This document shows positions 1 through 51,920 of a stretch of 51,920 nucleotides of DNA, one piece after another (position 1 is the first letter of the stretch; each line of letters opens with the position of its first letter). Source of the stretch: Pseudomonadota bacterium (GTDB lineage: Bacteria > Bdellovibrionota > FAC87 > UBA2466); the NCBI GenBank assembly GCA_043718025.1, contig JAYSWN010000165.1, positions 1-51,920 of the forward strand. Reading direction: 5' to 3'. A model generated the notes under the pieces. It was not told where the DNA came from. It did not search any database and worked only from the letters and a program-made list of their open reading frames with translations. The position numbers and the translations under genes are program-made.

Positions 1-70
1 GTTGGCTTGTAAAAAGTCGAAAACGCCACCGAATAAGCGTTACGATGCGAGACGCGTAAGCCGTTGGTAA

Positions 71-3000
71 CTACTCTTTTTCTTTCGTATCCACCTGGAA
101 AGTTTTGTACGAGTGGTCGAGGAGGGCTCGTTCCGCCGACAAAAACTTATCGAGCTTCTCTACAAGCGAAGTGGACGCGGCCAGATCATAACTGGCGTCT
201 CTCAGGGTGATGCCGTCGCGATCTATTTCGGGAAGAGTCTCTTCCTTTTCGATGTCTTTTTTCGCTTCTGCTATGACCCGAAGGTGTATTTGGCGGAGTA
301 ATTCGGCCCGAAACAGATGCCCTCCGATATGAACCATGGGGGCCGAGGCTAAATTTTTATCAAAGTACACACGGTAAACTTGTTTGGTACCAGAAATTGG
401 CATCGCAAGCGATTCTGCAGAAAGCGCGATGTCTTCAATAGTTTTCAGTTGTTCCAGCAGTTCGTGTTCTCTCGCCTTGACCCGCTCTTTCTCTTTTGCT
501 TCGTCCGGATCCCGATTTTTTGAGGCGAGCTTTCCGCGGATCCAGTCTGCCATTGAATTAAAAATTTGGTTTTGATCGCGGGCAATATTGGTTAACCGGT
601 TGGCCAACGCTTCTTTAGCAATACTAATGTTTCTTGGGTCGTCCGCTTTGGCCCGATGAGGCGAGATCAAAAAGGAAGCGAATATAGAGTCCGACGATCC
701 GAACAAGTTCGTTCCTGGAGTCTGGCGATCGATCATGCCGGCTGGGCGTAAGCTGCCTTCAGAATAAAAACCTAGGTCTCTTGTCGTCCAAGTTGCGGCG
801 CTACGACGAAGAACGTTGGGGATGGCTGGAGTAAAGGGAAGCCAACGCGAATGGGTGCGGTTTGCGTCCAAGTAAGAGTTGGAGAGAACCGAGCTCAAGC
901 GCTGGTAAAATTCATCTCGTTCGCTGGCTTTTAGCCCTTCACGATAGGTGGTAGCGACTGATTTTTCGCTGGTGACTCCCAAGGGATCTCCCGAGGGGCT
1001 GAGCAGTAGACTAAGGGCCATAAGCCGGTCGGCTAAAATTCCTCGCCGCCACAGAGCATTGGTGGCATCGTCGGTTAGGTCAACGTCGGGCCGCGAAGCA
1101 AGATTTTTTTGCAGGGCTTCTCCGCCTAAGGATAGATCTTTCTTGAGGACAATCTGAAATAGCATTTTAACTGCCAGCTGCTTAGCCGCGACGGCGTCAG
1201 CAATCACGGCTCGGCGTTTGCTGTGGTCAATCTGTAAGGTGGGGGCGGAGACCAGCTCTTTAACCGGGATACGTGAATCGGTTCTAACCGCTACCGCGAT
1301 CAGCTCCTCCACGTCGTCGGGGAAGCTATTGGCGTCGGCTTCAATACGGGCTCCGGCCAATCGCCATAGTTCCAACACGCTTTTTATATCAGACTTGGGT
1401 TCGGATTTTTCCCCGACGGCAGTGGCAACCAGTGCCGAAGCGTGATCATAAATCTGGCGAATCGGCAGTAGCAACGAGCCGATTTTGGCCAGGTAGTTTT
1501 CGGTGGACTCATCGAAATAAATTCTATCAAGTCGCAAGTTCAGAAATTGGTAACTCCCTAAATACCGGCGAAAGAGACTGTCGAGAATTTGGAGAAGCGT
1601 GCTACCGGAGTCGTAGGGAAGGCAGAATCCATCTTTGGTGTTGAAGATGTGTTCGTCCGAGCAGAAGAAGAACTTTTCGTCTTTTATTCGTTTCTGTTCC
1701 GCTTTGCGATTGCCATACCCGATTTCAATGGCCGCAAAGTCGTATTGTCCAATTTCGTGGGTTTCTTCTGAGGCCAGAAAGCCATAGTCCATTACCGTCG
1801 ATGATTTACCGCGTGTAATGTGTCGGTGATCGGCTGATCCCTTAAAGTTATGGCGGAGGCCTAGGGTATGGCCGAGTTCGTGCGCGATAAGTGGCGGAAA
1901 TATTTTTTGTTCAAGGGCAATAGGGTTTTCGGCGGTCGCACCGCTAAGCGCGGGCATGCCGGCTTCCCAACGGGTTAGGCGTTCGCGGTATTCTCCCAAA
2001 AATTCGGCGCGCGAGTGTTCAAGCAGTTTTACCGGTTGGCCAATCTTTCGTACCAAGACGGCTAGAGCTTCATTTTCTAATCGTGGATTACTAACCAGCA
2101 GATCGCGATACGGCTTTAGAAACTCGCTAAGGGCCGGGCTTTCAGTTGAGGCGCGGGCGGCGGCGGTTGGTAAGCTGATGGGGTCGGCTCGAACCATTGG
2201 CGCCGTAATCTCATTATATTTACGCCACGACTCTTCGGCGAGGCGAGCCCAGGCTAGAGTGCCGCCGTATACGAAGACATCCCCCTTGATGATTTCGCCG
2301 GTGGTGGGGTCGCTAAAGGTTGGCGCGTAGCCCAAAATGCCGTGGCCACTGTCGGGTGAATCATCGTAAACGATGACATTGAAACGGAGATCGCCGCGTT
2401 TGTCGTTGGTGGCCTCAAATAGGGGTTCCAGCGGCGTTTTTTCGGTTGCCCGCTTAAGCGCCAAATTCCATTGTTCTATCGCCGAACGAACCCCCCCTTT
2501 CAAATGGTCTGGAAAAGTGGGGTCGATATGGTAGCGCACCCCCGATTGGAGGTTACGCAAATTCATCCAATCCTGGGTTTCACTCACACTGGGTTGTTGG
2601 TAGCTATCGAAACCTGGAATGGTAGTTCGAAAAAAACCAAAGCTCTGTTGGTACACCGCTGGGTAAGGGCGCGCAGTGTAGCCGCTCGGCCTTTTGGTTA
2701 AGAAGTGATAGCGCTCGGTAGCCAAAGTGCCATCGCTGAGCTGCCGGGCGACATCGAAGCGGAGTGACCCGGCCTCGGCCCTTATGTTTTCCATCGTGGC
2801 CGACAGGGTGTCTGACTTAAATTCGTCTTGCGAATCTGCGGCGGCATCGAGCACCAAAAAGTCACGTTCGTTCCACGGACGGCGGTTTTCGGTCTCCTCT
2901 TCTTCGTGGGTGTCTTGTCCGTCGATGTTCTGTTTTCGCAGCACGTCGACATTGCGCAGCGCAAAAGTGGCCAGAATCGGCGTTTTTTCGGCGGGCCGTA

Positions 3001-3286
3001 AATTTTGCAACGCGCGCACCTGAGACACGACGTCTAATGTGTTTTCTTTTATCTGGAATTTTACCAGCGTGTTGGTCTTTAGATAGGCACCGGGTAAAAG
3101 CATTGCGAACTTAGCGCCCGGTGATCTCACTTCTACTACCGATTTCAAGAAATAGAATTCGCCGGCAAACTCTTTTTTTGAGAGGCGAGCTGAGTTTCCA
3201 AGAATTGGCTTTAGAGGGCGCTCGTCGGCGCACCCCACCAACAGCATTAGGAAAAAGAGAAATCTAATTCCCAGCCAATTTTTCAT
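71..3286 (-). CDS. Large lipoprotein zinc-dependent metalloprotease (met-zincin, EcxA/DUF4953-like)
   Basis: Lipobox LLVGC; HELGHTLGLRHNF zinc motif followed by Met-turn STVMDY; DPTTGEII and FFCSD motifs typical of this family. Confidence 0.85.
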   Translation of the reverse strand: MKNWLGIRFLFFLMLLVGCADERPLKPILGNSARLSKKEFAGEFYFLKSVVEVRSPGAKFAMLLPGAYLKTNTLVKFQIKENTLDVVSQVRALQNLRPAEKTPILATFALRNVDVLRKQNIDGQDTHEEEETENRRPWNERDFLVLDAAADSQDEFKSDTLSATMENIRAEAGSLRFDVARQLSDGTLATERYHFLTKRPSGYTARPYPAVYQQSFGFFRTTIPGFDSYQQPSVSETQDWMNLRNLQSGVRYHIDPTFPDHLKGGVRSAIEQWNLALKRATEKTPLEPLFEATNDKRGDLRFNVIVYDDSPDSGHGILGYAPTFSDPTTGEIIKGDVFVYGGTLAWARLAEESWRKYNEITAPMVRADPISLPTAAARASTESPALSEFLKPYRDLLVSNPRLENEALAVLVRKIGQPVKLLEHSRAEFLGEYRERLTRWEAGMPALSGATAENPIALEQKIFPPLIAHELGHTLGLRHNFKGSADHRHITRGKSSTVMDYGFLASEETHEIGQYDFAAIEIGYGNRKAEQKRIKDEKFFFCSDEHIFNTKDGFCLPYDSGSTLLQILDSLFRRYLGSYQFLNLRLDRIYFDESTENYLAKIGSLLLPIRQIYDHASALVATAVGEKSEPKSDIKSVLELWRLAGARIEADANSFPDDVEELIAVAVRTDSRIPVKELVSAPTLQIDHSKRRAVIADAVAAKQLAVKMLFQIVLKKDLSLGGEALQKNLASRPDVDLTDDATNALWRRGILADRLMALSLLLSPSGDPLGVTSEKSVATTYREGLKASERDEFYQRLSSVLSNSYLDANRTHSRWLPFTPAIPNVLRRSAATWTTRDLGFYSEGSLRPAGMIDRQTPGTNLFGSSDSIFASFLISPHRAKADDPRNISIAKEALANRLTNIARDQNQIFNSMADWIRGKLASKNRDPDEAKEKERVKAREHELLEQLKTIEDIALSAESLAMPISGTKQVYRVYFDKNLASAPMVHIGGHLFRAELLRQIHLRVIAEAKKDIEKEETLPEIDRDGITLRDASYDLAASTSLVEKLDKFLSAERALLDHSYKTFQVDTKEKE

Positions 3287-4086
3287 AAGAGAAACTCCCC
3301 AAACACGGCGACTCGACTTCGTCGGGCGTCGTAGAACGGGAGTGGGCGAAGTAATCCCGTTGATTCATCCAAAAGGCCAGTCAATAACTCGTGCGAAACT
3401 CCGGCTTGAATCACTGGAGAAAAACGGTAGCCCAAGCGCTGTTGCACCCCCCAGTCGTTGCGCCACACTGATCGTAGACTTTGCTGGGCGCTGAAGGCCA
3501 ATTCTAAAAATACAGCGCGATGGCTTAACTCCACCGTCGCTTTTTCGGTGAAACCGCCGGCGGGGAATTCACGCCCCGCAGTGTTGGCCCTAAATTTTGA
3601 AAGTTCTAGCCATGGGGCGATCTCAATCTGCACTGCGATTTGGGGGGCAACTTCGTAATGGGCAACGGCATTTACGCCGCCGCGGCCGCGGGCCCCATCT
3701 TGATTCCAACGGTCTAGGTTTAGTACCGAAAGAAACGGCCGAAGTTGCAATACCCAGGGACCGACAAGCGGGTCGCCAGTTTGCGGTTGAGGTGAGGGCA
3801 ATAGCGAAAAATGTATCTCTGCTTTTATGAAAGGGACGTTGAAATTTTCATACCGGTTAAACGATCGATCGATACGGGTGGAAATTTCAAGACGTGGGGA
3901 AAAGGGGGGGGCGTACTTTCCTTCAAAGGTAATGGCGGCTTCAGCGTTATTTTGGTCGGGATGGGCGCCGGCGCGCACGTGCAAGAGGGTTTCGGCCGCT
4001 AGAGGGTGGCAGAATAGTGTCGTTAACAAAATGCCGATTCCTGTTAACACATCGTGTTGAATTAATTGTCCGGGATTCCGCACCAT
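3283..4086 (-). CDS. Hypothetical exported protein, probable outer-membrane beta-barrel
   Basis: Signal-like segment ending PLAA; amphipathic beta-strand pattern; stop overlaps the protease start (ATGA), so co-transcribed. Confidence 0.6.
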   Translation of the reverse strand: MVRNPGQLIQHDVLTGIGILLTTLFCHPLAAETLLHVRAGAHPDQNNAEAAITFEGKYAPPFSPRLEISTRIDRSFNRYENFNVPFIKAEIHFSLLPSPQPQTGDPLVGPWVLQLRPFLSVLNLDRWNQDGARGRGGVNAVAHYEVAPQIAVQIEIAPWLELSKFRANTAGREFPAGGFTEKATVELSHRAVFLELAFSAQQSLRSVWRNDWGVQQRLGYRFSPVIQAGVSHELLTGLLDESTGLLRPLPFYDARRSRVAVFGEFLL

Positions 4087-4269
4087 GGATAGCTAGAGGT
4101 AACAAAAAACGAGATATGTGTCTCGGAGTATTTGACGCAAGGCAACAGGGCACCCCGACGGTTGGGGAGGGGTGCAGCCTAAGCTGTTAACATAACAAGC
4201 CTATACGGCAAGTGGGGGGGTGGTGCTTTTACTCAAAAGCAGCCCCCGGCCGGCGTCGATGGCGATGGA

Positions 4270-5655
4270 CTAAAGGCCTGATTTCGCAATCTCTTCGTAA
4301 AAATAAATGGCGCCCAGAATTGCCTTTCGAAAATCCCCTAAGTCCATGCTTTCATTTTCAGAATGGGCGTTGGTGTAAGGATCTTCTACGCCAATTAGCA
4401 AAGCTGGCACTCCGCCCAGCACTTTGGCGAACGGACCAACAAACGGAATGCTTCCGCCACATCCCATGAATACGCACTCTTTACCAAACGCTTTGGTCAA
4501 GGCTTTGGCGGCAATCTCAAAGGCTTTGCCCTGCGGATTGGTTACCCACCACGGCCCCGTAGCGTCGGCTTTGATGTTCACTTCAACTCCCCACGGAGCC
4601 ACTTTTTTTAAGTGATCAACGAGTAGTTTTTGGACTTTGGCTTCGTTCATGTTGGGCACGGTGCGAATACCGATTTTGCACCACGCCGATTCGTTGATGA
4701 TGTTGGCCGCCCGTTTGCGCGAACTGGCTTCGATGGCATTAACGCTCAGACTTGGCAAACGGGTCATGGCCACTAGGGGGTCTTGAGGGGCTCCGCCGAT
4801 AAGTTCGGTCTTAGGCAAAACTCCCGCCTGCTTTCGGTACATCTGCGCGGTGAAGTTAATCTTTTTAAGGCTCTCTTTTTCGAGATCGTTTAACGGCAGC
4901 ACATCGTCGCAGACGCCGGAAATGGCAATGTTGCCGTTGTCATCAACCAGGGTGGCAATCATTTTGGAAAGCGCAATTACCGGATCGGGCACTGCCCCGC
5001 CCCACTGACCGGAATGAACTGGGCGCTCCATTGCTTTCACTTCTACTTCGATAGCAACCAAACCGCGTAATGAAGTGGTGATCGTAGGCACTCCGGTGTC
5101 GTAATTGCCGGTGTCGGTCAGCACCATCACGTCGGCGCTCATCTTATGCTTGTACAATTCTAAAAAATGCTCGAGATGTTCGGAACCGATCTCTTCTTCA
5201 CCTTCGATTAGCATCTTCACATTTACAGGAAGCTTTCCGTGCGTCTGCAAATAGGAAAAAATGGCGCTGGAGTGAACCACGACTCCCGCCTTATCGTCGG
5301 CCGTGCCTCGTCCCCACAGGCGGCCGTCTCGTTCGACAGGTTCAAACGGCGGACTTTTCCACAGCTCGGTGCGGCCCGTTGGCTGAACGTCGTGATGGGC
5401 GTAGAGGAGTATTGTCGGCTTGCCCGGGGCGTGCAGCCAGTCGGCGTAAACGTAGGGGTGGGTATTGGGCACCTCTAAAATTTCAACATTCTCAAGGCCG
5501 CACTCTTTCAGATGCGCCACTACCGCGTGGGCAGATCGGCGCACCTCTTCTTTGGGAAAGCCATCGAAACTGATCGAAGGAATTCTAACCAGCGTCTTTA
5601 AGGATTCAATGAAGGAAGCTACGTTTTTTTCTGCAAAATCAATGGGGCTCGGCAT
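4270..5655 (-). CDS. M20 family metallopeptidase (dipeptidase/ArgE-DapE-like)
   Basis: YAHHDVQP, GRGTADDKAG, EGEEEIGS, HSG, GGSIP and NAHSENE motifs; start placed at ATG 5655 behind AAAGGAG SD. Confidence 0.92.
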   Translation of the reverse strand: MPSPIDFAEKNVASFIESLKTLVRIPSISFDGFPKEEVRRSAHAVVAHLKECGLENVEILEVPNTHPYVYADWLHAPGKPTILLYAHHDVQPTGRTELWKSPPFEPVERDGRLWGRGTADDKAGVVVHSSAIFSYLQTHGKLPVNVKMLIEGEEEIGSEHLEHFLELYKHKMSADVMVLTDTGNYDTGVPTITTSLRGLVAIEVEVKAMERPVHSGQWGGAVPDPVIALSKMIATLVDDNGNIAISGVCDDVLPLNDLEKESLKKINFTAQMYRKQAGVLPKTELIGGAPQDPLVAMTRLPSLSVNAIEASSRKRAANIINESAWCKIGIRTVPNMNEAKVQKLLVDHLKKVAPWGVEVNIKADATGPWWVTNPQGKAFEIAAKALTKAFGKECVFMGCGGSIPFVGPFAKVLGGVPALLIGVEDPYTNAHSENESMDLGDFRKAILGAIYFYEEIAKSGL

Positions 5656-5792
5656 GAGAACTCCTTTGTGGGCTTTAAAGCCTCGCTCGAAAACGTTCCT
5701 GTGGTACTCCGGTTGGCCGGATTTTACCACTTAGAAAAATACCCTTATGCTCCGCCGCTTGACGATTGAGTGCGGCGGGGCGAATTGATGGT

Positions 5793-6704
5793 ATGTCTAA
5801 TACTGGCCACTCTGACGAAATACCCAACATTACTCCTAAAAACGACGGCGGCAATCGAGCAACCAAGTTGCTAGACGGGGCGGTAGTGGCTGAAGCCATA
5901 TACAAAAATTTAGCCCTCGAAATTTCGCTACTGCCCGTGGTTCCTAAGGTGGTTTTCATCTTGGTAGGAGAAGACCCGGCGTCCCAAACCTACGTCCGCG
6001 CCAAAGAGAAGAAGTGCCGTGAGCTGGGCTTTCAGGGCGAAACCCTACGGCTACCCAAGGAGACTTCGCAAGAAGAGCTGTTGAAAACCGTGGTCAAGTT
6101 TAACAAAGACCCCGGGGTGCACGGTATTTTAGTGCAGTTGCCATTGCCCGATTCAATCGACCGCATCACCATATTGAATTCAATCGCCGCGGAAAAAGAT
6201 GTGGACGGACTGCACCCTGAGAATATGGGGCGCGTCTGCCGCGGCGACGCTCGGTTTAAACCCTGCACGCCGGCCGGAGTGATCGAGATTTTGAAGCATT
6301 ATCAGATTCCGATGAAGGGCAAGCACGCGGTGGTGATCGGCCGTAGCGACATAGTGGGGAAACCCGCGGCGCTGCTACTTCTAGCCGAGGACGCTACGGT
6401 TACCGTGGCGCATTCAAAAACTCCAGACTTGAAGGCCGTTAGTCTAAGGGCCGATATCTTAGTGGTAGCCATGGGCAAACCTAAGTTTATTACCGGCGAT
6501 TACGTAAAGCCAGGTGCCACCGTAATCGACGTGGGCATTCATCGGGTGGAGGGTAAGATCGTGGGCGACGTAGATTTTGAATCAGTAGCGAAGGTGGCCG
6601 GAGCGGTAAGCCCCGTTCCCGGCGGAGTGGGCAAAATGACAATCGCGATGTTGATGAAAAATGTGGTGAAGGCCGCGGCAAGGCAAGTGGACTCTAATCG
6701 TTAA
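5793..6704 (+). CDS. folD: Bifunctional methylenetetrahydrofolate dehydrogenase/cyclohydrolase
   Basis: VHGILVQLPLP, KDVDGLHP, PCTPAG, GRSDIVGKP, PVPGGVG motifs; exact start uncertain. Confidence 0.96.
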   Translation: MSNTGHSDEIPNITPKNDGGNRATKLLDGAVVAEAIYKNLALEISLLPVVPKVVFILVGEDPASQTYVRAKEKKCRELGFQGETLRLPKETSQEELLKTVVKFNKDPGVHGILVQLPLPDSIDRITILNSIAAEKDVDGLHPENMGRVCRGDARFKPCTPAGVIEILKHYQIPMKGKHAVVIGRSDIVGKPAALLLLAEDATVTVAHSKTPDLKAVSLRADILVVAMGKPKFITGDYVKPGATVIDVGIHRVEGKIVGDVDFESVAKVAGAVSPVPGGVGKMTIAMLMKNVVKAAARQVDSNR

Positions 6705-7320
6705 GCCAGCTCCGGCGTTTCCACTCGTCGATAATTTCTGAGACCTTAAACGAAAGATCGGCGAGCGATCCGTTGTTTTCTATCGCAAAGGTATTTTGTT
6801 CCGGCGACCGATCGGCATCTCGAAGCTGAGTGCGGATCATCTTTTCGGCCAACACCGCACCAATGCGATCCCGATCTACCACCCGCTGGCTTCTTATCGA
6901 TTCGGGGGCAGAAACTAGAACGAGGCCGTCCAGCTTTTTATCCGTACCGGTTTCCATTAGCAGCGCGGCCTCACAGATCACCATCTTTTCGCCGTTGAGC
7001 TTTGCTTGCGCCGCACGCCGCTCGAATTCGGCCAAGATGAGGGGGTGAAGGTACTCTTCAACCGCCTTTCGTTTCACTCGATCGGTGAATAGGGCTTCTC
7101 GGGCCTTGGTGCGATTGAATTGTCCGTTCTCGTAAACGCCGGGTCCCAATAACTGTCCCAGTTTGTGCTGCACGGCGGGTTGTTGATCGGTGAGCTCGCG
7201 CCCCACTTCGTCAAGATTGATCACCGATATTCCCGCATTGCGAAAAAGTTCGGCCACGCTGGATTTACCTGATGCCACTCCGCCGGTAAGCCCGATCTGC
7301 TTAAATTTTAATGACACCAT
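6694..7320 (-). CDS. coaE: Dephospho-CoA kinase
   Basis: IGLTGGVASGKS Walker A, LHPLI, EAALLME, IENNGS. Confidence 0.93.
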   Translation of the reverse strand: MVSLKFKQIGLTGGVASGKSSVAELFRNAGISVINLDEVGRELTDQQPAVQHKLGQLLGPGVYENGQFNRTKAREALFTDRVKRKAVEEYLHPLILAEFERRAAQAKLNGEKMVICEAALLMETGTDKKLDGLVLVSAPESIRSQRVVDRDRIGAVLAEKMIRTQLRDADRSPEQNTFAIENNGSLADLSFKVSEIIDEWKRRSWLND

Positions 7321-7411
7321 GATCTCATTCTACCTAACCTTTACCAGCTCGGGAAGGCTCGGCCAAAACCCTTCAGTGGATTGGCCCCGAAGTTGTAGTA
7401 AAATCTGGCGC

Positions 7412-8575
7412 ATGTACTCGCGTCTTAGCAAAATATTGAGTCAGCCCGCCGCCCCTTTTCGGGAGGAGGCGGTGGCAAGGGTAGTGTTGGAGCTGTTAAC
7501 GGCCCATCGGGTTCCGCACTTTCGCGACGGCCACGGCAACGTTGTGGTGGGTGCGCACGATTTGCAAGACTACGAACGGCGTTTGGCCGCGCCTCGTCCG
7601 GCGGCCATCCCCTTTTTTATCGCCCACATGGATCACCCCGGATTTCACGGTGTGAAGTGGACGGCAAAAAAAGAACTGCTTACCGAATGGTTGGGCGGCG
7701 GCCCGAGCCGCCAATTGGTGGGCGCCAAAGTGTGGTTGACCGCCGACGCCAAGAATATTTCGTTCGGTACGGTAAGAAAGGCCAACCAAAAGGGGAGACG
7801 CATTATCGAACTGTTGGTGGTACCCGACGACAAAATGATGTCGTCGATGGTTTTGGCGAAGAGTGTGTTCGGGGGTTTTTCTTTCGGCCCGCCGCTGTGG
7901 AAAAAGGGCGATCTCATTTTCACCAAGGCGGCTGACGATCTAGTGGGTACCTACGCCATTGTGGAGATGGCGATTGCGCACGCCGATAAGTTCACGGGAT
8001 ACACACCATTCATAGGGTTGTTAACGCGCGCGGAAGAGGTGGGTTACCTGGGCATGATCCACCACTTCCAAGACGTGCTATGCCGCAGGTATCAGAGCAA
8101 CCTATTTTGTGTGAGCTTGGAAACGTCGAAGGCTTTACCGGGGGCAGAGATTGGCAACGGGCCGGTGGTAAGGCTGGGCGATAGGACTACGATTTTCGAT
8201 CCGGCGGCGGTGGAATGGATAACGCAGGTGGCGCGTAAGTTTCTCAATAAAAAATTTCAGCGACGGATCATGGATGGCGGAACGTGCGAAGCAACGGTAG
8301 CCAACGCCGAAGGCTACCGTGCCGCCGGCATTTCGGTGCCGCTGGGCAATTATCACAACGAGTGTTTTTTTGATAAAGGGGCCAAGGTTGGTCTGGGCGG
8401 GCCGGCTCCAGAATTTGTTTCGTGGAAAGATGTGCAGGGGCTTTTGAAACTCTGCCACGCCCTTGTCGCCAATCCTTTTGATGAAAAACGGGCGTGGCAT
8501 TTTCAGCTGAATGCTTTTTCAAATTACCGAGAACAGTTTCAGGGGAAAATGACGGAACCGCGGCTCGAGTTTTAA
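7412..8575 (+). CDS. M20/M28/M42-clan zinc metallohydrolase
   Basis: AHMDHPG, ADDLVG, RAEEVG, LETS, GGTCEA, NYHN metal-ligand motifs; start moved to ATG 7412 to avoid overlap with coaE. Confidence 0.8.
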   Translation: MYSRLSKILSQPAAPFREEAVARVVLELLTAHRVPHFRDGHGNVVVGAHDLQDYERRLAAPRPAAIPFFIAHMDHPGFHGVKWTAKKELLTEWLGGGPSRQLVGAKVWLTADAKNISFGTVRKANQKGRRIIELLVVPDDKMMSSMVLAKSVFGGFSFGPPLWKKGDLIFTKAADDLVGTYAIVEMAIAHADKFTGYTPFIGLLTRAEEVGYLGMIHHFQDVLCRRYQSNLFCVSLETSKALPGAEIGNGPVVRLGDRTTIFDPAAVEWITQVARKFLNKKFQRRIMDGGTCEATVANAEGYRAAGISVPLGNYHNECFFDKGAKVGLGGPAPEFVSWKDVQGLLKLCHALVANPFDEKRAWHFQLNAFSNYREQFQGKMTEPRLEF

Positions 8576-8596
8576 GGCGCGATGATTGCCCGTTAC

Positions 8597-8965
8597 TTAA
8601 AGAGGAAGTTTGGCGCGCGACCGGCTTTTTCGTAAGGCCAGGGACCCGGGCTTAGATTTTTTGCCGTTTTTCTTAGTGGCGGCCAATTGAGGCGATTTGG
8701 CGCCTTTCCACGAGTAGAACACCGATTTGGCGCGAACGCGCTCAGGCGAAAAGTTTTTTTCGTGCATTTTGGCAAGCGTGGCGCAGGCGGCTTGTGAAGT
8801 GAGATCGCTTTTGAATGAAGTAGCTTCGACGAGGCCAGTTTTTAACTCTTCTTTGATCGAGATGGCGCATTTGGCCGCAGCGTGCAAAGGCGCAGGAAAT
8901 ATACCCACGACGACAGTCACGATTAACGCTAACCAGCCCACTCTTTGAATACGCAAAGCGCTCAC
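8597..8965 (-). CDS. Hypothetical secreted protein with basic tail
   Basis: Signal peptide ending LHA, two Cys, GAGG SD upstream. Confidence 0.6.
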   Translation of the reverse strand: MSALRIQRVGWLALIVTVVVGIFPAPLHAAAKCAISIKEELKTGLVEATSFKSDLTSQAACATLAKMHEKNFSPERVRAKSVFYSWKGAKSPQLAATKKNGKKSKPGSLALRKSRSRAKLPL

Positions 8966-9395
8966 AAAAAACCTCAGCCCCTAACTATACAAAGTTTGGG
9001 CCACTCCGCGTTAGGCTCAAATCCGGCTGCGGCGGATGGCATGTTGCCGAGAATTGTCACCGGCTCCTCCTTATCGGCCGACATCCTGATTCATTATGAT
9101 GATTAGTGGAAGGGGGCGGGGCGTCTTTGCTCTCGCGATGCTCGTGGGGGTCGGGTGGCGCTTCCACCCGGGCGTGATTCAGGCGGGCAGTGCAAGGCCG
9201 GGCGTCGGCGGCGTTTCAAGTCGTGACTCCACCCGCTTTACCTTTTTGTCTTAATGGCGACAACCTCACTTCGGGGCTAGTGCTATTTAGGAGGGGCAAG
9301 TCCAGCGGGCAAGAAGAGTTTCCTCAGGAAAGCCCGAATCACTGAATTCGCTTAGGGCTAACGCCTCAATCAACGTTCGGAATCCCGCCGTCGTA

Positions 9396-9647
9396 ATGGA
9401 AGTAACGCCAAGACAACCGCAACGGCTGCCAATCCCCGCCACCGTTCGTCATGCCGTTGTGCGCCGGCAAGGAACGCAGTGTTGTTACGTTTCCCAAGAC
9501 AACCGGCGCTGTGACCAGAAAAGATGGCTGGATTTACATCACCGCGTAGCAGTGGCAAGCGGCGGGCTTAATCTGGCTGAGAATCTAGCGTTTCTTTGTC
9601 ACCGTCACCATCACGCGCTGCATGGGGCGAATCTCTCGACGTCGTAA
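9396..9647 (+). CDS. Small HNH endonuclease domain protein (possibly a remnant)
   Basis: RLPIPATVRHAV..C....C..WLDLHHRVAVASGGLNLAENLAFLCHRHH matches the HNH/zinc-binding pattern. Confidence 0.7.
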   Translation: MEVTPRQPQRLPIPATVRHAVVRRQGTQCCYVSQDNRRCDQKRWLDLHHRVAVASGGLNLAENLAFLCHRHHHALHGANLSTS

Positions 9648-9695
9648 AGAATCAACGTCCTGTGATATTATTCACCGCAAAGAATTGGGGGAGCC

Positions 9696-10499
9696 GTGTT
9701 GACTAACTTAAGGTTTATAAAGGTTCTTGCGGTTTTTAATACGCTGTTTTTTGTGGGACAGGCCCACGGCTTTGATCATACCCACGCGCAATGGGAAAAG
9801 TGGTTGAAGAAATTTGTGACCGTGAATGGTCCAGTGACTTCGGTAGACTACAAGGCCGCCAAAGCGTCGCCGGAACTACTAAAGCCTTACCTGCAGTCGT
9901 TGGAAGCGGTGACGCAGGCTGAGTATGCGGCGTTCGGTGATGCGGAAAAGATGACTTATCTCATTAATTCTTACAATGCGCGCACGGCGGATTTGGTCAG
10001 CGAAAACTACCCAATCAAATCGATCAAAGATCTGGGGGGACTGTTTTCGAGTCCGTGGAAGAAAAAATTCTTCAAACTTTTCGGCGAAGAACAAAACTTG
10101 GATTACTTAGAGCACGGTCTTTTGCGAAAGAATTGGCAAGAGCCTCGGGTCCACTTTGCGGTTAACTGTGCTTCAAAGGGTTGCCCAGCTCTACGCGCCG
10201 AAGCTTTTTTAGCCCCCAAGCTTGAAGCCCAACTTGAGGCGGCGGCAAAAGCATTTTTAAGTGACACCACGCGAAACCGCTGGGATGCGGCGGAAGGAAA
10301 GTTTTTTCTTTCAAAGATCTTTGATTGGTACGGCGAAGACTTCGTGAAAAAGGCTGGTTCCGTGCAAAGCTTTGTGTCGGTGAGAATGGCGGCTTCACCA
10401 ATTGACGCGGGTAAAATGGCCAAGGGGTCGATAGCTTTTCTTGATTATGATTGGACCCTTAATGAAACCCTGGCGCGCACCAACGCCAGTAAGAATTAA
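9696..10499 (+). CDS. DUF547 domain secreted protein
   Basis: FDHTH, VDY, INSYNA, EPRVHFAVNCASKGCP, LSKIFDWYGEDF, YDWTLN motifs. Confidence 0.9.
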   Translation: MLTNLRFIKVLAVFNTLFFVGQAHGFDHTHAQWEKWLKKFVTVNGPVTSVDYKAAKASPELLKPYLQSLEAVTQAEYAAFGDAEKMTYLINSYNARTADLVSENYPIKSIKDLGGLFSSPWKKKFFKLFGEEQNLDYLEHGLLRKNWQEPRVHFAVNCASKGCPALRAEAFLAPKLEAQLEAAAKAFLSDTTRNRWDAAEGKFFLSKIFDWYGEDFVKKAGSVQSFVSVRMAASPIDAGKMAKGSIAFLDYDWTLNETLARTNASKN

Positions 10500-11128
10500 G
10501 GGGTAAGCAGCGCGATTTTGCTTACGGTGACGGTGAATTTACTTTTGGTGTCATCCCCATCTGCGTGAAGCCACAGGGCCACCGTGGGCAACGGTGGTGA
10601 AAAGGCGTGGGTAAAGGAAACATCGCCGGCTTGGGTTACGTTGCGTACGCTTTGCGTCTCGATCCACTTTCCTTTTTGCCGGGGCACACCGTTAATTTTG
10701 GTCCTCTGGGTGACGTCCAAAAAAGTGACTTTTCCAAAGCCGACATCTTCGCCGGCCAGACTCACCAAATTCAAAAGCCATTTCGGGGCAAAAAGACGTT
10801 CCACCCAACTCGGCCGGTAATCACCGGGCTGCACCAATCCCAGGCGCAGTACAAAGTCGTCGTTGCCCTCAATCCCTTCCTCTTTATCCGCGGCAAGCTG
10901 CGGTAATCCTGAGGCTTTCGCTTTAAGCTCGATACTCCTTACCGAAACCATTTTTTCTAATTTGTGGAACAGCGGGCTCGAAGACTCGTTCACTCGCAGG
11001 GTAATTCCGGCCTCAGAAAAAGCGACTTCGTTCTGCGCAAAGGCGGAGTATTTTTCATGACGCCACGCGCCCGGGAGAGACAGCGGGAGTAAGACAACAC
11101 TAACCAGGAGCGGCGATTTTTTTCTCAC
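10496..11128 (-). CDS. Hypothetical exported protein, DUF3047-like
   Basis: N-terminal hydrophobic segment, DDFVLR and ADGDDT motifs reminiscent of DUF3047; GTG start chosen from upstream -10 box. Confidence 0.55.
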   Translation of the reverse strand: MRKKSPLLVSVVLLPLSLPGAWRHEKYSAFAQNEVAFSEAGITLRVNESSSPLFHKLEKMVSVRSIELKAKASGLPQLAADKEEGIEGNDDFVLRLGLVQPGDYRPSWVERLFAPKWLLNLVSLAGEDVGFGKVTFLDVTQRTKINGVPRQKGKWIETQSVRNVTQAGDVSFTHAFSPPLPTVALWLHADGDDTKSKFTVTVSKIALLTP

Positions 11129-11258
11129 CCTTTGATCATAACCCAAGGGGGGCGTTTTTTGCGGTAGTAACGGCGCGTTAACTGAAACGGCATCGTTGCC
11201 AAGCCCTTTTGCCTCGCGCTATCTTAGCGCTTTTACCTTGATTGGGGCTTATTGGCCG

Positions 11259-12473
11259 ATGAAGCGTTTCGATGCCATTTTTGTGGGCGGCGGCCTTGCC
11301 AGCGGGATCGTGGGCCTAAGGCTGAAACGGGCTCGCCCTGAGCTTAATCTGTTGTTTCTCGAATCAGGGGCGGCGTGGGGCGGTAACCACACCTGGTCGT
11401 TTCATCAGACTGACATCTCTCCGCAAGACCAAATTTGGCTGCGGCCTCTGCTGTCGCGGGAGTGGCAAGGGCACAGCGTTCGCTTTCCTCAATTTACCCG
11501 TGGCATTTCGGGTTCCTATTTTTCGATTCGCTCTCACGACTTTCATCGGGTGATGATGGCGGAGCTTGCGGCTCACACCCGCCTCAATACGCGAGTGATG
11601 GAAATTCGCAATGATGGCGTGGTGCTCGCCAACGGAGAAGTTTTAAATTCTAAAATGGTGTTCGATGTGCGCGGCGCCTTTGCGGCCAACCAAGCCAGCA
11701 GCGGTTATCAAAAATTCGTCGGTTGGGAAGTTGAGCTCGATGGGCCGCACGGTTTGCGTACGCCCACTTTGATGGAAGCTTTAGTTGAGCAAAAAGAGGG
11801 ATTCCGTTTTATCTATCTTTTGCCGTGGGATTCGCACCGTTTGCTAATTGAAGACACCCGTTATTCTTCTGATCCGGTGTTGTACCGTGACGAGATGAAA
11901 ACTGACCTGGCTGCTTACTGCCAGAAGCAGGCGTGGACGATCAAACGGGTGATAAGGGAAGAGCAGGGCGTTCTCTCCATCCCCCTTACTGAGCAAGAGC
12001 TCTGTCGTTATCCCAACACCAACGACGCCACCGTGTTTCGGTTGGGAGTTCGTGCCGGCCATTATCAGCCCACTACCGGCTACTCATTGCCTTACGCGGT
12101 CCGAATTGCGAATCTATTGGCTTCCTTGCGCAATTGGGAAGCTTCGATGGTGGGTGAGGCGTTGGTAAACTTCGAACGCGAGTCGCTCCGTTTTCAGCGC
12201 TTCAGCCTATTTTTGAACCGCATGTTGTTCAGGGGCGCGGGAGATTCTGATCGTTACAAGATTTTTCAACGGTTTTACTCCCTGCGCCAGCCGCTAATCG
12301 AACGTTTTTATTCGGGGCAATCGGGTTGGTACGACAAGTTGAGAATCTTGATGGGCAAGCCGCCTATTCCGGTGAGAGACGCGTTAGATTGCCTACTCGA
12401 TGAATCGCGGCGAGAGAAGTCGTCTCTCGGTAACAAGATTTTGACCACCTTGCTGCCCTCGGAGGTTCGCTAG
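11259..12473 (+). CDS. crtY: Lycopene beta-cyclase
   Basis: GGGLA FAD motif, GGNHTWSFH, GYQKFVG, RFIYLLP, IEDTRYS, PTTGYSLP, LIERFY, GKPPIPV. Confidence 0.93.
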   Translation: MKRFDAIFVGGGLASGIVGLRLKRARPELNLLFLESGAAWGGNHTWSFHQTDISPQDQIWLRPLLSREWQGHSVRFPQFTRGISGSYFSIRSHDFHRVMMAELAAHTRLNTRVMEIRNDGVVLANGEVLNSKMVFDVRGAFAANQASSGYQKFVGWEVELDGPHGLRTPTLMEALVEQKEGFRFIYLLPWDSHRLLIEDTRYSSDPVLYRDEMKTDLAAYCQKQAWTIKRVIREEQGVLSIPLTEQELCRYPNTNDATVFRLGVRAGHYQPTTGYSLPYAVRIANLLASLRNWEASMVGEALVNFERESLRFQRFSLFLNRMLFRGAGDSDRYKIFQRFYSLRQPLIERFYSGQSGWYDKLRILMGKPPIPVRDALDCLLDESRREKSSLGNKILTTLLPSEVR

Positions 12474-13513
12474 TGAAACCAGAATCGCCCGAAAAAATTG
12501 CCGATAAAATTGCGCTCACCGATTTCGCCATTGCCTGGCCCTTTATTCAACGCGAGTTGGTCGACCCGCGGGAAGAGTTTTTGCAACGCCCCTCTAAGAA
12601 GTTTAGAGGCGAAATGGTTAACTTGGCATTCGAGATGGCTCACCCCCTTGGTAAGTCGGCGCAAGAAGAGTTTCGCTGTGAAAAGGCCGCGGCGCTTTTG
12701 GAATCGCTTCACGCGGGCTCGCTCGTGGTCGACGACATTCAAGACGACAGCCGCTATCGCCGCGGAAAAGCCACACTTCATCGTCTTTACGGTGTGGCGC
12801 GCGCCATCAACGTTGGCAATTGGCTCTACTTTGACGCCTTGGATTCCATTGCCGAATGGAATTTGCCCGCTGAGCGAGAGTGCCAAATTTGGCGCTTGTG
12901 CCACCGTGCTTTGAATCGCGCCCACATCGGGCAGGGGATAGATCTTGGCGTAGCTATCGACAAGGTGAATCGCCAAGACGTTACCGCGCTCTGTCTTTCT
13001 TCTCTAGAATTAAAAACCGGTGCGTTGATGGAGTTGGCCTTTGGGTTGGGGGGAGTACTGTCGGGAACTACGGTTACCTCGATAGAGCAGTTTCAACAAT
13101 TTGGGCGTGAGTTTGGCGTTGCCCTGCAGATGTTGGATGACCTGGGAAATTTGGAAGAGAAAAAGATTACCGACGCTTCAGTGGGCAGCATTCCCGACGG
13201 TAAACAGTTTGAAGATTTACGACTTCGCCGTCCCAGCTGGGTATGGGCCACCGCCGCCACGCATTTAGATGACGAAGGGTTCTTGCGTTTTGTCGGTGCC
13301 GTGCACGAGTTGCCCGACACCCAAAATCTTTTACCGCTATTGGCTTGGCTTCTACCGCTCGGTCAGCAGGGGGCCAACTCGCGTCTCAATCTAGCGTTAG
13401 AGCGGCTTGCCGATTCGAAATTGGTGACGACCGAACGTGGCACCAAGGCGTTGGTGCAGCTGGGTGAACAAGTTGCTCGTTTGAAGGGAGCCTATTTTGG
13501 AAAACCGAATTAA
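12473..13513 (+). CDS. crtE: Polyprenyl (GGPP) synthase
   Basis: LHAGSLVVDDIQD..RRG first aspartate-rich motif, GQGID, KTG, LQMLDD; located inside the crt operon. Confidence 0.85.
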   Translation: MKPESPEKIADKIALTDFAIAWPFIQRELVDPREEFLQRPSKKFRGEMVNLAFEMAHPLGKSAQEEFRCEKAAALLESLHAGSLVVDDIQDDSRYRRGKATLHRLYGVARAINVGNWLYFDALDSIAEWNLPAERECQIWRLCHRALNRAHIGQGIDLGVAIDKVNRQDVTALCLSSLELKTGALMELAFGLGGVLSGTTVTSIEQFQQFGREFGVALQMLDDLGNLEEKKITDASVGSIPDGKQFEDLRLRRPSWVWATAATHLDDEGFLRFVGAVHELPDTQNLLPLLAWLLPLGQQGANSRLNLALERLADSKLVTTERGTKALVQLGEQVARLKGAYFGKPN

Positions 13514-15935
13514 CTCGGTGGTGATCGGAAGTGGATTTGGCGGCTTGGCGGCGGCGATTCGTCTGCAGGCAAATGGGCACCAGGTGACCTTACTTGAAAA
13601 ACGCGACAAGGCCGGTGGCCGGGCCTACGTCTATGAAGACAAAGGGTTTACCTTCGACGCAGGCCCTACGGTGATCACGGCCCCCCATTGTATCGATGAA
13701 CTTTTTGAACTGGCCGGGAAAAAACGCGAAGACTACATCGAGTTTTTGCCGGTGAGCCCCCTCTATCGTTTGTATTGGGAGGACGGCACTGTATTCGATT
13801 ACACCAACGACATGGTTGAAACCATGGCGCAGATTAAGAAGTTGAATCCAAAAGATGCCGAGAACTATCCGCGTTTTTTGGATTACACGCGCAAAGTATT
13901 TGAGAAGGGGTACACCGAGCTTGCCCACGTTCCCTTTCTTAATTTTTCGTCGATGATCCGCTGTGCGCCAGATCTGATGAAGTTGCAGGCGTTTCGTTCG
14001 GTATACGGAATCGTTTCTAAGTACCTTCAGGATCCGCATTTGCGACAGGCTTTTAGTTTTCACTCTCTGTTAGTCGGGGGCAACCCCTACTCTACTTCCG
14101 CCATTTACACGCTTATTCATTTTTTGGAGCGCAAGTGGGGCGTCTTTTTTGCCAAAGGCGGCACGGGAGCGCTGGTTCGGGCGATGGTGAAACTGTTCGA
14201 AGATATCGGTGGAAAGATTCGTTACGAGAGTGAAGTGGCCGAGATCATGGTCGAGTCGCGGGCGGTGCGTGGGGTTCAATTAAAGAGTGGTGAAAAAATT
14301 ATGGCTTCGCGAGTGGTGAGTAATGCCGACGTGGCACACACCTACCGCGACCTTTTACAAAATACGAGTGAAGTCAAAGCGCGTGCGAAGCGGATTGTAA
14401 ATTCTCGCTATAGCATGTCACTCTTTTTGCTCTATTTCGGCAGCAAGAAAGCGTACCCGCAAGTTGCCCATCACAATGTGCTGTTTGGACCTCGCTACAA
14501 AGAGCTGCTCAAAGACATCTTTCAGCGCGGTATTTTGGCCGATGATTTTTCACTCTATCTTCACGCCCCTTGCCGCACTGATCCGTCGATGGCGCCCGAA
14601 GGGGGCGAGGCGTTTTATGTGCTTTCGCCCGTGCCTCATTTAGGCAAAGCCCCAATCGATTGGAAAACCGAAGGGCCAGTCTACGCCGATAAGATTTTAA
14701 AGTATTTGGACGAGCGTTATTTACCGGGCTTGCGTGAAAACATCGTTACCCAGCGTATTTTTACCCCCGATGATTTCACCACCGAGCTAAACGCCCACTT
14801 AGGCTCGGCGTTTTCGCTTGAGCCCCTTTTGCAGCAGAGTGCTTACTTCCGGGTGGCTAATCGTGATCCGGACGTGGCGGGTCTTTACTTTGTCGGAGCC
14901 GGAACTCACCCGGGCGCCGGTATTCCTGGCGTGGTGAACTCCGCCAAAGCTACCGCCGGAATCGTTTTAGAAGACGATCGGCCTACTCCATTGAGTGTGA
15001 CCGCCCCGGTCTATGTTCCTAGCGTTAAATCGGCATTGGCCGAATGTAAGAAGATGATCGAAGTCGGGTCCAAAAGTTTTTCTTTGGCCGCTAAGTTGTT
15101 TGATCCGCAAACGCGTGATGCGGCGTTTTTTCTCTACGGTTGGTGCCGTTATTGTGACGATCAGATCGATCGCGCCCAGAATTTACGAATTCAGGAGGAG
15201 CGAATAAAAGAGCTTCGTCTCGAAACAGAAAAGGCTTTCGATGGCACTCCCTGTAACAATCCGGTCTTCATCGCCTTGAGTCATATCGCGAAAGAGTATC
15301 GCATTCCTCGTCATTACGCGCTCGAGTTGATCGAAGGCATGGCGATGGACGTTCGCCGTGAAGCCTATTGGACCATCGACGATCTTCGGCTGTATTGTTA
15401 CCGCGTGGCGGGAACGGTGGGGTTGATGATGTCGCACGTGATGGGCGTGAGTGATCCCAGGGCGTTAAAGTATGCGGCTGATCTAGGGTCAGCCATGCAG
15501 CTCACCAATATTGCGCGCGATATTCGCGAAGATGCCGAAATGGGCCGCGTCTATCTTCCGCTGTTGTGGTTGGACGAGGGTGGAGTGCTTGAGGGGCAGA
15601 TCATGCAGCCTCGTTATCGCCATGCCGTGAGCCAGGTGGTCAAAAGACTGCTCCGCGAAGCGGATGCGTACTATGATTCGGGCTTGAGTGGCTTAAAGTT
15701 TTTACCGTGGAGGGCCGCCGTGGCGGTGAGTGTGGCTTCTGAAGTTTATTCACAAATCGGGCGGCAAGTTTTGCGGCGCGGTGAAGCAGCGTGGGATAGC
15801 CGTACGTTTGTTTCCAAGTGGGGCAAATTAACTGCCGTGGTGAGAGGAACTCTTCGCGTGTTATTGAGTGCTCCTCAGCGAATGTGGCTCCCCTGGAGGC
15901 GAGTGGAGATTCAACAGATATGGAGGCACGCATGA
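13497..15935 (+). CDS. crtIB: Fused phytoene desaturase (CrtI) - phytoene synthase (CrtB)
   Basis: N-terminal ~490 aa: GSGFGGLA, FDAGPTVIT, SFHSLLVGGNP, GAGTHPGAGIPGV. C-terminal part: GSKSF, WCRYCDDQID, YCYRVAGTVG, MQLTNIARDIRED. One uninterrupted frame. Confidence 0.93.
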   Translation: MENRINSVVIGSGFGGLAAAIRLQANGHQVTLLEKRDKAGGRAYVYEDKGFTFDAGPTVITAPHCIDELFELAGKKREDYIEFLPVSPLYRLYWEDGTVFDYTNDMVETMAQIKKLNPKDAENYPRFLDYTRKVFEKGYTELAHVPFLNFSSMIRCAPDLMKLQAFRSVYGIVSKYLQDPHLRQAFSFHSLLVGGNPYSTSAIYTLIHFLERKWGVFFAKGGTGALVRAMVKLFEDIGGKIRYESEVAEIMVESRAVRGVQLKSGEKIMASRVVSNADVAHTYRDLLQNTSEVKARAKRIVNSRYSMSLFLLYFGSKKAYPQVAHHNVLFGPRYKELLKDIFQRGILADDFSLYLHAPCRTDPSMAPEGGEAFYVLSPVPHLGKAPIDWKTEGPVYADKILKYLDERYLPGLRENIVTQRIFTPDDFTTELNAHLGSAFSLEPLLQQSAYFRVANRDPDVAGLYFVGAGTHPGAGIPGVVNSAKATAGIVLEDDRPTPLSVTAPVYVPSVKSALAECKKMIEVGSKSFSLAAKLFDPQTRDAAFFLYGWCRYCDDQIDRAQNLRIQEERIKELRLETEKAFDGTPCNNPVFIALSHIAKEYRIPRHYALELIEGMAMDVRREAYWTIDDLRLYCYRVAGTVGLMMSHVMGVSDPRALKYAADLGSAMQLTNIARDIREDAEMGRVYLPLLWLDEGGVLEGQIMQPRYRHAVSQVVKRLLREADAYYDSGLSGLKFLPWRAAVAVSVASEVYSQIGRQVLRRGEAAWDSRTFVSKWGKLTAVVRGTLRVLLSAPQRMWLPWRRVEIQQIWRHA

Positions 15936-16522
15936 GCCGAAGCGAAGCGCCACGCAACTTCGCGCAGGATTTTGTGCTCTATGCCTCGCGCATGGCCCAG
16001 TTTGATGCCATGGACTGGCGGGTTTACGTGCTGTGGATCGGCATGATGCTGGGGCTTTTTGGTTCGATTACCGGCTTTCTTGCCGTAGGTGTTTCTAAAG
16101 GCGTGGTTTATCCCGCTTACGTTTGGAATATTCCGGCCGGCACTTTTATCTTTATCATGGCCATTGCGTTCGACACGATTGGTCACCGTACCGTCTATAA
16201 AAAGGCGCTGCAACAGGGTGAAGCGCTGGTGCATCACATTACCATCGCGGCCGGTGTCTCTAGCTGCGTTCTCTTGTGCTTGGCGTACACCTACCCAGTT
16301 GGCTTGAGAGTTCCAGCCGTAGTGATGACTGCGCTCACCGTTTTTTACAGCATGATTGACGAGGGAATGCATTGGTTTCGCTACTTCGCCGGAAATTCTG
16401 ATCGAATCGAAATGTGGAGTCATTTTTTTATTTTCGTGGGACACACGATCATGATGCTGGCATGGCTATGGTGGTTTGAAGCCGGCTATCCGGGCGTTGC
16501 CGCCACTCTCGTGGGTTGGTAG
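15932..16522 (+). CDS. Integral membrane protein with repeated His/acidic motifs, last gene of the crt operon
   Basis: ATGA overlap with crtIB stop and GGAGG SD; about 5 TM segments; DTIGH, EALVHH, DEGMH, EMWSH motifs. Confidence 0.75.
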   Translation: MSRSEAPRNFAQDFVLYASRMAQFDAMDWRVYVLWIGMMLGLFGSITGFLAVGVSKGVVYPAYVWNIPAGTFIFIMAIAFDTIGHRTVYKKALQQGEALVHHITIAAGVSSCVLLCLAYTYPVGLRVPAVVMTALTVFYSMIDEGMHWFRYFAGNSDRIEMWSHFFIFVGHTIMMLAWLWWFEAGYPGVAATLVGW

Positions 16523-16556
16523 CCGCCCCCACTAGATTTGGGCTAGCGGCCAACCG

Positions 16557-17006
16557 CTAATTTTGTCGAACGTCACTGCGCGGAGCTGCCGGTGAGGCCA
16601 TCAAAAACTCTACATCCTTAATCAGTTTGCCCAGCGCGGCTCCTTCGTTGCTGCTGCGGCACCCCTCGGCGCTTAAGTTTTCTTGGGCGTCTTTGAACCT
16701 CAGCACGAACGGTGTGCGGCAAGGGGAAACCTCTTTTGCGGCCGGGTTTTTCTTGAGCGCCGCCAAAATAGAGGAGGTTTCATTCGCAATCTTTGAGAAG
16801 TTGTCGAAAGAGATATCCATCTCTTTCATTAGGTATTGGTCTTTAAACGCCTTAATGGTCGCCATTAGTGGGGTTTCATGAAGAAGGTAGCGGTGAGAGT
16901 TAGACCCTCGTTGGTAGGAAATCTCAATCTGCACGTTTTCAGATTTGCGCATTGAGGCACACCCAGAAAGTATAGTTAGACTAAAAAGAACAATACGGCC
17001 GTTCAT
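16557..17006 (-). CDS. Hypothetical lipoprotein
   Basis: Lipobox ILSGC after MNGRIVLFSLT. Confidence 0.65.
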   Translation of the reverse strand: MNGRIVLFSLTILSGCASMRKSENVQIEISYQRGSNSHRYLLHETPLMATIKAFKDQYLMKEMDISFDNFSKIANETSSILAALKKNPAAKEVSPCRTPFVLRFKDAQENLSAEGCRSSNEGAALGKLIKDVEFLMASPAAPRSDVRQN

Positions 17007-18075
17007 CGGAAGTGCCCTCACAATTTAGAATTGCCCTAATTTTAGGGTTCTCAGCAAAAATATTTCCGATGCGAATGGTTGGGTCGGGATAGAGCTCGGT
17101 TTCGGATTCGGCCACCCAAGGCTCTTGATCACAGAGATCGCGAATCGAGTTTATTGCGGCGTGCAAATTGTCTTCAGGTGTTTTTAGCTTTTCTTTGTAT
17201 CTTTCCATCGCGCGCGCCGTGACTTCGGTGGCCATCCAGTCGGCAAAGGCTTCGCCCAATTGATTTTTTTGGTCGCAGCGCAGTCGATCGGGTTCGATTT
17301 TTACAATTTTGTTTTGATAAAAGCAGCGAGCGAGGCGCCGGTAACTGGCGGGTTCAATCTTTGCGGCCTTTAGCTCGCACGGATCTATGGAGTGGGACAA
17401 TTCATGCGCGAGCGTAAAGACGCGGTTGAACCATGATTTTGCCGTCAATAAGTAGGCGCCGCCAACTCGAATCACTCGGCGCCCCGATTCGAGTGATTCA
17501 AAGTACATTTCGTTTTTGGTGAACAGGTCAGGCTCAGATTCATAGAGCGAAGCCGGTGGAGGCAACTCGAGTGAGGTCGAATCAATCCGCTCTTTAAGTT
17601 TGGCTTTGAGCGAAGGCGATAATACAGAGTTGGTTTGGCTATCAATGACTCGTTTGATCTCCTGTACGACCCAACCGTAGGCTTCGGTCATCCGCTTACG
17701 TCGCCTCTCGGTGTAAATATTTCGCACCAGCTTTTCGTCCACCTGGTCGCTCGTCCAATCCGGATGTTCGTGGATGATCTGTTCGTACAAGCGAAGGGCT
17801 TCAATTTCTCCGCGTACATTAGGTTGCACGTCACCGGTTGGATCTGAGGTAATGCCGCGACGCAAGCATGCCGCTTGAAAAAGCTCTCGGCATTTCATCC
17901 TTTTGGTTTCGGGCACCGCGGTGGAAGGCAGCTGGATGGCCGGAGAAGGCGGAGTGATGAGGTTTGCGCCGGGAGCCGAACTGGTCTGGCGCCTGGGGCT
18001 AAAAAAACTCCAAAGCACCACGAACGCGAGCACCATAGCCCCAAACCAAAGGCGCAAAGAGGGTGAGGGGTGCAT
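16981..18075 (-). CDS. Membrane-anchored M13 (neprilysin)-like zinc metallopeptidase
   Basis: N-terminal TM anchor; AHELSHSIDP followed by GEAFAD third-ligand motif; conserved Cys residues. Confidence 0.65.
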   Translation of the reverse strand: MHPSPSLRLWFGAMVLAFVVLWSFFSPRRQTSSAPGANLITPPSPAIQLPSTAVPETKRMKCRELFQAACLRRGITSDPTGDVQPNVRGEIEALRLYEQIIHEHPDWTSDQVDEKLVRNIYTERRRKRMTEAYGWVVQEIKRVIDSQTNSVLSPSLKAKLKERIDSTSLELPPPASLYESEPDLFTKNEMYFESLESGRRVIRVGGAYLLTAKSWFNRVFTLAHELSHSIDPCELKAAKIEPASYRRLARCFYQNKIVKIEPDRLRCDQKNQLGEAFADWMATEVTARAMERYKEKLKTPEDNLHAAINSIRDLCDQEPWVAESETELYPDPTIRIGNIFAENPKIRAILNCEGTSDERPYCSF

Positions 18076-18134
18076 CAGTCTATTCTACCCAAGCTGTTGA
18101 AAAACGTATAAATTTCGAGGTCTGGAGAGCTTCA

Positions 18135-19466
18135 ATGAAAACTATTTTTCTCTTCCTCCTCGTGTTTTTAACGGAATGCGCCGTAGGCAATGCCTTTTTG
18201 ACTTTGCCACACCGCGAAACCACTCTCACTAACGGTCTAAAAATTTACGTGGTGGAATTTCCCAGCCCGGGCGTAGTGGCTTACCAAATTTCAGTACGGG
18301 TGGGTTCGCGTAACGAAGTTGAAAAAGGAAAAACCGGTTTTGCTCACTTTTTTGAACACCTGATGTTTCGCGGGACCAAAAAACTCTCCGGGCCGGGTTT
18401 GAGCGAACTCTATACTCGCCTTGGCGCCGAAAACAACGCATGGACGAACAATGATTTCACCTCGTACCATGGGGTTGTCTCTACCCGTAATTTGGAAAAA
18501 ATCGTGGATGCGGAGTCCGATCGTTTTCAGTTTCTTTCATTCGAAGAGGCCCTCCTTAAAGACGAAGCGGGGGCCGTACTTGGCGAATACAATAAAGACG
18601 TGGTGAAACCAGGTTTCGTGATGGAAGAAAATCTGCTGGCTACGGCCTTTACCACTCATCCTTATGGCCACACCACGATGGGTTACAAAGAAGATGTTTT
18701 GAAGTTTCCGGATCGGTTTAAAGACGTGTGGCCATTTTTTAGAGCTCACTACCAACCTAAAAATGTTTCCGTGACCCTGGTGGGCGACATAAAACAGAAC
18801 GAAGCCAGTCAGTTGGTTGAAAAGTATTTTGGAAGTTGGAAGCCAAGTGAAGAGAAAGTGCCCCAAGTTCCCGCCGAACCCAAACAGACAGAACCACGCG
18901 AGAGGGATGTCACCCTAGATAAGCCCAGCCAGGTTCGGGTGAGCATTGGCTACCTGGTGCCGGGTTTTAGCACGCGCACCAGAAATTCGGCCATTTTGGC
19001 TTTTCTTTCCGAACTTGAGTTTTCGGCAACCTCTGAATTTCAGAAGAGCTACCGTTTCGATAAAGGCTGGGTCGATGAGGTAGATGCGCCCGCCACAGAA
19101 ACCATTGACCCTTCGTTATGGGTGGTGAGTCTACGTCTGACTCAAAGTGGGGAGCCGCATGAAAGTGCCTTGAAAAAGGCGGTGACGGATCGGCTGGAGT
19201 CATTGGCCACTCGGCTCATTGAAGAGAAAGAGATCCAAAAAATTCGTTCCCGCTTAATGAACCAAGCGGTGTTGGAATGGTTTCGCTCGCCCGTGGAACT
19301 TGCAGGTAAAATCGGGTACTACACCGGGTTTGAATCCGATCTCGGGGTACTCGATCGGCGCCTGCTTCGGCTTACCGAAGTCACGGGTAGTAATATTCAG
19401 AAATTTGCGAAGGAATTTTTGGTGCCCGCTGCGCGCACCACGGTGACTTTGAGGGGGAAACGATGA
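18135..19466 (+). CDS. M16 family (pitrilysin/insulinase) zinc protease, catalytic subunit
   Basis: LTNGL, VGSRNE, GFAHFFEHLMFRGT (HxxEH), NAWT, HPYGH. Confidence 0.93.
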   Translation: MKTIFLFLLVFLTECAVGNAFLTLPHRETTLTNGLKIYVVEFPSPGVVAYQISVRVGSRNEVEKGKTGFAHFFEHLMFRGTKKLSGPGLSELYTRLGAENNAWTNNDFTSYHGVVSTRNLEKIVDAESDRFQFLSFEEALLKDEAGAVLGEYNKDVVKPGFVMEENLLATAFTTHPYGHTTMGYKEDVLKFPDRFKDVWPFFRAHYQPKNVSVTLVGDIKQNEASQLVEKYFGSWKPSEEKVPQVPAEPKQTEPRERDVTLDKPSQVRVSIGYLVPGFSTRTRNSAILAFLSELEFSATSEFQKSYRFDKGWVDEVDAPATETIDPSLWVVSLRLTQSGEPHESALKKAVTDRLESLATRLIEEKEIQKIRSRLMNQAVLEWFRSPVELAGKIGYYTGFESDLGVLDRRLLRLTEVTGSNIQKFAKEFLVPAARTTVTLRGKR

Positions 19467-20977
19467 AGGCCTTATTCATTGTTGGCGTGCTTGTCTTGCA
19501 ACTCAATCCTACGAAATCCGCGATGGCGGCGACAAGATGGATTGTAAATCGCCAAGGCAAATTACCGCTTACCGCGGTTTCATTTACCTTTCAGGTGGGT
19601 AGCGCCGATGACCCGGTGGGTAATGAGGGGTTGGCTGGACTTACCGCTTCTCTTTTGCAAGATGGTGGAGTGAAGGCATGGAATGGAATGCCGGCCCTGC
19701 AGCGCGCTGACATTCAAGAGCTACTCTCTCTCTCCGGCGCGAATTTCACCGTTAGCGTTGAGAAGCAGCAGACGTCACTTCGTCTAATGGCGCCGGCCGC
19801 GGAAATCGATAAGGTGGTGCGGCTTGCGGTGCAGATGCTGGTGGCTCCGGCTTTTGACGAGTTGCAAGTCGATCGGCTTCGTAATGAAGCGCGCGAGGCT
19901 TTGTCTAAGCAATGGCCAAGGGAAGATCAAGAAGAGCTCGGTAAGGCGGTGTTAGATTACGCCACTTTCGGGCCGACTCATCCCTATTCCCACGTCGAGG
20001 AAGGGAAGCTAAAGAGCTTGAACAAACTCGACCGCCCTGCCGTTCAGAATTTTTATAAACAAAATTTTACCGCCGATCGCATTACGATTGGAATGGCGGG
20101 TCGGGTGGATGCCAAACTGCGCAGCTGGGTTGAAGTTGCCTTGAAAGGCCTGCCCAAATCAAAACATAAGCCAGTGCTGGTTCCAGAGGCCCCTCTGGTC
20201 ACGGGGTTAGATCTGTGGATCGTCAAAGGGGATTTTGAAGGAACGGGAATTCACTTTGGATCGGCGATACCGGTGACCCGATCGCACGCGGATTTCCCCG
20301 CGCTCTATCTTGCGGCCACGGCCTTTGGAAAACACCGTTCGTTCGTTGGACGTTTAATGCGGGTGGTAAGGGAAGAACGCGGCCTAAACTACGGGGCCTA
20401 CTCGTATGCCGAAGACTTTCCTGACGGGGGCCGCAATCTCATTGCGCCGACCCATAGTGCTCGCTCTATTCAGTCATTTACAATCTGGGGCCGCCCCACT
20501 CCGCAGAACAACGGCTGTTTTTTGGCCCGGCAGTTGTGGCGTGAGGTTTCTGCTTTGGCCGCAAGTGGCTTGAGCGAAAATGAGTTTACCCTGGCGCAGA
20601 GTCACCTGGTGGGCTCGATTCCCAGTCTGGCACTCTCGATTGATCGGCAATTGGGATTTGCCACCGACTCGGTGTTTTATGACGTGAAGGGAGACTTCCT
20701 AAAAAATTTGGTGAAACAGGTTGCCAGCCTGGATCGCAAGAAAGTGAATGAGGTCATTGCCCGATTCATTAAGCCTGAAAATTTTAGGATGGTCGTCACT
20801 ACCGCCGATCCTGAAAAATTCAAAAAAAGCCTATTGGGCGAGAAGTGCGCGATCACTTATGGCGAGGGGATTGTAAAGTCAGCGGCAATTTTGAATGAAG
20901 ACAAATTGATCTCCGAAACCAAACTACCGTTGAAAGCCGAGCGCATCTATACCTTGGACGCGGGTGCTATCTTTTAG
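19463..20977 (+). CDS. M16 family protein, non-catalytic partner subunit
   Basis: GSADDP..EGLA without HxxEH; HPY; RL..VVREERGLNYGAYS substrate-binding motif; ATGA overlap. Confidence 0.88.
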   Translation: MKALFIVGVLVLQLNPTKSAMAATRWIVNRQGKLPLTAVSFTFQVGSADDPVGNEGLAGLTASLLQDGGVKAWNGMPALQRADIQELLSLSGANFTVSVEKQQTSLRLMAPAAEIDKVVRLAVQMLVAPAFDELQVDRLRNEAREALSKQWPREDQEELGKAVLDYATFGPTHPYSHVEEGKLKSLNKLDRPAVQNFYKQNFTADRITIGMAGRVDAKLRSWVEVALKGLPKSKHKPVLVPEAPLVTGLDLWIVKGDFEGTGIHFGSAIPVTRSHADFPALYLAATAFGKHRSFVGRLMRVVREERGLNYGAYSYAEDFPDGGRNLIAPTHSARSIQSFTIWGRPTPQNNGCFLARQLWREVSALAASGLSENEFTLAQSHLVGSIPSLALSIDRQLGFATDSVFYDVKGDFLKNLVKQVASLDRKKVNEVIARFIKPENFRMVVTTADPEKFKKSLLGEKCAITYGEGIVKSAAILNEDKLISETKLPLKAERIYTLDAGAIF

Positions 20978-21458
20978 CTTCGCCGAGCCGAACCACGGCC
21001 TTAAACTCGTTGGCCGTAACGGGCTGCACGCTCAAGCGTGACCCCTTTTTGAGCACCATCATCTCTTTGAGCACCGGATCGGCGCTGAGTCGTTCACGCG
21101 TGACCACCGATTTAAAGGCGGCGATGGCGCGCACATCCACCATCACCCAAGGGTTTTGCCCTCTTTGCTTAGCTTTTTCGTCGAAGTATTCACTCTCCGG
21201 ATCCCAGGCCGCCGAGTCGGGGTACCCCTCAGTCACTACCTCAGCGGTGCCGACTACGCCCGGCTCGTCGGTGTTGCTGTGATAGAAGAGAACTAGATCC
21301 CCCTTTTTGAAATCATCGCGCATGAAATTTCGGGCCTGATAATTACGAACCCCTTCCCAAAAAGTGGTCTGCTTGGCCGCCTGCAAAAGGTCAGAAAAAG
21401 AAAAAACATCGGGCTCGGACTTCATTAACCAATAGTTTTTTGTGCTCTTTTTACTCAT
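20967..21458 (-). CDS. EVE domain protein
   Basis: YWLMKSEP, WEGVRNYQARNFMRD, GDLVLFYHSN, RLSVQPV. Confidence 0.95.
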   Translation of the reverse strand: MSKKSTKNYWLMKSEPDVFSFSDLLQAAKQTTFWEGVRNYQARNFMRDDFKKGDLVLFYHSNTDEPGVVGTAEVVTEGYPDSAAWDPESEYFDEKAKQRGQNPWVMVDVRAIAAFKSVVTRERLSADPVLKEMMVLKKGSRLSVQPVTANEFKAVVRLGEAKR

Positions 21459-21597
21459 GGTTTCAGGCGTTTACTCGCGACCTTGAGTCTTGTCCATTTT
21501 TTAATACAAAAGGACGAGCCATTCGGCTAATTAACCTCCGACTTCTCAACACCAACAAGCCAGTACCGGGGCTTTACCGCCCCTTTTGGAGGATTAA

Positions 21598-22488
21598 ATG
21601 GCTAATGTTTCTAAGTTTCTTTTAGGCGTACTTACCTTAGTAACCACTGCGCACGGGGCAGAAGTGGCTACCCAGGCCAAAACCCCAAGCGGCACCAGCC
21701 CCAACGCATCGGTTACCGGCACGGTTACCGCGCCGACGGCAGGTTCCATTATCGGGGTGGTGGATTTTCGTCCCAGCTACAAGAGCACGGCTGGTTCTTT
21801 TGCCAATGAACTTTGGGCGCAAGCGGGATACCGGTTTGCAGACGGAAACTCGGTTTACTATCGTCAAGAATTCAGCACCAACGTTTACAATCCTTCCGCT
21901 TCTTCAGGGCTAAACGCCTTGACCTTGAGTGGTTCCTTCCGCGCGAAGGTAAACAATATTTGGCAAAATAAAGAGAGTGGCCTATCGCTTAACTGGGAAC
22001 CGCGCTTGTACGTACCGACCGACGGATTGAAACGCGATGCCGGCATGATTACCGCCGTTCGCAACTACGTAAAGATTCGCAAGCAGCTTTCGAGCACGGC
22101 GTATCTTCAGTTGTCTGACTCGCCAATTCTTCACGTTTACTCAAGCAAAGGCGCCACGGTGTTGGGTAAGATTCAGGCCAATCCCTTCGTGGAAAATCGA
22201 GTTCTGCTCGAAGCTGAAGTGGAACTTTTTATCAAAGGGCTTACACTCTATATGCCCATCGAGTTGCAATCGGTTCATTTCCACAGTTTCGGCGGAGCCG
22301 CCAATAACGCTAGCTGGGGTCACAATCTTTCGTTCTGGCCTGAGTTAACCTATCCCGTGGCGAAGACCATTCGCATGGGATTGGCGTTTCGCACCGACAA
22401 CATGATAAAGCCGGACTTTTCTGCCACCACTATCTCTGACGCGTTCCGGCTTGGTGTGACGCAAGTGATTCTTAGCGCAGCCTTGTAA
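21598..22488 (+). CDS. Probable outer-membrane beta-barrel protein
   Basis: Signal peptide (AHG), S/T-rich linker, alternating beta-strand pattern; GGAGG SD; strong terminator downstream. Confidence 0.65.
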   Translation: MANVSKFLLGVLTLVTTAHGAEVATQAKTPSGTSPNASVTGTVTAPTAGSIIGVVDFRPSYKSTAGSFANELWAQAGYRFADGNSVYYRQEFSTNVYNPSASSGLNALTLSGSFRAKVNNIWQNKESGLSLNWEPRLYVPTDGLKRDAGMITAVRNYVKIRKQLSSTAYLQLSDSPILHVYSSKGATVLGKIQANPFVENRVLLEAEVELFIKGLTLYMPIELQSVHFHSFGGAANNASWGHNLSFWPELTYPVAKTIRMGLAFRTDNMIKPDFSATTISDAFRLGVTQVILSAAL

Positions 22489-22506
22489 TTGCGCTTGAGA
22501 CTTTTT

Positions 22507-22545
22507 AAAGCCCTCGTACCGGTTCGGTGCGGGGGCTTTTTTTTT
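22507..22545 (+). terminator. Rho-independent terminator
   Basis: AAAGCCCTCGTACCG-gtt-CGGTGCGGGGGCTTT hairpin followed by a T run. Confidence 0.85.
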
Positions 22546-22587
22546 GGCGCTGCTACTTTGGCGGGAATGGCGCTATAATTTCTAGGT

Positions 22588-22803
22588 ATGAAGCTAATCT
22601 TTTCGCTCGCAGTATTTTTTCTGGTGGTTTCGGTTTGGGGCTGCGCCAGTCGACCTTCCGATTCTCAGGTTGGCAATGCGGCGGATTCCACGCCAAGGCC
22701 GAATCTTCCCGGCTGCGGAAACATTGCCTATTTGACTTCGAACCCCAATCGTCGAGTGGCCGGTTGCAGTCAGTTAAACCAAACCTTGGTTCCCGCGAAG
22801 TAA
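22588..22803 (+). CDS. Small lipoprotein
   Basis: Lipobox VWGC; TATAAT 8 nt upstream of ATG. Confidence 0.65.
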   Translation: MKLIFSLAVFFLVVSVWGCASRPSDSQVGNAADSTPRPNLPGCGNIAYLTSNPNRRVAGCSQLNQTLVPAK

Positions 22804-22814
22804 AACTCTGAGGA

Positions 22815-23693
22815 TCACCACGAATAGAATAGCGTGGGGCCAGTTGCGAAGTTGGTCTGGCTGGGGCTAGTGCGCGACAGGCTAAACTCTAAACCCAATT
22901 GCCAATTGGCATTGATCTCCCACTCCAGCTTTCCATTCAACGAGAAAACCCGGCTGCTCTGATAAGCAGACAACGCCGACGAGATTCCCACCGTGGCGGA
23001 AAGTGAGTTCGTTGGAAAAAAATCACTCTTTAAGAAAAACTGATTTAAAGCAAAGCCCGATAAAATGCCAACGCCAGTGGCTTGGGTGGTGGTGGCTAGA
23101 ACTGAAGAGAGTGAAGTGTGGTCAACGGTGTAAAAATAGGCTGCCGCCCCCGCACTCAGGAGAAGGCCGGGGCTTAGCCAGGCACCGATTTCCACGCGAA
23201 GCGGAACTTGGAAAGGGCGCAATTTTTCGCCGTTAACGACAATATCGGGCAGTTCAAAGTGGACCACTCCACTTTGTAGCTTAAAGCGAAAATCACCGAT
23301 TGGAACTGCGGTGGAGATGAGACCGCCGTAATAGGTTTCGGTTCCCGGCCCAAACCCATAAACTGCAGAGAAGCCCGCGGTTAAAGTGTTGAAGGCCCAG
23401 GTTTGGCCATTTAACCAAAATTCATTGGTGGCATTACCGCTGAGTTCCGATCGCGCGGCCATCACGCTTAACGAAGATCGAGGAGCCACTTCAGTTCCTG
23501 CCTCGCTCTCCAGTGCCCAAAGACCACCGTTACCCACCAGGCCGGAAGTTCTAAAGAAAGACTTCGGCGGGAAAACCATAGAAAATTGGTCGCTAAGAAT
23601 AAGATCTTCTGGCGCAACCACATCCGGCGTGGCGGCGCCAAGCGTTGCCGTGAAGAGGCAGAGAAGAGCCGTGTATTTCCATGGCCAACCCAA
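22815..23693 (-). CDS. Outer-membrane beta-barrel protein (last gene of ECF operon)
   Basis: Signal peptide, beta-strand pattern, C-terminal LFYSW aromatic signature. Confidence 0.7.
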   Translation of the reverse strand: MGWPWKYTALLCLFTATLGAATPDVVAPEDLILSDQFSMVFPPKSFFRTSGLVGNGGLWALESEAGTEVAPRSSLSVMAARSELSGNATNEFWLNGQTWAFNTLTAGFSAVYGFGPGTETYYGGLISTAVPIGDFRFKLQSGVVHFELPDIVVNGEKLRPFQVPLRVEIGAWLSPGLLLSAGAAAYFYTVDHTSLSSVLATTTQATGVGILSGFALNQFFLKSDFFPTNSLSATVGISSALSAYQSSRVFSLNGKLEWEINANWQLGLEFSLSRTSPSQTNFATGPTLFYSW

Positions 23694-23694
23694 G

Positions 23695-24255
23695 TTAATT
23701 TGCCCCCGGGGGACGTGGCGGTGACGATTCTGGCCGTGGTCGGCGCACGCCTTCTCCCTGGCGGAACGGGCGCGGGCCTGATTCTCTCAAACGATCGGGT
23801 CGTGGGCCACGTCGTCTATCGTCGCCCCGCTCGCCTTTGGTTCCCGGACCTTCGCCGGGCGGGCGCATGCGGGGGCCTTCGCCACCATCACGCTTGCCGC
23901 GAAATTCTTGAAGCCGCTGAACGCGTTGGTGCCGCTCTTCGGGCGCAAGTTTCATAAACTGGGTGAAACGGTCGCGGATGCGCTGCTGGCGATCGGGGGG
24001 TAGATTTCGAAAGGTTTGAAACCGCTGGACGACGCGCTGTCGGTCTTCGGTAGGAATGTCGCGAAAGCGTTTAAAATTTTCGCGCAGGGCCGATTGCTTT
24101 TGCGGATCCAGCGATTTCCAGCGATCGTAATTTTCGCGCAACTTTTGTTTCTGGCCGTCGCTTAAGTTGTTCCAACGATTTTGTACCTCTTGGTCAACGC
24201 CAAAGGCGGCCATACTATAAATAAATAAGGGGGCTAGCCAGAGTAAAAAATTCAT
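23695..24255 (-). CDS. DUF3106-like periplasmic helical-repeat protein
   Basis: Signal peptide; repeated W/F..L.P...Q..LRE.F.RF units. Confidence 0.8.
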   Translation of the reverse strand: MNFLLWLAPLFIYSMAAFGVDQEVQNRWNNLSDGQKQKLRENYDRWKSLDPQKQSALRENFKRFRDIPTEDRQRVVQRFQTFRNLPPDRQQRIRDRFTQFMKLAPEERHQRVQRLQEFRGKRDGGEGPRMRPPGEGPGTKGERGDDRRRGPRPDRLRESGPRPFRQGEGVRRPRPESSPPRPPGAN

Positions 24256-24464
24256 TGCTGGGCCTCGCTCTTTTCTTTGGCATCGATCTGGTCCAGCACC
24301 GCTCCAAACTCAGTTAGTATTGGCATGGATTCCAAAACTTCCAGGGTCTGAAAAAACTCCAGATCTTTTTGAATCTCTTGGTCGCGCGGATCGGTCTCCA
24401 CTGCCCACACTAGCGTGCAGAACAGCACCAGGATTGCCGTTTTAACGGTCAATGGCGCCATCAT
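24252..24464 (-). CDS. Small exported protein of ECF operon
   Basis: Signal-like N-terminus, DLEFF..LE motif, ATGA overlaps on both sides. Confidence 0.6.
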   Translation of the reverse strand: MMAPLTVKTAILVLFCTLVWAVETDPRDQEIQKDLEFFQTLEVLESMPILTEFGAVLDQIDAKEKSEAQQ

Positions 24465-24853
24465 CCGCTTTCCTCAGTAAGCAGAATTTTCCACTCTTCT
24501 TCGGTCAGTTCGCTGAAATCAACTTGCGCCATTGCTTCCTTGGGGCCAACGAACAGATCCAGGTTTTCAATGAGCTCGGTCTGTTCGATCAGCCTTTCGT
24601 AGGGCACATCCGCAAATTGGTCTTCGATAACATTGCGCCGGTAAAGTGGGTTGTCTTTAAAGAGGAAAATAGCGAGTAACGCGAGAGCCGGCGCAAAAAT
24701 CCAACGCAATAGGCGGGCGCGGGTTGGTTTCCACCTGATCTCGGTAGAGGCGAATTCTCCCTCGAAAGACTTCCAAAAAGTTTTTTGAAATTTAGCCGAA
24801 GGCTGGCGCGTTAGTTTCTGCCGCAAAGCCGAGAAAAAGTTTGGCTTATCCAT
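24461..24853 (-). CDS. Putative single-pass anti-sigma factor
   Basis: Directly downstream of ECF sigma; basic cytoplasmic N-terminus, one TM, acidic periplasmic tail (LIENLDLF). Confidence 0.65.
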   Translation of the reverse strand: MDKPNFFSALRQKLTRQPSAKFQKTFWKSFEGEFASTEIRWKPTRARLLRWIFAPALALLAIFLFKDNPLYRRNVIEDQFADVPYERLIEQTELIENLDLFVGPKEAMAQVDFSELTEEEWKILLTEESG

Positions 24854-25421
24854 AACTCTTCCTTTTCAAACAATCGACCAAGGCCAAGCGGCCGCGATGA
24901 ATAACCGACTTTACCGCCGGTAGGCTACTCTTCATCGCCAAAGAAATTTCTTCGTACGCCAGTTCGCTAAAAATTCGCAACGCTAAGGCTTCGCGCTGCG
25001 ATTCGGGCAGGGTGCCTAAACAATCTTGCAAGGCCATTTGATCAGATTTTTGAACCAGCAGTGTTTCGGCATCGTTGGGTTCGAAGCCGCGCGAGTCACC
25101 CATGGTGGACTCTTCGACGTTGTCTAATTCTTCGCCCAATAGTTTCTCTTTTTTCTTGCGCAAATAATCGATTGCCGCGTGGCGAGCAATGGTCCAGAGC
25201 CAAGTGGTGAAGCGAGCCTCACGCGTGTAGTGCATACGATTGCGGAAGACGCGCAGAAAAGTCTCCTGAGTTAGGTCTTCGGCCGTTTGCCGATCGTGAG
25301 TGAGGGAATATAAGTAGCTATAAATTGGCACCTGATACCTCTCGAACAGCTGCCGAAATGCCGCCGTTTCTCCGTCGGTCACTCGGGCCATGAGCTGATG
25401 GTCCTTCTCTTCAGGTGACAC
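24846..25421 (-). CDS. ECF RNA polymerase sigma-70 factor
   Basis: AF..LFERYQ, AEDLTQETFLRVF, FTTWLWTIARH (region 2); LPESQREAL...YEEI...VKS.IHRGR (region 4); start uncertain (GTG 25421 or ATG 25391). Confidence 0.93.
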   Translation of the reverse strand: MSPEEKDHQLMARVTDGETAAFRQLFERYQVPIYSYLYSLTHDRQTAEDLTQETFLRVFRNRMHYTREARFTTWLWTIARHAAIDYLRKKKEKLLGEELDNVEESTMGDSRGFEPNDAETLLVQKSDQMALQDCLGTLPESQREALALRIFSELAYEEISLAMKSSLPAVKSVIHRGRLALVDCLKRKSYG

Positions 25422-25443
25422 GTCGGAGTCATCGAAAAGTTTC
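25417..25443 (-). promoter_or_regulatory. Putative autoregulated ECF promoter GAAACTTTT-N12-CGTGTC
   Basis: AAC-type -35 and CGT-type -10 at the 5' end of the ECF gene; identical motif and spacing at 26391-26417. Confidence 0.7.
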
Positions 25444-25623
25444 GGTTTTTTATTCGATGAAAAAAGGATGGGTAACCTCGTGAATTGTCGTAAGAATAAT
25501 CCACAACCCCCAGGCTCGTCCATGGTGATGTGAAAAGTGTCTGGTCAGAGACTTAGGGAATGCGCCGGTTCAAAGCGGTGGCGGCGGGTTTGCATTTCAT
25601 AACGCACCAAGAGGTTCGTAAGC

Positions 25624-26352
25624 GTGTATTCCAGTGGTTTCATTGCGGTAGCGGTGTCTTTGCTATGGTCTTTGCATTCCGGCGTTGCTCAAGCGACTTC
25701 AGGACAGGCCGGCATTGGTCTAGACACGCCGGCGGGTGCTAAGGCTGCGAGTCTAGTATTTTTTTGGAATGGCGACGAGATCTCCACCCTTTATCCCAAC
25801 GCCAATATTGCCGATGTGGCGGCACGCTACCAGTTGCGCGGTTTACGCGTGGTGCAGGCTTTTGGCCTGCCGCCGCAGTTTTTTCGTCAATTCGTGGCGA
25901 TGGATCGAAAGGCGCACCCCGCAGATTACCGGGGGAAGCGGGTCACTCTGGTGATTCATGGTCACGGCATTCGCTCTGTTCCTAAGACAATTGAGATTAA
26001 AAAGGAGCTGGCCACGATTCAGGCTGGAGCAATGCCCGTCGAACCAATGGCATTGCTCCAGCCCGCCGCGACTCCGTCACCTATAGAACGGGTGAAGGAT
26101 GAAGAGATTATTCTTTCGTTTATCGAAGGGATTGGCGAACAGGCCAAAGCTGAAACGATTAGCAGTGCCTGTTTTTTTGGGCATGAGTGTTTTGCGGTTA
26201 GCCTAGCTGACACTACGCTGGCGGCCCGGGTGAGCCTGCTCATGATTCCACGCCGCACGAGTCGCAATTCGTTATCGGAGTTGATTCCGGCTCCGACCGG
26301 GGAATCAGTACTTACGCGGCTTTCCACTATTCTCCTCCCCCATTCAAAATAA
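25624..26352 (+). CDS. Hypothetical exported protein
   Basis: Signal peptide ending AQA; longest ORF in the interval; no recognised domain. Confidence 0.55.
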   Translation: MYSSGFIAVAVSLLWSLHSGVAQATSGQAGIGLDTPAGAKAASLVFFWNGDEISTLYPNANIADVAARYQLRGLRVVQAFGLPPQFFRQFVAMDRKAHPADYRGKRVTLVIHGHGIRSVPKTIEIKKELATIQAGAMPVEPMALLQPAATPSPIERVKDEEIILSFIEGIGEQAKAETISSACFFGHECFAVSLADTTLAARVSLLMIPRRTSRNSLSELIPAPTGESVLTRLSTILLPHSK

Positions 26353-26390
26353 CTCGTCCAACCAGCTGAAATTTATAGGTTAAAGCCAGA

Positions 26391-26417
26391 GAAACTTTTT
26401 GCTCGTTGGCGCGTGTC
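26391..26417 (+). promoter_or_regulatory. Putative ECF-dependent promoter GAAACTTTT-N12-CGTGTC
   Basis: Exact match in both boxes and spacing to the motif at the ECF sigma gene; lies 41 nt upstream of the lipoprotein ATG. Confidence 0.7.
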
Positions 26418-26458
26418 TCTCTTCAAGAAGGGCAATTCGCCCCGAAAGAGGAGTTTTT

Positions 26459-27604
26459 ATGAAGTTGTTTAAAATCAGTGTCCAGATTGGCTTAGGCGTT
26501 TTGGTGGCGGGGGCCGTGCTCACGGGTTGCGGAAACCTATCTGAGCTTGAGTCATTGCAGTCTTCTTCGGAAGTGGCTTCGGGAAACATGGCGGCGGTGG
26601 CGATTGCTACCGAGAATAATGGAAGCTTTGCCACCAGCCTATTTAGTGTAAGCGGTTCACTCTTTGCGGCTCCCCCGTCCGGGGGCGGTCAATCTTCTGA
26701 TTCTGCCGCCTGTCGGGAACTTAGGGAAGCGGCTGACTGCTCCGCCCACGATGGAGTCATTCAGATGGCTTTGGATCTATGCAAGAGAGGTCGCGCGCAG
26801 TGGAAAGGAATTGAGCAGCTAGCTTTCTCCGCCCAAGCTGTTTGTGAAGCGCGTTTGCATTCCCGTGGCGTGCCGGTGAGCGGCAGCGTAGTGCGCACTT
26901 TTATCGGTGTGATTGGCGACACGGCCAATCCCGCAACCTTCCGCCAAGAAGGGCCACGCAAATGGAGTTACGATTCCACCACGGCCTACGGCTATGCCGA
27001 AGCGGTATCCGGCGGAACCCAAGTGCAATTTGGTTTGGATGAGAGCGGTCTGTTGCCGTTGCGTACGGTTACCATTCGCGGCCTGCGCGTGGTGGCGGAA
27101 GGCGCTCCACCCCGCGGCCAAAAACCATTCCCCGGTGGCGTGGGTGAAGGCAAACAACGTGGCGAAGGCGTCGAGCAAAATCCTCCTCGCGAAAGTAACA
27201 CGCCATCGTCGGGCCAGCGCCCTCCGGAGCGTCAAGAAAACGAATCAGGTGAAGGCAAACCAGCAATGGAGGTGAAATGGGATCACAGCATCTCTAACGA
27301 TGCCGCCCATCCTGTAAAAATTGTTGGGTCGGGCAAAGACAAAAAGATTTTGGCCGGCGGAGTGACCAAGGTTCAGCACAACCTCAATCAGTTCACCTCT
27401 ACCACCGTAATTGAAGAGGCGTTGGTCTTTGCCGAGGGATGCTGCCACCCGGTGAGCGGAAAAGTCTCGACCACTTTCACCGCCGATAAGGCAGGGGTTC
27501 AACGGGCTCCCGAAAGCCTTAGATTTACTAGCCAGTGCGGTGTCGCCGAACTGACCGCTTCCGACGCCAGCACGGCCTCGTTGCAGCTAAAGGGTTGTTT
27601 CTAG
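26459..27604 (+). CDS. Cys-containing lipoprotein of unknown function
   Basis: GAGGAG SD, lipobox LTGC, CCHPVSG motif, internal G/P/E/Q-rich low-complexity insert. Confidence 0.75.
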   Translation: MKLFKISVQIGLGVLVAGAVLTGCGNLSELESLQSSSEVASGNMAAVAIATENNGSFATSLFSVSGSLFAAPPSGGGQSSDSAACRELREAADCSAHDGVIQMALDLCKRGRAQWKGIEQLAFSAQAVCEARLHSRGVPVSGSVVRTFIGVIGDTANPATFRQEGPRKWSYDSTTAYGYAEAVSGGTQVQFGLDESGLLPLRTVTIRGLRVVAEGAPPRGQKPFPGGVGEGKQRGEGVEQNPPRESNTPSSGQRPPERQENESGEGKPAMEVKWDHSISNDAAHPVKIVGSGKDKKILAGGVTKVQHNLNQFTSTTVIEEALVFAEGCCHPVSGKVSTTFTADKAGVQRAPESLRFTSQCGVAELTASDASTASLQLKGCF

Positions 27605-27632
27605 CCCTGCGTTTTTTAACCCCATGCCCTTG

Positions 27633-27665
27633 GGCGGACCCTGCGAAAGGGTCCGCCTTTTCTTT
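27633..27665 (+). terminator. Rho-independent terminator
   Basis: GGCGGACCCT-gcgaa-AGGGTCCGCC followed by TTTTCTTT. Confidence 0.85.
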
Positions 27666-27714
27666 GTGATCTATTCCCTTTTTTGCTGACGCCAAACCCG
27701 GTATACCTCGTCGC

Positions 27715-28647
27715 ATGTCGTTCATTAAAAATCACCTGTTCGTCGTTGCCCTCTTTTTTTATGGCCCGTTAGTTTGGGGGGATGCGCCGGCCAAAGGCAA
27801 AACTCTTTTGCCCCAGGCGCAGGTTTTTAGCTGCGACTTTGATGACAATATTTTTTTCACGGACGCTAAGATTTACCTTTGGGATGCGGCGAATCAGCGG
27901 GAAATACCGGTCACGACGCAGAACTGGGCCTTGGTAAAAAATAAAGTGGGTAAGGCCGGTGAATGGAAAAACATGACCATTCGTCAAGAGTCACTTCGCG
28001 ATTTCCGTGATGACTCAGAGTTGGGCACCGACATCGTAAAAGTCCAGGTAGAAAGGGCATTAGAGAAAAAGGGGGCCAGGGCCTTTGCCCCTTCCTTCAA
28101 CGCGATGAGAGATGCCTTGTCTCATCCCTCCACCCGAAAACGCTTTTTTGTAATCACCGCCCGCGAAAACTCTCCCGCGGCGATATTGAAAGGTTTTGAG
28201 GTGCTTAAAGAGCGGGGCTACCTCAGCGCCTTACCGCTGGTCGAAAACATTTTCCCCGTGTTGTGGAAAGAGTTTCCCCCGGCCTTACGTGGAGACAGCG
28301 TTAGCGAAAGCAAAGCCAACGTCATGTTACGTATATTGGACGAGCTCGAAAAAGAGCCGATGCCGTCCGATGCGTTGGAGGTAGATGGTCGCGATGGCAC
28401 CGTAAAAGAAAAGCTCCACCTCTGGGGGTTTTCGGATGATGACTTTGATAATTTTAGCAAAGCCCGAGAGGTTTTGGCCGCTCAGGTGGCCAAAGGGCGC
28501 TGGCCGCACGTAAAAGTATCGCTGTTCTTTACCGGCTTGAATAATCCGTTGGAGAGTTCACGCGCCGAAGTGATCATGAACAACGGTCTGACCCGACCGG
28601 CCACAAAGAATGAAGGCACGCGCATGGGAAGCAAACCCAAGCCGTAA
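27715..28647 (+). CDS. Exported HAD-superfamily-like protein
   Basis: Signal peptide; DFDDN (motif I), ITAR (II), K (III), GFSDDD..N (IV). Confidence 0.65.
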   Translation: MSFIKNHLFVVALFFYGPLVWGDAPAKGKTLLPQAQVFSCDFDDNIFFTDAKIYLWDAANQREIPVTTQNWALVKNKVGKAGEWKNMTIRQESLRDFRDDSELGTDIVKVQVERALEKKGARAFAPSFNAMRDALSHPSTRKRFFVITARENSPAAILKGFEVLKERGYLSALPLVENIFPVLWKEFPPALRGDSVSESKANVMLRILDELEKEPMPSDALEVDGRDGTVKEKLHLWGFSDDDFDNFSKAREVLAAQVAKGRWPHVKVSLFFTGLNNPLESSRAEVIMNNGLTRPATKNEGTRMGSKPKP

Positions 28648-28706
28648 GCATCGCTGCACGGCGCAACGAGTCAGTGGTATCTGTGTCCGTCGCCGCGTAA
28701 TTTGTT

Positions 28707-29369
28707 ATGATTCACCCGAACATGACGGGTGAGCTCAGCATCGAAAATATCGAAAAGAGTTTTTGTCTGCCCCACCCCTGGGGAGTGCCTTGGCTCGCCA
28801 AAAAGGCCGAGGTCATTCGAGGTTTTTCTCTCCGCCTCAGAGTGGGCGAAATTGCGGCTTTGGTAGGCGCCAATGGCGCGGGAAAAACCACCATTCTTAA
28901 AATTGCGATGGGAATGTACCGGCCAAGCCGCGGCCGGGTGCTGATCGACGGCCAACCGGCCCACGCCGTGCCCCGAAAAAATTTGGGAATGATGATGACC
29001 CATCGCCTCTTGTACCCAGCGCTTACGGGCTACGAGAATCTGGCTTATACCGCTGCGTTGTACGGTTGCCGCGAGATTAAGGCCGAAATCGCCGCTAGTT
29101 CAGAGCAATGGGGCCTGCAAGCTTACTTGCAGCGCCCGATGCAGGAGTATTCGCAAGGCATGCGTACGCGTTTGGCCTTGGCCCGCGCCACGATTACGCG
29201 CCCCCGCTTTCTTTTCTTAGACGAGCCTTTTTCGTTTCTCGATGACGAGATCGGGCTTCCCCACGCCATTAAGGTGATTCGCGCCTTGGGGGTGACCACG
29301 CTTATCACCTCGCCGGTGCGATCGGTGGTTGCTTTCGCCGACAACGTGGTGGAGCTGCAAGCCTTATGA
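28707..29369 (+). CDS. ABC transporter ATP-binding protein
   Basis: GANGAGKTT Walker A, YSQGM signature, FLFLDEPF Walker B; H-loop appears degenerate (LITSP). Confidence 0.9.
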   Translation: MIHPNMTGELSIENIEKSFCLPHPWGVPWLAKKAEVIRGFSLRLRVGEIAALVGANGAGKTTILKIAMGMYRPSRGRVLIDGQPAHAVPRKNLGMMMTHRLLYPALTGYENLAYTAALYGCREIKAEIAASSEQWGLQAYLQRPMQEYSQGMRTRLALARATITRPRFLFLDEPFSFLDDEIGLPHAIKVIRALGVTTLITSPVRSVVAFADNVVELQAL

Positions 29370-30148
29370 ATGCACTCGCGGTCTTTTTTAAAAAAGAGTT
29401 GGCGCTGGAGAGTCGGTATGCGGTGCCGCTGCTGCAAAGCTTATTCATAAGTCCTATGGTAACCGCCCTGCCACTCTTTTTTGTTTACCGTAGCGTCTTT
29501 GTAAATTCGCAACATCAAGTGGCGGGGTGGAATGGTTCAAATTATTTGGCGCAGATCGGAGTTGGCCTGATTTGCCATTTTTGTTTGAACAGCGGTAGTT
29601 ACGTTCTCTTCAATCGCATTCTCGCCGAATGGCATCACCACACATTTGCCCTATTGTGGTTCTCCCCTCTACCCCGTTTGGCAAATTTACTGAGCCTTTC
29701 GCTTCCCGATATTTTTCGTTCCGCTTTTTTTGCGGGCGGGGTTACCGCTTTATTATTTTGGCGACAGACCAGCCCTGCGGGATTGCTCGGGGCAAGTTTT
29801 CTGTTCTTGCTTTTTTTTCTCTTTGGGGCGGCATTGGGAATATTAAGGTTTTTTCAGCACCTGCTTTTTCCGGCGGCACTCGACTTCGTCAATTTTTTTT
29901 ACCTGGGACTTCTGTTCACCTCGGGACTCTACTTTCCGGTTGGGGTGCTGCCGGCGCCCTTTAATTCTCTGGCGGCGTCTAATCCGCTTTTTCACGGCAA
30001 AGTGGCCATTCTCGCTTTGCTGCACGGCAATTCGGCCCTGGCATCGGGCATTTTATTTTTGGCGCCGCTAACTTTTATTTGGTGCGTGGTGTGCCTGGTC
30101 AGTACATTCTATGGCGCCCGGATAAACGAAGCATGCCTAAAGAACTAA
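29366..30148 (+). CDS. ABC-2 type transporter permease
   Basis: About 6 TM segments; SGLYFPV..LP and NPLFH motifs; ATGA overlap with the ATPase. Confidence 0.85.
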   Translation: MNALAVFFKKELALESRYAVPLLQSLFISPMVTALPLFFVYRSVFVNSQHQVAGWNGSNYLAQIGVGLICHFCLNSGSYVLFNRILAEWHHHTFALLWFSPLPRLANLLSLSLPDIFRSAFFAGGVTALLFWRQTSPAGLLGASFLFLLFFLFGAALGILRFFQHLLFPAALDFVNFFYLGLLFTSGLYFPVGVLPAPFNSLAASNPLFHGKVAILALLHGNSALASGILFLAPLTFIWCVVCLVSTFYGARINEACLKN

Positions 30149-30642
30149 CTCCTCTAAAATTTGAAGTCGGAAGCCACAGTATGTGGCCCCTATTGCGGCA
30201 GCATGATCACATTTTGATTCGTCCCCTAATCGATAAAAAAATCAGGCCGGGGCAGGTGGCCGCCTTCGCCGTGAATCACCGCCTCGTCTGCCACCGCGTT
30301 TTAAAGATCGTAGAATATCCAGGCTATCCGGCCAGGTATTTTACCCGGGGTGATTTAGCGATCTCTACCGATCCGAGTCTAAGCGGTGACGAGATCTGGG
30401 GAAGGGTGGTGGGCGTGCAGGGGGCTCCTTTTCGTTCGCTTTGGCTCGGGCCATTGGCGCCCGTGTTTTTGTTTTGGGTCTACGCGCGCGATCAGGTTTT
30501 AGAACGGGTGGGCGTCCACTCTAGGTCGGGGCTCTATCGCGTAATCTATTTGGCATTTTTCCCCTGGGCTGTCTTTCGTCCCGGAGGAAAATTTCGTTCT
30601 GGACCTATTGCTCCGTTAATGAGGATTAAGGCGGAGATTTGA
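30133..30642 (+). CDS. S24/S26 family (signal-peptidase-like) peptidase
   Basis: SHSMWPLL catalytic Ser motif, LVCHRV general base His, TRGD, IWGRV. Confidence 0.75.
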   Translation: MPKELTPLKFEVGSHSMWPLLRQHDHILIRPLIDKKIRPGQVAAFAVNHRLVCHRVLKIVEYPGYPARYFTRGDLAISTDPSLSGDEIWGRVVGVQGAPFRSLWLGPLAPVFLFWVYARDQVLERVGVHSRSGLYRVIYLAFFPWAVFRPGGKFRSGPIAPLMRIKAEI

Positions 30643-31946
30643 AACAGGCGATCACTCCGATTGTGCCGTCTTGGATTCGCGATCCACTGGCGCGCTGGGG
30701 TAGCCGGCCTTGGCTTTGTGCTTGCGGACGCCTGTGGTACAACCGTTCGGCCGCACACGTTGCTCGCAAAATCAGTGATCTGGTAAACCCCACCGAAATT
30801 TATCTCAAAGGTAGCGCGGCTTGGAATGATGTCACGCCGGGTCTTTCTGACTTCGACTTGGCCGTGATCGCGGCGGAGGTATCGGAAACTGAGATGGTAA
30901 GCCAGATGGTTTCGGTACGACGCTATTTGGCGTCGGTGCCTCGTCCCTGGATTCCTCTGGGTGAGGTCTCGTGGATCTTAGAAGGGGAACAAAATCTCTT
31001 TCAGCGAGTGTCACTAAGGCTACCGGCGCGGCACTATTATCTGAAGAAATTTTCAGCGGATCGCCGCGGCTCTTGGGGGGGAGGGGGATGGGGCAAGCAC
31101 GCCACCGCGCAGGGCTTATACGAAAGCGCACTCGAAAAGTACTTGGACGGCTATCATCAACTTCAGTTTGCGGTACAGGGAGTCTGCTCGACTGAACTTG
31201 CTCATCTGCAGGCCGCTAAATTCTGGAAGCGGTGTCTCTCGTTTTTACAGGCCAGCGAGTCGGAACAATTCCCAAAAGAGATCTCCACCGTGGCGGGGCC
31301 GGTGAGTTGGCCGTTATTGGGCGAGATGGCGGCGCAGTGTCTGGCTAAGCTTGAAGCTGCGACGCCACTCATCGGTGAAATTTACCCCAGCCCCGAGATG
31401 ACTGAAACCAATCTGGTGCGGGCCTACGCCGGTCAGCTGGGGCAACTCCTTGAACGAGAATTGGGGGTGAAGGGTTGGTTGCGGATTGAGCCATCGGCGC
31501 CTTACTATTTTGAAGTGCGATCGACTGACGCTGGCCTTCTGGCTAAAACAATGAGGTTGAATTTCGAAGACGCCAAGCAAGTGGCGGTTAAGCTGCAGTT
31601 TCCTTTGCTGACGCCCCGAGTCGCCGCTTACTACCGAGCGAAGGTGTTACCGAGGGTGATTAATTATTCGGCACTATTTAGAAACCAACAATCAATCGCT
31701 CCGATGCCGGTTGAAGAGTGGCAGCCATTTATCGCCGACGTGTTATTTCGGTCCACAGAGACGTTGATGTACCGGCGTCCAGAACAACTTTTGAACTGGT
31801 CGCGTGCCTTTCATCGTTTGAAACAAGAAACGGAAACTTTGTTGGTGGGCGTCGAGTCTAAGCCTCTACTGGCGGCGATCGACAGGCGCGCCCAACTTTT
31901 TTCAAGGTGCGCCGAACGTCTGAAAGATGACCAGCTGCGTTGTTGA
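30639..31946 (+). CDS. Pol-beta superfamily nucleotidyltransferase-domain protein
   Basis: IYLKGSAA...PGLSDFDLAVI (hGS..DxD). Confidence 0.65.
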   Translation: MKQAITPIVPSWIRDPLARWGSRPWLCACGRLWYNRSAAHVARKISDLVNPTEIYLKGSAAWNDVTPGLSDFDLAVIAAEVSETEMVSQMVSVRRYLASVPRPWIPLGEVSWILEGEQNLFQRVSLRLPARHYYLKKFSADRRGSWGGGGWGKHATAQGLYESALEKYLDGYHQLQFAVQGVCSTELAHLQAAKFWKRCLSFLQASESEQFPKEISTVAGPVSWPLLGEMAAQCLAKLEAATPLIGEIYPSPEMTETNLVRAYAGQLGQLLERELGVKGWLRIEPSAPYYFEVRSTDAGLLAKTMRLNFEDAKQVAVKLQFPLLTPRVAAYYRAKVLPRVINYSALFRNQQSIAPMPVEEWQPFIADVLFRSTETLMYRRPEQLLNWSRAFHRLKQETETLLVGVESKPLLAAIDRRAQLFSRCAERLKDDQLRC

Positions 31947-31970
31947 CGTTGCATCCGAATATTCGATAAT
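31943..31970 (+). promoter_or_regulatory. Putative internal sigma70-type promoter
   Basis: TTGACG-N16-GATAAT ending 7 nt before ATG 31978. Confidence 0.45.
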
Positions 31971-31977
31971 TGCCAGC

Positions 31978-32379
31978 ATGCTAAGGCCTAATCTAGTTCT
32001 TCACCCCCGAGTAGTTGCTTCACCCCACGCGGCAGGTTTTTGTGTGCTGCAATTGGTAGGCGCCCTTCAGTTTCAATTTGCGCTGGAGCAGCAAGCTTGG
32101 TTCGAAGCCATGAAATCGGCAAAGGACTGGGATCAGGTGGCAGCTTCGCTTCCTGGTGAAACCAAGGCAAAAACCGCCTTCCTGCTCTTTCTACTTGAAA
32201 AACAGGTTCTACTCGAAACCACCAACGCTGGGACAGGAGATCTTCCCGGTTGGGGGGGGGCGGCTTTGCCGGACTTAGGTAGTTTGGGTCAAACCTTTTC
32301 CACTGCGAAGCCGCAGGAGTGGCAGTTGGGCTTTGCCTTTGCTGATACCATCGCGAGCTCATTGCTTCCGGCGTGTTAA
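31978..32379 (+). CDS. PqqD/RRE-like domain with C-terminal leader/core-like extension (putative fused precursor)
   Basis: First ~80 aa follow the PqqD three-strand/three-helix pattern (LHPRVV..GFCVLQL..QFQF..W....DQVAASL..FLLFLLEKQVL); tail contains PDLGSLG; alternative start 31927. Confidence 0.55.
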   Translation: MLRPNLVLHPRVVASPHAAGFCVLQLVGALQFQFALEQQAWFEAMKSAKDWDQVAASLPGETKAKTAFLLFLLEKQVLLETTNAGTGDLPGWGGAALPDLGSLGQTFSTAKPQEWQLGFAFADTIASSLLPAC

Positions 32380-33557
32380 CCGACCTGCTTTCTAAAATTA
32401 AAGTGGCGATCGACGCCGCCAATCTTGGGGCGGTCGAATTCAGTCGCCGCGCCGACGCGATTGCGCTGGCTCTTGAACAAGTTTCAATTCCGACTGACCT
32501 AAGTTTTAAAGAAATAAACTTAGGGCTACTCACCCATTTTCCATCCGCCGATAGCAGCAGCCCCCTCGCGGCTCATCGAAGATTTCTGGCGATTGAACGG
32601 CCCCTGTATGATGTTGAGTTGATAACGTGGCTCGGTTTCGATACTGCGGTTCACAACCATCCGTTTGACGGTGTGCTTCACGTTTTGACCGGGGAGAGCC
32701 TCAATCTCAATTACTCCTTTTGCCAAAGTGGCGAAGACGGTGACTTAAAGTGGGGGGATCTAAACGTTACCTCGGTCACTCAGGTTGGCCCCCACCGCCG
32801 ATTTGTTTTTCGCAGCCATTCTGATTTCATCCATAAAGTGATCCACTTAAATCACGAGTGCTGCTCACTTCGCATCATGGCGCGTTCTCCCACCCTGCGT
32901 GAAGGGCAGTGGAGTTACCCGGTTCAAGAACTGGCCTTGCCGGTCGTGGCGCGGAGGCAACAAGGATTTTTCATGCGGGTTCCCCTGCTTGACTACTGGT
33001 ACGCTAACGACCGATCTGCATTTCGCCTAGCGATTGAAAAATGGTTTGCCGCCGGCCACCGTGCCGAGGCGATAAGCTACCTCGCCTTTCTGCGGGCGAA
33101 ATTTGATGATGTCGTAGAAACTGAAAATGCAATTGTTGAATCGCGTCACCTCTCGACAGAAGCAAAGACCAAGATTCTCGAAAATTTCTCCGGACTTGCC
33201 GTTAGCATGCTTCCTCCTTATGCAAAGCGATTAGGTCGGGAGACGGAACTGTTTTTGGCTTTAGTAGCGACATTTGGTTTCGGTCGCAAAATGGCCGGCG
33301 CGATTGCCCCGACCCTCAATCGGGAAGCGCCGTTGGCCTGGGTTACGCAAAGGCTAATGGAAATTACCTTGAGCGTCCGTCCAGAACGGGCGCTAGCCTT
33401 GTCTCTGCTCAACCGCCTTAACGAGTGGGAGCGGGGAGGGCATGGTACGATGGCGACACCCACTTCATTTATCTCCGAAGCCTGGCGGGTTGACCAATTC
33501 GAAACGTTTTTATCCGATTTGAAATCGGCCAACCTGCTTATTGGGGGTGGGCAATAG
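32373..33557 (+). CDS. Cupin (cysteine-dioxygenase-like) domain protein with helical C-terminal region
   Basis: TAVHNHPFDGVLHVLTG and FIHKVIH give an HxH...H metal triad. Confidence 0.6.
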   Translation: MLTDLLSKIKVAIDAANLGAVEFSRRADAIALALEQVSIPTDLSFKEINLGLLTHFPSADSSSPLAAHRRFLAIERPLYDVELITWLGFDTAVHNHPFDGVLHVLTGESLNLNYSFCQSGEDGDLKWGDLNVTSVTQVGPHRRFVFRSHSDFIHKVIHLNHECCSLRIMARSPTLREGQWSYPVQELALPVVARRQQGFFMRVPLLDYWYANDRSAFRLAIEKWFAAGHRAEAISYLAFLRAKFDDVVETENAIVESRHLSTEAKTKILENFSGLAVSMLPPYAKRLGRETELFLALVATFGFGRKMAGAIAPTLNREAPLAWVTQRLMEITLSVRPERALALSLLNRLNEWERGGHGTMATPTSFISEAWRVDQFETFLSDLKSANLLIGGGQ

Positions 33558-34996
33558 TGCGCTGGCTGTTTGCCTTTCCGCCGCTTTTCTTATTAGCGAG
33601 AGTCTTTTTTCGGAACACCGCTTCCGAGGGAGAGTCTCCTCGTTCCTACCGATCGCAAGGTAATTCGCTAGCCCCCTGGTTGTTTGTCGCACTGGCCTTC
33701 ACCCTAATCGTGATGCTGTTTCAGCCGATGAATTTCGATGAGCACGGACAGCTTGTGCGCGCCCTTGGTTTCGACCCGAACCCGCCCTCAAATCATTGGC
33801 TGGCGCGAGTCTTTTCTCGATTCGGAGTGCAGGCCGTCGGCCGTCTTTGGGTGGGCGCTCGGTTACCCTCAATTCTGTTTTCTTTTTTTACTATTGCGTT
33901 GTGGTATTTCGTTTCTTCGCTGTACTTAAGTCGCATCGCCGCCACTTGGTTTTCGGCCGCGCTGTTTGCCAATGGCCTTTTTCTGTTCAATGCGGTCTCA
34001 TCCCGCGCCTATTCCCTAGGCATGTTTTTAACCACGGCGTTAGTAACGACATTGGTGAGCTATACCGAAACCAAACAAATTCGCTGGGCTACGCTTTCAC
34101 TGGCTTCTCTCGCTCTGCTGCTAGGCCTGGGTGGTGTGACCCACCGCATGCTGTATTTGGTTTCTATTGTTATTTTCATCGCCCTACTTTTTTGGAGTTG
34201 GCAAAGAGTTGAAAGCCGTATGATGCCGCGACTGGCGGGGCTGGGCGCGGCGCTATTTATCTGGTTAGCCTGGCCCTATTTGTGGGGCGTATTTGATACC
34301 GAGCGGGAAAGCGGATTGTTTTTTCGGACGCTTACGTCGGCAGATTTGGTCTGGAATCGGCTCGAATCGATCTCCTTCCTCTATGTTTTTGGTTGGGACC
34401 GATCTTGGCAAGCGTTGCTTGGGTTTGCTTTTGTCACCACGCTTTTAGCCATTCGCCTTCGTTCATCAGTGGTGCTCTTTGGGGAATACTATTGGGTTTT
34501 GCTTCTTCTCGCGCTTCCCGCCATCGGCTGGGGGGTGGGGAATCTGGCGTGGGAACCCCGTTTTTTTATTTTTTTTCTACTTCCGGGTGTTTTCTTTCTG
34601 GCGCAATCGCTAGATGCCATTCAAACGAGGCTAAAAAAGTTTTGGTGGTCGGTGGCCTTTCTGCTTTTTGTCTTTCTGCCTCTCTTCCAGGCTCCTCGCC
34701 TGTTTATGAATTCCGGCGGTCAAATGGACTTAGTGAAATTTTTGGATGTGGCGGCGAAGCGTTATTCCCGCCATCAGGATTCTTGTCTATCGTGTTCAGG
34801 TAGCCATTCGTATTGCCGGTGGGTTAAAAACATCTACCTGCCCCCGGAACGGGGTTTTGCCTGGTCAAGCCAGTGCGCTCATCCCTGGGTGGTGCGCATT
34901 ACGGGCAATGACCAAAACCCCATGCCGCCGGGGCGCTGGTTGGTCAACTTTGGTTATGGAAGGGACTATTTGTTGTATGAGCCATTGGCGCCCTGA
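33557..34996 (+). CDS. GT-C fold membrane glycosyltransferase (GT39/ArnT-like)
   Basis: About 11 TM segments; NFDE, NPPSNH, ARLPS, RAYSL, EPRF motifs. Confidence 0.65.
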   Translation: MRWLFAFPPLFLLARVFFRNTASEGESPRSYRSQGNSLAPWLFVALAFTLIVMLFQPMNFDEHGQLVRALGFDPNPPSNHWLARVFSRFGVQAVGRLWVGARLPSILFSFFTIALWYFVSSLYLSRIAATWFSAALFANGLFLFNAVSSRAYSLGMFLTTALVTTLVSYTETKQIRWATLSLASLALLLGLGGVTHRMLYLVSIVIFIALLFWSWQRVESRMMPRLAGLGAALFIWLAWPYLWGVFDTERESGLFFRTLTSADLVWNRLESISFLYVFGWDRSWQALLGFAFVTTLLAIRLRSSVVLFGEYYWVLLLLALPAIGWGVGNLAWEPRFFIFFLLPGVFFLAQSLDAIQTRLKKFWWSVAFLLFVFLPLFQAPRLFMNSGGQMDLVKFLDVAAKRYSRHQDSCLSCSGSHSYCRWVKNIYLPPERGFAWSSQCAHPWVVRITGNDQNPMPPGRWLVNFGYGRDYLLYEPLAP

Positions 34997-35036
34997 ACTT
35001 GGCAAAAGCATTTTGCGTCCCAATGAGTCGGATGCG

Positions 35037-36011
35037 ATGCCCGGCCATTCTGCTTTTCAGACGCCGTTCCACGGCAATGTGGGGGGAATTGGATTTGAAG
35101 TGGCATCCGAAATTCCAGAAATCAATCGGTGGTTGGCTCGTGACTACTTGCCTGTGCCCAGCATTGCGCCGACCCCGCTTCGAGTAAAAGTGCTTAATTC
35201 CCCTCCCGCTAAGATTCGTTCGTGGTTTCACTCACCGCGATCGACGTGGAAATTTTGGGGCGAAGTAAACGAAGCCATTTTTTTCGGACGCGTGTCCGTA
35301 CACTATCATTCGGTCGGGCGCTTGGCCTACGTGGCCGGGCAGCACGCGGCGGAAGTGTATGAAGTGGTGGAAATGCTGCTGGCGTCCTTTTTGGGAGAAC
35401 AGGCCGATGCTAAAGGTTGGCACCGCGTTCATGGCTTAGGGGTCAGCTTTCGTGGTGAGGCCACGCTTTTCGTTGGTACGGCGGGCGCCGGAAAGACCAC
35501 CCTGGGGGCCGATCTCTTCTACCACCCCGACGCCAATTATTTTTCAGACGACATTCCGTGGGTAGCGCGAGAGGCAACTCTGCATCCGTATCCGCATCGC
35601 TTTAGCTTTAAAGAGTTTCCGCAATTTCCCCACGCGCAAGTTAGGCCACACTTTCGCCCTCGCTACGGCCAGCGTTTCTACGTCGATGCCGATGTGTTTG
35701 CTGAGCGCTGGTCGGCGCCTCAGCCGTTAAAACGAATTTTTTTATTGAAGCGCGGTGAGGTGAGGGGCTGTTTCTTGCAGAGTCGATGGCGGGTGTTTGG
35801 CTGGCTGCTCCGTTGGTTAGTATTGGGGCTCGAAACTCCGCAGATTTTTGAGTTGCGACTAAGGCTTGGGCCGCTGAGCTTCGGGCGCGCAATTCAGGCT
35901 TTTGTCTCTCGGCTTATTACCGCAATTCGCTTGGCACTCTGGGTGGACGGGTATTGCCTCACCTATCTTTCGGGCGATCGCCCGTCGAAAATTCTCGAAG
36001 ACTATAAATAG
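35037..36011 (+). CDS. HPr kinase/phosphorylase-like P-loop kinase
   Basis: VHGLGV..ATLFVGTAGAGKTTL...FSDDIPWV (His + Walker A + SDD signature of HprK-related kinases). Confidence 0.7.
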   Translation: MPGHSAFQTPFHGNVGGIGFEVASEIPEINRWLARDYLPVPSIAPTPLRVKVLNSPPAKIRSWFHSPRSTWKFWGEVNEAIFFGRVSVHYHSVGRLAYVAGQHAAEVYEVVEMLLASFLGEQADAKGWHRVHGLGVSFRGEATLFVGTAGAGKTTLGADLFYHPDANYFSDDIPWVAREATLHPYPHRFSFKEFPQFPHAQVRPHFRPRYGQRFYVDADVFAERWSAPQPLKRIFLLKRGEVRGCFLQSRWRVFGWLLRWLVLGLETPQIFELRLRLGPLSFGRAIQAFVSRLITAIRLALWVDGYCLTYLSGDRPSKILEDYK

Positions 36012-37123
36012 AAATGCGTCATCAAGTAAAAAAAGTCGCCGTAGCTGTCACTCAGGGCGCGAATTTGCTGCTTTTGAAAACTCAAGTTTAGCTCCAGGTG
36101 GGGCCGTAGAAAAAGTTGGGTGCCAATGCCAAACGCTTGATTTTCGCTAGATGTTTTGGTCCAGTCTAATTTGCCGTATTCGTGAGTCAGGTAAAGGTGG
36201 ATGCCCTTGTAAAACTCGTGATCCAGTTTGAGGTAGCTCGTGAGTCCGGCGCCGATCGGTCCCGTAGCGGGAGTGAGATGCTGAAAGTCTACTTCTGCCA
36301 ATAAGAACCAATGGGGCGTGAATCCGAGAATGGCGTAGGGACCGGCGACGTGCCGGTTGCCCAAGGGGCTTGATCCATAGAAATAGCTCGCGCCCACCTT
36401 GTAGCGGTCGTTTAAAAAACGGCTACCTCTAATTGAAACGCCGCGGTCGCGGTTTAGTTTTTCATTATCCGGACGACCCAAGCTGGCCGTTAAAAAGAGA
36501 TCGTAGTTTTCTCCTAAGTAAGCCGCCTCTAAATTATAACTCTCGCTACCATCATCCCACCTCAGGCCCCGTTTGATGCTCACAAAATGGTCGGCTAAGT
36601 TGATGCCGTAAGGCAGCTGAAACCGCCCCAGCCGAAACGAAAAGTTGTCGGTAGGCCGGTAGTTTACGTAGTGGCGCCGGCTAAGAATGGTGCTGCCGGT
36701 ATTATTGGCGCTCACTTCGGATTGCCGACCTAGGCTTACGGCTACTGTCCATTTTTCAATTTGCGCGGCCGCTTCGGCATCGATTTGCATCAATACCGTC
36801 TGGGCTCGCTCCACCACGCGATTTCCTTCGATTCGATTAGAAAAGGCTTGTAGTCCACGAACGTCACCGCCCAAGTTTAGCCACTCTGGCGTTGTGACTA
36901 AGTAGGCAAAACGCTCTTCCCCTTCGGCCCCCCAGGTACTCAAGACTTCGCGCGAAAGGCTGCGGCCGTAGGCGGTAAGTACCCCGCCTCCATCGGGAGA
37001 AAGGTGACAGGTCATGCAGTTGGCGTATCCATGTCTGACCATTTCGGGAAAGGCCTGACTCTGGTTGCTAACCACAGTGGCCAAAAGGAGAGCGATCGTT
37101 AAAACTAAACGGTTTGAGTACAC
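36002..37123 (-). CDS. Outer-membrane beta-barrel protein with N-terminal CxxCH heme motif
   Basis: Signal peptide ending SQA; FPEMVRHGYANCMTCHLSPDGGG.LT.YGR; barrel strands; terminal HFYL. Confidence 0.75.
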   Translation of the reverse strand: MYSNRLVLTIALLLATVVSNQSQAFPEMVRHGYANCMTCHLSPDGGGVLTAYGRSLSREVLSTWGAEGEERFAYLVTTPEWLNLGGDVRGLQAFSNRIEGNRVVERAQTVLMQIDAEAAAQIEKWTVAVSLGRQSEVSANNTGSTILSRRHYVNYRPTDNFSFRLGRFQLPYGINLADHFVSIKRGLRWDDGSESYNLEAAYLGENYDLFLTASLGRPDNEKLNRDRGVSIRGSRFLNDRYKVGASYFYGSSPLGNRHVAGPYAILGFTPHWFLLAEVDFQHLTPATGPIGAGLTSYLKLDHEFYKGIHLYLTHEYGKLDWTKTSSENQAFGIGTQLFLRPHLELNLSFQKQQIRALSDSYGDFFYLMTHFYL

Positions 37124-37133
37124 GGGTGTCCTG

Positions 37134-37712
37134 CTATTTCAGTTGGCCGGAAACGGTCGAAGTTACCTTCACCGCTTCGGTTACTTTTATGCCGAGATAA
37201 CTCGGGGTTTCGATGCCAAAATCTGCCGTGGGAATTTCGAATTGAAAAGTCATATCGACCTTATCCGCTTTTTTAGTCACCTTGGCCGTGCCCTTGATCA
37301 TTTTTTCTTTGCCGTGAAACGCCAAGTTTCCCGAAAAAGGGACCGCATCAGCCGAAAGCTCTTTGTCGGCCGAGGGCAATTTCATTTCGGTAATGTTTAG
37401 TGCGGCCTTGGGAAATTTGCCGACTTCTAAATATTTCTCTTTCATGTGTTTGTCGCGCAGATCGATACCCGTTTCGAAGGCATCAAGTTGGAATTCCGTT
37501 TTTCCCGAAACCGAGGCGCCCTCAAAAACCAACTTCCCGGTAAGGGGCTGTTTGATCTTTTCAGTTTTCATCTCGCCGCGGATTTTTATGGCGCTTGGTT
37601 TGCCGATCGCCAAGAACTCAACCCGGTTTTTGGGATCGTTCAACTCCAAGGTAGCGGCTCGGGCCGGCAAACTGAGGAACAAGGCGACAAGTAAAAAAGT
37701 ACAAAACTTCAT
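37134..37712 (-). CDS. yceI: YceI family periplasmic protein
   Basis: FETGIDLRDKHM, KFPKA, G.LAFHG, DFGI..P motifs. Confidence 0.88.
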   Translation of the reverse strand: MKFCTFLLVALFLSLPARAATLELNDPKNRVEFLAIGKPSAIKIRGEMKTEKIKQPLTGKLVFEGASVSGKTEFQLDAFETGIDLRDKHMKEKYLEVGKFPKAALNITEMKLPSADKELSADAVPFSGNLAFHGKEKMIKGTAKVTKKADKVDMTFQFEIPTADFGIETPSYLGIKVTEAVKVTSTVSGQLK

Positions 37713-37731
37713 GTTGTAGATCTCCTGATGG

Positions 37732-38448
37732 TTAGTTGTTTAAAGCGCCGTCTAAAATCCATTTTTCAATGGTATCGCGCTCGGCCTCGGGAACTTCGGG
37801 CCGGGGCGGTGGAGGCATTCTATCTTTCTCTTCAAAGGCCGTCAGTTTTTGTAGAAATGAAGAATCAATCGGTTCGTTTTTGACCACTACCCCGGGAGTT
37901 TGGAATAGTGATTCGTAGGTACGAAGGTCTAGTTTTCCGGCCTTTTGGCCACGGTGGCAGCCGATGCAGCGTAAATCGATAATCAGCTGTTTGATAGAAG
38001 AGTAGGTCGGTTTTAGAACGGGCGGCGGTGGCACAATCACTGGCGTCGTTGGCTTTTCGGTCGGCAGGGCCGTGGCGCTGGCCCCGGCGTCAATCCAAGC
38101 GCTGAGTAAAGCCAACTCTTTTTCGGTTAATCTGGGGGCGAACTTCGGCATGTTGCCTAGTTTTACGCATTGGTAAAGGACACTGGCCTCGGCATCTCCG
38201 GCAACCACCTTCTTTGAGTTCATTAGAGCTGAGTAGTCAGTGAGATCTACGCCACCGAGTGCTTTTTGGGGACTGTGGCAACCGATACATTTAGGTTCCA
38301 GAATAGTCTTTTGCACTACGGCAAACCACGTCTTCGGCGGCTCGGGCTCGGCAGACCCATTCAATGTTCTTTCGACGCGGTAATTGCATGAAGCTAAGCA
38401 AAACAAAGAAAGGAGCAGAAAAAAGGGTCTGTTTTGGGTTCGGTTCAC
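37732..38448 (-). CDS. Diheme c-type cytochrome lipoprotein (Planctomycete cytochrome c-like domains)
   Basis: Lipobox LASC; two CIGCH motifs each followed by DL...MP...WI.GA pattern. Confidence 0.8.
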   Translation of the reverse strand: MNRTQNRPFFLLLSLFCLASCNYRVERTLNGSAEPEPPKTWFAVVQKTILEPKCIGCHSPQKALGGVDLTDYSALMNSKKVVAGDAEASVLYQCVKLGNMPKFAPRLTEKELALLSAWIDAGASATALPTEKPTTPVIVPPPPVLKPTYSSIKQLIIDLRCIGCHRGQKAGKLDLRTYESLFQTPGVVVKNEPIDSSFLQKLTAFEEKDRMPPPPRPEVPEAERDTIEKWILDGALNN

Positions 38449-38593
38449 GATTCGATCCCCCCATAAATAGCGTCGCGACGCTCTGTGGCACTTAACACGG
38501 CCAAGCGGACGATATCCAGCGAGAAACGCTAGAACGCGCCGACTGGCCGTGAAATAAATTGGGCGACGATTTTAAGTTAAGGGCCTTTGCCGA

Positions 38594-39088
38594 TTAGGGC
38601 TTGGGCGGACGAAACATTGAGTGAGCTTCGCCTATGGTCGATTCTAGGCGCTTCAGAGTCGCTTTAGAGGCCGTAAACTCACGCGTGCTGACGTCGGCCT
38701 TGTTTAGTTCAGTGAAGTACTGAACTTCGAGATCGGCTAGGCGGGCTTGAGCGGCGCCCATAATGGCGACATACTGTTCAGTAAGTTTCTTTCGTTCTGC
38801 CGGATCGGTGGTCTCTTCGATCTTCCCCGGAAGCAATTCGCCTTCGCTTTTGTCGATCGCTTGTTGCATTAGCGAAGAGATCATTCGGGCGCGGATGATG
38901 GCGGTCAGCAAGAGGGCGTCGGTCGCTTCTCCCGCCGGCTTTTTGGTAGGATCCACTACCATGGCGAGATCCCGACCGATGGCCTTCATCGTGTAAGACA
39001 ACATGACGTTACTTTTGATCGCTGCAGAGGCCGTGGGCGTTGCCGCCAACACAGACACAAGAACGAGCGCGGATAATATTAGTTTCAT
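38594..39088 (-). CDS. Periplasmic four-helix protein, cytochrome b562-like
   Basis: Signal peptide (ASA), early Met (TMKAI) and C-terminal GEAHSMFR His; AGGAG SD. Confidence 0.5.
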   Translation of the reverse strand: MKLILSALVLVSVLAATPTASAAIKSNVMLSYTMKAIGRDLAMVVDPTKKPAGEATDALLLTAIIRARMISSLMQQAIDKSEGELLPGKIEETTDPAERKKLTEQYVAIMGAAQARLADLEVQYFTELNKADVSTREFTASKATLKRLESTIGEAHSMFRPPKP

Positions 39089-39254
39089 GAGCGGCTCCTG
39101 ATTGTGGATGTGGGAAACGAGCTGCGGCGACGAACCTCGTACCCCAAGTTTTACTTAATTTACAAATATCACCGTGCGTAGCGGTTGGTGAGTAAAGGCG
39201 AAAGCTAGCGGTAACGTTGGTTAAGAGCGTACGAATATTGGCTGGTTCGGCCTT

Positions 39255-39295
39255 AAAAAACCCAGCCCCCGACCACCTTTGGCGATCGGGGGCTG
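39255..39295 (-). terminator. Rho-independent terminator of the C1 protease gene
   Basis: CAGCCCCCGA...TCGGGGGCTG stem followed on the minus strand by GG and a T6 run. Confidence 0.75.
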
Positions 39296-39330
39296 TGCGG
39301 CCTTCGCGGTAGTAAAGTGGAAAAATGGCT

Positions 39331-40701
39331 CTACAGTTCAGTCTGCCCGAACGGCGTCATTACCAGTTTTTTTCCGCCCTGTTCGCGCGTACTGCCCCAT
39401 AAATAGACCAGCGTCTGGCTTGAGCTACTTCCGCAATCGTTTTTGGCGGTAAGGTGGTATTCGGTGCTGATGTCGGGGCGGGCGTAAGTGACGCAGGCAC
39501 TGGCGTCGGTGAGCCCTTCGGTTGGCAACCAGCTGCATTTGGTTCCCGCGGCTTGCTCGACGCCAATTTTCACCGGATCGCCGGCAACCGCTTCATGCAA
39601 GTGAATTTGTTCGGCATTGGGGGCGACACAGGGCGGTTTGTATTGCACGATTTTTGCTGCGACTCCAAGCCCGCGGTTTAGTCGGCCGTTGCCGCATTCC
39701 CACTGCAAACGCGAAACGCCATTCAAACCGTGGCCTTTGCCCCACGAATTCCAGACGTGCGCAATGCGTTTTCCTTCCGCGGTGTCCCAGCCAACCACGG
39801 TCACCATGTGATTGCCGCCCGAATTGATGGCGCTGCACGAATTCACGATGCCATTTCCGCTCACTGAATAAGCGGACACCGTCACCACGAGCGGTGATTT
39901 CCATTGGTAGATGGCGTCCATCATTGCTTTTACTTTAGTGCCTTCGCGAAAACTGCCGTCGGCCGTACGCAACGATCTGGAGAAGGTGAGGGAGCTGCCA
40001 ACGTACGGTGTGTTGGGCACTTTTGCATCCCAACCGGTTTCGATTTGGCCACTGTTGAATTTGCACGACTTGTTGCTGGCCGCGTAGGGAAATTCACTTT
40101 CTAGCGGTAGGCCATGGCGCAAAAAATCTACCGCGCTCATATAGCCACCGCTGCAGCTTCCCTGACGGGAGCACGACAATACCGTCTGAATGGAATGGTC
40201 GAAAACCTTTTGGTCGTGTACGGCACGTGCCAATTCTAAGCCGTGATGAGTGGCCCACGCCCAACAGTCGCCGCATTTTTGCGTGCGCAGGTCGGGCATT
40301 CCGTTTTTCATCAGATCGCGAATATCAAAATTGTCGGGAATGTCTTGGGGCGGACTTTCAAAAAACGTAGTTTGGGGCGCGTACGCCCATTCCGAGTCTT
40401 CGAGCAACCCGGTCTTTTCGGTTTCGTTTTTAAAAAACAGATCGTCTAGTCTGACTTGGTAGCTGCACCGATTGTCTAAAGCGCGTCCCTTGGCGCCAAC
40501 GGCGCCTTCGACGATGCCGGGGCCGCAGGCTTTGACCAACTCTTGCAGCTCGCGTTTGGCCTGACGGTGCTTTTTTGCGTTCAGGTCAAACTTGGCGGGC
40601 ACTCGGGCGGTAACTTCGGGCGGCAACTTCTCGGTGTCGCGGCTGGCGGCCACCACGATAAGAATCACAAAGGTGAAAAATATTCCGGCTAGAATTTTCA
40701 T
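39331..40701 (-). CDS. Secreted papain-like (C1) cysteine protease with C-terminal Ig-like module
   Basis: QKCGDCWAW catalytic Cys, SCSGG, NHMV His, WNSWG Asn. Confidence 0.9.
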   Translation of the reverse strand: MKILAGIFFTFVILIVVAASRDTEKLPPEVTARVPAKFDLNAKKHRQAKRELQELVKACGPGIVEGAVGAKGRALDNRCSYQVRLDDLFFKNETEKTGLLEDSEWAYAPQTTFFESPPQDIPDNFDIRDLMKNGMPDLRTQKCGDCWAWATHHGLELARAVHDQKVFDHSIQTVLSCSRQGSCSGGYMSAVDFLRHGLPLESEFPYAASNKSCKFNSGQIETGWDAKVPNTPYVGSSLTFSRSLRTADGSFREGTKVKAMMDAIYQWKSPLVVTVSAYSVSGNGIVNSCSAINSGGNHMVTVVGWDTAEGKRIAHVWNSWGKGHGLNGVSRLQWECGNGRLNRGLGVAAKIVQYKPPCVAPNAEQIHLHEAVAGDPVKIGVEQAAGTKCSWLPTEGLTDASACVTYARPDISTEYHLTAKNDCGSSSSQTLVYLWGSTREQGGKKLVMTPFGQTEL

Positions 40702-40948
40702 CGGGGAATCTCCGTAAAATTTATTTTGGGAAAATACGTGGGCAATTGGGCTCGGTAGTGTGTGTATTTAGATTAGGGGAGATTCCAGTGGCGGGAGCAA
40801 TTGAGTCGACCTTCTTTTAACCCTTGTTACCGGGGCTCATCGGGACGTCGTTCGGGGAGAAACTGTGGCGGGGGGGGATTCAAAACCCTCATTTTTTTCG
40901 ATGGGATACGCTTTTTCTCTGAGCCTATTCATAGTACTTTCTCCTTAC

Positions 40949-42112
40949 ATGAAATACGCAAATAGAATCCTCCTATTAGGCGCGGGAGAGTTGGGCAAAG
41001 AGGTGGTTATTGCCGCTAAGCGTCTGGGTTGTTACGTGGTGGCGGTAGACAAATACCCCAATGCCCCGGCTATGCAGGTGGCCGACGCCTTCGAAGTGAT
41101 CAATATGCTCGATGCCGAGGCGCTTGAAGGCGTCGTGGCGCGGCATGCGCCGGATCTGATCGTTCCCGAGATAGAAGCTATTCGTACCGAAAAGCTGCGG
41201 CAATTTGAGCGACAGGGGATTACCGTAGTGCCCACCGCCGAAGCAGCCCACCTCACCATGAACCGCGATGCGATACGTGACGTCGCGGCTAAGGAGCTGA
41301 AACTGCGAACCGCCAAATATGCGTACGCTACGTCGGTGGGAAGTTTAAGGCTAGAGGCTGAGAAGATCGGCTACCCCGTGGTGATTAAACCCGTGATGTC
41401 ATCTTCGGGAAAAGGGCAGTCGATCGCCAAGTCAGCCCGCGACATCGACCCCAGTTGGCAATTCGCTGCCGCCGGCATGCGCGGCGACACCCTTAAGGTG
41501 ATCGTAGAAGAGTTCATCGATTTTGAATCAGAAATTACCTTGCTCACCATTCGTCAGCGTAAAGGGCCGACTCTATTCGTGAGCCCGATTGGCCATCGGC
41601 AAGAGCGGGGTGACTACCAAGAGTCTTGGATTCCCGCCCGTTTAAAGCCTACGGCGCTGGCGGCGGCCAAGAAAATGGCTAAAAAGATTACCGATCGGCT
41701 GGGCGGCGCTGGGCTATTCGGCGTCGAATTCTTCGTCACCAAAAAAGAGGTGATCTTTTCCGAACTTTCGCCCCGCCCCCACGACACGGGAATGGTGACG
41801 TTGGTGTCGCAAGATCTTTCTGAATTTGACCTGCACGTGCGGGCCATTTTAGGGCTGCCCATTCCCACCATTCACTACCGAGGCCCTTCGGCCTCGGCCG
41901 TGATTTTAGCCAATCGTGATTCAGAGTCGGTGTCCTACCGGGGCTTGGATAAGGCCCTTGCGATAAAAAACACAAACTTAAGAATTTTTGGTAAACCCTC
42001 CTCTCGAAAATTTCGGCGCATGGGCGTGGCCCTTGCAACCGGAATCTCGGTGGAAAGCGCTAGGCGAACGGCTCGCCGGGCAGCATCATTGGTGCAAATT
42101 CAATACGAATAA
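40949..42112 (+). CDS. purT: Formate-dependent phosphoribosylglycinamide formyltransferase
   Basis: LLLGAGELGKE, APAMQVA, VPEIEAI, KPVMSSSGKGQS, ELSPRPHDTGMVT, RRMGVALA. Confidence 0.97.
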   Translation: MKYANRILLLGAGELGKEVVIAAKRLGCYVVAVDKYPNAPAMQVADAFEVINMLDAEALEGVVARHAPDLIVPEIEAIRTEKLRQFERQGITVVPTAEAAHLTMNRDAIRDVAAKELKLRTAKYAYATSVGSLRLEAEKIGYPVVIKPVMSSSGKGQSIAKSARDIDPSWQFAAAGMRGDTLKVIVEEFIDFESEITLLTIRQRKGPTLFVSPIGHRQERGDYQESWIPARLKPTALAAAKKMAKKITDRLGGAGLFGVEFFVTKKEVIFSELSPRPHDTGMVTLVSQDLSEFDLHVRAILGLPIPTIHYRGPSASAVILANRDSESVSYRGLDKALAIKNTNLRIFGKPSSRKFRRMGVALATGISVESARRTARRAASLVQIQYE

Positions 42113-42121
42113 TCAATATCT

Positions 42122-44995
42122 ATGTGGCTAGTCGGACAACGAGTTACTGCAGAATTGGAACCAGAGTTGGGTTTAGGCGCCGTCGTGGCGATTATTCCCC
42201 CGCGTTGGATTGAAGTGACGTTTTCGGCGGTGAACGTTACGCGCCGTTATTCGGCCCAGGGCACCCCGCTTCGCCGCCTGGTGCTGACCCCCGGTCAAAA
42301 GATTCAAGATAAGAAAAAAAAGAGCCACGTCGTGGCCAAAGCCCACGAAGTGAAGGGGCTGTTTCGCTACGAGACCGAAGGCGGCGAAACGGTTTGGGAG
42401 TCAGATCTCGACGCTATTCTGGCCGACGAAAGCCCGCAAACCCGTTTTTACGCTGGCCATTGGGCTCATCCAAAAACGTTTCAGCTGCGCGAGCAGGCCT
42501 GGAAAATTCGGGCCCGCAGCCTTGAACCTGAGGTTCGCGGCCTGGTAGGCCCCCGCATTTCGCTTCTCCCTCACCAGCTTAGTATCGCGTCCGATATCGC
42601 GCGCCGTGAGTTCCCGCGCGTGCTTTTGGCCGATGAAGTGGGATTGGGCAAAACCATCGAAGCGGGGATGATCTTTTCCTCGCTCCGCGCTTTGGGCCGC
42701 GCCAACCGGGTACTGATCGTCACCCCGGAGGCACTCGAAAACCAATGGCTCGCCGAAATGCACCGCCGCTTCAATGAAATGTTTTCGCTCGTTGATGAAG
42801 AGCGCAGTGAAGAAGAGCAATCGAGTCAGGGTAAAAATGCGTTCGAGATGAACCAGCGGGTGATCTGTTCACTCTCCTTTTTAGAGTCCAGTCCCGAACG
42901 TTTGATGGAGGCCGCCGGTGAAGACTGGGATCTCTTGATCGTTGACGAAGCCCATCGCCTCACCTGGCATCCTGATGAGCCGAGCGTGGAGTGGGAAGTG
43001 GTGCGGGTACTCAGCGAGAAATCGCGAGGGCTCATTCTGCTTACCGCGACACCCCAGCATCAGGGCATCGAAACTCAGTACGGTCTGCTTCACCTTGTAG
43101 ATCCAAAGAGATTCTCTGATTTCAAAGCCTTCGAAAAGCAAAGTAAGAAGATGGGCGAACTCGCCGTTACCGCCGATCGCATTGCCAAGGGCGATCGCGA
43201 CCCCTCTTTTTTAGGCGACATAAAAAAATGTTTTCCCGAAGATAAAGATTTAAGCAAAGCGATCGACATTTTCGGACTGGGCGGTGAGTCGCAAGAGCTC
43301 TTAGCGCGGTTGGTAGATCGGCACGGTACCGGGCGAGTTTTGATTCGTAACCGGCGCAGCCGCATTCAGGGTTTTCCTGAGCGGCGCATGATTGCACACG
43401 CCTTGCCCACTCCTCCCGAATGGGAAGCGGCGCTGGCCAAAATTGATTCTAAAAAACTTTCTGATTCCGAACTGTTCGATCTCTCGGCTGGCATTGATGA
43501 AGGGATGTCGCGCAAGAATCGCACCGAATGGTTTGATGCCCGTTGCGAATCGTTACTGAAGTTATTGAACAGTACCGCTAACGAAAAAATACTGCTCATC
43601 TGCTCAAGTCCCGAACGGGTTGAAGACTTGAGGGATTGGCTGCGCGATCAAAGCTCGATTCGCACGGCTTTGTTTCATGAAGACATGGAAATTGTTGAGC
43701 GCGACCGGCAGGCGGCCTGGTTTGCCCAAACTGACGGCGCTAGGTTGTTATTGTGCAGCGAGATTGGTGGGGAAGGGCGCAATTTTCAATTTTGTAGCCA
43801 CCTGGTTCTTTTTGATCTACCGCTCCATCCCGATACCATCGAGCAGCGTATCGGCCGTCTCGATCGCATTGGCCAAAAAAATATCGTACAGATTCATGTC
43901 CCCTATCACCCCGGCACTCCCGAGGAGGTTTTGTACGCGTGGTACGAAGAGGGGCTTAAGATCTTCAGTGATCCGTGGAACGGAGCCCCGCTGCCCAAAG
44001 AGATGGGCAAACGGCTGATGTCCACGCTGCGCGCCTATTTGCCTAAGGCGCCCAATTTTGCAGAGCGCGACAAGATTCTCCAGGATTTTCTAGAGTACAC
44101 GCGGGTCACTTCCGAGCAGATCCGCGTTGCCCAGAAAGCCAGCGTTGATCGGCTCATCGACATTAACTCTTTTAACGAAGGGCGGGGCACGTCGCTGGCG
44201 ACCAAAATTGACGCCATTGACCACTCGGCCGACCTGCGTCAGTTTCTCGAAGGTGCGTTTGACTACTTTGGGGTGGATTCCGAAGCCGTCGATGAAAAAG
44301 GAATCTTAAAGCTCACGGCTCATTCCCTAACTTTTGTCGAACGCATACCCGGGTTGAGTTCAGTTGGCGAAGTGATGGCCACCTTTCGTCGCGAAGAGGC
44401 ATTGGTACGCGAAGATCTCGCCTTTTTGAATTGGGAGCACCCCATTGTGGATGGGGCTCTCGAAATCATTCTTCACGGCGAAGTTGGTAAAATTACCGCC
44501 GGCATAAATCCTGATGGTCGGGCGCCGGAGCCCATCCTTTTAGAGCTATTGTACGTTTTGCGATCCACCGCTCCGGCCGCCCTGGAGCTTGAGCACGATC
44601 TCCCGGTGCAAACCTTTAAAGTGTTCGTAACCATCACCGGAAAAATATTGAAGAGCGCGCTTAAAGTCGATAGCGCTGCTTTAAAGCCAATCCCCCTGCA
44701 CACGGCGGCGGAGTTGTTAAAGCCGTTGCGTGACCGATTGCCGGCGGTTTTTGAAAAGGCACACCAGTCTACCCTCGAATTTACTAAGCCTATTCTCACC
44801 GCCGCCATCGCCGCCTGGACCATCCGACAGGATAATGAAGTCACTCGATTAAGAGAACTCTCCCGGGTGAACTTACTCATCACGGCCGAAGAGATAACGG
44901 CTCAGATAAGAAAAAAAGACGCCGGAATCCTCGCCATCAAAGAGACCACCGCGCGTCTCGACGCCATCCGCCTTTTAGTCTTCTCCGATTTGTGA
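42122..44995 (+). CDS. rapA: RNA polymerase-associated SWI2/SNF2 ATPase RapA
   Basis: GQR...EPELGLG N-terminus, LLADEVGLGKTIEAG, VDEAH, DRHGTGRVL, SEIGGEGRNFQ, EQRIGRLDRIGQ, FLNWEHP. Confidence 0.93.
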   Translation: MWLVGQRVTAELEPELGLGAVVAIIPPRWIEVTFSAVNVTRRYSAQGTPLRRLVLTPGQKIQDKKKKSHVVAKAHEVKGLFRYETEGGETVWESDLDAILADESPQTRFYAGHWAHPKTFQLREQAWKIRARSLEPEVRGLVGPRISLLPHQLSIASDIARREFPRVLLADEVGLGKTIEAGMIFSSLRALGRANRVLIVTPEALENQWLAEMHRRFNEMFSLVDEERSEEEQSSQGKNAFEMNQRVICSLSFLESSPERLMEAAGEDWDLLIVDEAHRLTWHPDEPSVEWEVVRVLSEKSRGLILLTATPQHQGIETQYGLLHLVDPKRFSDFKAFEKQSKKMGELAVTADRIAKGDRDPSFLGDIKKCFPEDKDLSKAIDIFGLGGESQELLARLVDRHGTGRVLIRNRRSRIQGFPERRMIAHALPTPPEWEAALAKIDSKKLSDSELFDLSAGIDEGMSRKNRTEWFDARCESLLKLLNSTANEKILLICSSPERVEDLRDWLRDQSSIRTALFHEDMEIVERDRQAAWFAQTDGARLLLCSEIGGEGRNFQFCSHLVLFDLPLHPDTIEQRIGRLDRIGQKNIVQIHVPYHPGTPEEVLYAWYEEGLKIFSDPWNGAPLPKEMGKRLMSTLRAYLPKAPNFAERDKILQDFLEYTRVTSEQIRVAQKASVDRLIDINSFNEGRGTSLATKIDAIDHSADLRQFLEGAFDYFGVDSEAVDEKGILKLTAHSLTFVERIPGLSSVGEVMATFRREEALVREDLAFLNWEHPIVDGALEIILHGEVGKITAGINPDGRAPEPILLELLYVLRSTAPAALELEHDLPVQTFKVFVTITGKILKSALKVDSAALKPIPLHTAAELLKPLRDRLPAVFEKAHQSTLEFTKPILTAAIAAWTIRQDNEVTRLRELSRVNLLITAEEITAQIRKKDAGILAIKETTARLDAIRLLVFSDL

Positions 44996-45017
44996 AAACA
45001 CGCGTACAATAGTCCGC

Positions 45018-46094
45018 ATGAAAAGATCAAAAGCCGAGTGGGTTTTTATCGTCTTATTTGTGCCCTCTATCATCGCCTTTTACGCACTCTATAAATACCC
45101 TGATTTTTTACTGGGGCCCGGTGCCGACACCCGAATTTTGGGCAAGTCTCTCTCCTTTTGGTACATGTTGGTCTACACCGCGGTGGTCTGTGGAATCGCA
45201 GGAACTGCGCTCTTCGTCGACAAGAACGTTTACTCTTTTAAGGCCGTGGCCCCAGCGGGCATGGGCCGCTACCAGCGTTCTAAATTTACCAGCATCTTCT
45301 GGGTGCAGCTGGTGGGTTTCTTTTTGCTTCCGTTCGTCATTCTACCCCTTTCGCGTGGTACCGATTTTTGGAACGACACGATTAGCGCACCGGTAAAAAC
45401 GGCGCACGTCTATTTGTTTCCGGCCTTCACCAGTTGGGGGATGGCGGCTTACCTGTTCGTCGTGATTCCGGTTTTCGTTTGGTTTTTCGGCAAGCGCTAC
45501 TGCTCGTGGATCTGCTCGTGCGGCAATCTAGCCGAAACGGTGGGGATTACGGTGTGGGGAAAAAAATGGGTGAAAGAGGGCACTCCCCGGGGTGAATTTG
45601 CCGCCAAAAGCGAATGGGTGCAAAAGGCGATTATGTTCTTTGCCTTGGCCTTCGGGGCTTTGCTGCTTTTTGACACCATGCAGGTGATTGCTGCGCCGGA
45701 TGTGGTGGCGCGCATTCGTGAAGTTCAGGATTTTGGCGTAGATTTTGTGTTTGGTTCGGTTATCGGCGTCGGCGCCTACCCCTTTTTCGGAACCCGGGTG
45801 TGGTGTCGGTACGGCTGCCCGCTGGCGAAGTTTATGGAGCTTTCCGGAAAGTACACCGGCTCAAAGTTTGCGGTGGTGGCTAACGAAAAATGCACTGGCA
45901 TCAATCTTTGCACTAAGGCTTGTCCGATGGGAATTGATGTAGCGTCGTACGCCCACAAAGATCGCAAACCGACCCTGGGCAGTTTTGGGTTGCACGAAAC
46001 GGTTTGTATCGGTTGCGGGGGGTGCATCGAGGTTTGCCCGACCAAGGCGCTGTCGTTTAAACCCATCAAAAACAGAAGTGCTCAAGCCGGTTAA
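45018..46094 (+). CDS. Polytopic membrane protein with 4Fe-4S ferredoxin domain (NapH/RdxA-like)
   Basis: TM segments; YCSWICSCG and WCRYGCP motifs; CTGINLCTKACP and CIGCGGCIEVCP. Confidence 0.85.
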   Translation: MKRSKAEWVFIVLFVPSIIAFYALYKYPDFLLGPGADTRILGKSLSFWYMLVYTAVVCGIAGTALFVDKNVYSFKAVAPAGMGRYQRSKFTSIFWVQLVGFFLLPFVILPLSRGTDFWNDTISAPVKTAHVYLFPAFTSWGMAAYLFVVIPVFVWFFGKRYCSWICSCGNLAETVGITVWGKKWVKEGTPRGEFAAKSEWVQKAIMFFALAFGALLLFDTMQVIAAPDVVARIREVQDFGVDFVFGSVIGVGAYPFFGTRVWCRYGCPLAKFMELSGKYTGSKFAVVANEKCTGINLCTKACPMGIDVASYAHKDRKPTLGSFGLHETVCIGCGGCIEVCPTKALSFKPIKNRSAQAG

Positions 46095-46128
46095 ATCCTT
46101 CGGTTTCAAACCGCGGCGCGATCGAGAT

Positions 46129-47403
46129 TTAGTAACGGCCCCCCAAGGTTGTCCGGCTTTTTTCTTTAAGCGCATCACAAACGCTTTTAGTCTGGGTGCG
46201 CATGCTGCCGGTCCACTCCAGCGAAAATTCGGTAGTGTGCCCATAGTTTTTGTCTTCGATTATATCGAATACGCGGTACGGGGTGAGCTCTCGGTCATAC
46301 TCCATCATCACTCCCGCAATAAAGCCCTCCATGCTGCCACCCGGAGTGACAAAGGAATACGGGCTCCGCCTGAAGCTCATGCTCCACTTGAACATCGACT
46401 GGTTTCGTCCCTCCATCACGTAACGGAGTTTGCCCATGCCTTCATAGTCGCCGTCGAGATGAAATCTATTTTCATCGTCGTTAAATGACTTTTCGGTTGA
46501 ATCTAAATACCACTGCAGTGAGTGCGTGGTTTCAAAGTTTGGGGGAAAGAAGGCTTGGTACTCTTCACAGTTGTACAACCCTCCCAGAATGGCGAAGCGA
46601 TACGCTTGGTAATCTGTACTTTCTAAAATCCGGTGGGCCACTCTTCGGTAGTTAAGGTAGCCCATGGTTTGCGTAAATTGGCTGGGCGCCACTCGGCCCA
46701 AGCCGTACTTTTCGGAAGGGTGACCGTTTACAAACTGCGCTTCGAGTCCCCGTAAAAAAGCGAAACGTCCGCGCCCCGCCTGCCGAGTGTAAAAAAGATC
46801 AAACCCGTCGTGATCGTCGGTGCGGTAGCCGAAGCGATATTTTTCTCCTGGGTGCGCAAAATCAGTGCGTGGGTAGGCCCCTTCCCAAATGCTGTAGCTT
46901 TCCCAATTGGGGCGTAGGTCATTGGCATGGCCATGACAACCTTGGCAGAGCGCTTCGTTGATCGGGCGAACTTCAGGCGCTTTGCGCTGGTGGCTATCAA
47001 AAATAATCCGACGGAAGCGAAACCCTTCGCTTTCGTAATTTTTTGCAAATCCTTCGGGAATTCTTTGTGGAGCTTGGGTTGCAAACTCAAGCATCTCAAG
47101 TTCGTCATAACCCTGAAGCGCGGGGTCGCTGTTGAATGCCATCACGAACCGGCCATTGTTCAGATGTGAAATCACCCTCGGAAATTCGTAGCTGGCCCGC
47201 TGTCGACTTTTACTTTCGTGCATGAGCACAAAGTTTTCTCGCAATTCGGGGTAGGCCTTCCCCAGTTCGGTAACCACCTCTTCTAGCGAAGTGGTCCGAG
47301 TTGCCAGTTGCGCCACTGATTCCAGCGTAGGAGTTGCCCGCCCCTTGACGCTGAAACAAAGTGCCAAAGCCATTGCTGCCCACGCCGTCCCCAAAGTCCC
47401 CAC
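46129..47403 (-). CDS. Exported protein with single CxxCH (putative c-type cytochrome)
   Basis: Signal peptide; CQGCH followed by RPNWESY..W.GAY. Confidence 0.6.
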   Translation of the reverse strand: MGTLGTAWAAMALALCFSVKGRATPTLESVAQLATRTTSLEEVVTELGKAYPELRENFVLMHESKSRQRASYEFPRVISHLNNGRFVMAFNSDPALQGYDELEMLEFATQAPQRIPEGFAKNYESEGFRFRRIIFDSHQRKAPEVRPINEALCQGCHGHANDLRPNWESYSIWEGAYPRTDFAHPGEKYRFGYRTDDHDGFDLFYTRQAGRGRFAFLRGLEAQFVNGHPSEKYGLGRVAPSQFTQTMGYLNYRRVAHRILESTDYQAYRFAILGGLYNCEEYQAFFPPNFETTHSLQWYLDSTEKSFNDDENRFHLDGDYEGMGKLRYVMEGRNQSMFKWSMSFRRSPYSFVTPGGSMEGFIAGVMMEYDRELTPYRVFDIIEDKNYGHTTEFSLEWTGSMRTQTKSVCDALKEKSRTTLGGRY

Positions 47404-47557
47404 TTTGTTCCCCCTGCTGCCAATTTATTTTGACTATGAGGAAGTTTTTGAAGTGATGCGAATGCTTTTCGAAGGGCTGGCGCAAAGCGTTAACCTTTAG
47501 TTTCGCGTGTAATTTTTTCATCTTTTTATAGATTCAAAAAAGGGGAAGTGCTATGGC

Positions 47558-47863
47558 TTGATAATGCGGTGTGTTTTAAGTATTTTAGGTTTGATATTAA
47601 TGACTTTTACGCTGGCGCGCCCTCTCTCGGCCAGCCCCGAAGGCGACGTCAAAGGGGCGCAGCCGGCGATCTGTTCTGACCACTTAATCGCCGATTCGAC
47701 AGACGACAATGGAGTAACGGAACCTGGGCGCCGGATTGCGGATTCAAACCCCGACGCCGGCGGAAATGGCGGCGGTGGATCGGGCAGTCGCGGCTTCGAA
47801 GAGGGCGGCGGCGGATCGGGCAGTCGCGGTTTCGAAGAGGGCGGCGGTCGAGGCGATTTTTAA
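47558..47863 (+). CDS. Small secreted Gly-rich repeat protein
   Basis: Signal peptide ending LSA; two IADS motifs; tandem GGGGSGSRGFEE. Confidence 0.55.
   Translation: MIMRCVLSILGLILMTFTLARPLSASPEGDVKGAQPAICSDHLIADSTDDNGVTEPGRRIADSNPDAGGNGGGGSGSRGFEEGGGGSGSRGFEEGGGRGDF
47768..47848 (+). repeat. 36-bp in-frame tandem repeat (2 copies plus a partial third)
   Basis: GGCGGCGGYGGATCGGGCAGTCGCGGYTTCGAAGAG at 47768 and 47804. Confidence 0.9.
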
Positions 47864-47952
47864 GAGCTGACTGATCGGAATAGATCGCACTCTTTCGGAA
47901 TCTTTATCCTTTGCATTCACCTATTATTTGTCTAGCTTAGGGCACTTTCCGT

Positions 47953-48029
<77 letters not shown>

Positions 48030-48123
48030 TTTGATTTCAGGCTAAGTCAGTTCAAAGAACCTAAATCCCTAAAATTCAATACGAATGGTTTCAACGACTT
48101 GAAGGTATGTGCTCCGAGGAATC

Positions 48124-48187
48124 ATCACAGAAAATCACGCATAATCACGGGGTGTGGCTACCGTTTGGCTACTTTTTGGCTACCGTA
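48124..48187 (+). repeat. Phased short direct repeats (ATCAC x3, period 10; TGGCTAC x3, period 11), att-arm-like
   Basis: ATCAC at 48124/48134/48144; TGGCTAC at 48155/48166/48177. Confidence 0.75.
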
Positions 48188-48444
48188 GAATGCGGCTCTC
48201 TTTGATGTCATCAGCAGCGTCGAGCGAAAGTCCCACGCTCGGGCCACGCTTGATCGCAAGCTAATCAATCGAATTCCAACGAGGCCTTCCGTGCCCCGAA
48301 GGAGACAGCGGCTTTGGCACCACGTTGAGCCCTTTCTTGCACGGTACGCCCTCAGATGAGGGTTTCATCGGCGTCGGTGCGCTTTGTTGTTGGTTGCACT
48401 GGTTGGGTAGAATTAGACGGCTTTTCATTACACCTCACGATGCA

Positions 48445-48918
48445 TTACAACTGCCAGCAGGTACGCGTCGTGGCACCCATGCTACGGAAATAGTCGAGCT
48501 TGTCCTGCGCTGGGAGAATCCAGCATTGGGGCACATTGATAAAGCCGATGTGCGGATAATAGCGCTCAGCTTCCGGAGCTGCGGTCAAAACCAATGTCGC
48601 AAGCGGACCGCCCAGCAACTGCGTCCGTTTAATTATTTCCCTGCCTATGCCATGCCTTTGATGGCTTGCGCGGACGGCAAGGCAGTGCATGTACGTGACA
48701 CAACTATAATCAGTAAATGATCGACCTATGCCGACGAGTTGCGATTCGTCCCAGGCCGTAACGATCAGGTTGGCAGACTCGATCATTTTCTTCATACGCG
48801 ACCTATCATGGACAGGGCGTCGTTTAGCCAGCGTTGATTTCACGTAGAGGTCGATAACCTCGTCCAAATTAAGATCGCGGCCGACTTTGTAGTTTATTTG
48901 TGTCTCCACCAGATTCAC
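48445..48918 (-). CDS. GNAT family N-acetyltransferase
   Basis: LVGIGRSFTD, LAVRASHQRHGIGREI acetyl-CoA motif, YYPHIGF; GTG start behind GGGGAGG SD. Confidence 0.88.
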   Translation of the reverse strand: MNLVETQINYKVGRDLNLDEVIDLYVKSTLAKRRPVHDRSRMKKMIESANLIVTAWDESQLVGIGRSFTDYSCVTYMHCLAVRASHQRHGIGREIIKRTQLLGGPLATLVLTAAPEAERYYPHIGFINVPQCWILPAQDKLDYFRSMGATTRTCWQL

Positions 48919-48957
48919 GCATCCCTCCCCAAAAACGTGACGCCAGCTTAATTTCGT

Positions 48958-49006
48958 TCTGGTAGAAGGGAAATGACCAGATATATGAAATTCGGTTAGA
49001 CCAGAT
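48958..49006. promoter_or_regulatory. Putative MocR-family operator (two direct and one inverted ACCAGA)
   Basis: TCTGGT 48958-48963, GACCAGAT 48975-48982 and 48999-49006 in the divergent GNAT/MocR intergenic region. Confidence 0.55.
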
Positions 49007-50426
49007 GCGCGACTTCGTCGTTTCCATTCCAAGAGATAAACGCCCGCTTTACCTGCGAATCACTGCGGCGCTGCGCGATGCTATCAAATCAGGCTTAGTC
49101 CAGCCCGGCGAGCTACTACCATCGTGTCGGAGACTCGCAGTGCAGATCGGAGCAAACCGACTGACCGTGATGACAGCCTTGGATAACCTGGTGGCGGAGG
49201 GCTGGGTGCACGCCGAGCTCCGCAAGGGCTACCGAGTCGCGCTGATACTGCCGTCGCGCTTTTCGTCAGGTCCGGTGCCGACGGCGACAAAAAGCGTGGC
49301 GAGCGCCCCCCGTATGGTCCCAAAGGCGCCGAAGTTGCACTGGGACTTCCGCAGTGGACGACCGGACCTCCGCCTTTTCCCGTTCGGCGAGCTCAAGGCG
49401 TCGCTGGCCGAGACGATGCGACGCTGTACACCGGCACTGCTCGATCTCGGCGACCCGCTTGGTCATCCGCCGTTCGTGCGCGAGCTGAAGTGCTACCTCA
49501 GGCGCGTGCGCGCGCTCGCGGGTCGCGAGTTGATCGTGACACATGGTTCACAGGAAGCGATTTTCATCACTGCGCAGGTGCTGCTGCAGCGAGGCGATGT
49601 TGTCGCGGTCGAAAGCCTCTCGTATCCATCAGCGCGCGCGGCGTTGGCTTCGACAGGCGCCGTCCTCCATCCCGTGGCGATCGACTCCGAAGGTCTGGAT
49701 CCCGAGGATCTCGCTAAGCTCTTAAAGCGTCGCCGTATCAAGCTCCTCTACCTAACACCGCTTCACCAGTATCCGACTACAGTTACCCTTTCCTCACCGC
49801 GGCGCTTGGCTATCTACGAGATGGCGGTGCGGAACGGGGTCAAGATCTTGGAGGACGATTACGATCACGAGTACCACTATCGCTGCCAACCGCTGCCGCC
49901 CATGGCCGCCGACGATCCCGCGGGGATCGTCGTCTACGTTTCGACGCTATCGAAAGTACTTTTTCCATCATCGCGTATCGGTTTCGCGGTCCTACCGCCA
50001 GGCCTCTTGAACGACTTCGCGGCGGTGCGCAGGATGACGACGACGCAAAACGATGCTCTGCTTCAGGATGCCGTTGCGCGCTGGATGCGTAACGAGGGCT
50101 TCCAACGGCATTTGAATCGGACTCGTCGTACCTACGAACGTCGGTTGTGCGCCGCAATCGCGATGCTCGAACGACAACGTGCTGCAGACTTGCCGTTAGC
50201 ATGGCGTCCGCCCGATGGCGGCATGGCGATCTGGCTCGACACGCCTTGGGATACGACACAACTCGCCAACGCCGCTGCGGCGGCGGGGATTCTTATCCAA
50301 CCCGAAGGGCCGACACGTACTGACAGAGGAAGTGGTTCACATCTCCGCCTCGGTTTTGCTGGGCACAATGAGCAGGAGATGGCGGCTGGGATGGCACGAC
50401 TTATCGAGATCGGCCGGACACTTTAG
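49005..50426 (+). CDS. GntR/MocR family PLP-dependent transcriptional regulator
   Basis: N-terminal wHTH (PGELLPS.R.LA...GANRLTV..A...LVAEG); aminotransferase domain with TPLHQYPT, EDDYD, STLSK..PSSRIG. Confidence 0.93.
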   Translation: MRDFVVSIPRDKRPLYLRITAALRDAIKSGLVQPGELLPSCRRLAVQIGANRLTVMTALDNLVAEGWVHAELRKGYRVALILPSRFSSGPVPTATKSVASAPRMVPKAPKLHWDFRSGRPDLRLFPFGELKASLAETMRRCTPALLDLGDPLGHPPFVRELKCYLRRVRALAGRELIVTHGSQEAIFITAQVLLQRGDVVAVESLSYPSARAALASTGAVLHPVAIDSEGLDPEDLAKLLKRRRIKLLYLTPLHQYPTTVTLSSPRRLAIYEMAVRNGVKILEDDYDHEYHYRCQPLPPMAADDPAGIVVYVSTLSKVLFPSSRIGFAVLPPGLLNDFAAVRRMTTTQNDALLQDAVARWMRNEGFQRHLNRTRRTYERRLCAAIAMLERQRAADLPLAWRPPDGGMAIWLDTPWDTTQLANAAAAAGILIQPEGPTRTDRGSGSHLRLGFAGHNEQEMAAGMARLIEIGRTL

Positions 50427-50427
50427 C

Positions 50428-51054
50428 GCCCCGGATAGTTGGCAAGAGGTTCGCCACCAAGCCGATAGCGCCGAGATACACATCGCCGATGTGAAAACCG
50501 ATCAAGGCTGTGTACTAGAATTCCAACATTCACCCATTAAGCCTGAGGAGCGCCGGGCTCAAGATGCTTTTTACAAAAAACTGGTTTGGATCGTGGACGC
50601 GACAAAGCGAAAGCGTGACCGAATCAAGTTTCAAAATTTGTTGAAGGAGGGGGTACTGGTTTACGAGAAGACGCCGGTGCTGAAATTGAGAGGTTCTTTA
50701 GGGGAGTGTGCGCTGCTGAGGGATTGGGCCGATAACCCTACGCCAGTTTTCTTCGATTTTGGTGAGGAGTCGACGCTTTGGTACCTTCTTCCCCAGGCTT
50801 CCCCCACAATCGCGTACGTCGTGAAGTTCTCGCGCGAGTACTTCATACAGCTCCACCGAGATGGAATGCCAATGGCTCAGCAATTCGATTTCTGGTTCAC
50901 GGAACTGGGTAGACTCATTTCGAATTACGAATCAAATCTTCGAGGTCAGGCATCTCGCCAACCTCGTTTGCAAGTTCGGAGTGGTCGTCGCTATCCACCG
51001 CAGACCTTCCTACCGCATTCTTCTGGACGTGCGCGGTTGAAAAACCGCTTATAG
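50428..51054 (+). pseudogene. 5'-truncated CoiA-like PD-(D/E)xK nuclease
   Basis: WQEV...HIADVKT..VLEFQHS and LVWIVD motifs; N-terminal zinc-finger part absent, frame starts right at the MocR stop. Confidence 0.65.
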
Positions 51055-51082
51055 GTGTGCCCCGCTCGCAGTCAGAGAAGTC

Positions 51083-51529
51083 CTACTTCTTTAAAAGGCG
51101 TTTGGCTCCGGACAACCAGGAGCGTTTCTTCTTAGAAGGCTTCGGTTTTGGTGTGTCTTCACTCGAACTTTCGGCTTCCTTATAGAACCGATCTTTTGCA
51201 GACTTGTCTGCCGTTCGACCACTTTCAATTCTCGATTGAGACCATTTGGAGGCCCACTCCACTTTGTTTTCAGTGATCCAGTAGTGCGATTTGCACGGAA
51301 GGCTCCAGTTTCCAATGGAGGGACTAAGTGACACAGACACTCCATTGAAAACCAACTTCCAGTCTGTGGGCGTAATTGGCGTAACCACTTCACTTCCACA
51401 CCCGCAACAGCACCGGTGCGACGCCGTCGCGTACTGCACTGAAATGTAGATAACCCCATCCGATAAATCCTTCGGAATGAACTCGACGAATTCATGTCTT
51501 AGTTTTTCATATTTCAGTTTTGTCTTCAT
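51083..51529 (-). CDS. DUF6527 family protein
   Basis: FVEFIP..L..GVIYIS....ASH.CCCGCG.EVVTP...W.....VSLSPSIGNWSLPCKSHYWI. Confidence 0.85.
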   Translation of the reverse strand: MKTKLKYEKLRHEFVEFIPKDLSDGVIYISVQYATASHRCCCGCGSEVVTPITPTDWKLVFNGVSVSLSPSIGNWSLPCKSHYWITENKVEWASKWSQSRIESGRTADKSAKDRFYKEAESSSEDTPKPKPSKKKRSWLSGAKRLLKK

Positions 51530-51824
51530 TTCCAAGGATATTCCCATCTATCGTGTACGTGCAGAAATGTTCACGCTCGAAGTCGAGATAGAACCCCAAA
51601 TATTTCTTCCATCTAATTACAGCCAGCGCTGCGTTAAGAGCATTTAGATCTGCAATTTGAATATTTCGGTTGTACTCATTGTTGGCGTCGCCGCCGAAGA
51701 ATGGAATTCGGTTTGACTCACGCACATGCTCTCGCTTCATTTCAGTGCTTGTTGTTACTCGAACGATTCCGCCCAACGAAGCATTATCGGACAAATATAG
51801 ACCCATGCCGACGTCGATAAAGGG
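51507..51824 (-). pseudogene. C-terminal fragment of ThiF/E1-like adenylyltransferase, interrupted by IS
   Basis: PFIDVGMG...LGGIVRVTTS...EYNRNIQIADLNALNAALAVIRWKK..GFY; frame begins exactly at the IS terminal CA. Confidence 0.8.
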
Positions 51825-51920
51825 TGGAGTTGTCCCCGTTTAGACGAACACTTCTTGGGTTAAGTTAATGCCTCTCGGTACTCCAGAGGCGACTTCATTT
51901 GCAAGCCCGAATGTGGATGA
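51825..51920 (-). mobile_element. IS3-family (IS2-like) insertion sequence, right end, partial
   Basis: Minus strand 51919-51860 encodes HPHSGLQMKSPLEYREALT*, a typical IS3 transposase C-terminus, followed by terminal repeat ...TAAACGGGGACAACTCCA ending in CA. Confidence 0.85.

Follow-up and report, generated by a model that had tools for sequence, protein, structure and literature searches.

The closest described relatives of the system reported here are the linear polyphosphorylated peptide (LPP) clusters of Bacillota, lppA-K-B-S-D-N (Popov et al., Nat Commun 2026, PMC13381572). This work set out the pathway and reconstituted part of it, with deletion and mass spectrometry as evidence for the chemistry. 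According to that paper, LPP clusters lie among capsule genes, the final product was not found, and the leader carries the motif YxxPxVLxHQxIxFETxxS. HprK-like kinases phosphorylate precursor serines in LPP (PMC13381572) and in paeninodin, while in pseudomycoidin a kinase and a nucleotidyltransferase give phosphoglycosylation (PMC8498205, PMC11912497). Among the rows listed in the LPP supplement, Bdellovibrionota is represented by one peptidase and discrete RREs, with no LPP precursor. Here we analyse an operon from that phylum which is likely a one-chain variant of the LPP pathway. An earlier note had called the system undescribed, which it is not, because its enzyme set matches the core set published in 2026 (PMC13381572).

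The window, a stretch of 51,920 nucleotides of contig JAYSWN010000165.1, contains eight intact open frames on the forward strand between 28707 and 36011 (Table 1). Homologue alignments place the peptidase start probably at ATG 30133 instead of 30079, and the kinase start at ATG 35037 rather than 34746. With these corrections, five of the seven junctions overlap (-4, -16, -4, -7 and -1 nt), the other two leave 31 and 40 nt between genes, and the 3' end of the kinase gene shares 10 nt with a gene running towards it; the earlier description of eight same-strand, mostly overlapping genes with motifs is thereby borne out. One contig assembled from a public sequencing run, possibly the source of the window itself, covers 28000-35744 with zero differences. 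Scans for promoters (4 vs 5.3) and terminators (25 vs 15.9 +/- 3.8, in T-rich membrane genes) stayed near shuffle level. A Pfam scan of the 40 window ORFs found no lasso cyclase, radical SAM, YcaO or lanthionine enzyme, as the earlier note had held, and no macrolactam synthetase or B2 protease; elsewhere in the genome, two full-length PF00733 matches occur on other contigs. There is no soluble glycosyltransferase (GT2/GT4) within the operon, and no polymerase or chain-length gene was seen in the window. Library matches are strong for the ATPase only, weak and below curated cut-off for permease, peptidase, nucleotidyltransferase and kinase, and absent for the small protein and the cupin.

Table 1. 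Features of the operon, with coordinates in the window and the basis of each assignment.
Feature	Coordinates	Strand	Basis
ABC ATPase, DrrA/BcrA-like exporter type, 220 aa	28707..29369	+	PF00005 6e-30
ABC-2 permease, 260 aa, about 5-6 helices	29366..30148	+	PF01061 3.5e-5
Archaeal/SEC11-type S26 peptidase	30133..30642	+	TIGR02228 1.3e-7 (below cut-off)
Pol-beta/MNT-type nucleotidyltransferase, 435 aa	30639..31946	+	PF01909 7e-4
Predicted RRE (PqqD-type winged helix), residues 1-84 of 133-aa precursor	31978..32229	+	AF2, Foldseek
Linker and divergent candidate leader (P98-D-L-G; K-P112; W115-Q-L-G-F-A-F-A-D123-T124)	32230..32349	+	Likeness to P0141
Predicted core IASSLLPAC	32350..32379	+	Register from P112 vs LPP motif
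Modelled 3-His cupin, thiol-dioxygenase fold and helical C-terminal region, 394 aa	32373..33557	+	Structure model
Multi-pass membrane protein, probable GT-C-fold glycosyltransferase, 479 aa	33557..34996	+	Weak clan matches
HprK/PEPCK-like P-loop kinase, putative LppK counterpart	35037..36011	+	TIGR04352 0.05, below cut-off

The ATPase has Walker A, signature and Walker B motifs and its best NCBIfam match is DrrA (4.5e-30, below cut-off); a close match (6e-71) lies in the RRE locus of a genome of the same genus (G001). Six permease homologues give weak matches to KpsM in three cases and to DrrB/DrrC in one or two. The S26 peptidase, which has no N-terminal membrane anchor, carries the catalytic motif S16-H54-D80, in which H54 and D80 are invariant and S16 nearly so (10 rows). 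Its family profile matches SEC11A at 9e-12, and the spacing of the triad fits S29/H68/D93 of LppS (PMC13381572); by analogy, it is predicted to be the leader peptidase and LppS counterpart. The nucleotidyltransferase has the motif GS..D71xD73..E109, with S70, D71 and D73 invariant (10 rows), and matches PF01909 but not PF14907 (no match at E 10), to which LppN would belong by its name; a search with its profile found no meaningful solved structure.

Residues 1-84 of the small protein are predicted to adopt an RRE fold, in support of the earlier reading. The AF2 model (pLDDT 76-86) comprises a three-stranded sheet followed by three helices (wHTH), its top Foldseek matches are the RREs of TbiB1, TigE and PbtF (E 6e-3 to 9e-3), and comparison with VIA gave Z 8.6 with rmsd 2.2 over 73 and Z 8.5 with rmsd 2.6 over 82. 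TbiB1 is also the best PDB sequence match (6e-5). The protein has no Pfam PqqD match and a single-sequence database search returned only itself; a family profile built without it nonetheless finds it at E 2.3e-4 among 14,897 ORFs of its own genome, the next being at 0.25.

That family consists of proteins in which an RRE, a YxxP-type leader and a short core are fused. It occurs in 12 of 38 genomes of the class, numbers 86 representatives at E<=1e-10, and includes the window protein as a divergent member. The anchor Pro is present in 90 of 97 sequences, and these 90 have Y at -16 in 56, F/L/Y at -11 in 85, L/I/V at -10 in 83, L at -3 in 72 and D/E at -2 in 64, the main-family positions being in register with YxxPxVL....FET of LPP (PMC13381572). 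The cores are hydrophobic, 5-6 residues long in 51/90 and mostly [IVL][TAS]FL[CY]P; a [CYSE]P terminus is found in 48/97 proteins, and S, T, Y or C within 86/90 cores. Ser stands at +3 in just 5/90 cores and 22/90 are without any Ser or Thr, so phosphorylation of the core by the kinase cannot be a family-wide rule. In sister clusters of the class that lack the fusion, a PqqD occurs as a discrete protein together with a separate YxxP precursor, a GT2 and an S26 fusion protein. These precursors have equally short, hydrophobic ends (...KLDCFFMS in G002, ...IQGFYLT in G011), so the fusion tail corresponds to a precursor. Outside the class, matches with partial profile coverage were found in 9 of 363 genomes, and the six inspected are discrete RREs. 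No cis RRE-leader fusion was found in a literature search, most subscription journals lying beyond its reach.

Conservation across the 13 other RRE-fusion loci separates a core set from its surroundings, in counts whose profiles derive in part from the loci counted, among related genomes and with several contigs ending near the RRE gene. The S26 peptidase is encoded in 11 loci, the nucleotidyltransferase in 10 (in six at <=300 nt from the centre of the RRE gene) and GT2/GT4 glycosyltransferases, often several, in 12; a permease homologue lies within 7 kb in five, the kinase within 7 kb in only three, and the cupin in none. Close S26 homologues (E<1e-30) occur in 11/12 RRE-fusion genomes vs 0/26 others of the class. 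Peptidase, nucleotidyltransferase and GT2/GT4 genes thus recur beside the RRE gene, kinase and cupin do not: the eight-gene set is not conserved, and the core set is. Across the family the tailoring genes vary, among them methyltransferase, 2OG oxygenase, radical SAM and cupin. The earlier reading of an RRE-precursor with peptidase, nucleotidyltransferase, kinase and exporter as a cyclase-free peptide-modification set is supported.

The tail of the window protein (pLDDT <55) is less easily placed. Its leader has P(-13), D(-2), T(-1) and S(+3), without the Y, V, L, H, Q and F of the LPP motif. With -7.3 bits on the main-family matrix it ranks under every one of the 96 members, and as good a score comes from 812 shuffles in 20,000 and from 789 ORF tails in 6,115. 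Two orphan relatives, P0141 and P0120, keep the motif WQxGFAFAD (8/9 identical in P0141, which also carries WxxPxF at P98) and the core Ser and Cys; identity to P0141 is 37% overall, higher in the tail (11/21) than in the RRE domain (28/84). With Y(-16) missing, a matrix score at chance and only these two relatives behind it, the register is a guess. The cut site is predicted between A122 and I125, with T124/I125 as best guess; the resulting core would have two serines, one at +3 in the LPP register, and a C-terminal Cys, whereas cleavage after A-F-A would give DTIASSLLPAC. T at -1 and S at +3 agree with the LppA register, and the I-A-S start is common to the window and four main-family members. 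P98 as anchor scores about -22 or lower on the main-family matrix and stays a candidate only via WxxPxF of P0141. A frameshift concealing a canonical leader was rejected, the other frames being closed or unlike. The same genome holds a second, canonical RRE-fusion copy on contig C41, besides which a six-frame scan found no separate precursor with a family leader (38 bits for the C41 fusion; next 16.6, within a long ORF). Contig profile searches for the P0001/P0141 subfamily and for the cupin found no locus, and metagenome scanning yielded two short contigs that say little of context.

The kinase has H129/H132, GxxGxGKT and S-D-D motifs, with H132, G152-K153 and S170-D171-D172 invariant (15 rows); one homologue matches TIGR04352 at 1.4e-7, and the kinase profile matches HPrK structures at 0.07-0.1. 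It is the sole member of its subfamily found in the genome. Across the class the subfamily occurs in 15/38 genomes, 11/12 with an RRE fusion vs 4/26 without. In the 14 other kinase loci it directly adjoins GT2 in nine, and a GT-C-like gene lies within 4 kb in seven.

The cupin is modelled as a 3-His thiol-dioxygenase fold, with Foldseek matches to CDO/ADO/PCO down to 3e-7 and an H94/H96/H154 triad; H94, H96, H154 and H158 are invariant (22 rows). It belongs to a widespread family without a name, whose members have no conserved neighbours in 17/20 loci. A search of the class's 37 other genomes did not find it; the cupin is accessory and not conserved with the cluster. A single-sequence database search with it returned only itself. 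Small genes beside cupin homologues (L087, L089, L098) look like RREs by eye and have no Pfam match. The membrane protein, with at least six helices at a strict threshold and D61-E62 after the first (DE in 11/11 rows), is probably a GT-C glycosyltransferase, the weakest identity call of the operon: two of ten homologues match PMT_2 (4e-4 and 3e-3, below cut-off), a TMEM260-like match stands at 0.06, and comparison with GT-C genes of other RRE loci gave no clear match (hhalign 5%).

These observations can be assembled into a pathway to which we give an even chance, namely that the operon turns a one-chain precursor into a short, linear peptide carrying phosphate and sugar, by means of a self-gripping RRE, the kinase, S26 and ABC-2. 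In this scheme the modelled RRE would bind the protein's own C-terminal leader; by analogy with the LPP experiments, the HprK-like kinase would phosphorylate S127 (or S128) of the core, and RRE-dependent cleavage by the S26 peptidase would release it; as in pseudomycoidin, the nucleotidyltransferase may put sugar on the phosphate, together with GT2 enzymes whose genes lie elsewhere (C41, C209), and the ABC-2 pump would export the peptide. Least certain are two further steps, in which the cupin might oxidise the terminal Cys to sulfinate and the GT-C might add a lipid-linked sugar or hand the peptide over to an acceptor in the envelope. What results is probably a glycopeptide of the cell envelope rather than an antibiotic. 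The surface-glycoconjugate cassette that the earlier note offered as an alternative gains from the GT2/GT4 genes and the kinase-GT2 neighbourhoods; what falls away is the either/or choice.

The genomic distribution of the kinase bears on a doubtful reading in which rearrangement joined two modules: RRE fusion, S26 and nucleotidyltransferase in one, and in the other an envelope-glycan module, with GT2 and GT-C, whose kinase acts on a sugar or lipid carrier, the cupin and GT-C of the operon being passengers. The kinase's neighbours are those just described, more often GT2 or GT-C than an RRE gene; the syntenic site in G002, of the same genus, reads permease-kinase-GT2, with the five middle genes absent; G009, G012 and G030 hold the kinase with no fusion found; and the rarity of Ser at +3 and the cupin's absence elsewhere in the class fit as well. 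Against it stand the enrichment of the kinase in RRE-fusion genomes, the precedent of LPP and paeninodin, the two serines of the window's core, and G002 itself, one of the four fusion-less kinase genomes, where the precursor of an unfused cluster has a terminal Ser. An improbable reading makes the tail a primer or carrier, on whose core the nucleotidyltransferase and GT2/GT4 enzymes build a glycan, to be freed by S26 and exported by ABC-2 like a capsule or O-antigen unit. The short hydrophobic cores with a nucleophile beside the C-terminus, the glycosyltransferases of 12/13 loci, KpsM as the permease's commonest NCBIfam match and the capsule loci and missing product of LPP (PMC13381572) speak for this; yet the KpsM matches are far below cut-off with DrrB/DrrC equally good, the ATPase is DrrA-like and not Wzt-like, and the window shows neither polymerase nor chain-length gene and the operon no soluble glycosyltransferase.

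Lastly, the tail might be no substrate at all but a decayed or autoinhibitory pseudo-leader, with the RRE presenting another peptide or protein. The chance-level leader score without Tyr(-16), the low tail pLDDT and a canonical C41 copy that could be the working precursor would fit; we think this very improbable, given a tail motif retained at 37% overall identity, eight intact frames, no separate family-leader precursor besides the C41 fusion, and unfused sister precursors that are equally short-ended. A rather unlikely combination is a self-presenting surface-glycan primer, in which a phospho-linked glycan, assembled by the kinase, the nucleotidyltransferase and glycosyltransferases, would grow on a residue next to the C-terminus of the hydrophobic 5-9-residue tail; S26 would free the peptide-anchored glycan and ABC-2 export it. 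If true, this would account for the placement of LPP and paeninodin clusters in capsule loci and for the failure to find the LPP end product, and the cupin of the operon, with its thiol-dioxygenase fold, would be a new tailoring enzyme that oxidises peptide Cys.

The question addressed is the end product and role of LPP, together with those of the kinase/nucleotidyltransferase pair found in capsule loci (PMC13381572). As a substrate, a one-chain precursor whose core has 5-9 residues is unusually simple: the intact mass of a single tagged protein shows every modification, and the insolubility of LppB expressed alone may not arise with a fused RRE. The RRE-fusion family supplies natural variants with different tailoring genes, and the locus offers a testable substrate for the cupin's nameless family.

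Set beside known systems, the window shares with LPP an archaeal-type SpI/S26 peptidase (Ser-His-Asp), an RRE, an HprK-like kinase, a nucleotidyltransferase, an ABC exporter and the lack of a cyclase; LPP clusters and the RRE-fusion family further share glycosyltransferase-rich surroundings and a YxxP-type leader with hydrophobic -11/-10/-3 positions in the same register. LPP differs in having a discrete RRE and a separate precursor gene where the window has both in one 133-aa chain, a core of 45 residues in LppA against 5-6 hydrophobic residues in most fusion-family members, and an MsbA-like exporter instead of the two-gene ABC-2 type (220-aa ATPase and permease); the window adds cupin and GT-C and comes from another phylum than LPP's Bacillota. 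The 3-His thiol dioxygenases (CDO, ADO, PCO, mercaptosuccinate dioxygenase; PMC10989515) share barrel and HxH...H triad with the cupin, which has 11-20% identity to them, a helical extension and no Pfam family. TIGRFAM HPr-rel-A (TIGR04352/04353) and SynChlorMet (TIGR04248/04249) likewise place an HprK-related kinase beside PqqD-like proteins; kinase homologues match these models weakly (1e-7, 1e-4), all far below cut-off, and the window locus, unlike those neighbourhoods, has no radical SAM. Paeninodin and pseudomycoidin (PMC8498205, PMC11912497) share an HPr-kinase homologue, a nucleotidyltransferase, a PqqD-type RRE and a YxxPxL-type leader, and differ from the window, which has no macrolactam synthetase or B2 cysteine protease, a core too short for a lasso and a precursor fused to its RRE.

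Eight open frames occupy one strand of the window between 28707 and 36011. Alignments with homologues shifted the starts of the S26 peptidase and the HprK-like kinase to 30133 and 35037 respectively, after which five of the seven junctions overlap and two are gaps (31 and 40 nt). The catalytic motifs listed in the earlier note are present in these genes; curated-library support is strong for the ABC ATPase alone, the remaining genes having weak or no matches. GC content is in line with the remaining window, and a contig of public run X1, possibly the window's own source, is identical over 28000-35744. The runs holding the stretch are sediment metagenomes from one study, and source names on three homologues are Bdellovibrionales, Bdellovibrionota and Deltaproteobacteria. 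The table lists flanking genes, among them a 310-aa protein for which no family match was found.

The small protein (133 aa) has an RRE, as the earlier note proposed. In an AF2 model built on an 18-row alignment, residues 1-84 form four strands and three helices (pLDDT 76-86) and the tail has low confidence; Foldseek ranks the RREs TbiB1, TigE and PbtF first (E 6e-3 to 9e-3, with no match <1e-3), and RRE-bearing RiPP enzymes make up most of the top 14 in a wide VIA search (Z 8.6 and 8.5). Atlas also points to an RRE (0.86-0.90), as a lead only.

The protein belongs to a family in which RRE, YxxP leader and short core are fused. A profile of 97 members, the window protein left out, matches its residues 4-84 (E 2.3e-4 among 14,897 ORFs of its own genome), second to a copy on contig C41, the next ORF standing at 0.25. 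With a profile from four such proteins the family was found in 12/38 genomes of the class; 363 further phylum genomes gave nine weak partial matches, of which the six inspected are discrete RREs, and a 50%-representative library gave 86 matches at E<=1e-10, query rows counted in. The anchor Pro is present in 90/97 members, and these 90 rows, which contain near-duplicates, give the leader consensus Y-x-R-P-x-[FLY]-L-R-x-G-E-K-x-L-D-[EQD] followed by the core [IVL]-[TAS]-F-L-[CY]-P. A 46-row RRE-domain tree (midpoint root, long branches, bootstrap not settled) sets 30 family rows apart from 16 mostly discrete RREs with support 97/96. The C41 fusion has 132 aa, a YxxP leader-like tail and the core VTFAFLYP; more membrane, YfhO-like and sulfatase-like genes lie upstream, and the contig stops 229 nt beyond the locus. 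A second kind of fusion (L146) is possibly independent, since it groups with discrete RREs; at a related locus (L029, G037:C18) both nucleotidyltransferase and permease are in two pieces.

Loci related to the operon and flanking features of the window (G, genome; C, contig; L, fetched locus; G000, own genome)
Feature	Position	Content
Second family locus, own genome	G000:C41:53279-57713 = L040:13280-17714	S26, PMT-type GT-C, GT2, nucleotidyltransferase, canonical RRE fusion
Sister cluster, G002	L135:5727-9208 (G002:C3)	YxxP precursor, discrete PqqD, GT2, S26::nucleotidyltransferase fusion
Sister cluster, G011	L142:3926-7090 (G011:C91)	YxxP precursor, discrete PqqD, GT2, S26 fusion protein
Third own-genome cluster, ordinary type	G000:C173:25313-28281 (L168)	S26-like peptidase, separate Cys-containing YxxP precursor, different HprK-like kinase, discrete PqqD, radical SAM/SPASM
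Second kind of RRE-leader fusion	L146:9280-9810 (G027:C71)	Tail after YASPSF; neighbours PF14907 nucleotidyltransferase, HprK-like kinase, GT2, S26
Cupin	Window 32373-33557	
Cupin homologue beside RRE-like small genes	L087:3959-8492 (G278)	62-aa ORF with YxxP leader and two Cys, GT4 genes, oxygenase-like gene
Cupin homologue beside RRE-like small genes	L098 (G236)	Two cupins, YcaO, radical SAMs, CAAX protease
Cupin homologue beside RRE-like small genes	L089 (G053)	
310-aa protein	Window 27715-28647 (+)	59 nt upstream of operon, same strand; DxD near N-terminus, HAD-phosphatase-like by eye
Flanking genes	Window 36002-40701 (-)	Papain-family protease, 164-aa unknown, dihaem cytochrome c, YceI protein, beta-barrel-like protein; order retained in same-genus G002, in part in G001
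Carotenoid genes	Window 11196-16522	Lycopene cyclase, polyprenyl synthase, 812-aa phytoene desaturase::phytoene synthase fusion

We give about an even chance to a real peptide phospho-glycosylation operon, resembling the linear polyphosphorylated peptide (LPP) clusters, with a one-chain precursor. The best evidence that the fusion tail is a precursor comes from the unfused sister clusters of G002 and G011, whose separate YxxP peptides close with a stretch of four to five hydrophobic residues and have Ser or Thr as the final residue; their discrete PqqD proteins match at 3e-9 and 7e-14 respectively, and the G002 GT2 has a C-terminal PqqD-like match. In G006 and G016 (L144, L145) and in G380 (L151), precursors similar to that of the own-genome C173 cluster have a kinase and a peptidase as neighbours. 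We regard a separate kinase-glycan module as rather unlikely, a tail that is a glycan primer as improbable, and one that is a pseudo-leader as very improbable. The window copy's leader is atypical: it scores -7.3 bits on a 96-member matrix, under every member (minimum -1.2), a value also reached by 812/20,000 shuffles and 789/6,115 ORF tails. It is not simply decayed, because two orphan relatives on contigs <1 kb, P0141 (1e-19) and P0120 (2e-9), group with it in the RRE tree (98/84). P0141 has WQxGFAFAD in common with the window tail (8/9 identical); without gaps, a Ser of each falls at the same position, and both end in Cys. The two proteins agree at 11/21 residues of the tail and 28/84 of the domain. 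No locus of this type was found in the genome contigs searched.

Within 7 kb of the fusion at 13 other family loci, some on contigs that end nearby and counted with profiles built partly from these loci, we found S26 at 11, the window-type nucleotidyltransferase at 10, GT2 or GT4 at 12, a methyltransferase at six, ABC-2 permease and GT-C-like genes at five each, the window-type kinase at three and the cupin at none. One methyltransferase tested (L023:4069-4911) matches the daptide type NF041820 at 2e-25, below cut-off, and in three loci (L054, L057, L058) the methyltransferase is fused to the S26 peptidase. A GT2 lies directly beside the kinase in 9/14 other loci, three being cut by contig ends; the best own-genome match to this GT2 is on C209, and G002 keeps the flanking genes with permease-kinase-GT2 at the operon site. 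By genome, the kinase occurs in 11/12 family-positive genomes vs 4/26 others and close S26 (nine genomes supplied rows) in 11/12 vs 0/26; no P value is attached because kin are not independent. Two precursors and two peptidases of this family occur in the own genome, but the kinase and permease types occur once each and may therefore serve both loci.

The cupin is an accessory gene. Its HxH...H triad is invariant in 22 rows, and dioxygenases of cysteine, cysteamine and mercaptosuccinate match its model (E to 3e-7), cysteine dioxygenase offering a triad precedent (PMC10989515); from fold and position, we would guess that it acts on the precursor's C-terminal Cys. Homologues occur in 28/300 other phylum genomes and in none of 37 others of the class; the RRE locus of same-genus G001 has a PhyH/Rieske oxygenase in the cupin's place, then the ABC pair. 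Of 20 loci fetched, 17 are without conserved context and three lie near small RRE-like genes (by eye). This widespread, unnamed 3-His family (L083-L102; 270-410 aa; 27 Atlas clusters, up to 0.96) is mostly a lone gene. In the 479-aa membrane protein, helix 1 is followed by a DE motif (11/11 rows), and matches to the PMT clan are sub-threshold.

A literature search with most subscription journals outside its scope returned no paper in which an RRE and its own precursor form one protein, and passages of a daptide preprint (10.1101/2023.03.08.531785) contain nothing on precursor fusions. Kinase and nucleotidyltransferase have a precedent together in pseudomycoidin (PMC8498205, PMC11912497). The LPP paper (PMC13381572) defines its clusters by SpI peptidase, discrete RRE, HprK-like kinase, NTP transferase, MsbA-like exporter and capsule-gene surroundings; it demonstrates that Ser3 is polyphosphorylated and that cleavage after T-1 depends on the RRE, reports lppN deletion to be without effect and did not find the end product. 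Counting from P112 as in LppA, we infer that T124 would stand at -1 and S127 at +3 of the window cut site, the alternative candidate being a cut after A-F-A122. Compared with LPP as described there, the window lacks the discrete RRE, the full leader motif and the exporter type; its operon would nevertheless work like LPP.

Follow-up and report, generated by a model that had tools for sequence, protein, structure and literature searches.

The window analysed here (the whole stretch of DNA, 51,920 nucleotides) encodes a 133-residue protein, P0001, whose residues 1-83 are an RRE fold and whose remaining residues form a tail resembling a leader followed by a very short core. Our favoured reading, to which we would give about an even chance, is that P0001 is a self-chaperoned, one-piece precursor belonging to an LPP-type pathway, in which a flexible linker joins the RRE to a leader-like segment of its own and a short end containing Ser and Cys; we infer this because an LPP-like set of enzymes surrounds an RRE, and the only leader-like peptide found with it is the RRE's own tail. 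A broader proposal, held with somewhat less than even confidence, is that P0001 belongs to a class of natural RiPP precursors made as a single chain, where RRE, leader and core would share one protein with its own promoter and a SipW-type peptidase would free hydrophobic phospho-/glyco-peptides of 5-15 residues; P0001 would then be a divergent branch of that class, having YxxP swapped for WQxGFxF and an oxygenase-made modification added.

The system used for comparison throughout is that of the LPP clusters of Bacillota (LppA/K/B/S/D/N), as described by Popov et al. (2026; PMC13381572). There, a discrete RRE binds a YxxP leader (consensus YxxPxVLxHQxIxFET, or Px9Fx[T/A]), an HprK kinase polyphosphorylates Ser3, and cleavage by the SipW-like peptidase LppS is RRE-dependent and needs F-3, E-2 and T-1, with no AxA rule. 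The corresponding features of the present operon, all on the + strand, are as follows.

28707..30148, +: ABC-2 type exporter (ATPase 28707-29369, permease 29366-30148)
30133..30642, +: archaeal/SipW-type S26 peptidase, with S16, H54 and D74 present (TIGR02228 at E 1.3e-7, below cut-off)
30639..31946, +: nucleotidyltransferase-fold protein with a GS...SDxD motif (PF01909 at E 7e-4, below cut-off)
31943..31970, +: sigma70-type promoter-like site TTGACG-N16-GATAAT, matching at 10/12 positions (-35 box 31943-31948, -10 box 31965-31970)
31978..32379, +: P0001, 133 aa, candidate RRE-precursor fusion gene (from the ORF, the start in relatives and the protein-collection length)
31978..32226, +: RRE/PqqD-fold domain, residues 1-83 of P0001 (from AlphaFold, Foldseek, VIA-align and the family HMM)
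32373..33557, +: putative His-ligated cupin-type oxygenase with invariant H94, H96, H154 and H158; accessory
33557..34996, +: multi-pass membrane protein, possibly GT-C/PMT-like (weak evidence, Pfam E 0.06)
35037..36011, +: HprK-related kinase with Walker A and SDD motifs (start uncertain, 34977-35079)

The RRE domain, its gene and its promoter-like site

The AlphaFold model of P0001 has the RRE-type arrangement over residues 1-83, with a three-strand sheet and three helices as in solved RREs, and a pLDDT of 78-90 for residues 1-80. The top rows of a Foldseek search with it are RRE-bearing proteins, namely TigE (E 1.6e-3), PbtF, MccB and TbiB1, all of them at E-values above 1e-3, and VIA-align gave Z scores of 8.6 against NisB and 6.4 against TbiB1. 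Scans of P0001 against Pfam and NCBIfam gave no match (including none to PF05402), BLASTP gave no alignment between P0001 and the paralog encoded in the same genome, and single-sequence searches with fusion proteins returned nothing beyond the query proteins. A profile built from 13 family members with P0001 left out scores P0001 at 13.9 bits, the maximum reached in 2000 shuffles being 4.4; a genome search with the family HMM, again built without P0001, did not return it, and the hhalign probability for P0001 against the family is 21%. For the family as a whole, a profile of 81 members matches the lasso RRE TbiB1, its best PDB match, at E 4.5e-7. Matches in the atlas comprise a 143-aa cluster (0.92) and PqqD clusters (0.88-0.91), and should be taken as leads only.

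The fusion ORF starts at ATG 31978, its 133 residues being also the length found in the protein collection; a 150-residue version from ATG 31927 was considered and set aside, as it runs into the upstream gene, and as the alignment of four close relatives begins at the second ATG. The ORF is intact, with 0 differences, on single contigs of two runs that are possible sources of this DNA. The tail reported in the earlier note proved to be identical, letter for letter, to residues 82-133, and its description of an RRE fused to a leader/core-like tail is supported across the family by the alignment of homologous tails.

That note also proposed a dedicated internal promoter. Between the ABC gene and the GT-C gene, the sole positive gap is indeed the one upstream of the fusion gene, 31 nt after the nucleotidyltransferase stop, the other five junctions overlapping by 1-16 nt. 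Within it the -35 box overlaps the upstream stop codon, while the -10 box ends 7 nt before ATG 31978, a spacing that predicts a leaderless mRNA; there is no obvious Shine-Dalgarno motif before this ATG. A scan at a loose threshold found 6 sites, with 5.8 expected, and the only 10/12 site in 10.5 kb is the one before P0001. Sites of at least 10/12 number 176 in the genome, and starts lie 6-8 nt past the -10 box in 18 cases (17 distinct sites) against 1.7 expected genome-wide, an enrichment of about tenfold; the distance from such sites to the next long-ORF ATG peaks at the same 6-8 nt, as expected for leaderless mRNA. Among relatives, 8/13 have a site of at least 9/12 upstream of the fusion gene, as compared with 9/123 other genes of the loci and 26/1560 random windows, a contrast that is inflated by the fact that several relatives' fusion genes head their own unit. 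In three relatives the fusion gene follows the nucleotidyltransferase as it does here, and all three (which are kin) have TTGTCA-N17-TAnAnT 23-25 nt before the start. Taken as a prediction from sequence, the internal promoter is thus borne out by the rarity of the 10/12 site, the enriched 7-nt spacing and the sites in relatives, and the P0001 transcript is likely to be leaderless.

The fusion family and the tail of P0001

The same genome contains a second, canonical fusion copy, a paralog on contig C41 that was reached via its S26 gene (for which the TIGR02228 match is above cut-off). Starting from this paralog, 13 RRE-plus-tail proteins were found in 12/38 genomes of the order, and a full-library search, the query alignment of which contained P0001, brought the family to 130 proteins. 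Tail counts cover the 119 aligned proteins of 95-160 aa, the 11 matches outside that length being excluded. A tail of at least 25 aa is present in 110/119, and [YF]xxP occurs in 81/110 of these tails as compared with 14/110 for PxLxxxG. The consensus of 83 typical members reads Y-x-R-P-x-F-L-R-x-G-E-x-x-L-D-E-hydrophobic-x-F-L-C/Y-P, so that across the family the predicted leader is mostly of the lasso/LPP type, YxRPxFLR. Mean top-residue frequencies over 81 members are 0.17 for the linker, 0.52 for the leader, 0.47 for the end and 0.43 for the domain, and many members carry, C-terminal to the leader, clade-specific Ser/Thr- or Cys-rich ends, as variable cores do. In the AlphaFold model of one typical member, P0007 (pLDDT 87; best PDB match again TbiB1), the tail block 91-100 reaches 91 and contains a strand at 98-102, which is what docking as a fourth strand on the protein's own sheet would give, although the output lists strands and not their pairings. 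Nine more distant matches share a different conserved end, DPIHEV, which suggests that the RRE-plus-tail architecture extends beyond this family.

The tail of P0001 itself comprises the following features.

32227..32316, +: linker and degenerate leader, residues 84-113, poorly conserved (clade alignment)
32269-32289, +: PDLGSLG, within residues 84-113, not conserved
32293-32295, +: T106, Pro in 3/4 closest relatives, aligning with the family leader Pro
32317..32346, +: conserved motif EWQxGFxFAD, residues 114-123, candidate peptidase-recognition segment (clade alignment, tail HMM)
32350..32376, +: IASSLLPAC, residues 125-133, the likeliest released core (predicted)
32356-32358, +: S127, predicted phospho-acceptor

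In a tree of the RRE domains only, P0001 groups with P0127, P0094, P0104 and P0096 (FastTree support 0.98), the contigs of these four closest relatives being 0.7-8.8 kb in length; a profile of the clade searched against 401 genomes of the phylum found no second member, and just one weak typical member. Identity among the five proteins is only 24-33%, yet EWQxGFxF is common to them all (F121 in 5/5; W115, Q116, G118 and A122 each in 4/5), D123 and S127 are each kept in 3/5, a Cys lies near the C-terminal end in 4/5, and D-[TA]-x-x-S with a near-end Cys recurs in the two nearest to P0001. An HMM of the four relatives' tails, with P0001 left out, places the P0001 ORF first genome-wide at E 1.3e-4, the next match being at 0.22. 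This conservation of W115, Q116, G118, F121 and A122, taken with an intact S26 neighbour and a strong promoter-like site, makes it improbable that the tail is left over from an old RRE-precursor fusion, or is a plain structural or membrane-binding appendage, and is no longer processed in P0001, even though its leader motif is degenerate, its model is of low confidence, Ala apparently stands at the positions aligned with the leader-gripping N33 and D70 of LppB, and the canonical second copy exists.

How the tail relates to the family leader depends on the register chosen. The best joint register for the clade equates T106 with the leader Pro and F121 with the conserved Phe of the family leader, and its score over the leader's first half is negative, suggesting that in these proteins YxxP in its classical form has degenerated; YxxP itself was not found in the P0001 tail, nor was the LPP pattern Px9Fx[T/A]. 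A register anchored on K-P112 looks best for P0001 alone, with 0.5% of tail shuffles scoring as well; it puts A, T and S at +10, +12 and +15 respectively, whereas YxRPxFL with Leu at +10 is the pattern of typical members. However, the clade reads P/N/V/D/P in this column, and P112 ranks only 4th-8th jointly (4th-7th for the full motif), so that it is not claimed here as the leader anchor. The earlier note had proposed instead that PDLGSLG, which fits PxLxxxG, is the leader segment bound by the RRE, to be checked by whether it pairs as a strand on the RRE sheet. For P0001 alone it is the best of three compared registers over the first half of the leader, marginally (0.5-3.1 bits), but the P98 column reads P/A/E/G/E across the five clade members, its joint rank is 7th-11th of 28, and 82% of tail shuffles score as well. 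In the AlphaFold model the tail is at pLDDT 40-64, with PDLG as a weak, low-confidence helix rather than a strand, and a short strand at E114-Q116 (55-64), bearing in mind that the model rests on an alignment fixing one register, that favouring P112. Being unconserved, poorly ranked and helical, PDLGSLG is most likely a chance look-alike.

Cleavage after AFA, as by an A-x-A rule, fares less badly. Small residues occur at -3 and -1 of the triplet 120-122 in 5/5 clade members (AFA/VFA/AFA/VFA/SFG), so that this part of the proposal stands as a possibility; on the other hand AxA occurs within the last 16 residues of only 9/110 tails, and the LPP SpI ignores AxA. P0001 and its two nearest relatives share F-A-D-[T/A]-x-x-S, offering an acid at -2, T/A at -1, Ser at +3 and small residues at -3 and -1, and a junction A-D-T|x-x-S would therefore satisfy both the LPP rule and the small-residue rule. 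Given that a cut is made at all, we consider the position after T124, releasing IASSLLPAC with S127 as core position +3, the leading candidate, though with a probability a little short of one half. The positions after A122 and after D123 (the latter putting F at -3) are each rather unlikely, while one after G118, corresponding to the LPP Pro+12 spacing on the T106 register, or one elsewhere in the tail, would each be a long shot.

Neighbouring enzymes and their co-occurrence

The locus counts of this section derive from 15 fusion loci of 4.6-16 kb each, some ending at contig ends and some having served to seed the profiles, for which the neighbour scan took 59 of 185 listed ORFs together with the RRE genes. 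Per locus (n=15), the S26 peptidase is found in 12, the nucleotidyltransferase in 12 (with one more through Pfam PF14907), the kinase in 4 and the cupin in 1. At the level of genomes, S26 at E<1e-30 occurs in 11/12 with the fusion and in 0/26 others (three weaker matches), the profile seeds having come from 7 of the 11 positive genomes, and the kinase in 11/12 with and 4/26 without; since the genomes are kin, such counts overstate the number of independent co-occurrences. The family matches of the kinase and of the nucleotidyltransferase are below curated cut-offs, and the membrane proteins at the GT-C position in relatives include one PF02366 match. Catalytic Ser, His and Asp are all present in 6/8 aligned S26 proteins, 2/8 lacking one or two. 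The earlier assignment of the S26 peptidase as processing enzyme is in keeping with its intact catalytic residues and its co-occurrence with the fusion, its action on the tail being a matter of prediction.

No other precursor came to light: tail HMMs with both motifs detected no peptide encoded on its own, whether in the genome or in the 15 loci, and no separate precursor gene was found in the operon, whose gaps are too small for one. In the genome, which is 92% complete, there is no match to the lasso B2 leader peptidase PF13471, and matches to PF00733 (the macrolactam cyclase) lie on three other contigs, none at the locus. Rfam over the window returned one tRNA only.

A Ser of the P0001 tail could be a substrate for the operon kinase. 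The kinase may, however, have other substrates, as it is rarely in a fusion locus and occurs in four genomes in which no fusion was found. An apparent covariation, whereby the tail has Thr where the kinase is present (three other loci) and Ala/Val where it is not (five short-tailed loci), was dropped because the three loci are kin and the kinase lies elsewhere in other genomes.

The cupin was suggested in the earlier note to be CDO-like and to suit the terminal Cys. Its HxH...H pattern is invariant in 18 homologs, and the family has no Pfam match and no PDB sequence match. Homologs were found in 34 other genomes of 401 searched, none of them in this order; of 19 such loci viewed within 1.5 kb, two were widened, and each has a discrete RRE together with a Pro-rich, Cys-free peptide. 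This supports a peptide-modifying role for the cupin, as judged from sequence, and does not support cysteine oxidation, and the cupin is moreover missing from the 14 remaining fusion loci, even though tails ending in Cys are common. The complete scheme of that note, with PDLGSLG bound by the RRE, S26 cutting after AFA and the cupin oxidising the Cys of DTIASSLLPAC, accordingly appears very doubtful, the register of PDLGSLG, the small residues of 120-122 and the near-end Cys being what speaks for it.

Proposed working, alternatives and relation to known systems

If P0001 is a one-piece precursor, its tail would fold back in cis onto the sheet of its own RRE, a prediction that is confident in the typical member and weak in P0001. 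On the model of LPP and pseudomycoidin, docking would offer the tail to the HprK-like kinase for phosphorylation of S127, and the nucleotidyltransferase and glycosyltransferases would add a sugar cap to the phospho-tail. Cleavage by the S26 peptidase would fall at the junction F-A-D-T|I-A-S, and a decorated peptide of the IASSLLPAC type would leave through the ABC transporter. Being tethered, the RRE would stay folded and be shielded from the other YxxP-leader pathway of the genome.

The main doubt concerns the short members of the family, which may either be cut earlier, to give hexapeptides, or carry a tail that is a permanent leader for a glycosylation system. Of the 83 typical members, 39 stop at Pro+17 or +18, i.e. 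0-1 residue past the conserved Phe-x-x, and on the Phe(-3) register these have no core. This, with the degenerate leader motif, the low pLDDT of the P0001 tail and the kinase's absence from most fusion loci, counts against the one-piece reading. The short tails suggest an alternative in which the tail is a permanent built-in leader, the equivalent in nature of engineered leader fusions: it would fill the RRE cleft, keep the domain folded and recruit or activate the S26 peptidase, the nucleotidyltransferase and the glycosyltransferases, the substrates being surface proteins, lipids or glycans, and no peptide would be freed. The surroundings of the fusion loci, dominated by GT2, GT4, GT-C and methyltransferase genes, are in line with this, as is the position of the kinase, which outside the fusion loci lies beside GT2/GT-C genes and forms groups of kinase, GT2 and nucleotidyltransferase or GT-C in genomes, G038 and G147, that yielded no fusion. 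In addition, LppB is reported to be insoluble without its leader (PMC13381572), and engineered leader-enzyme fusions are reported to work leader-independently (PMC11414181). Set against these points, the S26 catalytic triad is kept in most of the aligned proteins and tracks the fusion, no other candidate substrate having been found; 42/83 members, in addition to the clade of P0001, have longer conserved Ser/Thr/Cys-rich ends; and the LPP Pro+12 spacing would free a hexapeptide even from short members. On balance we regard a permanent leader as the less probable explanation, albeit one to be taken seriously, and return to P0001 as a one-piece precursor in what follows.

In borosins, too, a RiPP precursor and the protein that processes it form one chain, the partner there being a methyltransferase whose substrate is its own tail; in P0001, by contrast, the partner is a non-catalytic RRE, and the enzymes would act in trans. 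The closest resemblance is to LPP clusters (PMC13381572), with which the present loci share an archaeal/SipW-type signal peptidase with Ser/His/Asp, an RRE, an HprK-like kinase, a nucleotidyltransferase, an ABC exporter, the absence of a cyclase from the cluster, glycosyltransferase-rich surroundings, a YxxP-type leader in the wider family and an acid-T/A|xxS junction in the clade of P0001. They differ in that RRE and precursor are one protein here rather than two, no discrete precursor having been found, that the core is of at most 15 residues as against 45, that the exporter is a two-gene ABC-2 system as against an MsbA-like one, that the nucleotidyltransferase resembles PF01909 (weakly) and not PF14907, and that the P0001 leader motif is degenerate; furthermore, LPP is from Bacillota, whereas the relatives of P0001 are mostly labelled Bdellovibrionota or Deltaproteobacteria MAGs. 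Among the entries in the supplement of that paper is one SpI from Bdellovibrionota, which is accompanied by two discrete RREs lacking a tail and for which the precursor is given as not determined.

The lasso clusters of paeninodin and pseudomycoidin (PMC6993621) likewise have an RRE of the discrete-type fold, a Ser-phosphorylating HprK kinase and a nucleotidyltransferase, which in pseudomycoidin is required for hexose addition to phospho-Ser; here, unlike there, the genome has no B2 peptidase, the locus no cyclase and the predicted core no ring-forming Asp/Glu, and the precursor is fused to the RRE. ConFusions, the engineered leader-enzyme fusions (PMC11414181), also hold a leader in cis to its binder, but P0001 is natural, its leader is on a stand-alone RRE and not on an enzyme, and a core-like end follows. 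Within the accessible (non-subscription) literature, including the available parts of RRE-Finder (PMC7470986) and of the LPP paper, no natural RRE-precursor fusion was found.

These distinctions matter for RiPP genome mining, which searches next to RREs for small ORFs that could encode a precursor. Should the RRE's own tail prove to be the precursor, many clusters that appear to have an orphan RRE and no precursor would become readable, and the predicted products would be short and explicit. The RRE-dependent SpI chemistry of LPP would then extend past Bacillota, and the fusion would be a natural answer to the problem of pathway cross-talk posed in the LPP paper (PMC13381572). A cis-tethered RRE is also a simple scaffold for engineering, and were the tail never cut, P0001 and its relatives would represent an RRE that is by nature always loaded and that serves a glycosylation system, likewise a novelty.

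Fusion and RiPP-like loci elsewhere in the genome

The genome that holds the window (G000) also carries a second gene joining an RRE domain to a leader/core-like tail and a separate RiPP-like cluster, as follows:

L001:15316-15714 (G000:C41:57315-57713), + strand: second RRE-tail gene
L018 (G000:C173:25538-28735): separate RiPP-like cluster

The second RRE-tail gene includes a canonical leader, YKKPKYLR; a nucleotidyltransferase-GT2 pair lies divergent from it, and a PMT-like gene, an S26 peptidase gene and genes for further membrane proteins are found nearby. The L018 cluster encodes a discrete PqqD (PF05402, E 7e-14) together with a radical SAM-like gene, a kinase-like gene and a short ORF that has a leader-like YHKPTV motif and two Cys, and it is possibly a source of cross-talk that tethering the tail to the RRE would avoid.

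Oxygenases and peptidases in other loci

An unnamed family of His-ligated cupins occurs beside a discrete RRE in two other genomes (L064:2913-4365 and L065:6977-9344), where the adjacent peptide is Pro/Lys- or Pro/Gly-rich; this combination of cupin, discrete RRE and Pro-rich peptide is a candidate new RiPP class. At a further locus, L040, the cupin sits among three ORFs, of which one is short, one is 311 aa long and one is transporter-like. In a same-genus genome (L063:7874-9436) the cupin is replaced by PhyH and Rieske oxygenases, which follow a fusion having two leader-like repeats in its tail. The fusion locus L053:1696-4445 holds a B12-dependent radical SAM gene and a SPASM radical SAM gene, the tail of its fusion ending in a longer Thr-rich segment.

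Three loci (L054:8247-9782, L057:3298-4647 and L058:11220-12713) encode the S26 peptidase and a SAM methyltransferase domain as one fused protein, and the two are separate neighbouring genes in three more.

Surroundings of the kinase

At L093, L094, L095 and L097 the HprK-related kinase adjoins large proteins (765-865 aa), all ending in a C-terminal G-[AV]-G-G-L and two having lipoprotein-like N-termini; these proteins may be alternative substrates. In two same-genus genomes (L089 and L100) the kinase occupies the same chromosomal spot, before the porin-like and YceI genes; upstream gene content differs, the permease lying immediately 5' of the kinase in L089.

Other window features and possible leaderless translation

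Further features of the window are:

27632-27658: terminator-like hairpin, preceding the 310-aa ORF
27715-28647: 310-aa ORF with DxDD-like motifs, ending 59 nt 5' of the ABC gene
47953-48026: tRNA gene (Rfam RF00005)

Pfam gave no match for the 310-aa ORF, whose motifs suggest a HAD-type phosphatase. Across the whole genome, 17 strong sigma70-type sites are grouped 6-8 nt 5' of ATG codons, and because of this spacing the sequence suggests that leaderless translation is common in the lineage.
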